Assembly: GCA_964012805.1 (NCBI GenBank)
Contig: CAXGUD010000005.1
Location: forward strand, 32,001-96,000
DNA length: 64,000 bases
Source: an uncultured Bacteriovoracaceae bacterium
GTDB lineage: Bacteria; Bdellovibrionota; Bacteriovoracia; Bacteriovoracales; Bacteriovoracaceae
Direction of reading: 5' to 3'
This document shows, piece after piece, positions 1 to 64,000 of this stretch. Position 1 is the first letter of the stretch. Every line of letters starts with the position of its first letter. Position numbers and translations under genes: made by a program. The notes beneath the pieces are model-generated. The model was not told the DNA's origin. It ran no database searches and saw nothing but the letters and a program-made list of their open reading frames with translations.

Positions 1-188
1 GAAGGAGCATATTGATTATATGGACCATTCATTGCTTCAGTTACATATTCCTTAATAAAGGAAGGACCATCAAAGTCAGGGAAACCTTGGCTTAAATTGA
101 TTGCTCCCAATTGGTTTGCTTTCAAGGTCATTTCTGAAAATATACTTTCTTTAAGAAGATCAACATTACTTGATACTTTCTTCATCAT
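1..188 (-). CDS. PLP-dependent class I/II aminotransferase (YbdL/methionine aminotransferase-like), 5' part; runs off the window
   Basis: Hand translation of the reverse strand: MMKKVSSNVDLLKESIFSEMTLKANQLGAINLSQGFPDFDGP...NQYAP; INLSQGFPDF and NQYAP are hallmark motifs. Confidence 0.85.
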   Translation of the reverse strand, partial: MMKKVSSNVDLLKESIFSEMTLKANQLGAINLSQGFPDFDGPSFIKEYVTEAMNGPYNQYAP

Positions 189-358
189 AAAACCTTTGGT
201 TAAAAGAGATTAATTTTTATATCATAAAGAACAAGTTTCGTAAGACTTCAAATAAAGAAGTTCTCTTTTAAAGGACTTAAAAAAGATAGCTATTTACCTA
301 TTGTTGCACTAAAAATAATTTAATTAAAAGACTCCTCTGTAAAAGGACTTATCCAAGA

Positions 359-2533
359 ATGAAAAAGCTCATTTTGACAGAAAAACCAAGCGTCGCAAGA
401 GATTTTGCTAGAAGTCTAAGCATTCCAATCAATAGGAACATTAAAGGTCATTTTGAAGGTCCTAACTATATCATAACCTGGGCCTTAGGCCATCTCTTTT
501 CTCCCTTTAAGCCTGAGGAATACGACCCAACACTAAAAAAATGGTCCATAGACAACCTTCCCATTTTACCTGAACCTTTTCAATATTCACCCATTGCAAA
601 AACGAAAGATCAACTTAAAACTATTTTCAAAATTCTAAAAAGAAGTGACTTAGAAGAAATTATCATTGCCACTGATGCCGGAAGGGAGGGAGAGCTTATT
701 GCAAGAATTATTCTTGAAAACGCTCCTATCCAAAACAAGAACAACCTATCTTTTAGCCGTTTTTGGTCAAGTCAAGCCTTGTCTGATGATGTCATTCAAA
801 AAGGGCTTCAAGAAAGAAAAAGTTTAAAAAGCTTTGACAGGCTTTACCATGCAGGAAAAGCTAGGCAAATTGCTGATTGGCTTGTGGGAATGAACTTAAG
901 CCGTGCCGCTACTTTAAAGTGGGGGGACCTGTTTTCAATTGGTAGAGTCCAAACAGCAGTTCTTTGGCTCCTAGTCAAAAGAAACCAAGAAAGAAAAAAC
1001 TTTAAAGAGGAGAAGTACTGGAAAATTCAAGGCCACTTTGAAGCTGAAAATATTTCTTTTACAGCTTATTGGTTCAACCCTACAGTCAAAGATATTTTAA
1101 AAAGACAGCATATTCTAAAAGAGACTGAGCTTAAAGCCATTTTAAAGGATTTAAAAAAACATAAAGAAGGAAAAGAGATAGCGGTAATCAAAACTGATAA
1201 AGAAACTGAAAAACGAGAACCTCCTCCACCTCTATATTCATTAACGGACCTTCAACAAAAAGCAAATAGAGTTTATGGTTTTACGGCGAAGCAAACCTTA
1301 TCTCTGGCCCAAGAGCTCTACGAAAAAGATAAATGCCTATCTTACCCCAGGACCGATTCACAAGTTTTAGGTGAAAAAAACTTTCCCTTAGTAAAGAACC
1401 TCCTTAACAATTTAAAAAACTCATACTCCGCCTACTTTGATAAACAGGATGCTTCTAAAATTTCTCTTAAAAATAAAAGAGTCTTTAATGATTCTTTACT
1501 AACAGACCACCATGCTCTCATCCCCCTAAAAGTTTTCAGAGGTCCCTCGCAGTCTGATAAAGGAAAAATTTACGATCTTGTTTTGAGAAGGTTTATCATG
1601 AGTTTTTCAATGGATTTTCTTTTCAAAGAAAAAAGAGTGGAATTAACTTTTGGTAACCACCCATTCATGACACAAGGTAAGTCTATAAAAGAAATTGGAT
1701 GGAAATTATTAGATGGTGGAGAGAGAGAAAAGTGGCTCCCTCCTATTAAAGAAAAAGATAATGTAGATTATAAAAAATGCGACCCTCAAGAGAAAAAAAC
1801 CCTCCCTCCACCAGAATATAACGAAGCTTCACTTTTAAGAGACATGGTAAACCCAGCAAGACTTGTCAATGAAAGAGATCACAAAAATATATTCCGAGGA
1901 CAAGTAGGACTTGGAACTCAATCCACGAGGGCCCAAATGATTGAAACCCTCCTCGGAAGGAGCTATATAAGAAGAGAAGGAAAGACTTTGAAGGCATTAG
2001 AAAAAGGTGTCTTTTTAATTCAGGGACTTCAAGAGATGTCCGTCTCCTCAATTCTAACATCACCATCTGAAACTGCGCGATGGGAAATTCTTCTGGAAAA
2101 AATGGCAAAAGGAGATGAAGACTCAAGCAAACTCATGAATCTAGTACAAGATTTCACAGAAAGGGCCATCAAAGAATTCAAGTCATCTATGAAGCAAAAA
2201 ACTTCTCCAAATAGACAATGGACCTCAACACAATTTAAAAAAAATGGATCAAAGAAATTTAATAAGACAATTTTGGGAAAATGTCCTCTTTGCAAAAGTA
2301 AGATTGTTGAATACCCCAAATCCTTTAGTTGCGAGCAGTGGAGTAAAGGATGCCCCGCAGTTATTTGGAAGGAAATCGCAGGCTTGACCTTAAACAGAAG
2401 TCATGTGAAAGTTCTTTTAACAAATGGAAAAACTGAACGCCTCAAGGGCTTTAAATCTAAAAAAGGTAAACCTTTTGAAGCTTCTCTCATTTTTTCAAAA
2501 GAAGGAAAAGTTCAATTTTCATTTGAATCATAG
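359..2533 (+). CDS. topB: DNA topoisomerase III (type IA)
   Basis: EKPSVA, ATDAGREGE, GRVQT, SYPRTDS (catalytic Tyr), C-terminal Cys zinc ribbon and GFKSKKGKPF repeat. Confidence 0.93.
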   Translation: MKKLILTEKPSVARDFARSLSIPINRNIKGHFEGPNYIITWALGHLFSPFKPEEYDPTLKKWSIDNLPILPEPFQYSPIAKTKDQLKTIFKILKRSDLEEIIIATDAGREGELIARIILENAPIQNKNNLSFSRFWSSQALSDDVIQKGLQERKSLKSFDRLYHAGKARQIADWLVGMNLSRAATLKWGDLFSIGRVQTAVLWLLVKRNQERKNFKEEKYWKIQGHFEAENISFTAYWFNPTVKDILKRQHILKETELKAILKDLKKHKEGKEIAVIKTDKETEKREPPPPLYSLTDLQQKANRVYGFTAKQTLSLAQELYEKDKCLSYPRTDSQVLGEKNFPLVKNLLNNLKNSYSAYFDKQDASKISLKNKRVFNDSLLTDHHALIPLKVFRGPSQSDKGKIYDLVLRRFIMSFSMDFLFKEKRVELTFGNHPFMTQGKSIKEIGWKLLDGGEREKWLPPIKEKDNVDYKKCDPQEKKTLPPPEYNEASLLRDMVNPARLVNERDHKNIFRGQVGLGTQSTRAQMIETLLGRSYIRREGKTLKALEKGVFLIQGLQEMSVSSILTSPSETARWEILLEKMAKGDEDSSKLMNLVQDFTERAIKEFKSSMKQKTSPNRQWTSTQFKKNGSKKFNKTILGKCPLCKSKIVEYPKSFSCEQWSKGCPAVIWKEIAGLTLNRSHVKVLLTNGKTERLKGFKSKKGKPFEASLIFSKEGKVQFSFES

Positions 2534-2552
2534 GCGGAAATAAGAGGCATTT

Positions 2553-3203
2553 ATGGGTAAAGTTTTCAAAATTTACTTTAGTCATTGGACAATATGGGTC
2601 TATATTTTTTTATCCTTAAAGCTCACCATCCTTTTGTGCCTTACAAAATCTATCTCCACCTTGGGAGCGTTCTTTATTACAGTAATTCTTCTCGCCCCCT
2701 TCACAGAATGGATTCTGCACAAATATATTCTCCATGGAAACTTCGATCCTAATAATGAGGTCGTTGCAGATTATATGGAAAGGCTTCATGTGGGTCATCA
2801 CCGTGAACCACAGAAAGTTGAATATTACTTTGCTCCCCTTTCTGCTGGGCTAACTCTTCCAGTTAGTTTTTTCTTCATCATATTAATTCTAACTCAAAAC
2901 TTAAGTTGGGCCACTTCCTTTTCATTATCTATAACGATATACTTTCTTTTCTATGAGTGGATTCATTTGGCCCATCACATTGATGAATATAAGCCAAAAA
3001 CCCAGTGGGGTAAAAGATTGAAGAAGGCCCATAAATGGCATCATTTCAAAAATGAAAACTTCTGGTGGGGCATCACTTCCACTCTTGGAGATGTTATCCT
3101 CCAAACATTTCCAAAACCTCAAGAGGTTTCTAAAAGCAAAACAGTCCTTGACCTAGAAAAAAGATTTGAAAAAGAAACACCAATAGCTTTAAAGGATTAT
3201 TAA
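2553..3203 (+). CDS. Fatty acid hydroxylase / sterol desaturase family membrane di-iron enzyme
   Basis: His boxes HKYILH, HVGHH, HLAHH, HKWHH; hydrophobic segments. Confidence 0.85.
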   Translation: MGKVFKIYFSHWTIWVYIFLSLKLTILLCLTKSISTLGAFFITVILLAPFTEWILHKYILHGNFDPNNEVVADYMERLHVGHHREPQKVEYYFAPLSAGLTLPVSFFFIILILTQNLSWATSFSLSITIYFLFYEWIHLAHHIDEYKPKTQWGKRLKKAHKWHHFKNENFWWGITSTLGDVILQTFPKPQEVSKSKTVLDLEKRFEKETPIALKDY

Positions 3204-3205
3204 AA

Positions 3206-3976
3206 ATGAAAACACTTTTCTTAGTGATCCCACTTCTTTATATATTTATTTCAAAAGCATTTTCCTACGAATCATTTTGTATTTCTCATAGAGGAAACGG
3301 TGGTGGTCATCTAGAAAACTCTCTCTCCGCCCTAAAATCGGCCATAGACTTGGGCTCCCATGGAGTAGAGTTTGATATAGTTCATACAATTGACCGCGAG
3401 CCCATCCTTATGCATGATTCGACATTGTGGAGAACCGCTAGAAGTAAAAAAGGAAAGAAATGTCCGCGACAAACTAAAGTTAAAAATATTTTCCTCAAAA
3501 AAATAAAAAGTAATTGTAAACTCAAAAATGGAGACGAAGTTCCCCATTTAGAAGACGCTCTCATCAAATTTTCAAACGAGCCAAAGTTTTTCTTAATTGA
3601 ATTAAAAGACTTCCCAAGCACTAAAACAATACGGCTCCTCAAAGAATATTTTAATTCACACCCCCATTTTTTAAGAGTTATTTCTTTTAAAAAAAGCATC
3701 CAAAATTACTTTTCTGTTTTAAAAAAACAAGACCCCTTTTGGGCAGAAGTTAAATTTCTAAAACTCTCTATATCCAAAGCATCTTCGGATGAAGTCGATG
3801 GCCTTAATATAAGGTTTCCAAGGATTGGGTTAAATAAATGGGTGCAAAAAAATAAAAATAAGGAATTAGGAGTCTGGAATGTTTTTTCAGCTAAACAAAT
3901 ACAACGTGCCCATCAGCTTAAAATCAAGTTTATCACAACAGACGACCCTCTTCTTTGCCTAGAAACACTGCCCTAG
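3206..3976 (+). CDS. Secreted glycerophosphodiester phosphodiesterase family protein
   Basis: Signal-peptide-like N-terminus; SHRG, ENS, VEFDI, HD, IELK and ITTDDP motifs. Confidence 0.88.
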   Translation: MKTLFLVIPLLYIFISKAFSYESFCISHRGNGGGHLENSLSALKSAIDLGSHGVEFDIVHTIDREPILMHDSTLWRTARSKKGKKCPRQTKVKNIFLKKIKSNCKLKNGDEVPHLEDALIKFSNEPKFFLIELKDFPSTKTIRLLKEYFNSHPHFLRVISFKKSIQNYFSVLKKQDPFWAEVKFLKLSISKASSDEVDGLNIRFPRIGLNKWVQKNKNKELGVWNVFSAKQIQRAHQLKIKFITTDDPLLCLETLP

Positions 3977-4099
3977 GTTTTCCTAAAAAAATAGACTTTC
4001 CTTGGTTAAAAGCTTAAAATTTTTGCTTAATTTTTAAGTTTTATCAAACACTTAATTAGAATCTAATAAACCTCTTGAATAGGTACAAAGGAGTAAGAC

Positions 4100-4597
4100 A
4101 TGGCAAAAATTTCACTTAAAGGAACTGATGTCACGACGAGCGGAGATATTCCACAAAAGGGACAAAAAGCCCCTAACTTCAAACTCGTTGCAACCGATCT
4201 TCAAGAAGTAAATTTAGAGAATTATACTGGAAAGAAAAAAGTATTGAATATATTCCCAAGCGTTGACACACCCACATGCGCACAATCCGTTAGATCCTTT
4301 ACAGAGAAAGCGGCGGCTCATGAAAATACAATTATTCTTCATATTTCTGCAGACCTTCCCTTTGCAGGAAAAAGGTTTTGTGCCAGTGAGGGAATTGAAA
4401 ATGCCCACACTCTTTCAACTTTTAGGGGAAACTTCTCAAAAGATTATGGGTTAGAAATTATGGATGGGAAACTTGCAGGACTTTGTTCTCGAGTTGTTAT
4501 TGTCCTGGACGAAGATAATACCGTCATTTACTCTGAGCAAGTTCCCGCTATTGAAAATGAGCCAGATTACGAGACAGCGCTTAAGGCCCTTTCTTAA
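4100..4597 (+). CDS. tpx: Thiol peroxidase (atypical 2-Cys peroxiredoxin)
   Basis: FPSVDTPTC, SADLPFA..RFC, EPDY motifs; AAGGAG RBS. Confidence 0.95.
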   Translation: MAKISLKGTDVTTSGDIPQKGQKAPNFKLVATDLQEVNLENYTGKKKVLNIFPSVDTPTCAQSVRSFTEKAAAHENTIILHISADLPFAGKRFCASEGIENAHTLSTFRGNFSKDYGLEIMDGKLAGLCSRVVIVLDEDNTVIYSEQVPAIENEPDYETALKALS

Positions 4598-4625
4598 CTG
4601 AATACGACCTTATACCCAATATCAA

Positions 4626-4665
4626 AATAAAAAGGCCTCTAAATTAGTTCTGGGGCTTTTTTATT
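4626..4665. terminator. Probable bidirectional intrinsic terminator between tpx and the CDF gene
   Basis: aataaaaaggcctc...ggggcttttttatt imperfect stem with A and T tails between convergent genes. Confidence 0.6.
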
Positions 4666-4676
4666 AATTTTATTCA

Positions 4677-5585
4677 TCAAGAGTGATCATTAATGAGTTT
4701 TTTGCTATCTTTGATTCCAAACTCTGGTTGAAGTGTTGTATGTGAGATACCAAACTTTAGCTTAAGCATTTCTCTAATCGAATTCAGTAAACTATCAATT
4801 TCACTTAGTTTTAGATTCTCTTTTATATCTATGTGGGCTTCCATATACACTTCTTTATCATTGAGTTCCCAAATATGAACATGGTGAATATTTTGAACGT
4901 TTTTAAATTTTTGTATTTCAATTTGAATTTTATCAATATCAATATCTACTGGTGAGAATTGCATTAAAACTCTAATTGTCTTCAAAAGTAATCGAATGCC
5001 TGTGTACATTAAATACAAGCCAATTAAAATCGTAAGAAGTGGATCAAGCCAATATATTTTAAAATAGTACATGGCCAATCCACCTACAAAGATAGAGAAG
5101 GAACTCAACATATCAGTGAAAAGGTGTAAATAAGCAGACTTCATGTTCATGTTATCTTTTGAGTCTTCTTTAAGAAGGAGAACACTCAACCCATTGAAAA
5201 AAACACTCAACAAAGATAAGCCTATAACCCAGCCAGGTTTAATTACTTCAAGATTCATAAATCTAATTACGGACTCTTTGATCAAAAAAATTGAAATAAA
5301 AATAAGGGTTGCAGTATTAATAAAGGCAGCAAGGATTTCAGCGCGCTTAAAGCCGAACGTTTTAGTTTTGGAAAATTTCTTTTTTGAAATTTCATTTCCG
5401 ATATAAGAAATAAAAAGGGCCATTACATCGCTAAAATTATGAAGAGCATCGGATAGAAGAGACAATGAACCTGAAACAATTCCACCATAAATTTGCCCAG
5501 CTGTTATTCCGATATTAAGAATAATGGAAAAAACCAACCTTTTCCCTTTCAAGTCAGGATGATTATGATTATCATGATGACCCAT
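4677..5585 (-). CDS. Cation diffusion facilitator (CzcD/ZitB-like Zn/Co/Cd exporter)
   Basis: His-rich N-terminus, SLSLLSDALHNFSD, FGFKRAEIL, AYLHLFTD, HHVHIW, HTTLQPE. Confidence 0.92.
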   Translation of the reverse strand: MGHHDNHNHPDLKGKRLVFSIILNIGITAGQIYGGIVSGSLSLLSDALHNFSDVMALFISYIGNEISKKKFSKTKTFGFKRAEILAAFINTATLIFISIFLIKESVIRFMNLEVIKPGWVIGLSLLSVFFNGLSVLLLKEDSKDNMNMKSAYLHLFTDMLSSFSIFVGGLAMYYFKIYWLDPLLTILIGLYLMYTGIRLLLKTIRVLMQFSPVDIDIDKIQIEIQKFKNVQNIHHVHIWELNDKEVYMEAHIDIKENLKLSEIDSLLNSIREMLKLKFGISHTTLQPEFGIKDSKKLINDHS

Positions 5586-5680
5586 AGATTAATCTTCTCC
5601 ATTTGAGTGAACATTTAACTTATACTAAATTGACCTTTCATATTTGAATAGGCTTCACTTAAACAATCATATAAAAATTA

Positions 5681-6151
5681 TTACTGTTTCAAAAGGCCAT
5701 TTATAACATCGGAGTATTCTTTACTTACTGGTATAATTGAAAGACGGTTTCCTTTTTTCAAAAGTTGAAAATCATGAAGTTCTTTAACGGATTTTAATAA
5801 ATCTAAAGAAATGAGTTTTTTAAATTTTCTAACAAAAACAATTTCAACCATAAACCATCTAGGGTTTTCTTTGGTAGACTTAGGGTCATAGTAGGGGGAC
5901 TTTTTATCCCATGAGGTAGGATCGGGGCATTTTGCACGAGTCACTTTGGCCAAACCTGCTATACCTGGGACTTTACAACTCGAATGATAAATAAAGACAA
6001 AATCACCCTTCTTCACATCATCTCGCAAAAAATTACGGGCCTGAAAATTTCTCACACCATCCCAAACATCTTTGCCTTGCCTCGATTCTCTAAGATCGTC
6101 TATCGAGTAGGCTGATGGTTCGGTCTTAAAAAGCCAATAATTCGAGGCCAT
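5681..6151 (-). CDS. EVE domain protein (PUA-like, thymocyte nuclear protein 1-like)
   Basis: YWLFKTEP, WDGVRNFQARN, YHS, YYDPKS, RLSI.PV. Confidence 0.93.
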   Translation of the reverse strand: MASNYWLFKTEPSAYSIDDLRESRQGKDVWDGVRNFQARNFLRDDVKKGDFVFIYHSSCKVPGIAGLAKVTRAKCPDPTSWDKKSPYYDPKSTKENPRWFMVEIVFVRKFKKLISLDLLKSVKELHDFQLLKKGNRLSIIPVSKEYSDVINGLLKQ

Positions 6152-6169
6152 AACTTATCGCTTATTAGG

Positions 6170-6964
6170 TTATTTATAGAAGCCAAAAGCACCATACCCT
6201 ACTACTTGGTTCTTGTCTCCAGCTGTATCTCCAGAATTTCTTAAATCAAGAGTTTTTGCTGTAAGTTCAGAACGCTTTGCAAAATCTAAAAGCCCTCTTA
6301 AAGAATAGTAACCACATGCAAAATCGGGGTGTAACTTTTCATGACTGAACTCTTCTATAATTTCACTTGTTTTTTTATCAACTCTACAAGCAATTTCGTA
6401 AGAATGAAAATGACTTAAATCACTGCTGACGATTGGATAAACGTTAGGCTTAGAAATAAAATCATCAAACAATGAAGAAACAAAACCAAAATCAATATTC
6501 CCTACAACAAGTGGAATAATTTTTACTTTAGGCCCAAAAACCTGCCATATGAAAGGAAGCTGGACTTCAAGTCCATGCTCCATATCAAAAGCTTGATCTA
6601 GGATTTGAATTTCTTTATAAGTCTTAAGAAAATATTTCCTTAAAGAATCATCTATTTTAAGAGGACCAAAAGGAGTTAAAAACCCATCGCCGGAATGAAT
6701 TGCAATTCCCTTCACATGGTACCTATGAGCTGGGCTTAGAACAATAACAGTTTCTATCCGATTTTTCAGATCAAGAAGAGCTTTATAAGCCGTTCCTGCA
6801 ATTGGCCCAGAATATATATAACCAGCATGTGGGGCCACAATAATTTGAGGTGGAACCTCAAGAGGTCCTTCTGCTTTTAAGAAATTAAATATTTGAACCT
6901 CAAGCTCTTTTGGGTTTTCTGAATAAAATAGGCCCGCTACATCAGTTTTTTTAAAAGCCCCCAA
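6170..6964 (-). CDS. amrB: AmmeMemoRadiSam system protein B (MEMO1-like)
   Basis: VAGLFY, PHAGYIYSG, EHGLEVQLPF, SSDLSHF, NSGD..G...VVGY; TTG start after GAGGAG. Confidence 0.9.
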   Translation of the reverse strand: MGAFKKTDVAGLFYSENPKELEVQIFNFLKAEGPLEVPPQIIVAPHAGYIYSGPIAGTAYKALLDLKNRIETVIVLSPAHRYHVKGIAIHSGDGFLTPFGPLKIDDSLRKYFLKTYKEIQILDQAFDMEHGLEVQLPFIWQVFGPKVKIIPLVVGNIDFGFVSSLFDDFISKPNVYPIVSSDLSHFHSYEIACRVDKKTSEIIEEFSHEKLHPDFACGYYSLRGLLDFAKRSELTAKTLDLRNSGDTAGDKNQVVGYGAFGFYK

Positions 6965-7151
6965 TTTAACTCCTCAAAAATAAATAAATTTAAACTCTTT
7001 CCATTATATCAAAAAAATATTAAGTGGGCCCAAAGGGATTAATTACTTAGGGTGGTTTGAACAAAAAAAGGGCCCTAACTTATTGTAATTCATGACAAAA
7101 AACACAACCAAATCAAAACAAGTTAAAATTAATTTTAGATGTAGTGCTACA

Positions 7152-8261
7152 ATGAAATACAAACATATAGAAATACAGGATCTAAATTTGAGTGTTGTTT
7201 CCACAAAGTACTGGCATAAATTACCAACAGGTAAAATCCAATGTGATCTATGTCCGAGAAACTGCAAGCTTGGAGAAGGACAAAAAGGCTTATGCTACGT
7301 AAGAGAAAGGTCTAATGATGAAGTTGTTTTGACGACTTATGGCCGTTCAAGTGGTTTTTGTATAGACCCCATTGAAAAAAAACCACTCAACCACTTTCTG
7401 CCTGGCACAGCAATCTTAAGCTTCGGAACCGCTGGCTGTAACCTTGCTTGTAAATTTTGCCAAAATTGGGATATTTCAAAATCAAGAGAGATGGACACAC
7501 TTTCAAGTGAAGCCTCCCCAGAAGATATAGCTTCAACCGCCAGTAAACTAGGCGCAAAAAGTATCGCATTCACATACAACGACCCTGTTATTTTTTTAGA
7601 GTATGCAAAGGACTGCGCAATAGCAGCAAAAGAAAAAAACTTAAAGAGTGTTGCAGTAACTGCTGGCTACATAAACCCTAAAGCAAGGGAAGATTTTTTC
7701 TCTTTTATAGATGCTGCAAATGTAGATCTAAAAGCATTCACCCAAAGTTTTTACAAAAAAATATGTGGTGGTGATCTATCCCCAATTTTAGAAACTTTAA
7801 TATACCTAAAAAAAGAAACTAATGTCTGGTTTGAAATAACAACATTATTAATTCCAGGGGAAAACGACTCAGAAAAAGAAATAGAGGAAGAAACACAATG
7901 GATTATTGATAACTTAGGCCCTAATGTACCTATCCACTTTACTTCTTTCCACCCAGATTACAAAATGAGGGACAAGAAAAACACAAGTCTTCAAGCATTA
8001 AAAAATGCCAGAAAAATAGCGAAAAAAAATGGCATAAATCATGTATATACTGGAAATATTCACGATGAAGAGGGTTCCAGTACTTATTGCCCTAATTGCA
8101 AAAACAAAGTCATTGGAAGAGATTGGTTTAAATTAAGTAATTGGGAATTAAAAGTGTCAGGAAATTGCAAATATTGTGAAACAAAAATTGAAGGCTTATT
8201 CGAAGATAGGCCGGGGGAATGGGGACCAAAAAGGCTTCCTGTTTATGATATTAAATCCTAA
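7152..8261 (+). CDS. amrS: AmmeMemoRadiSam system radical SAM enzyme
   Basis: CDLCPRNC, DPIEKKPLNHF, GCNLACKFCQNW (CxxxCxxC), C-terminal CxxC pairs; start 7152 preferred over 7092. Confidence 0.92.
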   Translation: MKYKHIEIQDLNLSVVSTKYWHKLPTGKIQCDLCPRNCKLGEGQKGLCYVRERSNDEVVLTTYGRSSGFCIDPIEKKPLNHFLPGTAILSFGTAGCNLACKFCQNWDISKSREMDTLSSEASPEDIASTASKLGAKSIAFTYNDPVIFLEYAKDCAIAAKEKNLKSVAVTAGYINPKAREDFFSFIDAANVDLKAFTQSFYKKICGGDLSPILETLIYLKKETNVWFEITTLLIPGENDSEKEIEEETQWIIDNLGPNVPIHFTSFHPDYKMRDKKNTSLQALKNARKIAKKNGINHVYTGNIHDEEGSSTYCPNCKNKVIGRDWFKLSNWELKVSGNCKYCETKIEGLFEDRPGEWGPKRLPVYDIKS

Positions 8262-8358
8262 ATAATAATTATTTCAAACTTCTAATTTTCCCTTTTATAT
8301 CTAAATCAATTATATTTGTTCATCTTTATCGAATAACAAAAATTAAAAACAAATTAAT

Positions 8359-8386
8359 TAACCAAAACCTTTGAAAAAGCCGATAA
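8359..8386 (+). promoter_or_regulatory. Putative sigma28 (FliA) promoter upstream of the hybrid kinase
   Basis: TAAC-N16-GCCGATAA; -10 element is a perfect consensus match, about 50 nt before the start. Confidence 0.5.
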
Positions 8387-8435
8387 ATGTTAGTGTTTTT
8401 AAATATATTTTGATGCTAAATGTAGCAGGTATTCT

Positions 8436-11345
8436 TTGTATAAAATAATTTTGAAAAATAAATCTTTTTTTGATTCTTTTAATGATTTTGAAAAAATCGT
8501 TAATAAAAATGATCAAATAGATTATCATTTTTTTGAACCATCAATTGATCAACTCATCAACCTCGAATTAGAAAATGAGTTATTCACTCCTGAATTCAGT
8601 CCTCAACGTGTTCAGATATTTTTATTTTTCGATTTAGATTTTCCTATACATAAATGGAAAGAAAAAATTATAAACTTAAAAGAAAAAATTAGAAGAATAA
8701 ATGTCTGTTTTCTTTCAAAAGGAGACGATGAAAAGGAGTGGATGATCCAAAAAGAACCATTTTGTGATCTTTATATCCATAAAAATCTAAGCCATAATGA
8801 AATATCTTTTAAAATAAATGAATTCCTCAATACAGAAAAAGAAGAAAAGTTAAGATCAACCCTAAGCTATTTAGGAAAGGCTCATATAACTTTTAATAAA
8901 GAAGGAAAGATTTTAGATTACTCTCAACAATTCATACTAGATTTCTTTGATATAAACCCAAGGGGTAAAATGATCCAAGACCTACTTGGATATACAAAAG
9001 AGGCTAAAACCGTTTTTAATAATTGGCTAAAGTTTGTATGGAACAAAAAGATTCCGTATGATGATGCATTAGATTTAATCCCCAAATTTTATTATGGAAA
9101 GAAAAATCAAAAAATAAAACTAAATTTCGTTCCTATATATGATAAAGTTCATGAGATAGAAGCAGTCATGTGTATTGCAAGTGATGCTACAAAAGAAAAG
9201 AATTTGGAAATGATTGCATCAAAAGGCCAAGAATTCTCTAATATGACAGTAGAAATCTTTAATCGGCCTTCAGAGTTTATAGAATTAATTCAAGACTGCA
9301 GGCATAATTTTGATCTCAAAAGAAATTATGGTCATGTTGATATGCATTTTTTTTATGAAATCATAAAAAAAATAAGAAAAAAATTCGATGATTTCCAATG
9401 CCCTTCTTTAGCAATACCATTAGAAAAATTAGAGTATGCTTGTGAGTTTTACAAAGACGAAATTTTTGAATATGAAGAAATTCCTTTTGATTTAAAAAAA
9501 GAGATTGAGAATAGTGAAGTTTCACTTAATGATTTTTTAAAAAATTATGAAATCATAGAAAATCAGTTAAAAACGATGAATACGTTAGAAAAAAATAGTA
9601 TCGAATTAAGAGAACTTAATGAAAAATTAAAATCGTATTCAAAAGATCTTGAAAAGGAAGTCAATCAAAAAACAAAAGATTTAAGACATGCTCTTAATGA
9701 AATTTCAAAAAGGGTTAAAGATAAAGAGAAGCAAGTTCAGATACAGCAAGAATTTATGGCAGGTTTGGGACATGAATTTAGAACGCCAATGAATGCCATC
9801 ATTGGTTTTTTAAACTTAATAAAAGAAACGTTAAAAGAAAAAGAGGTTTCCATAGACAATGAAATCTTCAGTTTCTTTGACTCTATTGAAAAAGCCTCAA
9901 ATGGATTACTTAATCTAGTAAATAACATAATGGAATATTCTCAAGTCGATGGAGGAAAATTAAAATTAGAGTATAAAATTTTCAAAATAAATAATTTGAT
10001 GGAAGAGATAAAAGATTTTTTTACATATGAAATAAAAAGAAAGGGTTTAATTTTAATTTTAAAATTACCAAAAAATTTAAATAAATATTGTCTTTTTGAT
10101 AAAGAAAGACTCAGACAAATTTTAATAAATTTAGTTGGAAACGCTATTAAATTTACCAAAAAAGGTGAAATAGAAATTGAACTCCAGGAAAAGTTAAAAT
10201 CGAACAAAAAAAAGGGTTTATCAAATATAGTTTACCAAGACAAAGATTTTGGTTTCAGCTGTGAAAAAGAAATTAAAATTTCAATAAAAGATACTGGGAT
10301 AGGAATACCAAAAAATCAAATCGGTAGAATATTTTTACCCTTTGAACAAGTTGAAGGCCAGTCATTTGAAACATATGGTGGAACTGGACTAGGCTTATCA
10401 ATTACAAAAGGACTCGTAGAAGCCTTAAATGGTAAAATATCGGTGAAAAGAAATTTATCAAAAGGAAGTACATTTGAAATAGTTTTTAATAAAGTCGAAG
10501 AGTATGAACCAACTAACCAAGAAGATTTTACAGATGCATCAAGTAAAGACATTACAACAAGTGATATATTTATAAAAAGATCTAATATTGGTTTTTTAAT
10601 CGATTCCGAATGGGACCGAACGCTTTTAAAGAAGTACTTACAGGAATTTAATTTAAATTTAATTTTCTTTAATAATGAAAAAAATATAATTAAAAATATT
10701 AAAAAAAATAATATTAATCTACTTATCGCAGATTTTATATGTGGAGATAAAACCGCAGTTGATTTATCAAAGGAAATTTCCAGAGACACAATGACAAAAG
10801 AAGTGCCTTTTATTTGCCTATCAACAGGTGAAATGTTTTTAAAAGAAAAGATTAAAAAAAGCAATTATAAAAGAGGTAAGGATCAATTGAAAAGCTTTAG
10901 CTCCATTATCATAAAGCCCTTTTTAAAAAAGGAGCTCATTTATGAAATAATCAAATATATACCTTTTGAAATAAAGGATAACTTACACGAAAAGGATTAT
11001 GATATCTTCAACATAGGGGCCAGCCAGGAATCTAAAAAAATATTATTTAAAAAAAGTTTAAGAGAAGTTAATAACTTAAATGGATTAATAATTGATATTA
11101 AAAAAGAGGTTAACAAAGATTTGAGTAAAATGATGGAGGGTCTATCAACGGTACAGGAAATCGACGATTTCTGCGAGAGAATAAAAAAAATAGCAGACGT
11201 ATATAACTACTTAATTCTAGAAAAATGGGCTAGTGAATTGAAAATTTTAAACAATCAATTTGATATCCATGGGGTTTTAGAAAGAGTTCCTGAAATCAAC
11301 TTAATAGTTTCTATCCTAGAAGATGAAGAGAAAAAAGCTTCATAG
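8436..11345 (+). CDS. Cytoplasmic hybrid sensor histidine kinase (PAS-like, HisKA, HATPase, receiver, degenerate HPt-like regions)
   Basis: GHEFRTPMNAIIG H-box, LINLVGNAIKFT, DTGIG, GGTGLGL, receiver segment LLIAD..KP. Confidence 0.88.
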   Translation: MYKIILKNKSFFDSFNDFEKIVNKNDQIDYHFFEPSIDQLINLELENELFTPEFSPQRVQIFLFFDLDFPIHKWKEKIINLKEKIRRINVCFLSKGDDEKEWMIQKEPFCDLYIHKNLSHNEISFKINEFLNTEKEEKLRSTLSYLGKAHITFNKEGKILDYSQQFILDFFDINPRGKMIQDLLGYTKEAKTVFNNWLKFVWNKKIPYDDALDLIPKFYYGKKNQKIKLNFVPIYDKVHEIEAVMCIASDATKEKNLEMIASKGQEFSNMTVEIFNRPSEFIELIQDCRHNFDLKRNYGHVDMHFFYEIIKKIRKKFDDFQCPSLAIPLEKLEYACEFYKDEIFEYEEIPFDLKKEIENSEVSLNDFLKNYEIIENQLKTMNTLEKNSIELRELNEKLKSYSKDLEKEVNQKTKDLRHALNEISKRVKDKEKQVQIQQEFMAGLGHEFRTPMNAIIGFLNLIKETLKEKEVSIDNEIFSFFDSIEKASNGLLNLVNNIMEYSQVDGGKLKLEYKIFKINNLMEEIKDFFTYEIKRKGLILILKLPKNLNKYCLFDKERLRQILINLVGNAIKFTKKGEIEIELQEKLKSNKKKGLSNIVYQDKDFGFSCEKEIKISIKDTGIGIPKNQIGRIFLPFEQVEGQSFETYGGTGLGLSITKGLVEALNGKISVKRNLSKGSTFEIVFNKVEEYEPTNQEDFTDASSKDITTSDIFIKRSNIGFLIDSEWDRTLLKKYLQEFNLNLIFFNNEKNIIKNIKKNNINLLIADFICGDKTAVDLSKEISRDTMTKEVPFICLSTGEMFLKEKIKKSNYKRGKDQLKSFSSIIIKPFLKKELIYEIIKYIPFEIKDNLHEKDYDIFNIGASQESKKILFKKSLREVNNLNGLIIDIKKEVNKDLSKMMEGLSTVQEIDDFCERIKKIADVYNYLILEKWASELKILNNQFDIHGVLERVPEINLIVSILEDEEKKAS

Positions 11346-11391
11346 GTTTTATTATATATGACCTTTTAATTAATTTTTATAAAGGCTTAGT

Positions 11392-12195
11392 ATGTACGAT
11401 TCAAAACCATTATCAAACAATCGTGTTTTTATATATCACCTGTTGAAAAGAATGCTAAGATTTAATTGCCCCATGTCTGGTACTTTTCATTTCGATGTAA
11501 CAGATCTATACAATAAAATCAATGATCTTAAAAAAGAAGGATATTCAATTGGTTTAGTATCCTGCTTAGTTAAAGCAACAAGCTTATCTATAGAAAAATT
11601 TCCACGCATGAACAATAGGATATTCCATACATTGCTAGGAAAAAAAGAAGTTAGTTATGACTCCATAAATTGCGGTTTAGCCGCGACTAGAATTGACCCT
11701 CTAGGAGAGGAAGTAATTATTCCTATAATACTAAGAGGATCTAACAAATTATCGATTCAAGAAATTCACAATCAAATTAAAGAAAACAAAACATTACCTG
11801 TCGAAAAGCTTGAATCATATGAGTGGCTTCAAAAATCGAGAAGGCTACCTCGTTTTTTGATTCCGTTTGTCCATTATCTTTTTAGATCGAACCCCAAATT
11901 TTCTGCTAAAAACTCAAGTACTTATGCAATCTCATCAATTATGGAAAAAGACTCATCTCTAGTGAGCTCTCATTCGCCTGCAAATCAAACGACCTTTTTC
12001 CCTATAAGTTTAAAGGATCAGGCAATGGTACACAATGGTGAAGTGAAACCTAGAAAAGTTTTGGCAGTAACATTTTGCGTAGATCACTTTTTAGTTGATG
12101 GAATGGATGTTCAAAGATGCGGTAATTATTTAAAAAACTTTTTGGAAAACCCAAAAAATCTACTCAAAGAGTTTAATTTAGAAAAAACAAGTTAA
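11392..12195 (+). CDS. Stand-alone 2-oxoacid dehydrogenase E2-type acyltransferase catalytic domain
   Basis: C-terminal VDHFLVDG (DHRxxDG-like) motif; no lipoyl domain. Confidence 0.72.
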   Translation: MYDSKPLSNNRVFIYHLLKRMLRFNCPMSGTFHFDVTDLYNKINDLKKEGYSIGLVSCLVKATSLSIEKFPRMNNRIFHTLLGKKEVSYDSINCGLAATRIDPLGEEVIIPIILRGSNKLSIQEIHNQIKENKTLPVEKLESYEWLQKSRRLPRFLIPFVHYLFRSNPKFSAKNSSTYAISSIMEKDSSLVSSHSPANQTTFFPISLKDQAMVHNGEVKPRKVLAVTFCVDHFLVDGMDVQRCGNYLKNFLENPKNLLKEFNLEKTS

Positions 12196-12202
12196 GGTAT
12201 CT

Positions 12203-13558
12203 ATGAAAAATAATCATTACCCACCTGGGCCTAAGGGTCAATTTTTACTAGGATCAATAAAGGATTATAAAAAAGATGTTTTAAGTTTTTTTTTAAAAAT
12301 TACAGAAAAGTATGGCGACCTAGTTTCTTTTAATCTAGGTCCAAGAAAAGCTTTTTTAACCAAAGACCCTTATCTGGCAGAGCATATTTTAAAAACAAAA
12401 AGTAAAATTTATTCGAAAGATACCCCTGGTGTACAAAGGGTTAAAGAAGTTCTTCCTACGGGACTTCTGACTACATGGGATGAGGAATGGAGACGGCAAA
12501 GAAGAATTTCACAGCAAGCGTTCAGAAAAAACAAGATTGAATTTTTTGTAAGTCACTTTTTAAAATCAGCTGAATCAACAAAGTCTATTTTTGAAAATAA
12601 TTTGAAAAATAAAAATGAAATAAATATCACTTTTTCAATGATGAGGAATACTCTTCAATCAGCATTATCAACAATGTTTACAGATGGTGCGCAAGAGAAT
12701 TCAGAGGAAATCATTCGTGATTTTGGTATTTTAAATGAATTAACAAATTTAAAGATACCGCGTGCTTTTAATTTTCCTTTATGGTTTCCAACACCTGAAA
12801 ACATAAAATTAAACAAGGCGAACAAAAACCTTCATTTTATTCTAAATCAATTAATAAAAAAAAGACGAAACACAGAAAAAAATTACCCTGACCTCCTCAA
12901 CTTTTTAATGAATGCAATTGATGAAGATAGCGGAAAAGGATTTACCGACGAAGAATTAAGATATCAACTTTTAACAATTCTTATTGGTGGGGTAGATACC
13001 AGTGCAAATACACTTTCTTTTGCTTGGTTTCTAGCTGCATCTAATAGAGATATTCAAGAAAAGCTAAAGATTGAAGCACAAAAAGCTTTTAAAAAAGGTT
13101 TAAAAGATATCGAAATATTATCTCACTTGCCATATACCTCTATGTTCATCAATGAAGTTGTTAGACTCTACCCACCTGTTCCTATATTTGGGAGAACAGC
13201 ACTCAAAGAAGACTCCTGGGGTAAATATAAAATACCAAAAGGGATGCTAGTTATTACCAGTCCCTATGTTATTCATAGAAACCCAACATATTGGAACGAG
13301 CCAAATAAGTTTGATCCTGAAAGACACACAAAAGAAAAAATGAGGCAAATGCCTCCATTTTGCTTTTTCCCTTATGGTGGTGGTCCAAGAATTTGTATTG
13401 GTATGGGATACGCTAAGATACAGCTTCCTTTGACGATAGCAAGCTTAGTAAAGGACTTTGAATTTATAATAAATGATGGTGAGAAACTAGAATTAAAACC
13501 GTCAATTACGCTTAGTACAAAGAAACCAATCCTACTAAAAATAAGAAAAAGAAAATAA
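12203..13558 (+). CDS. Cytochrome P450
   Basis: PPGP N-terminus, GGVDTS I-helix, EVVR, PERH, FPYGGGPRICIG heme motif. Confidence 0.95.
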   Translation: MKNNHYPPGPKGQFLLGSIKDYKKDVLSFFLKITEKYGDLVSFNLGPRKAFLTKDPYLAEHILKTKSKIYSKDTPGVQRVKEVLPTGLLTTWDEEWRRQRRISQQAFRKNKIEFFVSHFLKSAESTKSIFENNLKNKNEINITFSMMRNTLQSALSTMFTDGAQENSEEIIRDFGILNELTNLKIPRAFNFPLWFPTPENIKLNKANKNLHFILNQLIKKRRNTEKNYPDLLNFLMNAIDEDSGKGFTDEELRYQLLTILIGGVDTSANTLSFAWFLAASNRDIQEKLKIEAQKAFKKGLKDIEILSHLPYTSMFINEVVRLYPPVPIFGRTALKEDSWGKYKIPKGMLVITSPYVIHRNPTYWNEPNKFDPERHTKEKMRQMPPFCFFPYGGGPRICIGMGYAKIQLPLTIASLVKDFEFIINDGEKLELKPSITLSTKKPILLKIRKRK

Positions 13559-13567
13559 ATTCCTTTC

Positions 13568-14737
13568 CTAAATAGTCTTATGAAACACTTTATTTCCGTA
13601 TTTTTTTAGAAAATTGGATCTTAAAGTTAATCCAAAGTTTTTATGGCCTTCAAAAGTTTCGGCCTTACCTCCTCGCCTAAACCGAATTTTTTCCTTAGAA
13701 ATATCCTTTTTTAGAAGAAGTGTTCCTGCTGACCCTTCTAATGCTATGGGGTTTATACAGTAACCTAAAAATCGTCCTACCATTGATAAGATAGCTGTTT
13801 CTCCTACCTGGGCACCTAACTGGTATCCTATATTGTTTTTTTTTGCTAAATCCGCGATTTGCAAAGAATTATAAATACCTCCGTTTTTTGAAATCCTTAT
13901 ATTAAAAAGGTCGAAATATTTATTTTCGATAATTAAATTTGCGTCTTTTAAATTACATAATGATTCATCAGCCATTAAGGGAATTTCCCTTTGCTTGAAA
14001 TCAGAAACAATTTCATTATGTTTTTCTTTTTGAAAAGGCTGTTCTATCCATTTAACTTTATATTTTTTAAAAAAAGGAAGGTTATACTTAAATGATTTGT
14101 AATCATAAATACTATTACCATCAATTCTAATTTCAATATCGTTACCTAATATATTTCGTATCATATTTAATCTTTCATCATCATCCTTCCCATTGGTTTT
14201 TACTTTTACTTGGTTAAAGTTCGAAAATTTAACTAACAATAAGACTATTTTAAGATATTTAAGTGGAATAAAAGGTAGTATGCAACTATAACTAATCGAT
14301 TTATTAAATGGTAATATGTCTGACAAACATTTTTCTTTCTCTTGTAAAAAAAGGTCCAGAAGAGATAATTCAGAAGCGCATCTTATACTATGAAAAGTTT
14401 GTTTTTGATTTGGACTAAAATCAATGTTATTTAAATAAGCCTCATTAATTTGATTGAGAAAGCGTTCCTCTGATATAGATTCGACCTCATTTAAAATATC
14501 TTTTCTCTGAGTAATATGAGGAAAAACATTGTCTTTAAAAAAGTCTGTGGAAGACTCTAAAGTTTCGCCTGTTACATATACTCTGGGTAGACCTTCACCG
14601 ACACCAATTTTTCCATCATCAGTTTTCAATACCAGAAGAAAGGAGTCAGATGTTTTTCTTTTAGCTGCGCCATGACCAAAACTGAAATTGAAAGGAATTT
14701 CCATTTGATAAAGAGATATTTCATTTATTATAGACAT
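13568..14737 (-). CDS. Enolase-superfamily (MLE/dipeptide epimerase subgroup) enzyme
   Basis: GVGEGLPR.YVTGE, KVK, metal ligands in RIDGN / IEQP / ADES, NIRISKNGG, GAQVGE. Confidence 0.85.
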   Translation of the reverse strand: MSIINEISLYQMEIPFNFSFGHGAAKRKTSDSFLLVLKTDDGKIGVGEGLPRVYVTGETLESSTDFFKDNVFPHITQRKDILNEVESISEERFLNQINEAYLNNIDFSPNQKQTFHSIRCASELSLLDLFLQEKEKCLSDILPFNKSISYSCILPFIPLKYLKIVLLLVKFSNFNQVKVKTNGKDDDERLNMIRNILGNDIEIRIDGNSIYDYKSFKYNLPFFKKYKVKWIEQPFQKEKHNEIVSDFKQREIPLMADESLCNLKDANLIIENKYFDLFNIRISKNGGIYNSLQIADLAKKNNIGYQLGAQVGETAILSMVGRFLGYCINPIALEGSAGTLLLKKDISKEKIRFRRGGKAETFEGHKNFGLTLRSNFLKKYGNKVFHKTI

Positions 14738-14790
14738 ATAATTATTATCGTAGAGTTAGATTAAAAAGAAAAATGAAAAGGAGTGGAACT

Positions 14791-15654
14791 TTGAAAAGTT
14801 CAGACCTTATCCAAATTTTTTTACCATTTTCAGTATGCCTTATAATGTTTGGAATTGGGCTTTCTCTTGATTTTTCTAATTTTAAGAAGGTATTTGAAAG
14901 ACCAAAAGCATTTCTTATTGGACTAATACTACAAAATTTATTTCTCCCAATTTTAGCAACAACGATAGCTTTATCAGGTCTACCGGACTCAAATACTCTG
15001 GCTTTAGGACTTCTTGTTTTAGGATTATGTCCAGGAGGATCAACATCTAATATCTTCACGTACGTATTTAAGGGAGATGTTGCTCTTTCAATATCTCTTA
15101 CTTGTGCTTCAAGTATTTTGTCTCCAATCACTATTCCTTTCTTTTTTAATTTTTTATCAAAAAACTTTTTCAGCAGTGGACAAGATTATGCTTTGGATAT
15201 TACAAGAACATCTTTAATTTTAATCGGATTTACAATTATTCCAGTAATAATAGGTATTTTTGTTAAAAAAGGATTTCGAGATTTTTCAGAAAAGTTAGAA
15301 AAGGCGATGAGTAAAATATCTATTATTTTCCTATCAATTATAATCTTAGGAATTTTCAAACAGAATAGTGATAATATACTTGGATTTATAAAAGCATCAG
15401 GTCCTTCGATATTGACCTTAAACTTTTCGGCAATATTTATAAGTTATCTCATTTCAAAATCCATGAAGATGAAAAATGATAAAATCTTAACAATTGGTCT
15501 AGAGGTGGGAATTCAAAACGGTGCTTTAGCATTATTCATTACAAATAGCCTTTTACAAAGCTGGGAAATGAGCATTGTGCCGGGTTCATATGGTATACTG
15601 ATGTACTTATCAGGTACTGCTTACGGCTTATTTATAAGAAGAAGAGAAAAGTAA
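14791..15654 (+). CDS. Bile acid:Na+ symporter (BASS) family transporter
   Basis: MFGIGLSL, CPGGSTSN, GDVALSI, EVGIQNG; TTG at 14791 follows AGGAG (ORF track starts 14773). Confidence 0.9.
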   Translation: MKSSDLIQIFLPFSVCLIMFGIGLSLDFSNFKKVFERPKAFLIGLILQNLFLPILATTIALSGLPDSNTLALGLLVLGLCPGGSTSNIFTYVFKGDVALSISLTCASSILSPITIPFFFNFLSKNFFSSGQDYALDITRTSLILIGFTIIPVIIGIFVKKGFRDFSEKLEKAMSKISIIFLSIIILGIFKQNSDNILGFIKASGPSILTLNFSAIFISYLISKSMKMKNDKILTIGLEVGIQNGALALFITNSLLQSWEMSIVPGSYGILMYLSGTAYGLFIRRREK

Positions 15655-15655
15655 T

Positions 15656-16774
15656 ATGGAAACAATATATAAAAAAGTAATTATTATAGGTGCCGGTCCA
15701 GCTGGATTGGCAACAAGTAAAGTATTAAATGATTATAAAATTGATCATTTAATTCTGGAAAAAGGTGAGGAAATTGCAACTAGCTGGAGGATATTTTATG
15801 ATAGCCTCACTTTGCATACAGGTAAGCACCTTTCACACTTAACTGGAATGAAATTTAAAAAGGAAGTAGATCTCTTTCCACCTAAAAATCAATTTATTGA
15901 CTATATGGAGGATTATAAAAATCATTTTAAGCTTCCTATACAGACATCATCCGAGGTCAAAAAAATTAAAAGAATTGAAGAAGATAACAAATGGAGGCTA
16001 ATTTTAGATAGTAAAATATTTGAATGTGACTGTTTAGTTTTAGGAGTAGGTCTTGCGAGTTTCCCTTTTATTCCTATCATTAAAGGACTAGAAGAATTTA
16101 AAGGTGAAGTAATTCACAGTATAAAATATAAAAATCCTCATTTGTATAAAAATAAAAATGTTTTAATAGTTGGAGCTGGAAATTCAGCCGCTGAAATTTC
16201 ATATGAGCTTTCAGAAGAAGGTATCGATACTACCATATATATTAAAAATGGCGCCAACATAGCTCCCTTATCGGTTCTTGGCCTTCCAATACAATATATA
16301 GGTTATATTATGTCGATTTTTCCAAAAAAATTTCAACTAGCCCTAATCAAAGCAGGAAACTTTTTTATTGACTTTTTAAGTGGTGGTCCTTTTATACCAA
16401 GACCTAGCTATAGTCCTTTGGATCGACCTCCAATTATAGGGAAAAAGTTTTTAAAATCTCTAAAAAAGGGCTCTATTAAATACCAAAGAAAAATAAATGC
16501 CTATAAAGAAAATGGCGTTATACTAGAAAATCAAAAATTTAAAAAAATAGATACAATAATACTCGCCACTGGTTTTAAAGTTAATTTTGATATTTTTGAA
16601 GTAAAAATAGAGACCGATGAGAAAGGTTTTGCTAAAAGGAAGGACAGAGTTGAAGATTTTATTTTTTCTAATCTATTCTATGTAGGTCAAAATTATGACT
16701 CAACTGGAGGACTTGTTAATATTAGAAAAGACTCCCAAATAATTGGTGAAAAAATTAAAAATTTCTTTAAATAA
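15656..16774 (+). CDS. Flavin-containing monooxygenase (class B, YUCCA/FMO-like)
   Basis: GAGPAG, W..YDSL.LHT, FKGEVIHSIKY (FxGxxxHxxxY), GAGNSA, ATGF. Confidence 0.88.
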   Translation: METIYKKVIIIGAGPAGLATSKVLNDYKIDHLILEKGEEIATSWRIFYDSLTLHTGKHLSHLTGMKFKKEVDLFPPKNQFIDYMEDYKNHFKLPIQTSSEVKKIKRIEEDNKWRLILDSKIFECDCLVLGVGLASFPFIPIIKGLEEFKGEVIHSIKYKNPHLYKNKNVLIVGAGNSAAEISYELSEEGIDTTIYIKNGANIAPLSVLGLPIQYIGYIMSIFPKKFQLALIKAGNFFIDFLSGGPFIPRPSYSPLDRPPIIGKKFLKSLKKGSIKYQRKINAYKENGVILENQKFKKIDTIILATGFKVNFDIFEVKIETDEKGFAKRKDRVEDFIFSNLFYVGQNYDSTGGLVNIRKDSQIIGEKIKNFFK

Positions 16775-16778
16775 GCAT

Positions 16779-19454
16779 TTATGCCTTTTTCTTTTCACCT
16801 ACTTCGTCCAAGCTCTCGGAGTAGTCATTGATTTGAAACTCTAAATCATTTTTATACTGAAGAAGATTTGGTTTAAATTGAGCCTCTCTTTGTTTTTTAA
16901 CTTCAATGTAAAAATTTTTCATTTCTTCATAAGTATTCTTCTTTAAAAGAAACACTTGGGTTGGTTTTAATCTTCCACTTTTCCTTTTAGCATCATATTC
17001 AACATTTATATTAGATAAATGTTCATCTAAATTTTCAGAAAAAACTTTTAAATGTCTTCTGAATTCTTCTCTCGAATTGCTAGAAGGCTCAATGAATAGT
17101 TCATAATTTGAATCCTTTTCATTAGCTATCATTAAGAAAAACTTAGAATTTAATTTCATTTCACTCTCAGTAGCAGACATGGCATCGATTAGTTGTCCCT
17201 CATAGATTTTTTCTCCAGTTATATTAGTCACTCCTCTTCCCTTTTGGATAAATTTAATTCTTGGTGTTTTATTTTTGAATCCTTCAACTCTTATAACATC
17301 ATTCATGAAGTATCGATAAAGACCATATCCAGTTGTTACAAAAATATAATATTCTTTTCTATCTTTAAGTTCATCTATAAGAAGAAAGTTTCTATCACCA
17401 TTATCATATAAATCTCTTTCAATAAATTCGTAAAAGTTATCTAAAATCGTTGGAATACCTGTGGTTTTCGATGAAGTTAAAGGGATTGTCCCTCTGAATT
17501 CACTTGATAAATAACCTGCATCTCTAATTAACATTTTTTCAGGGAACTGACCTTTTAAATGACCTAAAGCGGTTCCGCAGCTTCCTCCTGTCCAAGTAGC
17601 AAGTATCTGTAGATTAGGAAAGATGTGAAGCAGTTTAATCCCTCCATTTTCTTTAAAAATTTTATCTAATCTCTCCGCTTTAACCGGATTGTAGGAATAA
17701 AGAGGTTGTAAAGCTTTTTTTACATCATCTTCAAGGTCGTCATCCCTAAAAAACGTTCCTTCCTTCAAATCAATAAAATATTCATTCCAATACTCATTTA
17801 CTAGATCCAAAATTCTGATAAAAGTTGATGGGTTAGCTGAACCTAAAAAAGTTATATCGTCATGACAAAGTATAAGTCTTATAATGGTTTGATACTTCAG
17901 CAAATTGTTCTCAATATATGCTACCTCTCCAGGAATAACATACTTTTTCTTTGCTATTTTAGGAGCATGATCTTTGACAAACCCTGATGCTGAACCATAA
18001 GGTATATTGGACTTTCTATGCCCTTCAATACTGGCCCCCATTATGGCCATTATTTTGCCACTTATAACCTCATCTCTTTCCATAATTTGAGAATAAGCTT
18101 GAATTAACTGACTTCTTTTAAACGATTCAATAGTTCTTTTTAGAACTGGTATAAATTTTGGAGAACCAGTACTTCCACTTGTTACAGCATATATGATAGG
18201 AGCCTCGGCGTTTATATGGGGCTCTCCTGTCTCATCCTGTTTATCAATAAATGGTCTTAATGATTCATAATCTTGAGGTGGAACATTATTTCTAAAATCT
18301 TCAATTGATTTAATTTTATTAAAATTATGCTCTCGCCCGAAAAAAGTTTCCTTTTGAAATTCAAGAATGCTTAAAAGAACTTTTTCCTGGTTTTCTCTTG
18401 GGTTATGGCAAGCATTAACAAGCTTCCTATAATGGTATGAGCCCACGATTAAAACTTTACTCTTCATAGCGAAGTTTATAATCTTATGTCCAATATTTTC
18501 TAATATTTCATACGATGTTGGGACTGGAACCTCTTTCAAATCTATTTTAGAAATAAAAGGCGCCTTTAATTGAGTTAAATATTCTTTGGGAAAGTTACGA
18601 TTCCTAAGACCGATTTCCCCTACAGATCGATTTTTAGGTAAAAACCATGTTCCAAAAATTACATCCCAAATAATCAGGTTATTTCCGTAATTACCATTAG
18701 ATTCTCTTGGAATCTCTGAGTGATGCCATCTATGAAGCTCAGAGCTGCTAATAATATAATTAAGAATACCAAACTTAACATTTATGTTTGAATGCTGAAA
18801 AAAACCATTAATACCATAAAAGACCAAATAAGTTGTTAATACAGCTTCATTCATACCAATTAGTAGGAAAATAAGCGTATCAGGTATAAATTGAATAATC
18901 TTTTCTAATGGGTGAAATCTTCCTGAATTAAACCAATAAAGTACTTCCGAACTATGATGAACAGAATGCAACTTCCATAAAAATCTTTTTGTATGCGCCA
19001 TTCTGTGAACCCAATAACGAAAAAACTCATTGCACACCATCATTAAAATAACTTGGAACCATATCGGGGAATGGTGTGGCCAAAAACGTGTAAAAGACTC
19101 CCACCTATACTCAGTAACGATAGACGTTACCAACGTATAAAATAAAGGAACAAATAGAAACTCTAAGATCCTAGGTAAAATAAGTTGAGTTACACCCATA
19201 TGTAAAAAGTCTGTCTTCACATCATTTTTTATATTTTGCCATTCTTTTCTATAAGGATAAGCAAATTCAAAAAAGGTAATGACAAGGGAGGCAAACATAA
19301 GTGAGCACATTGCCGATATGTATGAGTGAACTTGATTTTCTATCAAGAAATTAAAAAATAAAAAACCTGATAAGAGTGTTCCTGGGTAAATTAAATAAGG
19401 AAAAATAGAATGAAATAAGCTTAAAGAATAATTAGCCGAAGGACTAGACTTCAT
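16779..19454 (-). CDS. Fusion: N-terminal sterol desaturase/fatty acid hydroxylase plus C-terminal GH3-family acyl-adenylate/amido synthetase
   Basis: N-terminal TM helices with HRMAH, HSVHH, FQHSN, HRWHH; C-terminal TSGSTGSPKFIP, GYLSSE, GLYRYFMND, TGEKI; single uninterrupted 891-aa ORF. Confidence 0.85.
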   Translation of the reverse strand: MKSSPSANYSLSLFHSIFPYLIYPGTLLSGFLFFNFLIENQVHSYISAMCSLMFASLVITFFEFAYPYRKEWQNIKNDVKTDFLHMGVTQLILPRILEFLFVPLFYTLVTSIVTEYRWESFTRFWPHHSPIWFQVILMMVCNEFFRYWVHRMAHTKRFLWKLHSVHHSSEVLYWFNSGRFHPLEKIIQFIPDTLIFLLIGMNEAVLTTYLVFYGINGFFQHSNINVKFGILNYIISSSELHRWHHSEIPRESNGNYGNNLIIWDVIFGTWFLPKNRSVGEIGLRNRNFPKEYLTQLKAPFISKIDLKEVPVPTSYEILENIGHKIINFAMKSKVLIVGSYHYRKLVNACHNPRENQEKVLLSILEFQKETFFGREHNFNKIKSIEDFRNNVPPQDYESLRPFIDKQDETGEPHINAEAPIIYAVTSGSTGSPKFIPVLKRTIESFKRSQLIQAYSQIMERDEVISGKIMAIMGASIEGHRKSNIPYGSASGFVKDHAPKIAKKKYVIPGEVAYIENNLLKYQTIIRLILCHDDITFLGSANPSTFIRILDLVNEYWNEYFIDLKEGTFFRDDDLEDDVKKALQPLYSYNPVKAERLDKIFKENGGIKLLHIFPNLQILATWTGGSCGTALGHLKGQFPEKMLIRDAGYLSSEFRGTIPLTSSKTTGIPTILDNFYEFIERDLYDNGDRNFLLIDELKDRKEYYIFVTTGYGLYRYFMNDVIRVEGFKNKTPRIKFIQKGRGVTNITGEKIYEGQLIDAMSATESEMKLNSKFFLMIANEKDSNYELFIEPSSNSREEFRRHLKVFSENLDEHLSNINVEYDAKRKSGRLKPTQVFLLKKNTYEEMKNFYIEVKKQREAQFKPNLLQYKNDLEFQINDYSESLDEVGEKKKA

Positions 19455-19649
19455 TTTTCCTACCCTAAATAAATATAATTTAAATAAGAACCTCTTAACC
19501 AGTCTAAGATTAACATAGGTGAGTTATTGGATTAGTAATTATTTATTCCTGTCTGTAAAATATTTTACTTTAAATAATTTAGGCTAAAAATTTGGTTCTT
19601 TTCAAAGTTTAATACTTTTTGAATATGCATTTACAGTATAAAAACTACA

Positions 19650-19665
19650 AAGATTAATTAATCTT
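19650..19665. promoter_or_regulatory. 16-bp perfect palindrome in the divergent promoter region; candidate operator
   Basis: AAGATTAATTAATCTT; an extra AAGATTAA half-site near 19506. Confidence 0.35.
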
Positions 19666-19699
19666 AATAAAATAAGACCATTAATCCGAAAGGAATCTC

Positions 19700-20143
19700 A
19701 TGATAAACATAATTTACTATATACTTCTCTGGTTTATTACAATCGTTTTTTTAGGCAGAGTCTTAGCGCAAGTTTTTGTAGGCATATACTCACCTCCTTA
19801 TCTACCCAAGATGGAGATGTGGTATTCGGGTCTGATGCCTTATCCAATTCTTTTAACCTATCAAATTTTTATTTATACTTGTATGATTATTTTTAATTTT
19901 TGTTTATATATGGGTAGAGGTCCCTTATTTTTAATTTTGAATGGAAAAACATCAATCTATTATATATATTTTGGTTCGGTATATTTCACTCTAATGATTA
20001 TTCGCTTTATAATACATAAAATAAAAGAACCTGAGATAACTTGGCCAAGGGGTAGTATTCCCATTTTTTTCCACTTTTTTTTAGCAGTCTACATTATTCT
20101 TTTAGGCAGTTATTCTTATTTTAAAGTCATAATAATCTCTTGA
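19700..20143 (+). CDS. Small multi-pass membrane protein, unknown function
   Basis: About 4 hydrophobic segments; WYSGLMPYP..L and GSIPIFFH motifs. Confidence 0.7.
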   Translation: MINIIYYILLWFITIVFLGRVLAQVFVGIYSPPYLPKMEMWYSGLMPYPILLTYQIFIYTCMIIFNFCLYMGRGPLFLILNGKTSIYYIYFGSVYFTLMIIRFIIHKIKEPEITWPRGSIPIFFHFFLAVYIILLGSYSYFKVIIIS

Positions 20144-20176
20144 TATGAAATTCCTTTTGGATCAAAATAAGATGTC

Positions 20177-23100
20177 ATGAAAGAGATTATAAAATTCTTT
20201 GTTGTTCGAAGAACATTTAGTCATCTTCTTACATTTTTTGTTATCTCTTTAGGTTTATATTGCCTATTTAAAATAAATAAAGATTCTCAGCCAGAAGTCG
20301 ATTTCCAAAGAGTCATGATTGTCACTTATTATCCTGGCGTATCAGCGGAAGACGTCGAGTTAAAAATAACCAATAAAATAGAAGATAAGATCAATTTAAT
20401 TTCAAATATTAAAAAAAGTTTTTCTATTTCTCAAGAAGGTATTTCCAGGGTTGTAATTTACATCGATGAAAATGCAATTGATAAAGACAAAGTAAAAGAC
20501 GAAATAAGAAGAAATGTTGACCAGATTTCAGACTTTCCCATGGACCTTCAAAATAAACCCAAAATATCAGAACTTAATGCATCTATGTTCCCGATTATTG
20601 AAGTGGGTATAACAAGTAATTTAGACTATAAAAAACTTCGTCAAATATCTAAAATTTTCAAAAATAAATTAAAAACCATAGATGGCATTTCTAGAATAGA
20701 AAGTTTTGGCCTTTATTCTCCTCAAGTTAAAATTGAGGTCTCTCTTTCAAAGCTCATTGAGAATGATATTTCTATTCTTCAAATTCATGAAGCATTAAAT
20801 AAAAGAAACCGAAGAACAACAGTAGGAAAAATTACTCAGTTATCTAAAGAAAAAAATATCGTTCCTTTTGCAGAATTCAAAAACTTAAAGGATGTAAAAA
20901 ATGTGATTATAAGATCTAACTTCGAAGGAAAGAGAATAAGGATACAGGACTTGGCCATTGTCAACGAAGGTTTTCAAACGCCTCATATTTACACAAATAT
21001 AAATGGACAAGAAGCCATTTCTCTTATTATATATAAAAACCAAGTTGCTGATGTAGTTAAAACAGTTGATAAAATCAACAAAATTATTAAAGAACAAAAA
21101 GAAATCTATAAAGATGAAGTAAAGTTTATTTTAAATAATGATAATTCTAGGGTTGTGAGGGATAAATTTCAAATCGTTGCCAATAACGGAATACTAGGTC
21201 TTATTTTTGTTAATTTACTTCTCTCCGTCTTTTTATACTATAGAACTGCATTTTGGGTAGCACTCGGTATTCCTTTTTCACTTCTAGGTTCAATTATTTA
21301 TTTACAGTCAATTAATATGGCACTCGATACGGTATCTTTAACTGCAATGATAATTGTTGTTGGAATTATTGTTGATGACGCTATTATAGTTGCTGAAAAT
21401 ATCTACCGTCATTTTTCTGAATTAAAAAAGACTCCTGTGGAAGCAGCCGTTGATGGCACTGCTGAAGTTTTCAAGCCAGTTCTCACAACAATCTTAACAA
21501 CCTTTCTTGCCTTTGCACCCATGTTTTTTATGACTGGTCTTATGGGGAAATTTATCGCTGTTATTCCACTTATTATAAGTGCAGCTCTCTTTATATCATT
21601 TTTTGAATGTGCTTTTATTCTTCCTTCTCATTTAGTTCCCGGACTTCACAAATTAAAAAGTAAAGAAGAGGGAGAATGGTTTGAAGTATGGATAAAAAGA
21701 CCATTCATATACTTAACTAAGACCTTTTTAAAGCTGCGGTATCCTTTTGTATTATTATTTTTTATTTTGTTATTAGGCACTTTATATTATGCAAAAAACC
21801 ATATGCAATTTATCTTATTCCCTGAATCTGTTTCTGAGAGAATTATTATTACAGCAGAGCTTAAAAAGGGAATTACTCTGCGAGAAAATAAAAAACAAAC
21901 AGCTCAAATTGAAAATATTCTATTAAATTCAAAAAAGAGTGAAGTTCTTTCTTTTTCAACAAGAATAGGAATGTGGGCAGATGAAATCAAAACAAGAATG
22001 AGAGACAATTGGTCTGTCATCTATATTGATCTTACGCCTTACGGAAAAAGAAAAAGAGTAGCAAGAGAAATAGTAGAAGAATTAAGAACTAAAATAAAAA
22101 ATGTTAAAAACTTTAAATCAATTAATTTTAATATTGTTTCTGGAGGACCACCTGTCGGGAGACCTATTGATATTCAAATTATTGGTGCAGATGATAAACT
22201 AAGAAACAAGCTGGCTAAATCAGTAGAAAAGAAGCTAAAAAGAATTAAAGGTGTAAAAGATATAGAAAATGATCAAAGGCCTGGAAAAGAGGAAATTCAA
22301 CTTCTCTTTAATTATGAAAAACTATCCCAACTAGGTCTTAATCTTCCAACAGTTGTAAAATCGCTACGAATGTCATTTGATGGTGTAAAAGCAACATCTG
22401 TTAGAAGAGGAGATGAGGATATTGAATATGTCGTAATACTTAGTAAGAAAGATCGTATGCTTGAAGAAAATATTAGTAAAGTTCAGATCCCTAATGTAAA
22501 TGGACGGCTTATTTCTTTAGGTAAAGCGACCTATTTTAAAAATCAAGTTGGAAAAGGGTTTATAAAACACCATAATGGCGAAAGAAGTATCACTGTTACT
22601 GCTGATCTGGATCAAAGTATAACTGATCCTGTTAAAGTAACTCAGGAAATTATCTCCTCGTATAATCTAGATAAAGATTACCCTGGAACCAGTTTTATAA
22701 TTGGCGGTGAAGCCGAAGAAACTAAAAAATCTATAAGGAGCCTTTTCAGTACATTTATTTTTGCGGGCGTTGGAATCTACTTTCTATTGGTATTACTTTT
22801 TAATTCATACTTTCAACCAATATATGTCATGCTTGCTATTCCCTTTGGAGTTGTCGGAGTTATTATTTCATTTGCCATTCATCAAGAATCACTTAGTTTC
22901 ATGGCCATGCTTGGTGCTATTGGATTAGCAGGTGTTGTCGTTAATGATTCTCTAGTCTTAGTAAACCACTTAAATGAAACAATAAAGAAAGCAACTAATC
23001 CTGAGGAAAAAGATACTCTCATGGTTGAAGCGATTTCACATCGTTTACGGCCAATTCTAATAACAACTCTAACAACAGTAGCTGGTCTTCTTCCATTGGC

Positions 23101-23263
23101 CTATGGAATTGGTGGATCAGATCCCTTTATGATGCCAATGGCCCTTAGCTTGGGTTATGGACTTATTGTTGCAACTCCACTCACCATTTTTCTAGTACCA
23201 TGCTTTTATAATATCGGCGAAGATCTAAAAAATTTTCTTTTTAAATTTAAGAGTAAAAATTGA
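20177..23263 (+). CDS. RND efflux transporter permease (AcrB/AcrD/AcrF family)
   Basis: YPGVSAEDVE, GIIVDDAIIVAENI, GVVVNDS, RLRPILITTLTT; two large periplasmic loops. Confidence 0.93.
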   Translation: MKEIIKFFVVRRTFSHLLTFFVISLGLYCLFKINKDSQPEVDFQRVMIVTYYPGVSAEDVELKITNKIEDKINLISNIKKSFSISQEGISRVVIYIDENAIDKDKVKDEIRRNVDQISDFPMDLQNKPKISELNASMFPIIEVGITSNLDYKKLRQISKIFKNKLKTIDGISRIESFGLYSPQVKIEVSLSKLIENDISILQIHEALNKRNRRTTVGKITQLSKEKNIVPFAEFKNLKDVKNVIIRSNFEGKRIRIQDLAIVNEGFQTPHIYTNINGQEAISLIIYKNQVADVVKTVDKINKIIKEQKEIYKDEVKFILNNDNSRVVRDKFQIVANNGILGLIFVNLLLSVFLYYRTAFWVALGIPFSLLGSIIYLQSINMALDTVSLTAMIIVVGIIVDDAIIVAENIYRHFSELKKTPVEAAVDGTAEVFKPVLTTILTTFLAFAPMFFMTGLMGKFIAVIPLIISAALFISFFECAFILPSHLVPGLHKLKSKEEGEWFEVWIKRPFIYLTKTFLKLRYPFVLLFFILLLGTLYYAKNHMQFILFPESVSERIIITAELKKGITLRENKKQTAQIENILLNSKKSEVLSFSTRIGMWADEIKTRMRDNWSVIYIDLTPYGKRKRVAREIVEELRTKIKNVKNFKSINFNIVSGGPPVGRPIDIQIIGADDKLRNKLAKSVEKKLKRIKGVKDIENDQRPGKEEIQLLFNYEKLSQLGLNLPTVVKSLRMSFDGVKATSVRRGDEDIEYVVILSKKDRMLEENISKVQIPNVNGRLISLGKATYFKNQVGKGFIKHHNGERSITVTADLDQSITDPVKVTQEIISSYNLDKDYPGTSFIIGGEAEETKKSIRSLFSTFIFAGVGIYFLLVLLFNSYFQPIYVMLAIPFGVVGVIISFAIHQESLSFMAMLGAIGLAGVVVNDSLVLVNHLNETIKKATNPEEKDTLMVEAISHRLRPILITTLTTVAGLLPLAYGIGGSDPFMMPMALSLGYGLIVATPLTIFLVPCFYNIGEDLKNFLFKFKSKN

Positions 23264-25186
23264 ACCTTTCCCGAACTCAGAATTAACACTAATTTCAGCT
23301 TCATTTTCCTCGACCATCTTTTTTACATTATATAAGCCTATTCCATATCCTTCTGGACTTTCTCCGCTTTCGCTAACACGTCCTTTTTTCTCAAAAATAA
23401 CATTTAACTTTTCATCTTTAATACCTATTCCATTATCTTCTATATCAATTAAAATATAATCCTTATCCTGAGAGGACCTTATTTTAATTATAGGTGGAAC
23501 ATCTGTTTTTGAATACTTCAGTGAATTACTGATAATATTTGCAAATATTTGAATTGTTGAAATTTGATTACAAATAAAATCCTCGACCATTAAATCTAAC
23601 TCAATCTTGGCATTTTTTTGTTGAATTTTTATCTCAAGTTGATCAAGTGCCAAATTTAAAATTTTTAAAATTTTATACTTTTTTAAATCCACCTTATCGA
23701 CAGTAAAATTTATAAGAATATTGTTAATAATTGATATAGATTTCTCTAATGAATTTTTTATCTTACTTATAATCTCTTTTGTCTTAGAAAAATTCTCAGT
23801 ATACATATGTTCGTAAAGCTCTATATGAGTTATCGCGACACCTATGGGATTTGCCAAATCATGAGCTACAGCAAAGTCATATTCTTTTAAACGCTCATTT
23901 TTTTCTGCCAATTCTTTAGTTCTTTCCCTTACTTGTTCTTCCAATTTAGTTGCGAAACTTGTCATAACTCTTCTTGCCTCAATTTCCCTTTCAAGGGCCT
24001 CCTCTTGAAGTCTTTTAAATTTGTCTCCTAAGGCAAAAGCAAGAAAAACAGTTTGAAATAAATTGCCTATTTGAAATCCATGGCTAACGATCCAAAAAGG
24101 GGGTATTAGACCTACAAGACTTAACGATTGCACTAATCCCCCTAAGGAAAAACCACTGAAGGCCAACAAATAAAATCTCGCTGGTCTATATCCTTGATTT
24201 AATCTGACTATTCCTGCCAGAATAATAAAACAAAATACAAAAATCACAAAAGAAATAAAAGGAAAGTAAAGTAATCTATAATTACCAAAAAAAGACAATA
24301 GAATAAAAATTAATGAAATATAAATATTAATTTGAAGAATATTATAAATGCGTCTATTTTCTCTCCTATTAATTAGGAGAAATTTTTTTAAAAACAAATG
24401 AATAAATAAAGCTATTAAACCTCCCCTGAGCAAAAATCCTTCATTTTGTAACCAAAACGAATTGGGATAGAGGATTTGAAAAGCTATTCCATTGGCAGAA
24501 GCGGTGGTCCAAAGAATAGCTGTTATAGTTAGAGAGTAATAAAGATAACTAGAGTCTCTCATAAAAAAATAAGTTATTAGGTTATAAAAAATCATGATTA
24601 AAATAGCGCCATAAAAAAGAGCGTAACCCGTCATTACGTCTTTCTCTTCTAACAAAAAATTTCTTAGTGTAAGTATTTCAAAAGGAAGAGATAAATCATC
24701 TTTACTTTTAATTTTTATATAATAAGTTGATTTTTCTTTAGGACTAATATTAAAGGCAAAACCTCTATAATCTACATCTCTTGTTTTAAAAGGTCTCCTG
24801 TCACCGGTTTTAAATACCTTAAAATTTCCATTATCTATCGAGAAAAAATCAAAATAATCGTGCCAAACGATTTCATTTTTTAAAATCCAATTTTTCTCTT
24901 TTGTTTTATTTGTGATTATTATTTTGACCCAAATTGAAGAAGCTGTTACGCCAAATGAAAGCACCTCTCTATTTGAACGCTTAAATAATTTATTATATTC
25001 CGGCTTTTTAATATCTTCATAAGTTAGATTATTTGTTTCATCCTCATAAAATAAGAGCGAAGTACCTAAACTAATCTTATCCTTAATTGAATTTAAAATA
25101 ACTTCATCACTAGAGTAAACTTTCGTGACCATTAATAAATAAATAGTTAAAATTATAGAAATTACTCTAAAATAAAAGGCTACCAT
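23225..25186 (-). CDS. 7TM-DISM sensor histidine kinase (DISMED2 + 7TM + HisKA + HATPase)
   Basis: Extracellular LSFG...SIW and TGDRRPF motifs, 7 TM helices, AHDLANP, NSLKY, DNGIG, GYGIGL; ATG at 25186 preferred over 25213. Confidence 0.88.
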   Translation of the reverse strand: MVAFYFRVISIILTIYLLMVTKVYSSDEVILNSIKDKISLGTSLLFYEDETNNLTYEDIKKPEYNKLFKRSNREVLSFGVTASSIWVKIIITNKTKEKNWILKNEIVWHDYFDFFSIDNGNFKVFKTGDRRPFKTRDVDYRGFAFNISPKEKSTYYIKIKSKDDLSLPFEILTLRNFLLEEKDVMTGYALFYGAILIMIFYNLITYFFMRDSSYLYYSLTITAILWTTASANGIAFQILYPNSFWLQNEGFLLRGGLIALFIHLFLKKFLLINRRENRRIYNILQINIYISLIFILLSFFGNYRLLYFPFISFVIFVFCFIILAGIVRLNQGYRPARFYLLAFSGFSLGGLVQSLSLVGLIPPFWIVSHGFQIGNLFQTVFLAFALGDKFKRLQEEALEREIEARRVMTSFATKLEEQVRERTKELAEKNERLKEYDFAVAHDLANPIGVAITHIELYEHMYTENFSKTKEIISKIKNSLEKSISIINNILINFTVDKVDLKKYKILKILNLALDQLEIKIQQKNAKIELDLMVEDFICNQISTIQIFANIISNSLKYSKTDVPPIIKIRSSQDKDYILIDIEDNGIGIKDEKLNVIFEKKGRVSESGESPEGYGIGLYNVKKMVEENEAEISVNSEFGKGSIFTLKFKKKIF

Positions 25187-25265
25187 AGTGGTATACTTTT
25201 CGGATACGATCAACTAAACCCTTAGCTAATCCCTCTTTACAATTTGTTTTTTAAAAAAAATTTGT

Positions 25266-26579
25266 TTAAGAAGGTTTTTTTTCTGATTCAAGAACGGATT
25301 GAAGGTGAGTTGAGAAAGTTCTTTGTGGAATTCCTTCAGTATGACCTCTGTAGCCCTCACCATCTTTTATAACTTCCAATAAAGTTTTTGGAGTCTCAAA
25401 TAGATCTGGAGAAGCAATAACATCCTTACTAAGTATTAAAAGATCGGCCCTTTTCCCTTTTTCAATAGTTCCCGTATCTGTTTGACCAATTTCTTTTGCA
25501 CCGAGACCAGTCATTCCATACCAGGAGGTAAGAATAGGCAATTCTTCCTTGCAAAGCGACTCAATTTCTTTGAAATTTCTCCCATGCATTTCTGGCATAA
25601 TGGCATCTGTTCCCGCCAAAATTTTTAAGCCTGCTTTGTGGGCCACTTGGACAGCATTTTTATGATGTTTAAAAACTTCGGCTGCTTTTTCTTTTACAAA
25701 GGGGTCCAGATCTGGAATTTCTTGAAGGTGTTGGATTACCCATGAAGTTGGAGTAACTGTACAGCCTTTACTTGCAGCAAGATTGGCCATTTCCTCATCC
25801 ATGTATGATATATGCTGAATGTCTTTTACACCATGCTTAATTGCCATTTGAATTCCTGATCGAGAATGGGCATGGGCCGCAACAGTTAAACCCCTAGAAT
25901 GGGCTTCGTCACAAATCGATTCAATTTCCTCACTTGTAAACTCTCTATGCTCTAATTTATCAGACGGGGATGCAACGCCTGGGCTTGTACAAATTTTTAT
26001 TAAGTCAGCTCCACAGGCCACAATTTCCCTTACTTTTTTGCGACACTCCCACGGCCCATCAATAACGCTACCAGGCCTCCCTGGAGCCTCTCTAAAAAGA
26101 TTAGATAACTCTGCATGACACCTATCTGGTCCTCTAAAATCAGCATGGCCACCAGTCGTTGAAAGCATAGCAATAGCTATTTTTAACCTAGGGCCTATCA
26201 TCATATTGTCATTTATCATTCTTTTAATAAAGTCAGTGGCCCCACCAATATCACGGGCAGTCGTCACACCACCATTAACTAAAGTTGTGTAAAGAATTTT
26301 TTCTACATAAAGAAGTCCAGATTGAGAATTCATTAGATCAATATCTTGCTTTCCAATTCCTGAGATTGTTATGTGAGCATGACAATCAACTAAACCTGGA
26401 GTTACATAATTATCTGAACAGTCAATGAAAGCAAAATCCCTATATCCCCTTTCTTTTTGATGAGGGAGAACATCCTTTATCATCCCTCCTTCAACTAAAA
26501 CATCTACATTTTGGTGGATTGAGGAGTTTAATGCAGATTTTCCATCATATAATTTCTTAATATTGCTCAAAATATACAA
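25266..26579 (-). CDS. Metal-dependent amidohydrolase (Xaa-Pro dipeptidase/carboxypeptidase-like)
   Basis: PGLVDCHAH, GVTTARDIG, TGGHAD, IKIC, AAHAH, AGTDA, GKRADL. Confidence 0.9.
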   Translation of the reverse strand: MYILSNIKKLYDGKSALNSSIHQNVDVLVEGGMIKDVLPHQKERGYRDFAFIDCSDNYVTPGLVDCHAHITISGIGKQDIDLMNSQSGLLYVEKILYTTLVNGGVTTARDIGGATDFIKRMINDNMMIGPRLKIAIAMLSTTGGHADFRGPDRCHAELSNLFREAPGRPGSVIDGPWECRKKVREIVACGADLIKICTSPGVASPSDKLEHREFTSEEIESICDEAHSRGLTVAAHAHSRSGIQMAIKHGVKDIQHISYMDEEMANLAASKGCTVTPTSWVIQHLQEIPDLDPFVKEKAAEVFKHHKNAVQVAHKAGLKILAGTDAIMPEMHGRNFKEIESLCKEELPILTSWYGMTGLGAKEIGQTDTGTIEKGKRADLLILSKDVIASPDLFETPKTLLEVIKDGEGYRGHTEGIPQRTFSTHLQSVLESEKKPS

Positions 26580-26726
26580 ACGATAATCCTTAGTTTATTC
26601 TCTAAATTAAAAATAACCAATCTAAACAAAAAATAAATAAAAGGGAAGATTCTTTGCAGTACTCTTTCCCTTAAAAAAAGACTCTATCCATCTCACTGTC
26701 GGATTCTTTTAAAAGGAAGTTTAATT

Positions 26727-27713
26727 ATGGATAAATTTCAAGCTTTTAGATGCTTTAAAGAAGACAAAAAAATCTATGGGAAACTAACCGAAATAACTCT
26801 CGAAGATTTGGATAAAGGCGATCTTATCGTTGAAGCCAAATACTCGAGTGTCAATTTTAAAGATGCGTTAGGGGCAACTGGAAAAGGACATATTTTTAAA
26901 AAATGGCCTATTAATGGGGGCATCGACGTTTCTGGGATAGTCCTTGAATCAAAATCTCCCTCATTTAAAAAAGGTGATTTAGTTCTTGTAACAGGTTGTG
27001 GCCTGGGTGAAGCCCATGATGGAGGCTATTCAAAGTTTGTCCGAATTTCCTCTGAATGGGCGATACCAATCCCAAAAAACCTCTCGTTAGAGGAGTCCAT
27101 GATCTTTGGTACTGCTGGATTTACAGCAGGTATTTGCCTCCACAGGATGGAAGTTAATGATCAAACACCAGAGAAGGGGCCGATTGCAGTGACAGGCGCA
27201 AGTGGAGGCGTTGGTAGTTTTGGAGTTATGATGATGGCCAAAAAAGGATATGAAGTGGTTGCTATTTCTGGAAAAGAATCATCCCATGACTACCTAAAAC
27301 AGCTTGGAGCTTCTAAAGTTGTCTCACTCGAAAAGTTAGAATTAGGATCAAGACCTTTAGAAAAAGGAAAGTTTGGTGGGGCCATAGACAATCTTGGCGG
27401 AGAAGCATTGGCAAAATTGCTGGCCCATATTAGCCCATGGGGGAATGTAGCAAGTGTTGGATTAGCCGCCCACCATGGACTTCAATCAACTGTTATGCCC
27501 TTCATACTAAGAGGAGTCAGTATGCTGGGAATCAGCTCAGCAAATTGCCCCATGGATCTAAGAAAAAAGATTTGGGATAGAATAGCTTCAGAATTAAAAC
27601 CAGAAACAATATCTAATATGGTTCATAAAAAAATTAAGCTAGAGGATCTTCCAACAGCATTTGAAGATATTCTTAACCGTAAAGTTCAAGGTAGAATCAT
27701 TGTAGAAATCTGA
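26727..27713 (+). CDS. acuI: YhdH/YhfP family NADPH acryloyl-CoA reductase (MDR family)
   Basis: YSSVNFKDAL, GTAGFTA, VTGASGGVGS, TVMPFILRGV. Confidence 0.88.
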   Translation: MDKFQAFRCFKEDKKIYGKLTEITLEDLDKGDLIVEAKYSSVNFKDALGATGKGHIFKKWPINGGIDVSGIVLESKSPSFKKGDLVLVTGCGLGEAHDGGYSKFVRISSEWAIPIPKNLSLEESMIFGTAGFTAGICLHRMEVNDQTPEKGPIAVTGASGGVGSFGVMMMAKKGYEVVAISGKESSHDYLKQLGASKVVSLEKLELGSRPLEKGKFGGAIDNLGGEALAKLLAHISPWGNVASVGLAAHHGLQSTVMPFILRGVSMLGISSANCPMDLRKKIWDRIASELKPETISNMVHKKIKLEDLPTAFEDILNRKVQGRIIVEI

Positions 27714-28538
27714 TTAGCCCTTTCTAAGAAGCACAAGGTTTTTCTTCTTTCTTAAAATATTGAATAAAGGGGTTTTAAAAACCTGGTGCCTGAATCCATC
27801 CATAAAACCTAAACTATCTTTAATTTTCAACCTGGGCTCGTATTTACAAAACTCTTCCGGAGAAGATGCCCCCCATGTAAAGTTGACATCAAATTGCTCC
27901 ATAACCGGCATCATCCACTCTTTTTTTATTAAAAAAGGAGACATAAAATCCAAAATAAGAGAGTAATGTGAAAAATATTTATTTAAAATTGAAAAAAACT
28001 TTTTAATCTTTTCCTCATCGAGATACATTGTTAATCCTTCAATAATGATAATAGGATCATTGACTCCTTTAAAATTTAATGGCCAAGACTCATCTAGAAT
28101 ATCAAAGGCGGTCATCTTATTTTCTAAACTCTCCTCAAAAAAAAGCTTCCTCACTTCAATGACTTGGGGAAGATCACAATCAAACCATTTTTGAAATTGA
28201 AATTTTTCCCTCATTCTTTCAAAGCGCGTGTCAAGACCACAGGCCAGGTTAATAACTGTAGAACCCTCTTCTCTTTCCAGAATCTCTTTTTTTAGTAAGT
28301 AATCAATCCCCTTCGTCCGCAAGATAATTCCTTTTTTTAAAAGAAAAAAAAGATGTGTTTTTTTTATAGGGTCATTTATCAATCTATAAATAGTTTCAAT
28401 ATATGAGTCAGAATAGGAAAGACTGGGGTCAATTGATGCTTCGAATTTTGCTTTTAAAGTTAAAAGAAGAGTTTTTGGAACCTTCTCCAAATGAGTCACA
28501 TCAACTTTATTTTTATTCTCCGATTTTAACGGTGCCAT
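27714..28538 (-). CDS. Class I SAM methyltransferase (LCM/TcmP-like O-methyltransferase family)
   Basis: VPKTLLLTL, VINLACGLDTRF, DLPQVIEVRK, IIIEGLTMYL. Confidence 0.85.
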   Translation of the reverse strand: MAPLKSENKNKVDVTHLEKVPKTLLLTLKAKFEASIDPSLSYSDSYIETIYRLINDPIKKTHLFFLLKKGIILRTKGIDYLLKKEILEREEGSTVINLACGLDTRFERMREKFQFQKWFDCDLPQVIEVRKLFFEESLENKMTAFDILDESWPLNFKGVNDPIIIIEGLTMYLDEEKIKKFFSILNKYFSHYSLILDFMSPFLIKKEWMMPVMEQFDVNFTWGASSPEEFCKYEPRLKIKDSLGFMDGFRHQVFKTPLFNILRKKKNLVLLRKG

Positions 28539-28581
28539 TACCTCTTAATCGGAGAATGCAAAATAAAGTTTATAAACAGAT

Positions 28582-29502
28582 TTAATTTTTAGAAGAACAC
28601 TTACTCCAAGAAATATTTTTGTCTTTGTCATTATCAATGATTTGACTAATATGCTTAGCAGTGATGTCCGAACGATCTAACCTTTTCTCATTAGGGTTTG
28701 AATCATACTTTTCTGGAACCGGGTCATCATCAACAATAACATTATGATCAGCTGGCTCCATAATAGGCTTATTCAAAGTGACGTGAGTCAAAGTAGGAAG
28801 ATCCATCCTTTTAAATATTTCATCTACAGTCTTTTGGATAAGTGACTCGTCAGTTACTCCATTTAATGTCTTATAGCGAGGTCCTTTTCTTAAGTTTCCT
28901 CTTTTTTTAGGCTCTAAAATTTGATCAACTAAACCTAATTCTTTGACTTCCTCTGCGCTCATGAAAACGTCTCTTGAAGAACGAAGAAGGCTTTTCCAAA
29001 AATCGAGTGGCATTCTTGTATTTTTCGATAAAATTTTAGCAAAAGTATTAGATATCCAATCCAGCTCAGTAGATTCCATTTTTATATCTGTTGTAGATCC
29101 CGATATCTCTTCTGTTTTAGCAGCATGACACATAAATCTTGTATGGGGTAAACACTGCCTGATATCACCTGCACTAAAAATAATAAAGCCTGCGCTCATT
29201 ATAGGACCGGAAGCAATAATTTTGATTTGACAGGTTGAAGACTCCAAACGGTCTATAATTTTTAGCGCAGAGTAAACACAACCTCCAAAAGTGGAAAGGT
29301 GGACTTCAATAGGCTTTCTTGAAAACTCATCTTCCATTCTATCCAAAACTCTACTGAACATTTCGGCACTCTCTGGGCTTATCTCACCTATTTGAGAATC
29401 CGCAGAAAGGCAGTTAACAGGCGTTCCCAGATAAACGCGCCTTTGTTTAAGGTCGTAGCCAAATACGACAAGTTCATCGACAGGAGTTTTTTTGATCGGC
29501 AT
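28582..29502 (-). CDS. ClpP-like serine protease with C-terminal extension
   Basis: TFGGCV, IMSAG (Ser), RFMCH (His), RDVFMSAEE..LGLVD (Asp); ATG 29502 follows AAGGAGG. Confidence 0.8.
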   Translation of the reverse strand: MPIKKTPVDELVVFGYDLKQRRVYLGTPVNCLSADSQIGEISPESAEMFSRVLDRMEDEFSRKPIEVHLSTFGGCVYSALKIIDRLESSTCQIKIIASGPIMSAGFIIFSAGDIRQCLPHTRFMCHAAKTEEISGSTTDIKMESTELDWISNTFAKILSKNTRMPLDFWKSLLRSSRDVFMSAEEVKELGLVDQILEPKKRGNLRKGPRYKTLNGVTDESLIQKTVDEIFKRMDLPTLTHVTLNKPIMEPADHNVIVDDDPVPEKYDSNPNEKRLDRSDITAKHISQIIDNDKDKNISWSKCSSKN

Positions 29503-29641
29503 TTTTTCCTCCTTTATTTTGACTGTTAGAAGTGCAAATGGACCACAAGACCCCCTGTTTATAGGCCTGCTGAAGGCCAAAAGGAATGACCTTTAGCATT
29601 ACAAAATTCAAATTTGACATATTTTTGGAGACTTAGATTTT

Positions 29642-29751
29642 GGCCAATTTTTGAAAAAACGTTGTCTAAACGGAACAACACAACAAGTCATTTAGACCCA
29701 CCTTCCCATTCCATAATTTCTTAAGATGGAAAGACAGGTCCAAAATTGGCC
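29642..29751 (-). other. Structured intergenic element (closing stem plus two hairpins)
   Basis: GGCCAATTTT/AAAATTGGCC ends; inner GTCTAAA/TTTAGAC and TTCCAT/ATGGAA stems. Confidence 0.4.
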
Positions 29752-31637
29752 TAGTAAATGGCAATATCTTTTTTAATAGGAACTAATGAAGTTCCGGAGA
29801 TTTTTAGGTTCATCATGGTCGCAGGACTTTTTGCAGAATCACCCTTCACGTCTTTTGTTAAGAACAGAATTGTTTTAAAGGTAAACCGGTTTTTAATTAA
29901 CCCCTCTCCAAATTTAGCAAAGGATTTAACAAAGGACTTATAATCTAGCTTATTTTTATGCTGATACATTTCTCTTAATCCATTATAGGCTTTTTCCATG
30001 GCCTGTTTCGTTTGAGTTGTCTTCTTTTTTTGACAAGTCAATCTTCTATTCATGCATACATCTAGGTATTTCCAATCTCCATCAAAAAACTGCTTAGCAT
30101 CGGTCATCCCTAAATTAACAAACTGATTCTTAGATAATTTTTGCGCCATATTCATCAAGTGATCTGTAGCAAGGTTTGATATTCTTAAATCCAACTCAAT
30201 TTGAATAGTCCCTAACTTAATTTTATCGGGAATATTTATTTTAAGTTGGTTCTGAAAACCAATTTTTCTCTCTAGATACTTAAGTTCTTTTTTCAGCTTT
30301 TTTCCATCAACCTTGTTTCTGATATAAACGTATTTGTAACTTCCAGAATATCTCCTCATCACAGGATCATTTGAATTAGGGTCTATTGGAGCGACTTTTT
30401 GATAATTGCCGCTAAACATTCTTGTTCTTTGAGCATTTTTACTAAGCCATCCACCTGTTTCATACTCTTTATTATAAACTCCAAGCAATGTTGTTCCTAT
30501 AGTGTCTTCATCGAGGTGTTTACTATTTGAAACAGAAAAACTCTGACCTTTGCTGTAATTGGAACTAATTAAAAAAGGAATGCTTACGCCAACCGATTTA
30601 GATCTTGTTTTAGTTTTCGTTTTTGTTTCATCAATTTGCCGAATTCCAAAAGATTTAGCATTACCTAGAGCTGCAGCAACATTAGCAGGGACCAGGTTTC
30701 CCGCTAAAAATTCCTTATAAATACTTAATGCATCTAGATCGACCGTGATGCCTTCCCAAGGCTTCATTCCCTTTGCAGGAAAAAACTTAACTTTCGCCTT
30801 CTTTTTCGCATCTAAATCAAAATGATAGGTCCAACTTTTGGCCTTATCAACCATCTTAGAATAAGCAGCTCCTGCGACCATAACAGAGGCATTAACATTC
30901 CAACCCTTTCCCTTGGCCCTCTCCATCGTAACTTCTACATCATAGGGTGCTTTTGATTTATCTAATTTTTTTACACCAATATTAAAAGTACTCGACCCCA
31001 TAAGAGTTGCCCCAACTGCTGCTGGGCCAAATCCAGCTCCTGCAGCAAAAGCAATATCCTTAGTGGAAGTCCAGCTTAAAAAATCTTCTTCATGCCATTT
31101 ACTTAAATCTTGTTTACTTCTTGGTATTTTTGGCTTTGGAAGGTTTTTAGCATTTCTAAAGTCCTTAATCCAACGGCTGGCAACAATATTCCTCCCATAT
31201 GTTCCCGTAAGAGTTAAAGTCGCAGCCGGAAGTAACATACCACTTCCAAAAATGGCACTCGTTAACCCACCTCCTATATTCCAGTTTTTATGCTGGATTA
31301 CTCTATAGCCTGCTCTATTATTTTTTAACCTCATAACTCCATCAGCGTCCCTAACCATATTTTCTGGCTTCAAGGCTTCTGGTTTTGGGTCAACAGCAAT
31401 AATCCTTTTAAAAATATTGAGTGAGCCAGTCACGTTGGGCCATACACCAAAGCCGTGCGTCCCCATCATACTGTCAGTCTTTTCCAAAGGAAAAGGAAAA
31501 TTGTGAGTTAAGGACCCATCTGGCTGAATAACAATTTGAGCTGGAAGCCAGAAATCAGCACTAAAAGATTTAACTGAAAGTAAAAGAAAACTCGTTAGAG
31601 CTACAATGAACTTCTTTAGAAAAGGTTTCTTCGTCAT
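29751..31637 (-). CDS. Secreted hypothetical protein, 628 aa
   Basis: Signal peptide ending in ..VKSFSA; GAGGTG RBS; no family recognised. Confidence 0.75.
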   Translation of the reverse strand: MTKKPFLKKFIVALTSFLLLSVKSFSADFWLPAQIVIQPDGSLTHNFPFPLEKTDSMMGTHGFGVWPNVTGSLNIFKRIIAVDPKPEALKPENMVRDADGVMRLKNNRAGYRVIQHKNWNIGGGLTSAIFGSGMLLPAATLTLTGTYGRNIVASRWIKDFRNAKNLPKPKIPRSKQDLSKWHEEDFLSWTSTKDIAFAAGAGFGPAAVGATLMGSSTFNIGVKKLDKSKAPYDVEVTMERAKGKGWNVNASVMVAGAAYSKMVDKAKSWTYHFDLDAKKKAKVKFFPAKGMKPWEGITVDLDALSIYKEFLAGNLVPANVAAALGNAKSFGIRQIDETKTKTKTRSKSVGVSIPFLISSNYSKGQSFSVSNSKHLDEDTIGTTLLGVYNKEYETGGWLSKNAQRTRMFSGNYQKVAPIDPNSNDPVMRRYSGSYKYVYIRNKVDGKKLKKELKYLERKIGFQNQLKINIPDKIKLGTIQIELDLRISNLATDHLMNMAQKLSKNQFVNLGMTDAKQFFDGDWKYLDVCMNRRLTCQKKKTTQTKQAMEKAYNGLREMYQHKNKLDYKSFVKSFAKFGEGLIKNRFTFKTILFLTKDVKGDSAKSPATMMNLKISGTSLVPIKKDIAIY

Positions 31638-31874
31638 TTTTCAACACCTCAGAAATATGGCAAAAAGTATATAAATTGAATTCCTAGGATCTTGGTCGGT
31701 TTTTTCTTAAAAAAAATTAAATAATAAAACAAAGTATTCATTTTTTTTATTTGATTAGTGAAAAAAAAATTTAAGGATAAAAAAAACATATAAATTTTGT
31801 CTAAATTCTTTTTAAAAAAAATATATTGAGTTTTATCTCTTTAAATGAAAAAATTATCATCTTAAAAAACCTAA

Positions 31875-31894
31875 TTAACTAAACAGTTAGTTAA
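31875..31894. promoter_or_regulatory. Palindromic operator candidate (TetR-type) upstream of the lipid-modification operon
   Basis: TTAACTAA-acag-TTAGTTAA, about 50 nt before the first gene; a TetR gene lies in the operon. Confidence 0.55.
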
Positions 31895-31942
31895 ATAAAA
31901 ATTTAAACGTCATTTGACAATGCGCTACTAAGGCTTATTGAT

Positions 31943-32680
31943 ATGTATTTAACAGTTTTAATTTTCTTAATAATTCACTGGTATCTATCTCTTTTTTGCC
32001 AAAGTTTTTTTCTCCATAGATACGCTGCACATAGAATGTTCAAGATGAACTCTTTTTTTGAAAAGTTTTTTTATATTTTAACTTTTATTTCTCAAGGTCC
32101 CTCGTTCTTAAATCCTTCTGCCTACGCAGAAATGCACAGAAGACACCACTCCTATAGTGATACAGAAAAAGATCCTCACTCACCTCATTTTCATAACTCT
32201 CTTTCCTCCTTAATGAAAAAGACATACTCGGAATATATGTCCCTATTAGACGAAAACTTTGTCTTTAAAAAAATTAATCATACCCCTAAGTGGACTTTTT
32301 TAGACAGACTTGCAGACTCTTGGTTTACTAGAATCACTTGGATTCTTATTTACACAGCTCTTTACCTTCACTTTAGTAACCTCTGGTTGGCCCTCATTTG
32401 TGTTCCGATACACTCCCTAATGGGACCAATTCATGGTGCAATTGTTAACTGGTGTGGGCATAAATACGGTTATAGAAACTTTGATTTAGGAGACAAATCT
32501 AAAAATACTCTCTTTCTTGATTTTCTTATGATGGGGGAACTTTACCAAAATAACCATCACCATCACCCTCAAAAGCTTAACTTTGCTATCCGCTGGTTTG
32601 AAAAAGACCCTGTCTATATGATGGCCAAAATAATGGAAAAACTTCGTGTAATTAAAATAAAGGAGTCCCAAACATGTTAG
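31943..32680 (+). CDS. Acyl-CoA / fatty acid desaturase (delta-9-like)
   Basis: HRYAAH, HRRHH..SD...DPHSP, GELYQNNHH. Confidence 0.9.
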   Translation: MYLTVLIFLIIHWYLSLFCQSFFLHRYAAHRMFKMNSFFEKFFYILTFISQGPSFLNPSAYAEMHRRHHSYSDTEKDPHSPHFHNSLSSLMKKTYSEYMSLLDENFVFKKINHTPKWTFLDRLADSWFTRITWILIYTALYLHFSNLWLALICVPIHSLMGPIHGAIVNWCGHKYGYRNFDLGDKSKNTLFLDFLMMGELYQNNHHHHPQKLNFAIRWFEKDPVYMMAKIMEKLRVIKIKESQTC

Positions 32681-33696
32681 GAAATTACCTTTTAGAAAAA
32701 AACCTCTTACCAGACTCTCTCATAAAATGGAAAATTAAAGGCCTTTTGGGACAAAGACTAAAAGACGAAAACCAGGGAAGTATTGAAAAAAATAGTATCC
32801 ACTTAAAAAAACTCTGCTCAGAGTTATCATCAGGACCAATAGCAGAGCAAGTTCAAGCGGCCAATGAGCAACACTATGAAGTTCCAACGGAGTTTTATAA
32901 AAAAGTCTTAGGGAAACATTTAAAGTATAGTTGCTGCCTCTGGAATAAGGCAAAAAGTCTTGACGAAGCAGAATTAGAAATGCTCGAAGCCTATGCGGAA
33001 AGAGCGGAACTAAAAAATGGTCAAACTATTCTCGACCTAGGTTGCGGCTGGGGTTCTCTAAGTCTTTTTCTTGCAAAAAAATATCCAGATTCAAAAATTA
33101 TCAGTGTATCAAACTCATCAACTCAAAAAGCTTATATAGACTCAGAAATAGAAAAAAGGAAATTACATAATTTAAATGTCATCACCCAAAATATAAATAA
33201 CTTCCAAACAGACATTCAATTCGACAGAGTTCTCTCTATTGAAATGTTTGAACATATGAGAAATTATAAAGAGCTACTTGGTAAGGTTTCATCTTTTTTA
33301 AAAAATGATGGTAAATTATTTGTCCATATTTTTGTACATAAAGATTATACCTACTATTTTGATGTAAAAGATGAAACAGATTGGATGAGCCGATACTTTT
33401 TCAGTGGTGGAATTATGCCAAGTGAACATCTTCTCTATTATTTCAATGAACATTTAAAAATTGAAAAAACCTGGACGGTTTCTGGTGAGCACTACAAAAA
33501 AACCTCTTATGGCTGGCTGGATAATATGGATGCCAATAAAGATGAAATACTAAAATTATTCAAAAAATGTTATGGCGAAGGTCAAGAAAAAAAATGGTTT
33601 AGCTATTGGAGGGTTTTCTTCTTATCATGTGCAGAATTGTGGGGGTTTGAAGATGGTAACGAGTGGTATGTAGGGCACTACCTTTTAAAAAAATAA
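32674..33696 (+). CDS. CFA-synthase-like SAM methyltransferase (coclaurine N-methyltransferase-like clade)
   Basis: ANEQHYEVP, LKYSCC, LDLGCGWGS, SIEMFEHMRN, FFSGGIMPS, CAELWG. Confidence 0.88.
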   Translation: MLGNYLLEKNLLPDSLIKWKIKGLLGQRLKDENQGSIEKNSIHLKKLCSELSSGPIAEQVQAANEQHYEVPTEFYKKVLGKHLKYSCCLWNKAKSLDEAELEMLEAYAERAELKNGQTILDLGCGWGSLSLFLAKKYPDSKIISVSNSSTQKAYIDSEIEKRKLHNLNVITQNINNFQTDIQFDRVLSIEMFEHMRNYKELLGKVSSFLKNDGKLFVHIFVHKDYTYYFDVKDETDWMSRYFFSGGIMPSEHLLYYFNEHLKIEKTWTVSGEHYKKTSYGWLDNMDANKDEILKLFKKCYGEGQEKKWFSYWRVFFLSCAELWGFEDGNEWYVGHYLLKK

Positions 33697-33716
33697 TTAA
33701 ATGATAAGAGGGAAAA

Positions 33717-34976
33717 ATGAAACAAAAAATGGCGGTCATAGGCACTGGTATCGCAGGAATGTCGGCAGCATACTTTCTTCATAAAGATTATGATCTCACT
33801 GTTTTTGAAAAAAAAGACTATATAGGTGGGCATTCAAATACAATTGATGTAAAAAAACCAGAGGAGGCATCTTTTGATACAGGCTTTATGGTTTTTAATT
33901 TTGAAACATATCCTAACCTTGTAAAGCTTTTTAAAAAATTGGATGTGAAAATAAAAAAAAGCGATATGAGCTTTAGTGTCCAAAATAAGACAAAGGGCCT
34001 GGAATATTCAGGATCAAGTCTTAACCACCTTTTTTCTCAACGAAAAAACCTTCTTAATCCCTCCTACTATAAGTTTCTAATGGAGATTAATAGGTTTAAT
34101 CAAAATGCTCCTAAATTACTTGAAGGTACTCGCAATGAATACTTAACAATAGGAGAATACATTGAAAACGAACGGTATTCTTCATCTTTTCTTGAAGATT
34201 ACCTGATCCCGATGAGTTCTGCCGTTTGGTCCACCCCCCCAAATAAAATGCTGAATTTTCCAGTTACAACTTTAGTACAATTCTTTTTTAACCATGGTTT
34301 TTTGGGATTAAACACACAACACCAATGGTATACAGTTGATGGAGGTAGCAGGAATTATTGCAAAAAATTAACAAAACCATTTGCCGAAAAGATTCACATT
34401 AACTCTGCTGTTAGAGGCGTTTTTAAGGAAAAAGATGGAAGTGTGAGTATTCAAACAGATGATGGAAAACAAATTTTTGACAAAGTTGTCTTGGCCTGCC
34501 ATGGTGATGAGGCTTTAAGAATGCTTCAAAATCCGACTGAACAACAACTGAAAATATTAACTTCTTTTCGATATGAAAAAAATAGGGCAACCGTTCACAC
34601 AGATACCTCATTGATGCCATCAAAAAAAATGGCCTGGTCAAGTTGGAATTATATTTTTAGAAAAGTCGATAATGAAATAAGCGCCTCAACCGTTTACTAT
34701 ATGAATAAACTTCAAGGAGTTTCAAATAAAAATCATTTTTTTATTTCAATTAATGGTGAACAAGAAATTGATCAAGATAAAATATTAAAAGTAATAGATT
34801 ATGATCACCCTCTTTTTGATATCGAGGCAATAAAAGCTCAGAAGCTCCTCCCTAGCTTGAATAATGATACCTCCATCTACTTTACTGGTAGTTATTTTAG
34901 ATATGGGTTTCATGAAGATGCGTTACTCTCCTCCGTGAATCTATGTGAGTCCATACTAAAGCGGAGTGTCATTTGA
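33717..34976 (+). CDS. FAD-dependent oxidoreductase (COG2907 / UfaD-like)
   Basis: GTGIAG, GGHSNT, DTGFMVFN..TYPN, MSFSV, WSSWNY, YGFHED. Confidence 0.88.
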   Translation: MKQKMAVIGTGIAGMSAAYFLHKDYDLTVFEKKDYIGGHSNTIDVKKPEEASFDTGFMVFNFETYPNLVKLFKKLDVKIKKSDMSFSVQNKTKGLEYSGSSLNHLFSQRKNLLNPSYYKFLMEINRFNQNAPKLLEGTRNEYLTIGEYIENERYSSSFLEDYLIPMSSAVWSTPPNKMLNFPVTTLVQFFFNHGFLGLNTQHQWYTVDGGSRNYCKKLTKPFAEKIHINSAVRGVFKEKDGSVSIQTDDGKQIFDKVVLACHGDEALRMLQNPTEQQLKILTSFRYEKNRATVHTDTSLMPSKKMAWSSWNYIFRKVDNEISASTVYYMNKLQGVSNKNHFFISINGEQEIDQDKILKVIDYDHPLFDIEAIKAQKLLPSLNNDTSIYFTGSYFRYGFHEDALLSSVNLCESILKRSVI

Positions 34977-35731
34977 AGTCTAAAATATTTATAGGAAAAG
35001 TTCACCATATCAGGACTCGTCCTATTAAATATTCACTTTCTCTAAAACACTTTATGTTTTTTTTAGACTTAGATGACTTAGAAAGCCTTGATAATTTTTT
35101 TCCTTTACTCAGTTATAAAAGAAAAGGAATTTTTAATTTCAATAAAAAGGACCACTATATTTTTAACAAAAAAAATTTAAAAGATCATTTCAAAGACATA
35201 ACAAAAAAGGATATTCATAAAATATTTTTTCTAACAAATCTTAGGATATTTGGTTATGTATTTAATCCCATTAGTGTCTTTTTTTGTTTTGATAAAAACA
35301 AGAAGCTTTCTTCTGTTATTTATGAGGTTGGGAATACATTTAAAGAGCAAAAAATTTTCGATAAATCCATTGTAAAAAATAATAAAGCTTCGCTAAAAAC
35401 AAAAAAATTATTTTATGTCTCCCCATTTATTCCCTTAGATACAGTTTTTCATTTTTTTTCTCAAATAATTAGTGAAGAAAAAACTGAACAACTTTTTTTA
35501 AAAGTTGATAGTATTCAAAATGATTCTAAAATTCTCACAGCAACTTTTAGCTCAAAATCAAAAGAGATCAATTACAAGAATCTAATTTCTCTTATTTTTT
35601 CCTTTCCTTTTCAAACGCTGAGAATTATTTTCTTGATCCATTGGCATGCTTTTATACTTTGGTTTAAAAAATTGAAATATATAAAAAAGAATGAGAACAA
35701 AGATAAACAGACAGAGGTACTTTATGGATAA
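34973..35731 (+). CDS. DUF1365 family protein (UfaO-like)
   Basis: VHHIR..P, GYVFNPISVFFC, EVGNTF, FYVSPF, IHWHAF.LW.K. Confidence 0.88.
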   Translation: MKSKIFIGKVHHIRTRPIKYSLSLKHFMFFLDLDDLESLDNFFPLLSYKRKGIFNFNKKDHYIFNKKNLKDHFKDITKKDIHKIFFLTNLRIFGYVFNPISVFFCFDKNKKLSSVIYEVGNTFKEQKIFDKSIVKNNKASLKTKKLFYVSPFIPLDTVFHFFSQIISEEKTEQLFLKVDSIQNDSKILTATFSSKSKEINYKNLISLIFSFPFQTLRIIFLIHWHAFILWFKKLKYIKKNENKDKQTEVLYG

Positions 35732-36974
35732 TCAATCAAATTACCAACAAAATTTTTTCGATAAAACCTGCCAAGACATGATCTTATCCCATCTTAAAAG
35801 TATGGAAAAGGGTCATTTAAGTCTAACCCTGCCCAATGGTAAAAATTTCATTTATGGAAAAGATTTAAAAGCTCCAAAGGTAGAGCTTCAAATAAAGAAT
35901 CCTAAAATTTTTCAGGATATTATTTTAAAAGGAGATATTGGGTTTGGTGAAGGTTATGTGAAAGGATATTGGGACACCCCCTGTATTTTTAATGTTATTT
36001 CCTGGTTTATTCTCAATATTGACCAAGGCATTTCTATCTCAGGTAGCAAGAAAAAAGGATCTACTTTTGTTAACCTATTCAAGTTTATAAATAAAGTGGG
36101 CCATAAATTAAAAGATAATACAATAAAGGGTAGTAAAAAGAATATTGAGGACCATTATGATATTTCAAATGACTTTTATCAAACTTTTCTTGATAAAAGT
36201 ATGACCTATTCCTGTGCTCTTTTTGATCAACAACAAAAAGACTTAGAAACTGCCCAAAGGGATAAATACCTCTCTCTTGCAAAAAAGCTTAAAATTACAT
36301 CTTCTGATCATGTTCTAGAAATAGGCACTGGCTGGGGCGGGCTTTCTCTTCTCTTAGTAAAAGAATTTGGATGTAAAGTCACAACTATTACCATATCTGA
36401 GGAACAATTTGAGTACGCCAAGGAGCTTCATAAAAAAGAAAATGTTGATCATAAAATTGATCTTAAATTAATGGATTACAGAAACTTAAAAGGGACTTAC
36501 GATAAAATTATATCAATTGAAATGCTTGAAGCAGTTGGACATAAATTCTATAATACTTTTTTCAAAAAAGTTAATGAAGTACTTGCACCAAAAGGGTTAA
36601 TCGGGCTTCAAGTTATCACATCCCCTCACAGCCGTTACAAGGAATTTAGAAAAGGAATTGACTGGATTCAGAAACATATTTTTCCTGGATCTCTTTTACC
36701 CTCTATTCACACAATGAACCAATCTTTAGTCAAAAATGGCGGTTTCGAACTTTACTCCTTGAAGGATATGGGACAAGATTATGCTCTAACATTAAATAAG
36801 TGGGCCGAGAACTTCAACAACAATATTAATCAAGTGGAAAAGCTGGGTTTCTCTAAAGAGTTTATTAGAAAATGGAATTATTATTTAAAATATTGTGAAG
36901 CTGCTTTTTTTCAAAAAAATATTAGTGTTGTTCAATTAATCTATTCCAAGCCCAATAATTTACTCGCTCACTAA
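35724..36974 (+). CDS. Cyclopropane-fatty-acyl-phospholipid synthase family methyltransferase (Cfa/UfaM-like)
   Basis: GDIGFGEGY, NIEDHYDISNDF, MTYSCA, LEIGTGWG, SIEMLEAVG, IFPG, YCEAAF; ATG 35724 follows GAGGT. Confidence 0.9.
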   Translation: MDNQSNYQQNFFDKTCQDMILSHLKSMEKGHLSLTLPNGKNFIYGKDLKAPKVELQIKNPKIFQDIILKGDIGFGEGYVKGYWDTPCIFNVISWFILNIDQGISISGSKKKGSTFVNLFKFINKVGHKLKDNTIKGSKKNIEDHYDISNDFYQTFLDKSMTYSCALFDQQQKDLETAQRDKYLSLAKKLKITSSDHVLEIGTGWGGLSLLLVKEFGCKVTTITISEEQFEYAKELHKKENVDHKIDLKLMDYRNLKGTYDKIISIEMLEAVGHKFYNTFFKKVNEVLAPKGLIGLQVITSPHSRYKEFRKGIDWIQKHIFPGSLLPSIHTMNQSLVKNGGFELYSLKDMGQDYALTLNKWAENFNNNINQVEKLGFSKEFIRKWNYYLKYCEAAFFQKNISVVQLIYSKPNNLLAH

Positions 36975-36985
36975 AGAGGTCTTAA

Positions 36986-37579
36986 TTGAGAAAGAGAGAT
37001 TCACAAAAATCAATTTCACACATTCTTGATATAGCAGCGACCATCTTTATTAAAAATGGAAAAGAAGGTGCCAGGATCGATGATGTCGCCCATCATTCCA
37101 AATTTAATAAAGCGCTTATTTATCACTACTTTAAAAATAAAGACGATTTATATGCAAAAACTCTCATCAATATATTAGGAAAAATAAAAAGAGGATATAA
37201 AGAGCTCCCACCATCTTTAGATGGTGCCCTTCTTTTTTGGCTTAACAAAGCAGAAAAAAGCAAAGAAGTCATTAAGATTATGTTGAGAGACTCTTTAGAA
37301 GACAAACCATTAGGCCTAAAGATTATCAAGGACATTTTAAATGAAAGCTACGAGCATGGAGAAAAGGAAATAAGAAAGAAAAAAAATGAAGGCCTAATCG
37401 ATCCAAATATTGATGAGAGGTACCTCCTGTTTTTAATTACATGTATCATAATTACTCCCTATAGTTTTCCTGGTCTCACAAAGTCTATCGTTGGGGTATC
37501 GCCCTATTCAAAATCTTTTAAAACTAACTTTTCACTGATTCTTACTCAATTTTCAAAAGGCCTTAAAGATGTATCCTAA
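36986..37579 (+). CDS. TetR/AcrR family transcriptional regulator
   Basis: N-terminal HTH: GARIDDVA....NKALIYHYFKNKDDLY. Confidence 0.9.
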   Translation: MRKRDSQKSISHILDIAATIFIKNGKEGARIDDVAHHSKFNKALIYHYFKNKDDLYAKTLINILGKIKRGYKELPPSLDGALLFWLNKAEKSKEVIKIMLRDSLEDKPLGLKIIKDILNESYEHGEKEIRKKKNEGLIDPNIDERYLLFLITCIIITPYSFPGLTKSIVGVSPYSKSFKTNFSLILTQFSKGLKDVS

Positions 37580-38132
37580 AAAAAATGTGAGTTCTTTCAG
37601 TATTACCACTTTTTTAAGAAGGTTTATCCCTTTAAGTCTCTTAATTTTCTCTTGTATCCCGTCTGCTTTATCCTCCACAAAAATTACTTTGCCCAAAGAT
37701 CGTGAAGCAAGAGTCATTAAGTTTTTTAATTCTGCAAATTTTTCAAACATGAAATCGCTTTGTGAAAAATTTTATCATCCAAAAATCATTTTTGACGATC
37801 CACTTGGTACCATTGAGGGTCGCAGTGAAATGATAAAATACTACCTAAACCTCTACCAAAACGTCGTTGATATAAAGTTTGATTTCAAAGATTCAACGAA
37901 GAATAATTCTAATTCATACATGTTTTCCTGGGTGATGTACTTAAAGACTAAGAGTCTTAAGTCGGGTGAAGAGATCAAACTTGAAGGTGTTTCTCACTTA
38001 AAATTTGATCCAAAAACCAATCTCGTCATTTACCACAGAGATTATTTTGATATGGGTGCCTTTATTTATGAACACATCCCACTCGTTGGTAGCTTAATTA
38101 GATATATAAAAAGAAAGCTTTCAAGTCACTAA
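37569..38132 (+). CDS. NTF2/SnoaL-like protein, probably exported
   Basis: FYHPKIIFDDPLG, GVSHL, HRDYFD, IYEHIPLVG; hydrophobic N-terminus. Confidence 0.8.
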   Translation: MYPKKNVSSFSITTFLRRFIPLSLLIFSCIPSALSSTKITLPKDREARVIKFFNSANFSNMKSLCEKFYHPKIIFDDPLGTIEGRSEMIKYYLNLYQNVVDIKFDFKDSTKNNSNSYMFSWVMYLKTKSLKSGEEIKLEGVSHLKFDPKTNLVIYHRDYFDMGAFIYEHIPLVGSLIRYIKRKLSSH

Positions 38133-40492
38133 ACCTTTTCAAAAGAGACAACAAGGGACTTCGATACAGGCGTAAAGCTTCTGTGCGCATGATTTTCAAG
38201 ATGAACTAATTCATTTGACTCCGGAAAATAAGTTGCTGTACAGCCTCTCGGTATATCAAAAGGCACAATAAAAAAGTTTTTTACAACCCTTTGACCTTCT
38301 CCGAAATAACTTACTATATTGACCTTATCTTTTTCCACAAACCCTTCTCTGACCATATCTTCAGAGTTCATGAATACAACCCTCCTCTGGCCATAAATGC
38401 CTCTATAACGGTCATTCTTTCCATAAATGGTCGTATTAAATTGATCATGAGTACGAATCGTCATCATATGATACTGATCTTTCTTTAGTTTCCAACCTGG
38501 GAGGTTATGCAGTGTAAAGAGGGCCTTGCCATTTTTTGTTGTAAAACGGCATTCATCCCTTACAGGATGGGGTAAATAAAACCCAGCGCGACCTTTTACT
38601 CTCTTATTATAATCTTTAAAATCAGGAATACTTTTTTCTATTAAGTTTCTTATCAAGTCATAATTTTCACGGAACCCTTTCCAATCTAATATAGGTATTC
38701 CTTTTTGCTCTCTTTTTTTAAGAACCCTCTCAGCAATTTCAGAAATAATAGAAACCTCGCTCTTCAAATCATGATCAATGGGCTCTTGTGCCCCCTTCGA
38801 GGAGTGAACAAAACTCATTGAATTTTCTACAGTCACAAACTGGATTCCTTGACTTGTTTCATCTTTTTCAGAGCGGGCCAAACAAGGGAGGATTAAAGCT
38901 TCATCACCAGTTACAAGGTGAGATCGATTTAAGTTTATAGAAACCTGAACCGTCATTGCACAATTTTGAAGGGCCCTCGCTGTTCTATGGGTATCTGGAG
39001 TAGCCGATAAAAAATTTCCTCCAAGAGCAAAAAATAAATCTACCTGTTTATCCTCCATGGCCTTAATGACTTCAACAGTGTTAAAACCTGCTTTTCTAGG
39101 AAAGGAGTAATCAAAAGCTTTATCTAGATTATCTATGAAAGAATCCGATGGTTTCTCATGAATTCCCATCGTCCTATCTCCTTGAACATTACTATGCCCT
39201 CTAACAGGACAAGCTCCTGCTCCAGGTTTACCAAAGTTACCTTTTAACAAAAGAAGGTTAACTATTTCTTGAATATTACTAACAGCATTTTCATGCTGAG
39301 TAAGACCCATGGCCCAACATATAATTGTCCTATTACTTTTCAAATAAGCTTCTGCAAGAGATTCCATTTCTTTTTTAAAAACCCCTGCGCCTATAATTAA
39401 ATTATCCCAGGAAGTATTTAAAATATTTTTTTGAAATTCTTCAAAACCAATGGTCTTTTCTTTTATAAAATTTAAATCAAGTGAAAAACTATTATTTGGA
39501 TCCGAAACCTTTTCAAAAATTGACTTCATAACTCCTTTAAAGAAAGGCACGTCTCCATTAATTTTTATAGGTATGTGATGATAAGCTAAGGGAAGACCCA
39601 AGCCTAAAAGCCCCTCCAGTTTTTGAGGGTTTGCAAAAGAAGCTGTCCCGGATTCAAAAAGAGGATTAATAGAAACAACTCTTGCCCCTTTCTCAGTAAC
39701 TGCTTTTTGAAGAGCCGAAAGCATCCTCGGGTGATTGGTCCCTGGGTTTTGCCCTACAACCAAAATAAGCTCTGCTTCATTGAAGTCATCTAATGTGACG
39801 GTTCCCTTGCCGATGCCAATTGATTCACCTAATGCCACACCACTCGACTCATGACACATATTAGAACAATCTGGAAGGTTATTTGTGCCCAATAGTCTGA
39901 CAAAAAGCTGGTACAAAAAAGCTGCTTCATTACTAGTTCTTCCTGAAGTATAAAAACTTGCCCTCTCCTGAGATTTTAGAGAACAAATCTTCTTAGAAAT
40001 TAGGTCAAAAGCATTGGCCCAACTAACTTCTTCATAGTGTGATGAGCCTTTGGCCAAATACATTGGTTTGGTTAAACGACCAAGCTCAGTCAACCATAAG
40101 TCACTTTTTAAGGAAAGCTCCTCAACACTCCACTTTTTAAAAAATGAAGATTTAATTTTTTTATCGGTTCCTTCAAGGCTTAAGGCCTTTGCTCCATTTT
40201 CACAAAATTCAGCAAAGGATCTCTTCTCGGGATCAGGCCAGGCACAGCCGGAGCAATCAAAACCTTCCTTTTGATTAACTTGACCCAAAATTTTTAAACC
40301 TTTCTTTAGACCCATTCTAGAGAAGATATGATTCCCTGTAGATAAAACAGCTTTTGGGCCAGCTGCTTTTGTTGCCTTTACACCAATTATGAGGGGGTCC
40401 TCAGTTTCTGGGCAGAGAGGATAAACAAACCTTTTTCCTGGCTCTTGTATTGGCACTTGGTTTTCCCCATCTTTCATTTTATCATCACTCAT
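38129..40492 (-). CDS. FdhF/YdeP family molybdopterin oxidoreductase
   Basis: GFDCSGCAWPDP, EFCENGAKA, YTSGRTSNEAAF, NLPDCSNMCHE, RGHSNVQG, RTHDQFNTTIYG; start probably 40492. Confidence 0.92.
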   Translation of the reverse strand: MSDDKMKDGENQVPIQEPGKRFVYPLCPETEDPLIIGVKATKAAGPKAVLSTGNHIFSRMGLKKGLKILGQVNQKEGFDCSGCAWPDPEKRSFAEFCENGAKALSLEGTDKKIKSSFFKKWSVEELSLKSDLWLTELGRLTKPMYLAKGSSHYEEVSWANAFDLISKKICSLKSQERASFYTSGRTSNEAAFLYQLFVRLLGTNNLPDCSNMCHESSGVALGESIGIGKGTVTLDDFNEAELILVVGQNPGTNHPRMLSALQKAVTEKGARVVSINPLFESGTASFANPQKLEGLLGLGLPLAYHHIPIKINGDVPFFKGVMKSIFEKVSDPNNSFSLDLNFIKEKTIGFEEFQKNILNTSWDNLIIGAGVFKKEMESLAEAYLKSNRTIICWAMGLTQHENAVSNIQEIVNLLLLKGNFGKPGAGACPVRGHSNVQGDRTMGIHEKPSDSFIDNLDKAFDYSFPRKAGFNTVEVIKAMEDKQVDLFFALGGNFLSATPDTHRTARALQNCAMTVQVSINLNRSHLVTGDEALILPCLARSEKDETSQGIQFVTVENSMSFVHSSKGAQEPIDHDLKSEVSIISEIAERVLKKREQKGIPILDWKGFRENYDLIRNLIEKSIPDFKDYNKRVKGRAGFYLPHPVRDECRFTTKNGKALFTLHNLPGWKLKKDQYHMMTIRTHDQFNTTIYGKNDRYRGIYGQRRVVFMNSEDMVREGFVEKDKVNIVSYFGEGQRVVKNFFIVPFDIPRGCTATYFPESNELVHLENHAHRSFTPVSKSLVVSFEKV

Positions 40493-41336
40493 AAAGAATC
40501 CTTTCATTTCCTGCGTAACAATTAAAACTCTCTTCCTTTAAAAAACCTACTAGGGTCATTTTATTCTTCTTTGCCAAAGAAACTGCAAAAGAAGAAGGAG
40601 CTCCAATACCTGCAACATATCTTACACCAGACTTAGAAGCTTTTTGGATTAGCTCAAAGCTTATCCGTCCACTTAAAAGAAGCACGCCTGCTTTGGGATT
40701 AACCCTCTTCAAAAGACAATGACCGAACAATTTATCAACTGCATTGTGTCTTCCTACGTCCTCTCGCAAAGCCACCATATTTCCTTCAAAGTCCACCAAC
40801 ATTGCTCCGTGAAGGCCTCCTGTTTTTTTAAATATATCCTGATTTTTTCTTAAAATACTTGGAAGAGAAAAGAAAAAGTTACTTGGAAGAAAATCATTTC
40901 TTATCTTCTCTTCTAATTCTTTTTCACACTTAAGGTTTTGTAAAACGTCTAAACTTTCAATAGAGGTTTTACCACATACACCGCAACTAGAGCTCATATA
41001 ACTACTTCTTTTTAAAGTATCTAAATTGATAGGCTCTTTGGTTAAATAAACACATATATGAGCGTCCTTACCCTCTTCAGATACAACTCCATACTCGTTC
41101 CAGTCAATATCATCATAAGAACTTATGATTCCTTCTGCCAATAAATAACCAACAACTAGATCTTGATCATGCCCAGGTGTTCTCATTGTCAAACTAAGAG
41201 ACTTCTTTTTCCCTCTATAGGAAATTTTCATCTCAAGAGGTTCTTCTATCGCCAAAAAGTCCTCTTGACTTATGAAGTTCCTCCTACCCTTGCAATAAGT
41301 CACTGTTTTTTGAGTATCAATCGCAAATATAGACAC
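40485..41336 (-). CDS. fdhD: Formate dehydrogenase accessory sulfurtransferase
   Basis: EEPL, TMRTPGHD, SSCGVCG, TGGLH, EDVGRHNAVDK. Confidence 0.93.
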   Translation of the reverse strand: MSIFAIDTQKTVTYCKGRRNFISQEDFLAIEEPLEMKISYRGKKKSLSLTMRTPGHDQDLVVGYLLAEGIISSYDDIDWNEYGVVSEEGKDAHICVYLTKEPINLDTLKRSSYMSSSCGVCGKTSIESLDVLQNLKCEKELEEKIRNDFLPSNFFFSLPSILRKNQDIFKKTGGLHGAMLVDFEGNMVALREDVGRHNAVDKLFGHCLLKRVNPKAGVLLLSGRISFELIQKASKSGVRYVAGIGAPSSFAVSLAKKNKMTLVGFLKEESFNCYAGNERILYE

Positions 41337-41392
41337 TTACTCTCCCTAATTTCTCTATTTTTTAAAGGTGTTTTATACGAAAATGAGTCTTT

Positions 41393-42532
41393 TCAAAAGC
41401 GATAAGTTAAACCCAACCTAGTGCGAAATCCCACAGTTTCATAAGTTGTTACAGAAAGAGTTTGGGAGTTTGTTTGGTTTTGGTTTTTTACATAATAATC
41501 AACCATTCCCTTCAAGCCTATTCCAAGAGCCGCATAAAATTTGACACCTGCGCCTAAAAAGTAATGTGCATTAGACTCCGAAAATGATGTCTCATTAGTA
41601 TCCGTGTATTCTCTCTTATCTGTTCCCATACCAAAGCCAAAACCAACAAAAGGTATGAAGGAGTCAAAAGAGAAAGGGTCTGTGAACAAATGATAGTTGA
41701 CTCCACCGGAAAAAGCCGTTTTAGCAACATCACCTTGATCGGTTCCTCCAGAAGTATCTTTTGAAACGTTTTTTATCCACTCAAACTCTCCAAAAAGCGA
41801 TGTCCTCTTAAAAAAGGTTATTTCGCTGGAAGGAAAGTATTTTTCAATTCCTATAGAAAGGGCCATTTCGCTCTTAGAGGTTACTTTAGAAGAAGAAATT
41901 GTTTCTTCCTTAGCGCTTAAACTATTCAAACTAAAATTAGTAAAAGCATCCCAACTTTTCTTTCCAAAAGCTCTTCCTCCATCTCCCCTTGATTTTACAT
42001 GAGAGTCAAGATGACCAAAATAACCTTTTCGGTTAGGTTCTTCATCAAATGAACGTTCCTTTAAACTCTTTAAGTCTTCTCTTTCTTCTTTTGTTTCTTT
42101 ACTTTCTAAATCGGCCAACGTACCTCCTCCATCTATGGGTATGGAAGCAGGTGGAACGTTAAGCATTTTGGTAGGGTCCTTACTCAGTTTAACTGCTGAC
42201 ACTGATTTCAACTGAAGAACTCTTCCGGTATTAATCTCTGATTCATTGATAAGTCTATATATGGCCCAAACAGATCTTGTTGGTGAGATTTTTCTAACAA
42301 CAGCTCTAGCAACAACACCCGTAGAAGTAAGGTAAAATTTAGCATGATTATCGATTTCTAACCCATCATCCGTCCCTCTATTTGCCAGCAATGTTCTTTT
42401 AGTTTTAGATAATTTTAGAATCCTAAAAGTCAATGTCTCATCCATATCTAAGGCGTTACAATTAAATACGATACATAATGACAAAAAGGGGAACAAGATA
42501 AGATTTTTTAAGTTTTTCACAAGCTTTACCAA
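41393..42532 (-). CDS. Predicted outer-membrane beta-barrel protein with N-terminal soluble domain
   Basis: Signal peptide; NRGTDDGL motif; alternating C-terminal strands ending LTYRF. Confidence 0.65.
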   Translation of the reverse strand: MVKLVKNLKNLILFPFLSLCIVFNCNALDMDETLTFRILKLSKTKRTLLANRGTDDGLEIDNHAKFYLTSTGVVARAVVRKISPTRSVWAIYRLINESEINTGRVLQLKSVSAVKLSKDPTKMLNVPPASIPIDGGGTLADLESKETKEEREDLKSLKERSFDEEPNRKGYFGHLDSHVKSRGDGGRAFGKKSWDAFTNFSLNSLSAKEETISSSKVTSKSEMALSIGIEKYFPSSEITFFKRTSLFGEFEWIKNVSKDTSGGTDQGDVAKTAFSGGVNYHLFTDPFSFDSFIPFVGFGFGMGTDKREYTDTNETSFSESNAHYFLGAGVKFYAALGIGLKGMVDYYVKNQNQTNSQTLSVTTYETVGFRTRLGLTYRF

Positions 42533-42546
42533 TTTATTTGAAGTTC

Positions 42547-44115
42547 CTAAAAAAGAAAATTAACTCCACCAGAAAACTTTACTCCACCAACATTTAAACT
42601 AGCTTCTATACTATCTGTAATTTGCTCTACAACTGTCAAACGCCTCATTCCTGTTGAAAGTAGAAAATGAAGACCTACAGATTTATTAAACCAATCTCCT
42701 TTCTCTCTTCCTCCAAATCGATATTTTAATCCTAAGTGGAGGAATGGAAACTCGCTTATTTGAGCTGTATACCGCTTTGAGAAGGAGATGTTTTTTATAC
42801 TCGCTTGTCCTGAACCTATTCCAGTTCCTATATACCAGATATACTTTCTCAATGTTGAAGGTAAACGAAGATACCAGTTTATAGAGAATTTCAAAGAGAA
42901 TTCATTTGAGAGAGCATTTTTTGTTCCAAAATCATAATAGTTATTAGACGTATCTAGGAAGAACTCCAAAGAAAAATGATTTAATTTTGGTGTTGTTCTC
43001 ATTAAAAAATAATCATAACCAATTCCCAAAGAGACACCGCTTCCCTGATAATTCTTATCACTAGGATCAACGTGAGAATTTAGGTTAATACCATAGAGGA
43101 TAAATACTTCATGACCTACCTCATTTTGGAGGGCAAACTTTTGCCTCTCCCTTTCAATTGCAATACCACTGGCAACGAAGAAGTCTCTTAATTGATCTCT
43201 ATCCATATCAACCGACCAAAGGTCTCCTTCGTGAATCATTTTATTTAAGGCAAAAGAACTTATTTCCTTTTCTCCCCTTTTTCTCCTTAAGTATTGCTCG
43301 TAAACATTTGGATGAAGAGATCCATTTTGAACCAAAGAAGTTGCTTCAATATCTTTATATAAATCATCTAGGTCCCTAAAAAACTTTCCCTTCTCAACTA
43401 CTCCGTTAGTTAAGTTTTCTAAAAGCTGAGCCTTTCTTTGCTTACGGACACTTTGAGGACCTCTTCCTTTGTGTTCTGTTTGAGAACTTAGAACATGATC
43501 TGTTGGTGTTCCATCTTCTGATAAAGATAAAGCATCTTTTTTATCCCATTTTGAAAAAGATGTAACTTCAATATGTTGATGCTTAGGAAGATTTGTCTCA
43601 TTCAATGACCTCGACTGGACAGAAGTTTTTCCGCCCTTAATAATTTCTTCTGGTATTCCTTTATCCATAGTTTTACTTTTCAAGTACTCCTCAGGGGTTC
43701 TTTTAGGATCGAGATAAACCATTTTTTGTCTTATTTTTATAGGAGCCAAACCTTTTAGGGCAGAGTCACTTTCGAGGAGTAAAAGCCTTTGACCATGATT
43801 AAGATATTCAGGGGCAAGACTTTTCTTTAAGTACCAGTAAGATTTAGTGGGAAATACTTTTACGGCCTCGCCAAAAGCTACCTTTTTCACATTTACTGGA
43901 TTTTTTGGGTTAGAAAAAAATAGCCACCCGTTTTTACCAGTTTTAAGACCATCCAAAAGGCCTAAATCCATTACGATTGTTTTTTTGCTGTTGCTAACTT
44001 CCTTAATTTTTACCTTTGAAAACCCATAAGAATAACTTGAGGAACCTAAAACCCAAGTTAAGAGGAGGGTAAATGCTACCCGGGAAAACAAAAATTGAAC
44101 GAAAACACAGCGCAT
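42547..44115 (-). CDS. Predicted outer-membrane beta-barrel protein with N-terminal soluble domain
   Basis: Signal-like N-terminus from ATG 44115 (ORF track 44172); DLGLLDGL motif; C-terminal strands ending VNFLF. Confidence 0.65.
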   Translation of the reverse strand: MRCVFVQFLFSRVAFTLLLTWVLGSSSYSYGFSKVKIKEVSNSKKTIVMDLGLLDGLKTGKNGWLFFSNPKNPVNVKKVAFGEAVKVFPTKSYWYLKKSLAPEYLNHGQRLLLLESDSALKGLAPIKIRQKMVYLDPKRTPEEYLKSKTMDKGIPEEIIKGGKTSVQSRSLNETNLPKHQHIEVTSFSKWDKKDALSLSEDGTPTDHVLSSQTEHKGRGPQSVRKQRKAQLLENLTNGVVEKGKFFRDLDDLYKDIEATSLVQNGSLHPNVYEQYLRRKRGEKEISSFALNKMIHEGDLWSVDMDRDQLRDFFVASGIAIERERQKFALQNEVGHEVFILYGINLNSHVDPSDKNYQGSGVSLGIGYDYFLMRTTPKLNHFSLEFFLDTSNNYYDFGTKNALSNEFSLKFSINWYLRLPSTLRKYIWYIGTGIGSGQASIKNISFSKRYTAQISEFPFLHLGLKYRFGGREKGDWFNKSVGLHFLLSTGMRRLTVVEQITDSIEASLNVGGVKFSGGVNFLF

Positions 44116-44293
44116 TATTATCACCAAAACACCGTTTCTTAACCTTACCAATATAACACATGACGTTATCACTCTCTATAAGGTAGGAATGTCCAGTAAT
44201 TACGCCAAACTCCATTGCCCTTTTCTAAAGAGATTGGTAATAAAAGTACTGGAAAAGAAAAGAAGCCAGTAATTTTCAAACGAGGAAAAAACT

Positions 44294-44512
44294 TTGAGCA
44301 GAAAGAAAAAAAACAAAAAACTCTTCTTTTATAACTGCACACTAACAGAAGAGCGTTTTAAAACAACTCAAGAAGCTCCAAATCCAGACGAACTCGTCTC
44401 AATAAAAGCTTACTATGAAATGAACCCGGAAATGGATGACAGACCAGAAAATATTAAGGCAGAGATAGAAAAGCTTGAAGAGACTAGAGAAGCTTTGAAT
44501 GGGTCAGAATAA
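44294..44512 (+). CDS. Small hypothetical protein, 72 aa
   Basis: GAGGA RBS with TTG start; protein-like composition; downstream hairpin. Confidence 0.65.
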   Translation: MSRKKKNKKLFFYNCTLTEERFKTTQEAPNPDELVSIKAYYEMNPEMDDRPENIKAEIEKLEETREALNGSE

Positions 44513-44545
44513 AAACTTCAAAAACTATAAAAAAGTCCATTCAAC

Positions 44546-44565
44546 AGGGTGATAATCATCACCCT
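44546..44565 (+). terminator. Hairpin after the small ORF (terminator-like or stabilising)
   Basis: AGGGTGAT-aatc-ATCACCCT; weak U-tract. Confidence 0.4.
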
Positions 44566-44610
44566 CAAAATTTTCAGAAGTTACCATCTTTAAAAAAAGG
44601 AATTTAAATC

Positions 44611-45543
44611 ATGGAAAAAAGAGATGTGGTTATTGTAGGATCTGGACCAGCAGGACATACAGCAGCCCTTTATAGCTCTAGAGCGAATCTAAAGCCTCTT
44701 GTTTTAGAGGGGCATGAGCCAGGTGGACAACTAACCACCACAACTGATGTCGAAAATTTTCCAGGGTTTCCTGAAGGAGTTCAGGGCCCTGACCTTATGG
44801 ACAAAATGAAAAAACAAGCAGAAAGGTTTGGTACCCAGTATTGGCAAAAAAATGTTGTCAAGGTAGACCTCAATAAGAAACCATTCCTCATTAACTGTGA
44901 AGATGGAACTGAAATTGAAGCAAAAACGGTTATTATCTCAACAGGTGCGAGTGCTAAGTATCTTGGACTTCCAAACGAAAAAGAGTTAATTGGAAAAGGT
45001 GTGAGTGCTTGTGCAACCTGCGACGGTTTTTTCTTTAGAAATAAGATTGTTCATGTTGTTGGTGGCGGAGATACAGCAATGGAAGAGGCAAATTTCCTTA
45101 CCCGCTTCGCTGAAAAAGTCACGATCATCCATAGAAGAGGCTCTCTAAGAGCATCGAAGCCCATGCAGCAAAGGGTCTTCGATAACCCTAAAATAGATAT
45201 TTTATGGAATACGGTCGTTGAAGAAATCCTTTTTGATGACAATGGTGTTAAAGGTATCAGAGTTAAAAATACCGAAACAAATGAATCAACTGAAAGGCAA
45301 ACGGATGGCTTTTTCTTAGGAATTGGACATACTCCAAACACAAGCTTTTTAGGAGATCAGGTACAACTTGACGAAAATGGTTTTATTAAAACTGAAAATG
45401 GTCCAGACACAAATATTCCAGGAGTCTTCGCTTGTGGTGATGTCCAAGATCCTTTTTATAGGCAGGCAATTACTGCTGCAGGTTCAGGCTGCATGGCCGC
45501 AATGAAAGTCGAAAAATTTCTAGAAGACGAAGAAAGTAAATAA
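44611..45543 (+). CDS. trxB: Thioredoxin-disulfide reductase
   Basis: GSGPAG, GGQLTTTTDVENFPGF, CATCDG, GGGDTAMEEA, GDVQD..YRQAITAAG. Confidence 0.97.
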   Translation: MEKRDVVIVGSGPAGHTAALYSSRANLKPLVLEGHEPGGQLTTTTDVENFPGFPEGVQGPDLMDKMKKQAERFGTQYWQKNVVKVDLNKKPFLINCEDGTEIEAKTVIISTGASAKYLGLPNEKELIGKGVSACATCDGFFFRNKIVHVVGGGDTAMEEANFLTRFAEKVTIIHRRGSLRASKPMQQRVFDNPKIDILWNTVVEEILFDDNGVKGIRVKNTETNESTERQTDGFFLGIGHTPNTSFLGDQVQLDENGFIKTENGPDTNIPGVFACGDVQDPFYRQAITAAGSGCMAAMKVEKFLEDEESK

Positions 45544-45683
45544 AACTTACACCAATCAAATATGTAAAAAAGATTGAGTAAAACATACTCAAGCAAAAAA
45601 CACTCTTTTTTTTCCTTTGCCTTATGGTTACCCATTGGGAAAAATAAAATTAAAAGTCCTAATTCAAAAACCAGGGAAGGTTA

Positions 45684-46547
45684 ATGAAGAAAGAAATTTT
45701 CAATTTTACTACGCTTAAAGTCCACATTTGTTCAAAAACAAAGTCTCTTTTTCTACAATTAGCTCAACCAGAACCTTCAAAAAAAAACCTCATAAATGAA
45801 AAAATGCTCATTGAACTTGAGTCTCTTTTTTCGTGGCTTTCACAGCATATTGAAATTCATTCCGTCGCCATAACTGGACAAGATAATTACTTCTCAAAAG
45901 GTTTTGACTTAGATGAATTTGTTTCTCTTCCTGAAAAACGATTCCAAGAATTATTAGAAAAATATCAAAAACTTGTCTACGTTATGTTCTTTTTGCCTCA
46001 AACAATTATTGCGAACCTTCAAAGCGGGGGTGCAGGAGCAGGCTTAGAACTCGCCATGGGAGCCGATATTAGATTGGCCCATGAACAAAACTATTTCTCT
46101 TTTGATCATCTAAAACAAGCCCTTGTCCCTTCAGGAGGTGGAATAGGCTTTTCTACTGAGCTAATTCCTAATTCTTTTATTAGAAGCTGGCTACTTTCGC
46201 CACATTCTATTGATAATCAGGCCCTTAAGGGAAGCGGTTTTATTCATACCTTTTTAAATAAAGATGAAGAAGAAAAGGTCCTCACTGATATCCTCACAAA
46301 TATATCAAATCAAGCACCTGTTGCAAGAATCCAAACAAAAAGAAGCCTTTTAGAAGCCATCCTACCTGGACTAGACAGGACAATCAATTTTGAAAAGAAA
46401 TTTGCTCTGGCAGGATTGGCCATGAATGATTGGAGAAAGAAAATTAACGATTCTAAAAAAGGAACTCCCCAAGGGTTCGTTAAAGCAAGAGATTTAAACC
46501 TTTTACTTAAAGGAGAACCTCAACCTAAAAAGGAAAACCTTCAATAG
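45684..46547 (+). CDS. Enoyl-CoA hydratase/isomerase (crotonase) family protein, divergent
   Basis: FSKGFDL oxyanion motif; GAGLELAMGADIRLA. Confidence 0.75.
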   Translation: MKKEIFNFTTLKVHICSKTKSLFLQLAQPEPSKKNLINEKMLIELESLFSWLSQHIEIHSVAITGQDNYFSKGFDLDEFVSLPEKRFQELLEKYQKLVYVMFFLPQTIIANLQSGGAGAGLELAMGADIRLAHEQNYFSFDHLKQALVPSGGGIGFSTELIPNSFIRSWLLSPHSIDNQALKGSGFIHTFLNKDEEEKVLTDILTNISNQAPVARIQTKRSLLEAILPGLDRTINFEKKFALAGLAMNDWRKKINDSKKGTPQGFVKARDLNLLLKGEPQPKKENLQ

Positions 46548-46550
46548 ATT

Positions 46551-47501
46551 CTAAAACCGACAAACAACCCTAATTTCGTGGTTATTTAGAGCATTATCAA
46601 CTTTCATAAAGTCATCAGTAATTCCTAAAAGGAATCCTCCTCCTCCAGCTCCACAGAGCTTTAAATAAAAGTCATCACTATCAAGACCTCTTTCCCATAG
46701 CTCCTTAAATAAAGGGGGTATCATAAGGCCAAAGTGCTCTCTTTGAAAGGAAGAGAGGGACTTAAAGGCCTTCAACAAGCTTGAGGGATCATTTTGACAA
46801 AAGTAATTTATACATTCATTCGTTATAGGTAATAACTCTTCTTCGCAAACTTGACTAAATTCAGAAATTAAGCACTTTTCTAAAAACAGATTTACCAGAG
46901 GCTCAGTTTTACGAGATCTTCCAGTATTAAGAAGAAAAATTCCTCCCTCTCCTTTTCCAAATTGACTCAAGGAAATTTCAGCTCTTTCAAAATCGTTTTT
47001 CGCCCTTATTAGAATTGTTTGATTCAAATAACTAATCAGAGGATCCAAACCTGAACTTGAGCCATGAAAAAAAGACTCCATTAAAGAGAAGTAACTTTGG
47101 AGCCTATTTACCATCCTAGGATCTTTGAGAAAGACTTCTTTATCGCAGCTTTTAACTGCATAACGAGAAAAAAGGGAGGCACATAAAGCCCCTGAACTAC
47201 CAAGTCCATAACCTTGAGGTATCGTAGAATCAAAGAAAAGCCCTTGAGAAATGTCAAAATCAAAGGACTGGATGTCAAATTGAAAATCAGAAATAGGGCC
47301 AGTTCCCTCTCTATGGAGTTTTTTTAAATACTGAGAGAATGCCTTCAATTCTGGTTCGACCTTAGGTCCACTCCCTTTTCTAAAACTCAAGGAACCTTCA
47401 AACAAAGGGTATGGCAAGCACAAAGCCATAGAGTCTTTAATGATACTATACTCTCCAAAAAGCAAGATTTTAGAAACAAAAGATTCCTTTTCCATCAACA
47501 C
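46551..47501 (-). CDS. Mevalonate kinase (GHMP), Bacteroidota-like
   Basis: SKILLFGEYSII, IPQGYGLGSSGAL, FHGSSSGLDP, KLCGAGGGGF. Confidence 0.8.
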   Translation of the reverse strand: MLMEKESFVSKILLFGEYSIIKDSMALCLPYPLFEGSLSFRKGSGPKVEPELKAFSQYLKKLHREGTGPISDFQFDIQSFDFDISQGLFFDSTIPQGYGLGSSGALCASLFSRYAVKSCDKEVFLKDPRMVNRLQSYFSLMESFFHGSSSGLDPLISYLNQTILIRAKNDFERAEISLSQFGKGEGGIFLLNTGRSRKTEPLVNLFLEKCLISEFSQVCEEELLPITNECINYFCQNDPSSLLKAFKSLSSFQREHFGLMIPPLFKELWERGLDSDDFYLKLCGAGGGGFLLGITDDFMKVDNALNNHEIRVVCRF

Positions 47502-48583
47502 TCCAATGCCTTAGGACCCAAAGACCCTACAGAGTCTTCAATCCAATTTTTGTTTTCTAAAAATTCTTGCAAATTACTTTCAATAAAACGCTTTATTGAA
47601 GTATTTTCACTCTTTGGACAGAGAAGGTGAATGTTTGGACCTGCATCGAGGGTAAAGCAGCATTTAACTCCTGTCTTTGCCCGCATCTCCTTGATTTTTT
47701 CTATGACCACTAAAGACCTCGGATGCATTAATATGTAAGGATCTTTAGAACTCATCATAAGAGAATGTAAAGAAAGTGCTTCATTTTCCACAACACTTTG
47801 GAATAAATCCCAATTTCCTTTTATAATTGAGTCAACAAGCTTATTCATGTTGTTTTCGGCTTGTAAAATCCTCGCTTCAGCAAAGGGGTGTCCCTCCATT
47901 AAAGCGTGACCTTTTGTTGATGAAACCTTTTTGGGGGAACTATCAACGATAAGAATAAAATCACTCATCTCTTTAAAAAGAGGGTCTATCTTTGTAAAAG
48001 GAGTTGCATAGAAATCGCTTCCTTTTTCATGATTATCAATTTGATAAGGTCCCCATGAAGCCCACCCTCCATAAATTGAGCGGCAGGCACTGCCTGACCC
48101 TAGTCTTGCCATAGAGGACACTTCCTCAAAAAAAGTATCTCCAAGAAATGATTCATTACCAGAGTAAGCTGCAAAACTTCCCAAACAAAGAGCAAGTGAA
48201 GCCATTGAAGAAGCCGATGAGGCTATCCCTACAGAGTGGGGAAAGGTGTTCTCAGAATCAAATTCGAGATGATAGTCTTTAAGGTTTGGAATTTTATCTT
48301 CAACTCTTTCGAGAAAAGTACTTATTTTATTTTGAAATTGTACTTTTTTCTTTCCCTCGAAAAGAAGATCAAAAGAAAGCCCTTCTCCTTTAGGCTTTTT
48401 TCTCCAAGAAAGTGTTGTTTTTGTTTTAGAAGAACTGAGCGATAGGCTTAAGGAGCTGTTCATAGGAAGCTGAAGTCCTTTCTTTCCCCAATACTTTACA
48501 AGGGCTATATTGCTCGGAGCCTCCCAAGAAACCTGCCCCAAATTAATATCACCCTTAACAGAGTTTATAACAAAGGAATTCAT
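47495..48583 (-). CDS. mvaD: Diphosphomevalonate decarboxylase
   Basis: APSNIALVKYWGK, GIASSAS, ARLGSGSACRS, FTLDAGPNIH. Confidence 0.92.
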   Translation of the reverse strand: MNSFVINSVKGDINLGQVSWEAPSNIALVKYWGKKGLQLPMNSSLSLSLSSSKTKTTLSWRKKPKGEGLSFDLLFEGKKKVQFQNKISTFLERVEDKIPNLKDYHLEFDSENTFPHSVGIASSASSMASLALCLGSFAAYSGNESFLGDTFFEEVSSMARLGSGSACRSIYGGWASWGPYQIDNHEKGSDFYATPFTKIDPLFKEMSDFILIVDSSPKKVSSTKGHALMEGHPFAEARILQAENNMNKLVDSIIKGNWDLFQSVVENEALSLHSLMMSSKDPYILMHPRSLVVIEKIKEMRAKTGVKCCFTLDAGPNIHLLCPKSENTSIKRFIESNLQEFLENKNWIEDSVGSLGPKALEC

Positions 48584-49620
48584 TGAAGAAGCTCCTCTTT
48601 TTTACTTATAGATAACGCTGAATCTTTTGAAAGCAAAGGACTCCTTTCAAGAATTATATCTCTATAAGAAAAAATAACATCGTGATCTAATTTCCTTCTA
48701 AAATATTCCTTTGTTGAAGAAGCAGACTCTTCACTTGTTACCAAAGCAAAGTCTCCTCCCCAAGCACCTAGAGACTTTACCGTTCCCCAAAAGTCCGAAA
48801 AAGTTGTTTTCTTGATGGGCTCAAGACCCATATATCTTGAAACGACATCTTCATGCTCAATCAAAAGCTCTTCAAATTCGCGAAGATCATCGGCCACTGC
48901 CATAGCTTTTGTGAGAGCATTGATAATATTAATTATATCTTTACTAGCCGCGCCTCTTTCCCGATAATCTTTCACAGCCTGGCCAGAATCTTTTTTAGTT
49001 CCCAAATAGACAAAGTAAAGGTTTTCTTTAAATGAAGGGTTAAAGTCGACCAAACTCCATGTGGGCATTTTTTCTTTTAACTGATAAAAAATTGGTCCCT
49101 CGGCTTGAGCACAAGCAATGTCATAGCCTGACCCGCCGGATGTTTCAAAAAGAAGCTTGAAAGGATTAACATAAGCCCACTGAGCTATGTTAAAAATATG
49201 GGTAGAGCTTGATCCCAAACCCCAATGAAGGGGAAAATTAGTTTTAGTTGTAACCTCAACATCAACATTTTCTCTTAAAAAATGGCTATTTTCCTTCCTC
49301 ACCTCAAGAAGAAGCTCTTGAAGTTTAAGGGCCTTTAAAGAAGGGTTTTCCCTCAGGCAACGAAAGTGCCAAAACTCATACTCAGACTCAAACCACACCT
49401 CTCCTTTTTCATCATAACTTTTCCAAGTTAATGTTGGGTTGAAAGAAGGTTTGTGCGAAACCATTAATTTTTGACCAAAAATTGTCGGCAAAGCCAGGGA
49501 AACAGCTCCATCCAAAACAAAATACTCACCAGAAATAAGAAGTTTCCCATTGCCATAGAAGTTCTGAGTTTGTTTGGCTGAGTTTCTTTTATTTACCTCA
49601 GGTTGAATTCCACTTTCCAT
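48580..49620 (-). CDS. GYDIA-family GHMP kinase (probable phosphomevalonate kinase)
   Basis: GKLLISGEY.VLDGA, WGLGSSST, GSGYDIACA, KSLGAWGGDF. Confidence 0.82.
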   Translation of the reverse strand: MESGIQPEVNKRNSAKQTQNFYGNGKLLISGEYFVLDGAVSLALPTIFGQKLMVSHKPSFNPTLTWKSYDEKGEVWFESEYEFWHFRCLRENPSLKALKLQELLLEVRKENSHFLRENVDVEVTTKTNFPLHWGLGSSSTHIFNIAQWAYVNPFKLLFETSGGSGYDIACAQAEGPIFYQLKEKMPTWSLVDFNPSFKENLYFVYLGTKKDSGQAVKDYRERGAASKDIINIINALTKAMAVADDLREFEELLIEHEDVVSRYMGLEPIKKTTFSDFWGTVKSLGAWGGDFALVTSEESASSTKEYFRRKLDHDVIFSYRDIILERSPLLSKDSALSISKKEELLQ

Positions 49621-50942
49621 TAGTGATATTTCCTCAAACCATTTAAGAACTCTTTAACTGCATTATGAGAAACAACCTTATCAACAAAAAAAGCCTTGGC
49701 TTTTTCTCTCTCATCTTCACTCGTATTAAAGTGATTGAGTATGTTAAATAAATGCATTTTCATATGCCCTTTTTGAATTCCTGAAGTCACTAATGAATTT
49801 AGAGCACCAAAGTTTTGGGCAAGTCCAATAGACGCTGCTATTTCCATCAATTTGGGAGCTGATGGCTGGCCTAATATTTCAAGAGAAATTTTTGCCAAAG
49901 GATGAAGCGAAGTCAATCCACCGACAGTACCCAAAGCCAACGGAAGTTCTAAACTAAAAGTAAAGGAACCATCCTCAATCTTAACATCACTCAAAGATCT
50001 ATACTGACCACTTCTGGCAGCATAAGCGTGAGCACAAGACTCCACAGCCCTAAAATCATTACCAGTCGCCAAAACAACAGCATCAATACCATTCATAATA
50101 CCCTTATTATGAGTTGTTGCTCTATAGACATCAGAATTAGCAATCAATACGGCTTTTCTAAGGCGATCAGCATAAACTTCTGGGTCCATTGACAACCCTA
50201 AGTGATCCAAATCCTCTATTGAACAGGAAACCTCTGACCTTACAAGACATTCAGGCGTATAATTTGAAAGAATCGACATTATCACATCAATCTTTCGCTC
50301 CTCTGAAGTAAAAAAGGTGGACGCTTCAACGCTCTCCTTCAACTTGGTAGCAAATGCTTCAAGGACTGAATTAATAAAATTGGCTCCCATAGCATCACAG
50401 GTTTCAAACTTTACGTGAATTTGAAAGAGACCCTTTTCGATAGAAGTCTTATCAACAAGCTCAATGCTTTTTATTCCACCACCTCTTTTCTCCATTGAAT
50501 GAACAAGAGGTGCTACACACTTTTTCAACTCAGGAACAAGCCCTTTAAAAAAAGACTCTAAGCGGGGTGTTTGACCATACCAGAAGAAATGAACCTGCCC
50601 CACCTTAGCTGTTGAAATAACCTTTGTTTTAACTCCACCACGGGTCATCCAAAACTTTGCACTCTTAGCGCTAGCTGCGACAACAGAGCTTTCTTCAGTT
50701 ACCATGGGAACACAATAAAGATCGTTATTAATCATTAAGTTAGGAACAACACCATAAGGAAGAAAAAAATTGGTTATAGTGTTTTCACTAAATTCATCAA
50801 ATGCTCTTTGGAAAGATTCACTCTTATGCCAGAAACTTTCAATTCTTTCACGAATATCAAACGAGCCGTTAAAAAAGGTTTTAATCAAAAAATCTATTTT
50901 TTGCTTCTTCGAAAATTTTGAAAAGCTAGTTACCTCTTTCAA
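49620..50942 (-). CDS. mvaA: HMG-CoA reductase, class II
   Basis: EESSVVAA, DAMGAN, THNKGIMNG, GNDFRAVE, GIQKGHMKMH. Confidence 0.93.
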   Translation of the reverse strand: MKEVTSFSKFSKKQKIDFLIKTFFNGSFDIRERIESFWHKSESFQRAFDEFSENTITNFFLPYGVVPNLMINNDLYCVPMVTEESSVVAASAKSAKFWMTRGGVKTKVISTAKVGQVHFFWYGQTPRLESFFKGLVPELKKCVAPLVHSMEKRGGGIKSIELVDKTSIEKGLFQIHVKFETCDAMGANFINSVLEAFATKLKESVEASTFFTSEERKIDVIMSILSNYTPECLVRSEVSCSIEDLDHLGLSMDPEVYADRLRKAVLIANSDVYRATTHNKGIMNGIDAVVLATGNDFRAVESCAHAYAARSGQYRSLSDVKIEDGSFTFSLELPLALGTVGGLTSLHPLAKISLEILGQPSAPKLMEIAASIGLAQNFGALNSLVTSGIQKGHMKMHLFNILNHFNTSEDEREKAKAFFVDKVVSHNAVKEFLNGLRKYH

Positions 50943-50978
50943 ACAAATAACCTCTTTATAATCATTAAAATAAAAACT

Positions 50979-52100
50979 TTATGTCCTGACCTTCAAAAAA
51001 GCCTTCGACAAAGCAAGGTTCTTCAACTCGGACTCAACATATTCCTTAAGTGCTGGATAACCCTCTCGACCCTTCACCAAAAAAGCTTTTGCTTGAGCAT
51101 AGACTGATGATCCAAGAAGGTTTTCCATCAAGTAAAAACCGTGCAGAGAATCCTTAACTCCGCCCGAAATAATAAAACTTCGGCACTTCGCTTTACTACC
51201 TAAATTATCTAGAATACGGTTGGCACAAATTATCATCTCATCTGCTGTATGGCCAACTTGAGAAAATTGGGAATAACTTGAAAAGTCATTTACCTTCCCT
51301 CTCATTAGCTCCAACTTAGTAAAATTTGTTCCACCATACGCAGCGAAGTCAATTGCACTGAGAGGCAGTTTAATAAGCTCTTCAAGGCTCTTTGGACCAA
51401 AACCTTGACCAACTTCCTTCACGATAAGCTTACCTTCAAATACGCCTAATAGCCTCTTAATGGTCTCTAGCGGTGCTCTTTTATATCTATCACCCTCCGG
51501 CTGAAACCATTCCTGCAAAGGGTTTATATGAACAATAAGACCATCTGCATCGAGTGTTTTTACAAGTTCTTGAAGTTTTTTCTCTTCACCATTATCTATA
51601 AGCTCTTCAACCTGAGCAATTCCTAGATTAGCGTAAAAAGGAAGCTCATCACCCAGTATAGGCCTTAAGTCAAAATCACTAATATGTTTTGAACTACTGA
51701 GGAGGGTTCTACAAGAACCAAGACCCATACCTAAACCAAACTCCGCAGCGATCTTGGCCCAGATTTTATTAAGTTTCCCGGCTTCCTTAGCACCTCCAGT
51801 CATACTAGATATCCAAAGAGGAGCCTTAACCCTTTTGCCTAAGAAGTCACAAGATAAGTCATCATTAAGCGGAGTTGGGTGAGCAGCAAGAAGAGGCTCG
51901 AAGTCAAAGCGGGAATCAGCTGTTTCGATAGGCATTTGAGACTTAACCGCCAAATCAAGATGATCGGTTTTTCTCTCCTCTAGACTGTCTGATTCAGAAC
52001 CATTTATATTGTCTTGCACCGTAATACCACTCTTTAACTTCTTAATGGGAAGTCTTAATGTTTTTCTATTCTGTTTATGAAAGATTTCCGGAAATGACAA
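50979..52100 (-). CDS. fni: Type 2 isopentenyl-diphosphate isomerase (FMN-dependent); true start probably about 25 codons in
   Basis: RKTDH, SSMTGG, GLGS, NLGIAQ, HINPLQE..QPEGD, VKEVG.G, GGTNF. Confidence 0.9.
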   Translation of the reverse strand: MSFPEIFHKQNRKTLRLPIKKLKSGITVQDNINGSESDSLEERKTDHLDLAVKSQMPIETADSRFDFEPLLAAHPTPLNDDLSCDFLGKRVKAPLWISSMTGGAKEAGKLNKIWAKIAAEFGLGMGLGSCRTLLSSSKHISDFDLRPILGDELPFYANLGIAQVEELIDNGEEKKLQELVKTLDADGLIVHINPLQEWFQPEGDRYKRAPLETIKRLLGVFEGKLIVKEVGQGFGPKSLEELIKLPLSAIDFAAYGGTNFTKLELMRGKVNDFSSYSQFSQVGHTADEMIICANRILDNLGSKAKCRSFIISGGVKDSLHGFYLMENLLGSSVYAQAKAFLVKGREGYPALKEYVESELKNLALSKAFLKVRT

Positions 52101-52265
52101 ATATAACGGACTGGCTTAGATATTTAAACCTATTTTATACATACAAATTTTATACAAAATATCAGAGTTAATTTGTACTAAAAGTTTGCCGATTAGTAAA
52201 CAAATTTTGTTGCATTAAACTTTATGTACGTCACTCCAGGGAAAAAAAGAAATTTAAACTTTATT

Positions 52266-54635
52266 TTAATTTAAACTTTTTCGCTTTTTTCCAACAAGTA
52301 TCAGTTCACTTACCTTATTTTTTTCAATGGCAGATGAGTTCATCAATTGAAAACGATACTTGTTTGTAAGATAAAGATCTTTTTGGTCTCGATAATGCTC
52401 ACTAAGTATATGTCCGGAGTTTCCTAAAGGAAGAACTCCCCAAGAAAAACCAGGAGTTTTGAAATCAATCAACCTTCTTGTCGAGGGACCAGACACAACC
52501 TTAAAACCGTTAGCACAGCCTTTACTCGCCAAATTATTAATAAGCTCGTAACCACCTGAAGCGCCATAAGGACCCAAATTGAAAATATAGTTTAACGGCT
52601 TTACTTTGCCTAGAGGATGAACGTGCTCTACGGTGTGCGCTTTCCCCCAAGTCCATTTTTCGATATTGCTACCAAAGCTTCTTGAGAGACTTTTAATAGC
52701 ATTTTGAAAACCTAAGAAAAGAATTTCATTCCTTTTTTCAACTTTATCATCTGTTGATTTTAAGTCCCACCAAGAAGCATTGTCTTGCTGTAATAACCTT
52801 TTGTAAGAAAACCAATGAGAACCAAGGCTGCAATAAGCTTCCATATGTTCTACAGGAAGCTCATCAAAGAGGAGTTTTTTATTTTCTAAGTTCCATTGAT
52901 GATAAATCAAAGCTGCTTTACTTTTAATAAGGGAACGGTAATTCCAACCTGTTAGCTCCTTAATGATACTTTTCTCTTTCTGAGTAAAACCTTTCCCATT
53001 AAGAGAAGAAAGCAATATTGGGAGAATTGACTGAGCTGTTTGAGAAAGAGATGAGGTTTGAATCTCTTTCAATTCTTCAACACTCCATTTTTCTTGAGTT
53101 TTAAGAAGAGAGTTAATTATATCAAACCGGTCAGAAGGTGACCAAAAACCAGCAATATTTTTTCCATGTAAAGGCCTCCAATTAGCAAGAACAATAACTC
53201 CGGACTCTGGATTATAAGTTCTTGGGTTTTCGGAAGTAGGAAAATAAGAATATTCATCTCTTCCAGAAGCACCATCTAAAACTCTATCTGAGTTCATACC
53301 TTTAGGCCTATTTGGGATTCTTCCATAGACCATTGATCCAATATCACCGTTAGAATCTGCGTAAGCGATATTAAGCCCTGGAGCAGCTCCATATCCAAAA
53401 GCTTTAGTAAATTCAGTCCAGTTCTTGGCCCTGGCCCCTCTATATATTCCTTCCAATGCTAGGTTTTTTGGATGGTAAAAACTCCATTTTACAGAGATAG
53501 GTTTTCCATCCATTATCTGATCCAAAAGAGGTCCATGAGGCGTTATTCTAACTTTCAGCTTTTTAGGGGCTTCACCCTTCACCTGAATAACTTCTTCATA
53601 CTCTCGAATCGGCTGCCATTCTCCCCTAAATTTAACTTTTTTACCGTCAGACGACATTTTTTCTTTGTAGAAATCCATATCATCGACCTTACTCATAGTA
53701 AGGCCCCAAGCAATATGCTTATTATGACCTAAAGCCGGAAACGGTATCAAAGGTAGGTAATGACCATAAATTTCATGATTCGGTGTTTTTATATGAGCTT
53801 CAAACCAGACCCCAGGCGTAGCAAAAGCAACGTGAGGATCCGAAGCCAAAATTGGTTTACCACTTTTGGAACGCTTTCCCGATAAAACCCAAGCATTACT
53901 ACCTTCAAAAGCATAAAAACCCTGCTTTAACTCCTCATGAATTCCTAATATTTTTTTTAGAGATACCTCAGAGACAGCTGCGACCTTTTTCTTTTCAAAT
54001 TCAGGTTCAGGTCTTAAATTTTCAAACATATCTTTTGATAAGGTAGAGGCTAGTGTCGAAAAAAGAACATCTTTTCGAAAAGAGGTTGCAAAGCTATAAC
54101 CCATATAACCGCTAAAGGAAAAAGCATCGTAAGGGCCAAAAGGCTTCGGTTCATAGCCAAGTAAATGAAACTCAATTGGCAGAGGGTTTTTCTTTATATA
54201 CTCATTAACGCCTTCATAAAAAGCTGTTAGATGACCCCACATTTTTTTATTTCTTTTACCTTCTCTTTTCCTCTTCTCCATAAGCTCGACCATCGCCTTT
54301 CTAAATCGAAGAGTTCTAAACTTTTTATCTACTTCTAAAGTTCTTTTTCCTAAAACTTCACTCAGTTGGCCATTGGCCAACCTTCTTTGAATATCCATCT
54401 GAAAAAGTCTTTCACTGGCCATGACAAAACCCAAGGCAAAGTAAGCATCTCTTTCACTCTCAGATGTAATATGGGGAACTCCCCACTCATCTTTTACAAT
54501 CCTAACTTTACTTTCAAGACCTTTTAAGAAAACAACACCTTCGCTGACTGGCTTGGACCTATGAAATAAGTAATAAACTGAGGAAAGGACTATAGTTAAG
54601 AGAAACAAAGTAGTGAAAAGAATTTTTTTCAACAC
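52266..54635 (-). CDS. Penicillin acylase family Ntn-hydrolase (possibly AHL or acyl-amide acylase)
   Basis: DEWGVPHI, ERLFQMD, GSNAW (beta-chain nucleophile Ser), ASDPH, NIAYAD, GNSG....HYRDQ. Confidence 0.92.
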   Translation of the reverse strand: MLKKILFTTLFLLTIVLSSVYYLFHRSKPVSEGVVFLKGLESKVRIVKDEWGVPHITSESERDAYFALGFVMASERLFQMDIQRRLANGQLSEVLGKRTLEVDKKFRTLRFRKAMVELMEKRKREGKRNKKMWGHLTAFYEGVNEYIKKNPLPIEFHLLGYEPKPFGPYDAFSFSGYMGYSFATSFRKDVLFSTLASTLSKDMFENLRPEPEFEKKKVAAVSEVSLKKILGIHEELKQGFYAFEGSNAWVLSGKRSKSGKPILASDPHVAFATPGVWFEAHIKTPNHEIYGHYLPLIPFPALGHNKHIAWGLTMSKVDDMDFYKEKMSSDGKKVKFRGEWQPIREYEEVIQVKGEAPKKLKVRITPHGPLLDQIMDGKPISVKWSFYHPKNLALEGIYRGARAKNWTEFTKAFGYGAAPGLNIAYADSNGDIGSMVYGRIPNRPKGMNSDRVLDGASGRDEYSYFPTSENPRTYNPESGVIVLANWRPLHGKNIAGFWSPSDRFDIINSLLKTQEKWSVEELKEIQTSSLSQTAQSILPILLSSLNGKGFTQKEKSIIKELTGWNYRSLIKSKAALIYHQWNLENKKLLFDELPVEHMEAYCSLGSHWFSYKRLLQQDNASWWDLKSTDDKVEKRNEILFLGFQNAIKSLSRSFGSNIEKWTWGKAHTVEHVHPLGKVKPLNYIFNLGPYGASGGYELINNLASKGCANGFKVVSGPSTRRLIDFKTPGFSWGVLPLGNSGHILSEHYRDQKDLYLTNKYRFQLMNSSAIEKNKVSELILVGKKRKSLN

Positions 54636-54754
54636 TTTTAAAACTCCTGTTAGAAATGCTTATTTCAAAAAAACTTATCCAAATAAACATTTTGGCAGTT
54701 AAAAGAGATAAAAATTAAATAGCGTTTATTATGTACGATGTCAAAAGGAGGTGC

Positions 54755-54807
54755 TTCATTGAAGGTCTGAATACAATAAAACTTATTGTATTCAGACCTT
54801 CAATGAA
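54755..54807. repeat. Perfect 25-bp inverted repeat with 3-nt loop
   Basis: TTCATTGAAGGTCTGAATACAATAA-aac-TTATTGTATTCAGACCTTCAATGAA. Confidence 0.95.
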
Positions 54808-54869
54808 AGTTGACAGTAAAAAAGACCATGATTTACTAATTCATATTGCAGAGATGCTTAAAGGGTATG

Positions 54870-55592
54870 TCAAAATGGTGAATCTTTTTTTGAAAAAGGA
54901 GCAATAATTAATACAAACTCCCTCTTTTTATTTTTTAAGTTTTTTATTAGTTGGTTGGCACCACCTCGCATAAGCTCCTCAGTTTCTGAGTTTAAATCCA
55001 AGGCCAAGAAAACATCTCTTTTTTTCTTCAAAAAAGTCTTAAGCTCTCCCAGAGTTTTTCCTAGCCTGTAAGGGGTATCCATTAAAACAAGTGTAGCTTC
55101 ATTTTGAAGAAGTTCTTTCCATCTTTGTTCCCGAAACTCCTTTTTAGCAGGAAGAAAACCCTCAAACCAAAAACTTTTATGAGAAAAGCCTGAAAGGGCC
55201 AAAGCCAAACTTATCGAATGAGGAAAAGGCGTGCTTGTAACCCTTACCCTAGACTTGTGGCAAAGGTCGACAAGTTGTCTACCTGGATCACAAAATGCAG
55301 GTAAACCTCCATCACTCATCAAAAAAACATTAAAACCTTTTTTCAAGTAGTCCAGTAAGGCAACAGATTCTTTTTCATAAGTATGTTCATTATATAAAAC
55401 AAAGTCATTTACAATATCTCGTGGTAGTCCCCAACGGATCCAACGCCTCCTACCCGCTTTCAAGTCCTCGATAGCAAAAATTGTTTTTTCTTTCTTATTC
55501 TCATAAGCGTCTTTCAACTGATTAAAGGCAACTTCTTCAAGAGGATTAACTTCATCAATAGGGGTCGGAACAAGAGTAAGTATTCCTTTCAC
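54870..55592 (-). CDS. RsmI-like tetrapyrrole-methylase-fold SAM methyltransferase
   Basis: LTLVPTPI, LYNEH, MSDGGLPAFCDPG, FEGFLP, DTPYR. Confidence 0.82.
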   Translation of the reverse strand: MKGILTLVPTPIDEVNPLEEVAFNQLKDAYENKKEKTIFAIEDLKAGRRRWIRWGLPRDIVNDFVLYNEHTYEKESVALLDYLKKGFNVFLMSDGGLPAFCDPGRQLVDLCHKSRVRVTSTPFPHSISLALALSGFSHKSFWFEGFLPAKKEFREQRWKELLQNEATLVLMDTPYRLGKTLGELKTFLKKKRDVFLALDLNSETEELMRGGANQLIKNLKNKKREFVLIIAPFSKKDSPF

Positions 55593-55616
55593 TTTAAGTA
55601 TCCTTTTTTTAAAACT

Positions 55617-56561
55617 TTACTTATTGCTTTTTTGACTTAAAACAACAATTTTTTCGGGAAATATTCTAATTCCTAAATAGAAAGATAGTATTGCCACAGG
55701 AAAGGCAGCCAGTAAATCTAAAGTATAGTGATATCTAAGACCGATGGTGGCCAGCATAATAGAAAGGGTCAAAAAGAGACACCATTTAAAGTGGGGGTGT
55801 TTGGTATAAAAAGACCATAGGCAAACAAGGACTGCAATCCCTGTATGGCCACTCGGAAAGCAATCAATTTTAGTATATTGAGCCGAGTGAACAGCTTCAT
55901 AAAAGAAATTTCCTACAATACTTAAAGGAAGAGGATCTCTAAAAATTTCTTCCAAGTAGTACTGGGGACCTGTAACTGGTATAAATAAATAAAAAAGAAA
56001 GTTAACCCCATAATAGAGATTTATAGTGGAAAAATAAGAAATGATTTTATATTTTTCATTATCATCTAAATTTACATAATAAAGAACTCCAAAATAAAAA
56101 GGCATAATATAATAACTCATATAACTTAAAACCATATAGTCATAAAAGAATAATCTCATGACTTCATTCCAGCTTGATGTATATTCCCAAATAAATTGAG
56201 CACCCTGAAGTCCAAAAAGCCAATTATCAAAGTCTACAAATACTCTATCCACTCGAGGGAAACCTCCCACCGAACGATCAATATGACCGACTAAAAGGTA
56301 GTTCAAACCGATAGCTAAACTCAAAGGAATAATTGAGTATAAGAATTTAATTGCTTTTTTTTGTGGCTTTATCAAATTCCTAAAGTAAAAAAAAATTAAA
56401 TAGATGAAAACAGGAATAAGACAATAGAAATTAAAAGGTCCAAAAATCAAACCACTTAAAATAAAAAGTAAAGTATTAAAAAAGATAATGGCCAATCCCA
56501 TTGCACCTAGGCCCATATCTTCCTTATAATCTTTCCAAAGATTCACAATTTTTTTGACCAT
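55617..56561 (-). CDS. PAP2-superfamily membrane phosphatase/phosphotransferase (Aur1-like)
   Basis: P..GP, DCFPSGH, RYHYTLD; multiple TM helices. Confidence 0.82.
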   Translation of the reverse strand: MVKKIVNLWKDYKEDMGLGAMGLAIIFFNTLLFILSGLIFGPFNFYCLIPVFIYLIFFYFRNLIKPQKKAIKFLYSIIPLSLAIGLNYLLVGHIDRSVGGFPRVDRVFVDFDNWLFGLQGAQFIWEYTSSWNEVMRLFFYDYMVLSYMSYYIMPFYFGVLYYVNLDDNEKYKIISYFSTINLYYGVNFLFYLFIPVTGPQYYLEEIFRDPLPLSIVGNFFYEAVHSAQYTKIDCFPSGHTGIAVLVCLWSFYTKHPHFKWCLFLTLSIMLATIGLRYHYTLDLLAAFPVAILSFYLGIRIFPEKIVVLSQKSNK

Positions 56562-56619
56562 CCTATCTTCTTAATGTAGCCCTTTTTAAGTATTTACCTA
56601 TTATAAAGTCTTGAGAGCC

Positions 56620-57846
56620 ATGATCAAAAACGTATTTTGCTTTTATTTAGTTATTTCTCCAGGTTTAGAGGAAATTTCTTTAAATGAAATTGAAAATAAA
56701 TGGGTTGTTTTTTTTCCTGACGAGAAAATTCCTGAAATTAAAACGGTTGTTGGAGGCTTAGAAGTCGACATTTCATTAGAAAAGGGAGTTCTTTTAAACC
56801 AAATACTCAAAATACCAACCAGAGTTTTATTAAGGCTCAAGGAATTTAAGTGTAGGGATTTACCAAAACTATACAACAAAATAAAAAATATTGACTGGTC
56901 ACCCTTTCTAACAGAAGCTCCAATTTCACTCAAAATATCTTGTCACCAATCAAGACTTTTCCATACTAATAAAATTGAATTAACTGTTGCAAAAGCATTC
57001 CAAGTATATTTCAAAGGTTTCCCAGCCAAAAAGAAATATATTGAAAATGCAAAAAAGTTCCACCCAACAGCTCTCTACATTAGGTTTGATAATGACATTT
57101 GCACTTTGAGTATAGATACATCGGGAGAGCCACTCTACAAAAGGTCAAAAAGACCATTTAACGGTAAAGCTCCGATAAGAGAAAATTATGGAGCAGCTCT
57201 TTGCTTTTCGTTAAAAAAAGAAATTGAACTAATTAGCAAATCCCAAAGCGCTACTAACTTTCACTTAATCGACCCGATGTGTGGAAGTGGAACTTTCCTT
57301 GTTGAGGCAAATAATTGGTTGAGACCAAATCAGGAAAGAAATTTCTCTTACTTTTCCTACCCTTGCTTTAAACTTGCTCCTCCTTCCTTGTTTATTAAAA
57401 ATCGTTCAAATGAAATATCACAAAACAAAAGTTCTCTTTTTTTAACATCAAGTGGATATGAAGCGAACGCTACCATTCTTCAAAAAACAAAAGAAAATAA
57501 CTTAAACTTTGAACCAGAGATTAATATTTTAAAACACGATATTCTTTCAAGTGATAATATGAAGGACTTACCAAATGGTAATAAAGCCGTCATCTTTAAC
57601 CCTCCCTACGGAAAGCGTATTAAATTAAGTCAAAAACCCACATCGTATTACCCCTCTCTTTTTAAAAAAATAAAAGAAAAAATTAACCCAGAGTTTTTGG
57701 CCGTTGTTTTTCCCTTACCAGAAGATGAAAAAGATAAAAACATAATTCTGAGTTCAATTAAACCCTATAAACTCGTAAAGAAAATTGCCTTCAAAAACGG
57801 AGGGATCCCAGTCTTTTTTATGATTTTTTGTAGACAGCTGTCCTAA
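56620..57846 (+). CDS. THUMP-domain RNA m2G methyltransferase (RlmL/YpsC-like)
   Basis: PGLE, SIDTSGEPLYKR, APIREN, DPMCGSGT, NPPYG. Confidence 0.88.
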   Translation: MIKNVFCFYLVISPGLEEISLNEIENKWVVFFPDEKIPEIKTVVGGLEVDISLEKGVLLNQILKIPTRVLLRLKEFKCRDLPKLYNKIKNIDWSPFLTEAPISLKISCHQSRLFHTNKIELTVAKAFQVYFKGFPAKKKYIENAKKFHPTALYIRFDNDICTLSIDTSGEPLYKRSKRPFNGKAPIRENYGAALCFSLKKEIELISKSQSATNFHLIDPMCGSGTFLVEANNWLRPNQERNFSYFSYPCFKLAPPSLFIKNRSNEISQNKSSLFLTSSGYEANATILQKTKENNLNFEPEINILKHDILSSDNMKDLPNGNKAVIFNPPYGKRIKLSQKPTSYYPSLFKKIKEKINPEFLAVVFPLPEDEKDKNIILSSIKPYKLVKKIAFKNGGIPVFFMIFCRQLS

Positions 57847-58996
57847 CACTTAGAGCACTTATATGAGGGACAAAAACAACTTCTCCATGAGTTCCCATTT
57901 CTACATCTTCTAATAAAGCGTTTCTTAAAAAATAGGCCTTTTGAGTTTTGACTTTACCTTCAGGAGTTTTAAACTCTAATTCATCGTTAAGACTTACATT
58001 TTCTTTTGGGTTTTTTAACAGGACGGCAACATAATTTTTTTTAACAACTTCAACAACTTCACCCAAGTAGTTTTCATCCTTTCTTTGAATTCTATGGTTT
58101 TTAAGCTTTTTAAATAAAACATCACTTTTATTAGCTTTAAAAAAACCTTGAATACACTTTTGAGAAAAGTAATCTTTTACGTTGGACAAATTAATTCCAC
58201 TTCTCAAAATTGGACCGACTTTTTCAAGTAAAGGGATGCATTCTTCTCCTCTTAAATCAAATCTTAAAAAATTAAGACCCATTCCTTTTAACTCGGAAGC
58301 ATGTTCTAAAAGATTATGTCCTTTTGGATGGTACATAAAAGTGCCATGTCTATTCTCTATTATAGGAAAGTCTTTATGGGGGGTTTCGGAACTTGCACCT
58401 GTAACTTCAATAAACTCTTCCTTTAAGCTAAAAGATGGGCTTAAAAGATTTCTAGGAGTATAAAAAAGCAAGATCCTACCTAGTCCTAAAAGTTCTGTTT
58501 CACAGGGTATTTTTGATAAAAATAATTGAAGTGTTTTTTTTGGCAATTCTAAGGATAAAACGATCCGCTTTAATTGTACTCCCAAATGCCCTATCCACCC
58601 TGATATTGATTCAAAATTATGGTGTCCAGTTTCTAATATTAGATGAATAGGTATATCGGGGTATTTAGATTTTAAAAACTCCACAGCTCCGGGATCTTGA
58701 ACCCTTATTGCAGAAAATATTTCCAAAGGCACATCTTTCAAATATAATTCAACCTTCTGAAATATATTTTCAGTCATTAAAATATCCCAACTAAGTATCG
58801 GGCTCAAACCAGATTTAACCGCAATCCTGGCCAATCTTATTAATTCATCTAATTTAAGCCTCCCCATTCTAGAGAGCTCTCTTGGCTCTAAAATGACTTC
58901 TTTAAAACCTGCTTTTTTAAAAGGAAGAATTTGATCTTCACTTTCCAAATAGGTGTTCATCGAGGGTAAAGTATTTTTTGCCTCTTTAATAATCAC
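57818..58996 (-). CDS. Peptidase U32 family protein, Cys-less partner subunit (TrhP1/YrrN-like)
   Basis: VQDPG, RIVLSLEL, ENRHGTFM; lacks the Cys cluster; GTGA-coupled to the upstream U32 gene. Confidence 0.75.
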   Translation of the reverse strand: MIIKEAKNTLPSMNTYLESEDQILPFKKAGFKEVILEPRELSRMGRLKLDELIRLARIAVKSGLSPILSWDILMTENIFQKVELYLKDVPLEIFSAIRVQDPGAVEFLKSKYPDIPIHLILETGHHNFESISGWIGHLGVQLKRIVLSLELPKKTLQLFLSKIPCETELLGLGRILLFYTPRNLLSPSFSLKEEFIEVTGASSETPHKDFPIIENRHGTFMYHPKGHNLLEHASELKGMGLNFLRFDLRGEECIPLLEKVGPILRSGINLSNVKDYFSQKCIQGFFKANKSDVLFKKLKNHRIQRKDENYLGEVVEVVKKNYVAVLLKNPKENVSLNDELEFKTPEGKVKTQKAYFLRNALLEDVEMGTHGEVVFVPHISALSVRTAVYKKS

Positions 58997-60201
58997 TGCT
59001 CAATCCTCTTTCTGATAATATTCCATTTTTTAACTCCTTCAAAAAGAGGAAGCTTAACGAGAAGACCTGGCTTTGTTTTTTCAAATTTTTCGCCTGCGAC
59101 ATTCTCTAAGCTCTCAGTTTTAAAAGTAATCGGTTCTCCCTCAAAAGGTAGTATTTCGAGCTCTTCCCCAGAAGAAAAGGAGCTTCTCACCTCTACAAGC
59201 ATAAAATTTTCGTGAATGACTTGAAGAACAAGCCCTACAATTACAAACTCTTTTTCCTCAGTTTCCCTTTCAGAGTAAATAGAGTCTACACCTGCTTTCT
59301 CTACAAGGTTCCCCTCGTGATATTCCCGATGAGTAACTTTATTAAGTTCTTCTTTCCAAGAATAAAGATCCTCACTTAAAAAATGACCATTCTTGGAAAA
59401 GTAACTCAAAGCTTCTGAATAGACTTTTGAAGTCGTACCAGCATAAAGATGACTTTTCATTCTCCCTTCAATCTTTAGAGAGTCGATTCCATAGCGAATA
59501 AAATCAGGTAAAACACTTATCCCTTTCAAATCTTTTGAACTCATAAAAAAGGATTTAAGCTCTTTCTTAACTCCCGAATTTTCCTTACCTTCAAGAGTAT
59601 ACTCAAAACGGCAACTATGAGCACAGCCACCTCTATTTGAATCCCTCCCAGAAGTGTAATTAGAAATAACGCAGTTACCCGAGTAGGCCATACACATGGA
59701 ACCATGGATAAAAAGCTCTACCTCCAGTCCGGTTTCCTTTTTAATGAGGCTTGCCTCTTCTAAAGACACTTCTCTTCCAAGTACGATTCTTTGAACCCCC
59801 ATCTTTTTCCAAAAACGTGCTGATTGAATATTTAAGCAAGAAGCTTGAGTTGATAGGTGAATAGGTATATTGCTTACATTACGAACTGTCCTAACAACAC
59901 CCAAATCAGAAACAATAACAGCGTCAACGCTAATTTCCTCCAAAAAACTTACGAAAGCAGGAAGCTCGTCTAAATCTTGATCATGTAAAAAACTATTTAA
60001 AACAACAAAAACTTTAGCATTATTTTCGTGAGCAAAGCTAACGCCCTCTTCTAACTCTTGATAAGTTAAATTATCTGCAGCTGAGCGAAGACCAAATTTT
60101 TGACCGCCACAATAAACAGCATCGGCTCCATAAGATATAGAAACCTTGAGTTTTTCAAGACTTCCGGCTGGAGACAATAATTCAGGTACCCAATGACTCA
60201 T
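58993..60201 (-). CDS. Peptidase U32 family Fe-S tRNA hydroxylase (TrhP/YegQ/YrrO-like)
   Basis: PELLSPAG, GADAVY, HLSTQ, HGSMCMAYSGNC, NRGGCAHSCR, SLKIEGRMK. Confidence 0.9.
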   Translation of the reverse strand: MSHWVPELLSPAGSLEKLKVSISYGADAVYCGGQKFGLRSAADNLTYQELEEGVSFAHENNAKVFVVLNSFLHDQDLDELPAFVSFLEEISVDAVIVSDLGVVRTVRNVSNIPIHLSTQASCLNIQSARFWKKMGVQRIVLGREVSLEEASLIKKETGLEVELFIHGSMCMAYSGNCVISNYTSGRDSNRGGCAHSCRFEYTLEGKENSGVKKELKSFFMSSKDLKGISVLPDFIRYGIDSLKIEGRMKSHLYAGTTSKVYSEALSYFSKNGHFLSEDLYSWKEELNKVTHREYHEGNLVEKAGVDSIYSERETEEKEFVIVGLVLQVIHENFMLVEVRSSFSSGEELEILPFEGEPITFKTESLENVAGEKFEKTKPGLLVKLPLFEGVKKWNIIRKRIEQ

Positions 60202-60399
60202 CTTTTATTCACCTTCTTTGTCTGGAGACCTTTTTTTTTAAATATTCCCCTAGAAAATTGAAAGCTCGGTATATCACGCCACAAAATAGCCTGCAATCAC
60301 TGCGTAAAATTAATTTGGAACCATAGCAAAGGAAGCCCGCTGATAACGCGACACGCAATTAAAATTGACGGGTTAGGACAATATTTCTAGAATTAAGAC

Positions 60400-61518
60400 A
60401 TGAAAAAATTTCTTCTCCTTTCCCTAACACTGTCAATAATTTTTGGTTTAAAAGTCTATAAAAAGTACGAGAAAAACCCTGTAAATATAACTCCTTACCC
60501 TTTTCACATTGTTGAAGACTATAAAAAACAAATTCCAATTGTTGAAAGGGCCTCAGTTGTCATTGTAGGCGATCAAATGGGACATAACCTCAATACTTAT
60601 TTACCCTCTCTTATCAAAGATATCTCCAGCAATTTGGCAGAAGTCATTAAAGTCTTCAATTGGTCTCGAAAAAATGAGGGAATGCACCGCACACTTTCTA
60701 AAATAAAGTCCTTAAAAAACTTACCAGAAATAATTATCTATCATGGAGGAAGCGAAGAATTTTTTGAAAAGACATTCTTTATTAAAGACAAAGAAACAAT
60801 TCTGGCCAATTTTAAAAAACATTCTGATGAAAAAATTCTTTCCCTTATAATGGCCTTTCCAACTTTATCAAAGTTTATATATGAGCCAGTTACCACTATT
60901 GAGTTGGATCAGTGGAATAAAGACAATGATGAGCTCGAAGGACAGGACAAACTTTCAAAAATGGAAATGACCTATAAGTTTTTCAGGTATCAACTCTGGG
61001 ATATGGTTAATTACATAAAGGAAAAAAACTCGACACTGATTCTTCTTACAACTCCAATCAATTTAAAAATTCCTCCCAAAAAAGTATGTAAAGGTACCAC
61101 TAATGCACTTTTAAACCTTGAGCTGGACAAGATTGAGAAAGAGATAAAAAATGAAAAGTTTAATATCGCCTTTCAAAAATTAGAACTTTTAAAGAAGAAA
61201 GTTTTAGGAAATTCAAAGGTCTTATATTTCTCTGGTATTTCTACAGAAAAACTAGGCTTCCCAAAAACAGCAGAAAAAATACTACAAAAGTCTGCCGTTT
61301 TTGACTGCGGCACATGGAGAGGTAACAAAATTTTTAATAATATTATTAGGGAAGCTTCCACAAAGCATGATCTTTTTCTAATCGACTTTGACAAAATAGT
61401 AAACTCTCAATTTGGAAAGGGTCCGCTTTTTATAGGAGATACATACCCTCAAACTTTTTTTTACAAAAAAGTCCTAGAAGAAATAAAGCAAATTATTAAT
61501 CAAACATTGGAAATCTAA
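60400..61518 (+). CDS. Exported SGNH/GDSL-fold-like protein with degenerate active site
   Basis: N-terminal anchor; VIVGDQ (cf. GDS), IIYHGG, GDTYP (cf. DxxHP); helical TPR-like insert. Confidence 0.55.
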   Translation: MKKFLLLSLTLSIIFGLKVYKKYEKNPVNITPYPFHIVEDYKKQIPIVERASVVIVGDQMGHNLNTYLPSLIKDISSNLAEVIKVFNWSRKNEGMHRTLSKIKSLKNLPEIIIYHGGSEEFFEKTFFIKDKETILANFKKHSDEKILSLIMAFPTLSKFIYEPVTTIELDQWNKDNDELEGQDKLSKMEMTYKFFRYQLWDMVNYIKEKNSTLILLTTPINLKIPPKKVCKGTTNALLNLELDKIEKEIKNEKFNIAFQKLELLKKKVLGNSKVLYFSGISTEKLGFPKTAEKILQKSAVFDCGTWRGNKIFNNIIREASTKHDLFLIDFDKIVNSQFGKGPLFIGDTYPQTFFYKKVLEEIKQIINQTLEI

Positions 61519-61519
61519 T

Positions 61520-61966
61520 ATGGTCGAGAGAAAAAATATAAGCCTTAAAAAAGACTCTATAATTTTAGCGGAGGGAGATATTAACAGGGATCTTTTTTTA
61601 ATAAATAAAGGAAAAGTTCTAGCTTTTGTAACAAGAAGAACAGAGGTTACTCCTGTCGCCTATTTTGGGGTAGGAGACTTTATAGGGGAGCTTTCTTTTT
61701 TCGATAAAAACCCAAGAAGTGCCAATCTTGTTTGTCTCGAAGATACTGATTTCCAGGTTTACCCTTACGAAAAAAGTCTTAAACAGTTTCCCAAATGGAG
61801 TCTAACTCTAGCCGAATCAATTACCAAAAAAATCCGTCATTACGACAATATTCTAAAAAACAAAGGTATAAGAAGAAAAAATGAAGAAGTCTTAAAACCT
61901 CTAAGCATTGAAACTCAGAGGCACTACTTTAAACTTTTACAAGATTATAAGAATTCACAAGAATAA
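61520..61966 (+). CDS. Cyclic-nucleotide-binding domain protein (no HTH)
   Basis: EGD, G.V, GDFIGELSF...PRSA. Confidence 0.85.
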   Translation: MVERKNISLKKDSIILAEGDINRDLFLINKGKVLAFVTRRTEVTPVAYFGVGDFIGELSFFDKNPRSANLVCLEDTDFQVYPYEKSLKQFPKWSLTLAESITKKIRHYDNILKNKGIRRKNEEVLKPLSIETQRHYFKLLQDYKNSQE

Positions 61967-61997
61967 GAGTTTAGACGAATATCTTAGTCTAAACTCT
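61966..61997. terminator. Hairpin between the convergent cNMP-binding gene and mdh
   Basis: AGAGTTTAGAC-N10-GTCTAAACTCT, 11-bp perfect stem. Confidence 0.6.
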
Positions 61998-62027
61998 CTT
62001 CCACATAGGCATCAAAAAATGTTTTTC

Positions 62028-63017
62028 TTAAATAAGGCCCATTTCTTTTACAGAGTCTCTTTCTTTTTTAAGTTCCTCATGAGTCGTATTAAACTTATCT
62101 TGCCCAAACTCTCCATGAGTAACACCTTCAACTACCTTTAAAATGCCATTTTCTGTCCGGCAAGGATAAGAAAAGATTAGACCTTCTTCAACACCGTATT
62201 GACCAGAGGATGGAATGCACATGGAGTAGGTCTCTCCTTCTGGAGTGTCGTGAGTTAGGTTATATATTCCTTGAACAATGGCATTTGCTGCAGAAGCAGC
62301 TGAGGAAGCTCCTCTTGCTTTAATAATGGCAGCCCCTCTTTTTTGAACAGTTGTTATAAAATCACCTTTTAGCCATTCATGATCGGTAATAACGTCAGGA
62401 GCAGGCTTACCGTCTATTTTTGCATTATAGAAGTCTGGGTACTGAGTTGCAGAATGGTTCCCCCAAATAGTCATATTTGATATGGAAGTTACATCTACTC
62501 CAGCTTTTTGTGCCAATTGAGTTCTAGCTCTTAATTCGTCTAGCATTGTCATAGCATAGAATCTTTCCTTAGAAAGCCCAGATGCTGCGTGCATTGCAAT
62601 CAAGCAATTCGTATTACAAGGGTTCCCCACAACAAAAACTTTACAGTCCTCAGCTCCATGATCTTTGATGGCCTTTCCTTGACCTGTAAAGATTCCCCCA
62701 TTTATTTTAAGAAGGTCGGCCCTCTCCATCCCATCTTTTCTAGGCACAGCACCCACTAAAATGGCCCAATTAACACCATTCATGGCCTCTTCCAACTTAT
62801 CCGTACAAACAATTTTTTTCAAAAGAGGAAAAGCACAATCATCTAGCTCCATTGCTACTCCTTGCAACGCAGAAAGCGCTTGAGGGAGCTCAAGAAGCTG
62901 GAGTTCAACCTCGGTATCAGGGCCAAACATTTGTCCTGAAGCAATTCTAAAAACAAGGGCGTACCCGATCTGTCCTGCTGCACCGGTTATTGCGACTTTA
63001 ACTCTTTGTTTTGTCAT
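62028..63017 (-). CDS. mdh: Malate dehydrogenase (dimeric, MDH type 2)
   Basis: [57 protein letters not shown]. Confidence 0.97.
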
Positions 63018-63231
63018 AAGAACTCCTCTATGTTTTTAAATTCTAAGCAACAATTTCTATTATTTTTCACGATGGACTATAACTATTTGAATTCCTTTTG
63101 GGTAGTCTGACCGTGTTAGTCAATATGCTTACACACCCTATGAGAGACAATTCCATCGACAATACCTGAAAAGAAAGTTACTTATTTAGGCTTAAAGCAA
63201 AAAACTTACCATTGTTCCTAAAGGAAACTTT

Positions 63232-63858
63232 ATGAATCATTCAAAAGGTGGTCCTCAAAAAAGAAGTCCATCGAACCGACAAGGCCCTTCCTCATCTAGA
63301 AATAGAAACCAGAGGAAGCGTTATAATCAAAATAGATCTGAAAATGAAAGATCGGAAAAAAAGGGCGACTCCTATAAGAATCGAAGAGGACAAAAGCCCT
63401 ACTCCAAAGGTGGTAACTACCGCTCCCAGCAGTCCAGGCTATCGCCTTTGGATTCACTTATAAAAAGATATGGAAAACTACTTGACCTACACTTAGCTGC
63501 AAGAAAAAAGCATCATGACCTCTTCTACAAAGCTGACCCACAGCAAAAGGCAAAATTAGAAAAAAATTACTACTATACTTTAGACAATCTTAGAAAATTT
63601 GAGGAAGCCTTAAAGCCTGAGGACAAGGAGTTGTTTCACAAAAATTTTAAAGAGCTAAGCCCCGATCAAACGTACTCTGTGAATCGCAACTTACCATTGC
63701 AAGATGAACAACCTTCTCCAAGAGAACAAGAGGCTGAAGAACCTTCTCCAGTTGAAGATCCACATTTATTAATTAGCCAAACCCAAGAATCATTTACTCA
63801 CGATACTGAAGAAAGTGTTGGTTCAATGGAAGACTACAAGAGGCTAAAAGGTCTTTAA
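63232..63858 (+). CDS. Hypothetical protein with basic disordered N-terminus, helical core and acidic tail
   Basis: AAGGA RBS; R/N/S-rich N-terminus; coherent 208-aa ORF. Confidence 0.7.
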   Translation: MNHSKGGPQKRSPSNRQGPSSSRNRNQRKRYNQNRSENERSEKKGDSYKNRRGQKPYSKGGNYRSQQSRLSPLDSLIKRYGKLLDLHLAARKKHHDLFYKADPQQKAKLEKNYYYTLDNLRKFEEALKPEDKELFHKNFKELSPDQTYSVNRNLPLQDEQPSPREQEAEEPSPVEDPHLLISQTQESFTHDTEESVGSMEDYKRLKGL

Positions 63859-64000
63859 ACTTATCCTACAATTCATGTGTATATTAGGTCTTAAACCCTC
63901 ATTAAAAATGAAAAGTTCTTCTTGAGATACAAAATAGTAAAAAAAGAAGAGCTTAGTAGGCCCCCTTTTTGAGCTCGGGTTGACCCAGAAAAGAAGGCGT

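Follow-up and report, generated by a model that had tools for sequence, protein, structure and literature searches.

The question raised by this locus is whether a membrane di-iron oxidase and a GH3 acyl-acid amido synthetase, read in one frame, make up a single real enzyme and, if so, in which order its halves act and within which pathway. The gene (P0001; 16779..19454, minus strand) lies in a stretch of 64,000 nucleotides from an uncultured Bacteriovoracaceae bacterium, called here the window. An earlier note had described it as one 891-aa reading frame carrying sterol-desaturase His boxes and GH3 motifs, and had proposed a membrane-tethered bifunctional enzyme which oxidises a lipid acid and then conjugates it with an amino acid. 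The description is borne out by the stop-free frame, the Pfam matches and the positions of the motifs. The N-terminal membrane di-iron domain (residues 1-305; 18540..19454, minus strand) matches FA_hydroxylase (PF04116) over residues 135-269, with an E-value of 7.5e-31 and 107.7 bits against a cut-off of 31, has complete His boxes (HRMAH150-154, HSVHH163-167, QH221 and HRWHH241-245), and is placed in an OlsE-like subfamily by this match, by alignment with OlsE and by a tree. The GH3 domain (residues 343-865; 16860..18428, minus strand) matches GH3 (343-627, E 1.9e-52), GH3_M (673-738) and GH3_C (754-865), all above cut-off, and keeps the nucleotide motifs I-III intact (TSGSTG425, GYLSSE647 and YRYFMND713). 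In the AlphaFold2 model, built with 52 alignment rows (pLDDT 89.7, pTM 0.76), the domains are joined by an unbroken predicted helix, residues 314-350 (18405..18515, minus strand), whose first half is amphipathic (hydrophobic moment up to 0.47) and which, by inspection, matches the N-terminus of split GH3s. The GH3 fold of the model was matched by Foldseek to GH3 structures (E 2e-28), and all ten matches of a PDB sequence search with the fusion were plant GH3s, covering residues ~343-861. Conservation is equally strict: all ten His positions are invariant among the alignment rows covering them (117-121 of 121), K433, E652, R714 and K749 of the GH3 half are likewise invariant in the rows spanning them, and the motif I serine, S426, which corresponds to the essential S115 of OlsH, is kept in 120 of the 121 rows.

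An assembly artefact or a read-through is ruled out, since the junction (~18405-18540) is crossed by contigs from three DNA runs of three marine metagenome studies (X2, 15862-19310; X3, 18388-18960; X6, 18195-18660) with no indel recorded, and is also without a stop in two genomes of the same genus, at 91% and 74% identity. Neither stop nor frameshift, either of which the earlier note had asked to be looked for, was thus found. A scan of promoters and terminators remained at chance level (36 against 43.4 promoter-like and 7 against 4.2 terminator-like signals). The fusion is one real, intact gene for a membrane-anchored two-domain protein, and to this extent the bifunctional enzyme proposed earlier stands; the order assigned to its two reactions, oxidation before conjugation, is less likely, as discussed below.

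Real as it is, the fusion is no lone curiosity and represents one state of a larger cassette. A homologue search gave 626 proteins, and PF04116 and PF03321 were both present in each of the 120 listed homologues whose domain content was examined, mostly at 38-47% identity. From domain to domain, 105 of 121 rows have a span of 78 residues; in five it is 85, as in the query. In a hydroxylase-type sample of 78 genome loci, drawn from the best 80 of at least 732 stretches, the two domains are fused in 41 (contig-truncated loci and the frameshifted L018 included), both genes are separate in 25, and GH3 alone or hydroxylase alone is found in 10 and 2, respectively; in the split forms the two genes remain adjacent. 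Fused forms occur in at least nine named phyla (Pseudomonadota, Bacteroidota, Balneolota, Planctomycetota, Verrucomicrobiota, Gemmatimonadota, Spirochaetota, Calditrichota and Bdellovibrionota), and the GH3 tree shows at least 5-6 switches between the fused and the separate state; L011 and L012, which duplicate L002 and L003, were left out of it, as was the frameshifted L018. This tree, the SMP tree and the first hydroxylase tree were made with FastTree, and the window's branches in them are long and compositionally biased; domains under the length limits were omitted from all trees, and the later hydroxylase tree, the one that includes OlsE, also leaves out four distant own-genome or failed ORF picks and one further failed pick. 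Within the phylum the distribution is patchy (19 of 301 genomes). Moreover, GH3 stands without a hydroxylase in ten Bdellovibrionota loci, all of which also lack the small membrane protein described below; five such genomes comprise G027, G036 and G053 (93-94% complete), which gave no hydroxylase match, and two others with distant matches only. As GH3 and enolase persist in genomes with no hydroxylase match, these two are the irreducible core.

The enolase-superfamily gene accompanies 69 of the 78 loci and, among the nine without it, four end at a contig edge, while L011 has an enolase starting at the contig end. A small membrane protein of about 150 residues (SMP) is present in 41 of the 78 loci and CocE/NonD in 14, and three-way fusions are found among the 120 homologues, with SMP at the N-terminus in five and with the enolase in one. 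In the window the cassette is rearranged: the SMP gene (147 aa; 19700..20143, plus strand) is divergently transcribed, and the enolase gene (389 aa, MLE subgroup; 13568..14737, minus strand) lies beyond an inverted pair encoding, by Pfam, an SBF-family symporter and a flavin monooxygenase (FMO; 14773..16774, plus strand). The window's SMP and enolase are each the best or only match of their kind in their own genome, and the arrangement is retained in genomes 74-91% identical. The SBF-FMO pair stands between enolase and fusion in this genus only, and its tie to the cassette pathway is unproven. RND genes are also found near the fusion. Two further accessory genes encode an E2/CAT-like acyltransferase catalytic domain with HxxxDG kept (PF00198; 11392..12195, plus strand) and a cytochrome P450 (Pfam; 12203..13558, plus strand). 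Homologues of the former stand beside cassettes at five other loci (L020, L120, L128/L131 and L133) and of the latter at L020, L131 and L176; in the Gracilimonas locus L020, P450, acyltransferase, fusion and enolase form a co-directional run with gaps of 1, 5 and -4 bp, and the acyltransferase-P450-enolase order is retained in G002. No CocE/NonD homologue was found in the window's own genome; a Hydrolase_4 neighbour was present in all four Bdellovibrionota loci tested and in L219, and an alpha/beta-hydrolase follows GH3 and enolase in related Bdellovibrionota loci. As for the SMP, absent from the sampled loci wherever the hydroxylase is absent, modelling confidently predicts a four-helix bundle, with R20, Q24, Q55, R102 and H125 invariant; it belongs to no Pfam family, its Atlas matches are all hypothetical, and a fold search gave at best a Z of 7.8 to generic four-helix bundles and no Foldseek match at E<=0.001.

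The window enolase shares ~30% identity with the usual cassette enolases versus 37-40% with a sister group, which has a cassette of its own. In 80 metagenome loci aligning to the sister enolase group (the best 80 of at least 575), GH3 follows the enolase in 61 of the 63 with downstream room, SMP is found in 14 of 32, and a PF14518 heme-oxygenase-like di-iron oxidase (HDO) precedes in 42 of the 57 with upstream room, sharing one ORF with the enolase-group gene in 17 of those 42. Of the sister loci, 23 served to build the HDO profile, and PF14518 was confirmed by Pfam in the four tested. None of the 80 sister loci has a cassette-type hydroxylase, two having a distant one at 36-37 bits, and an HDO was found neither in the 78 hydroxylase-type loci nor in the window's own genome. 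Therefore, within these samples, which lack phylogenetic independence, membrane hydroxylase and HDO share one slot and exclude each other from it, and the HDO of the sister cassette likely plays the same role as the membrane hydroxylase. One locus, L079 (Acidobacteriota), has a cassette-clade hydroxylase directly upstream of a sister-side enolase, together with a sister-side GH3 and no HDO.

The window itself appears to be a mosaic, in which a fusion of the hydroxylase type (type A) has been combined with an enolase of the sister, HDO-associated type (type B); from the sequence comparisons this is the favoured, not proven, interpretation. In the trees of matched loci the window GH3 groups with type A (100/99) and the enolase falls inside type B (99/99), the same-family controls L219 and L220 being intermediate for both proteins. 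With profiles built without it, the enolase scores 344 bits on B versus 210 on A, and at 11 diagnostic positions it matches B at seven and A at none, some of these being ancestral states. The SMP leans towards B as well (FastTree support 97; 113 versus 107 bits). The AU test rejects a grouping of the window GH3 with the type B core (p 1e-9) but leaves a grouping of the window enolase with type A standing (p=0.14); the large enolase tree was made by a quick method only. The window enolase branch is long and compositionally biased.

What this enolase may do can be narrowed from its active site. It keeps K178-x-K180 and the metal ligands D206, E232 and D257, and has Arg281 at the position of the beta-6 Lys, an arginine found in 142 of 144 sequences (type A, 66 of 67; type B, 76 of 77). 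Racemases and epimerases are recognised by a pair of lysines, one ending beta-2 and one ending beta-6; the first of these, K180, is thus kept and the second replaced. Its nearest solved relatives are 2p88, which we take to be an N-succinyl-Arg/Lys racemase, and dipeptide epimerases. The MLE-subgroup N-acylamino acid racemases and dipeptide epimerases 2p88, 3jva and 1jpm are like the window enolase in the KxK and the three metal ligands; their family, however, needs the beta-6 Lys for two-base racemisation, where the cassette has Arg. According to the accessible part of a preprint (bioRxiv 10.1101/2022.03.03.481873), the beta-6 Lys is the second acid/base in racemisation and merely a cation-pi partner in the OSBS dehydration. 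Given this role and its replacement here, one-base chemistry is more likely, and the weight given to a racemase was lowered. The weight of a dedicated dehydratase of the hydroxylated product was lowered as well, since GH3 and enolase occur in G027, G036 and G053 without a hydroxylase match.

The order of the reactions can be approached through two characterised enzymes. OlsH, a bacterial GH3, couples free fatty acid to ornithine, with ATP and Mg, to give N-acyl-ornithine, favours non-hydroxylated acids, is poor on hydroxy-palmitate and needs the motif I serine S115 (PMC12493201), and OlsE, in the available parts of its sources, hydroxylates C4 of the ornithine head group within ornithine lipid (PMC12971839, PMC11631085). 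The head-group specificity of OlsE, the preference of OlsH and the OlsE-like nature of the membrane domain argue together for ligation first and oxidation second, and make the sequence put forward in the earlier note less likely. Our main reading, to which a probability of about 0.55 is given, is that the GH3 half joins a fatty acid to an amino acid and that the membrane half then oxidises the N-acyl amino acid; by analogy, the likely product of the gene set is a fatty-acyl amino acid lipid in oxidised form. Like OlsH and the plant GH3s, the GH3 half would form an acyl-adenylate and then the amide bond at the expense of ATP, with the ligase kept close to the membrane by the amphipathic linker helix. 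The lipid-soluble conjugate would next undergo an O2-dependent hydroxylation after the model of OlsE, probably on the head group. The enolase, of the N-acyl-amino-acid/dipeptide-binding branch and with one catalytic Lys only, would probably not racemise its substrate but act with a single base at the alpha-carbon of the carboxylate, by elimination or cyclisation, and need not wait for the hydroxylation, because enolase and GH3 occur where no such hydroxylase was found. Finally, a second acyl group would be added by a variable acyltransferase-fold partner, E2/CAT-like in the window and an alpha/beta-hydrolase or CocE/NonD elsewhere; such neighbours recur (CocE/NonD, Hydrolase_4, E2-like), in parallel with OlsH and OlsI. 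Fusion would be a convenience coupling the first two steps and not a requirement. Regarding the amino acid, the position equivalent to Lys146 of AtGH3.12 (counted from the alignment), a residue which presumably takes part in Glu binding there, mostly carries Ala or some other side chain without charge, a weak hint against Asp or Glu. Several observations count against the main reading. The scores fall far short of both family cut-offs, the GH3 half is as near to plant enzymes as to OlsH, and OlsE stands outside the clade of the cassette hydroxylases, as detailed below; in its own genome, moreover, the cassette is scattered and in part inverted, and the soluble oxidase of the sister cassette fits a more water-soluble product equally well.

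Three other readings were weighed. That the slot is taken by either a membrane His-box enzyme or a soluble PF14518 HDO recalls UndA and UndB, in which both scaffolds serve fatty-acid-to-alkene chemistry (PMC11204201, accessible part), and would suit an oxidised conjugate of another kind, the di-iron domain desaturating or oxidatively decarboxylating the N-acyl amino acid to a dehydro-amino acid or an enamide, or the acid being aromatic or steroid-like and the product a small secreted metabolite. The P450, flavin monooxygenase, SBF symporter and RND genes adjacent in the window, and a GH3 half equally close to plant GH3s and to OlsH, would agree with this. We consider it unlikely nevertheless: the nearest characterised relative of the di-iron domain is a hydroxylase (OlsE), SBF and FMO adjoin the cassette in this genus only, and the known route to N-acyl-dehydrotyrosine proceeds through NasY, ThiF and a nitroreductase, neither GH3 nor enolase appearing in the accessible part of that paper (PMC12479983).

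Oxidation first, the membrane domain hydroxylating or desaturating a free lipid acid and GH3 then conjugating the oxidised acid (which might, for instance, offer its hydroxyl to a second acyl chain), is quite improbable in view of the head-group action of OlsE and the preference of OlsH for non-hydroxylated acids. Furthermore, the three genomes of 93-94% completeness that keep GH3 and enolase with no detectable hydroxylase homologue indicate that this GH3 clade can apparently do without a hydroxylase. In its favour, the FA_hydroxylase superfamily takes in fatty acid hydroxylases and sterol desaturases, and acyloxyacyl lipids need a hydroxy-acyl chain, the acyltransferase partners being present. 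The least probable reading is that the halves are not chemically coupled here, the N-terminal domain serving mainly as a membrane tether or acting on another lipid, or the scattered cassette being a relic. The invariance of all His ligands, the largely constant span between the domains, the adjacency of the split forms and the arrangement conserved in genomes 74-91% identical all speak against it, and must be set against the disrupted gene order with its divergent SMP and two genes between fusion and enolase, the repeated changes between fused and separate states, and the patchy occurrence in the phylum.

Ligation followed by oxidation is thus retained for the window. A wider proposal, offered only tentatively, is that a single lipid pathway, widespread and so far undescribed, would have GH3 and the Arg-type enolase at its core. 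Two unrelated di-iron oxidases, the membrane OlsE-like and the soluble HDO enzymes, would there oxidise a shared N-acyl amino acid in the same way and yield lipids of a new class (N-acyl amino acids in hydroxy-, dehydro- or decarboxylated form); the window would then be a natural swap, the hydroxylase-GH3 fusion working with enolase, membrane protein, acyltransferase and P450 of the HDO-type cassette. If hydroxylase and HDO were interchangeable, a function would be assigned to a large orphan HDO group and also to an enolase family which databases label epimerase or muconate cycloisomerase. The fusion is taken here as the widespread core of an uncharacterised GH3 pathway, for which Gracilimonas (L020) provides an example from a cultured genus in one tight operon. 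In agreement with the earlier note, which knew of no characterised example, no description of the fusion or the cassette, functional or otherwise, was found in the full-text literature searched, subscription journals lying mostly outside it; no paper among those listed as citing PF03321 or PF04116 cites both, and the accessible part of the CO-ED domain-fusion preprint gave no match for GH3.

The comparison with known systems begins with OlsH (2025), the only characterised bacterial GH3 found, which adds a bacterial enzyme to the plant ones named as characterised GH3s in the earlier note; its authors expect that other GH3 clades make other N-acyl amino acids (PMC12493201), and the fusion cassette is another such clade. 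OlsH (Sinac_1599), with OlsI/OlsG in Singulisphaera acidiphila, is like the fusion a bacterial GH3 with the three nucleotide motifs and an acyltransferase-fold partner nearby; it is, however, a soluble single-domain protein of 526 aa, whereas the GH3 of the fusion is continuous with a hydroxylase and has an enolase and SMP as its cassette partners, and the words fused, fusion, hydroxylase, desaturase and enolase are not mentioned in the accessible part of the OlsH paper (PMC12493201). Among 13 proteins scanned at 7092-28538 of the window, no alpha/beta-hydrolase was found that would correspond to the OlsI operon. The only NCBIfam matches of the fusion are OlsE (NF052566, 172.8-175.7 bits) and OlsH (NF052613, 78.1 bits), both far below the cut-offs of 475 and 620 bits, and an OlsE above cut-off itself scores 541.4 bits on NF052566. 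With the latter protein the hydroxylase domain aligns end to end (32% identity, 306 columns, E 2e-48) and shares a subfamily clade (99/98); OlsE lies, nevertheless, outside the cassette hydroxylase clade (98/94), placed with two unrelated hydroxylases, so that likeness to OlsE marks the subfamily and not the substrate. Orthology with OlsE or OlsH was rejected on these missed cut-offs and the hydroxylase tree. The OlsE of Rhizobium tropici and Agrobacterium belongs to the same His-box subfamily, but the fusion domain forms a separate clade, fused or adjacent to GH3, and its host, with a genome 100% complete, has no PF13444 match, the OlsB/OlsF-type ornithine-lipid synthase family. OlsH is no nearer a relative of the GH3 half than the plant enzymes are (78 bits on the OlsH profile versus 84.6 for AtGH3.12, from different programs); the plant GH3s AtGH3.12/PBS3, GH3.15 and JAR1 resemble this half in motifs and in fold (Foldseek E 2e-28; rmsd 3.4 to 6e1q), but with ~19-21% identity, and are soluble single-domain enzymes with hormone substrates. 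UndA (HDO) and UndB (FADS-like, membrane) set the precedent of one chemistry being performed both by a soluble HDO and by a di-iron His-box enzyme of the membrane (PMC11204201), by analogy only, being of other subfamilies and having no GH3 or enolase partner. By analogy too, the fusion is predicted to work like OlsH and OlsE combined, yet it belongs to neither family.

The genes between the P450 and the hydroxylase-GH3 fusion are tightly packed on opposite strands: those for the P450 and the enolase-superfamily protein converge with a gap of 9 bp (window 13558-13568), those for the enolase-superfamily protein and the SBF symporter diverge with 35 bp between them (14737-14773), and the FMO gene and the fusion converge with a gap of 4 bp (16774-16779). 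Such gaps leave scant space for terminators or divergent promoters and, given this packing, the stretch from P450 through enolase, SBF and FMO to the fusion could possibly represent interleaved, non-contiguous operons with antisense overlap.

At other loci, LCM-type carboxyl methyltransferases repeatedly adjoin the cassette (L130, L148, L221 and L026). The window also encodes one (27714-28538), but since it lies 8 kb from the cassette and its identity is just 25-29%, over part of the length, its link to the cassette is weak. In many of the sister cassettes carrying the di-iron oxidase HDO, a trifunctional MFS-acyltransferase-acyl-ACP synthetase (Aas-like) is an adjoining gene (L154:1908-5309 and 16 other sister loci); these neighbours come mainly from one clade and are therefore not independent evidence. 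In HDO-less sister cassettes, a protein of about 455 aa is encoded upstream of the enolase gene (L103:6560-7933, and likewise L104, L114, L116 and L153); no Pfam family was found for it, its Atlas matches are hypothetical, and weak leads point toward lactonase/YncE-like families. In the cyanobacterium Iphinoe, two cassette-type hydroxylases stand in tandem (L048:9920-11854), with no GH3 within 10 kb.

Elsewhere in the window, a fatty acid desaturase, two cyclopropane-synthase-like methyltransferases, a flavin oxidoreductase and DUF1365 cluster in a lipid-modification operon (31943-36974). Another gene run (46551-52100) looks, from N-terminal sequences only, like a mevalonate pathway with kinases, a decarboxylase, HMG-CoA reductase and type 2 IPP isomerase. 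A Memo-like (AmmeMemo) protein and a radical SAM gene form a divergent pair (6170-8261), and a 628-aa ORF (29751-31637, minus strand), without a Pfam match, begins with what resembles a signal peptide.

The genome of the window holds another, distant GH3 (529 aa, 24% identity), followed by two co-directional genes, one of which resembles a Rieske oxygenase by eye; this region (G000:C33:740-4618) thus looks like a further GH3-plus-oxidase set in the same genome as the fusion.
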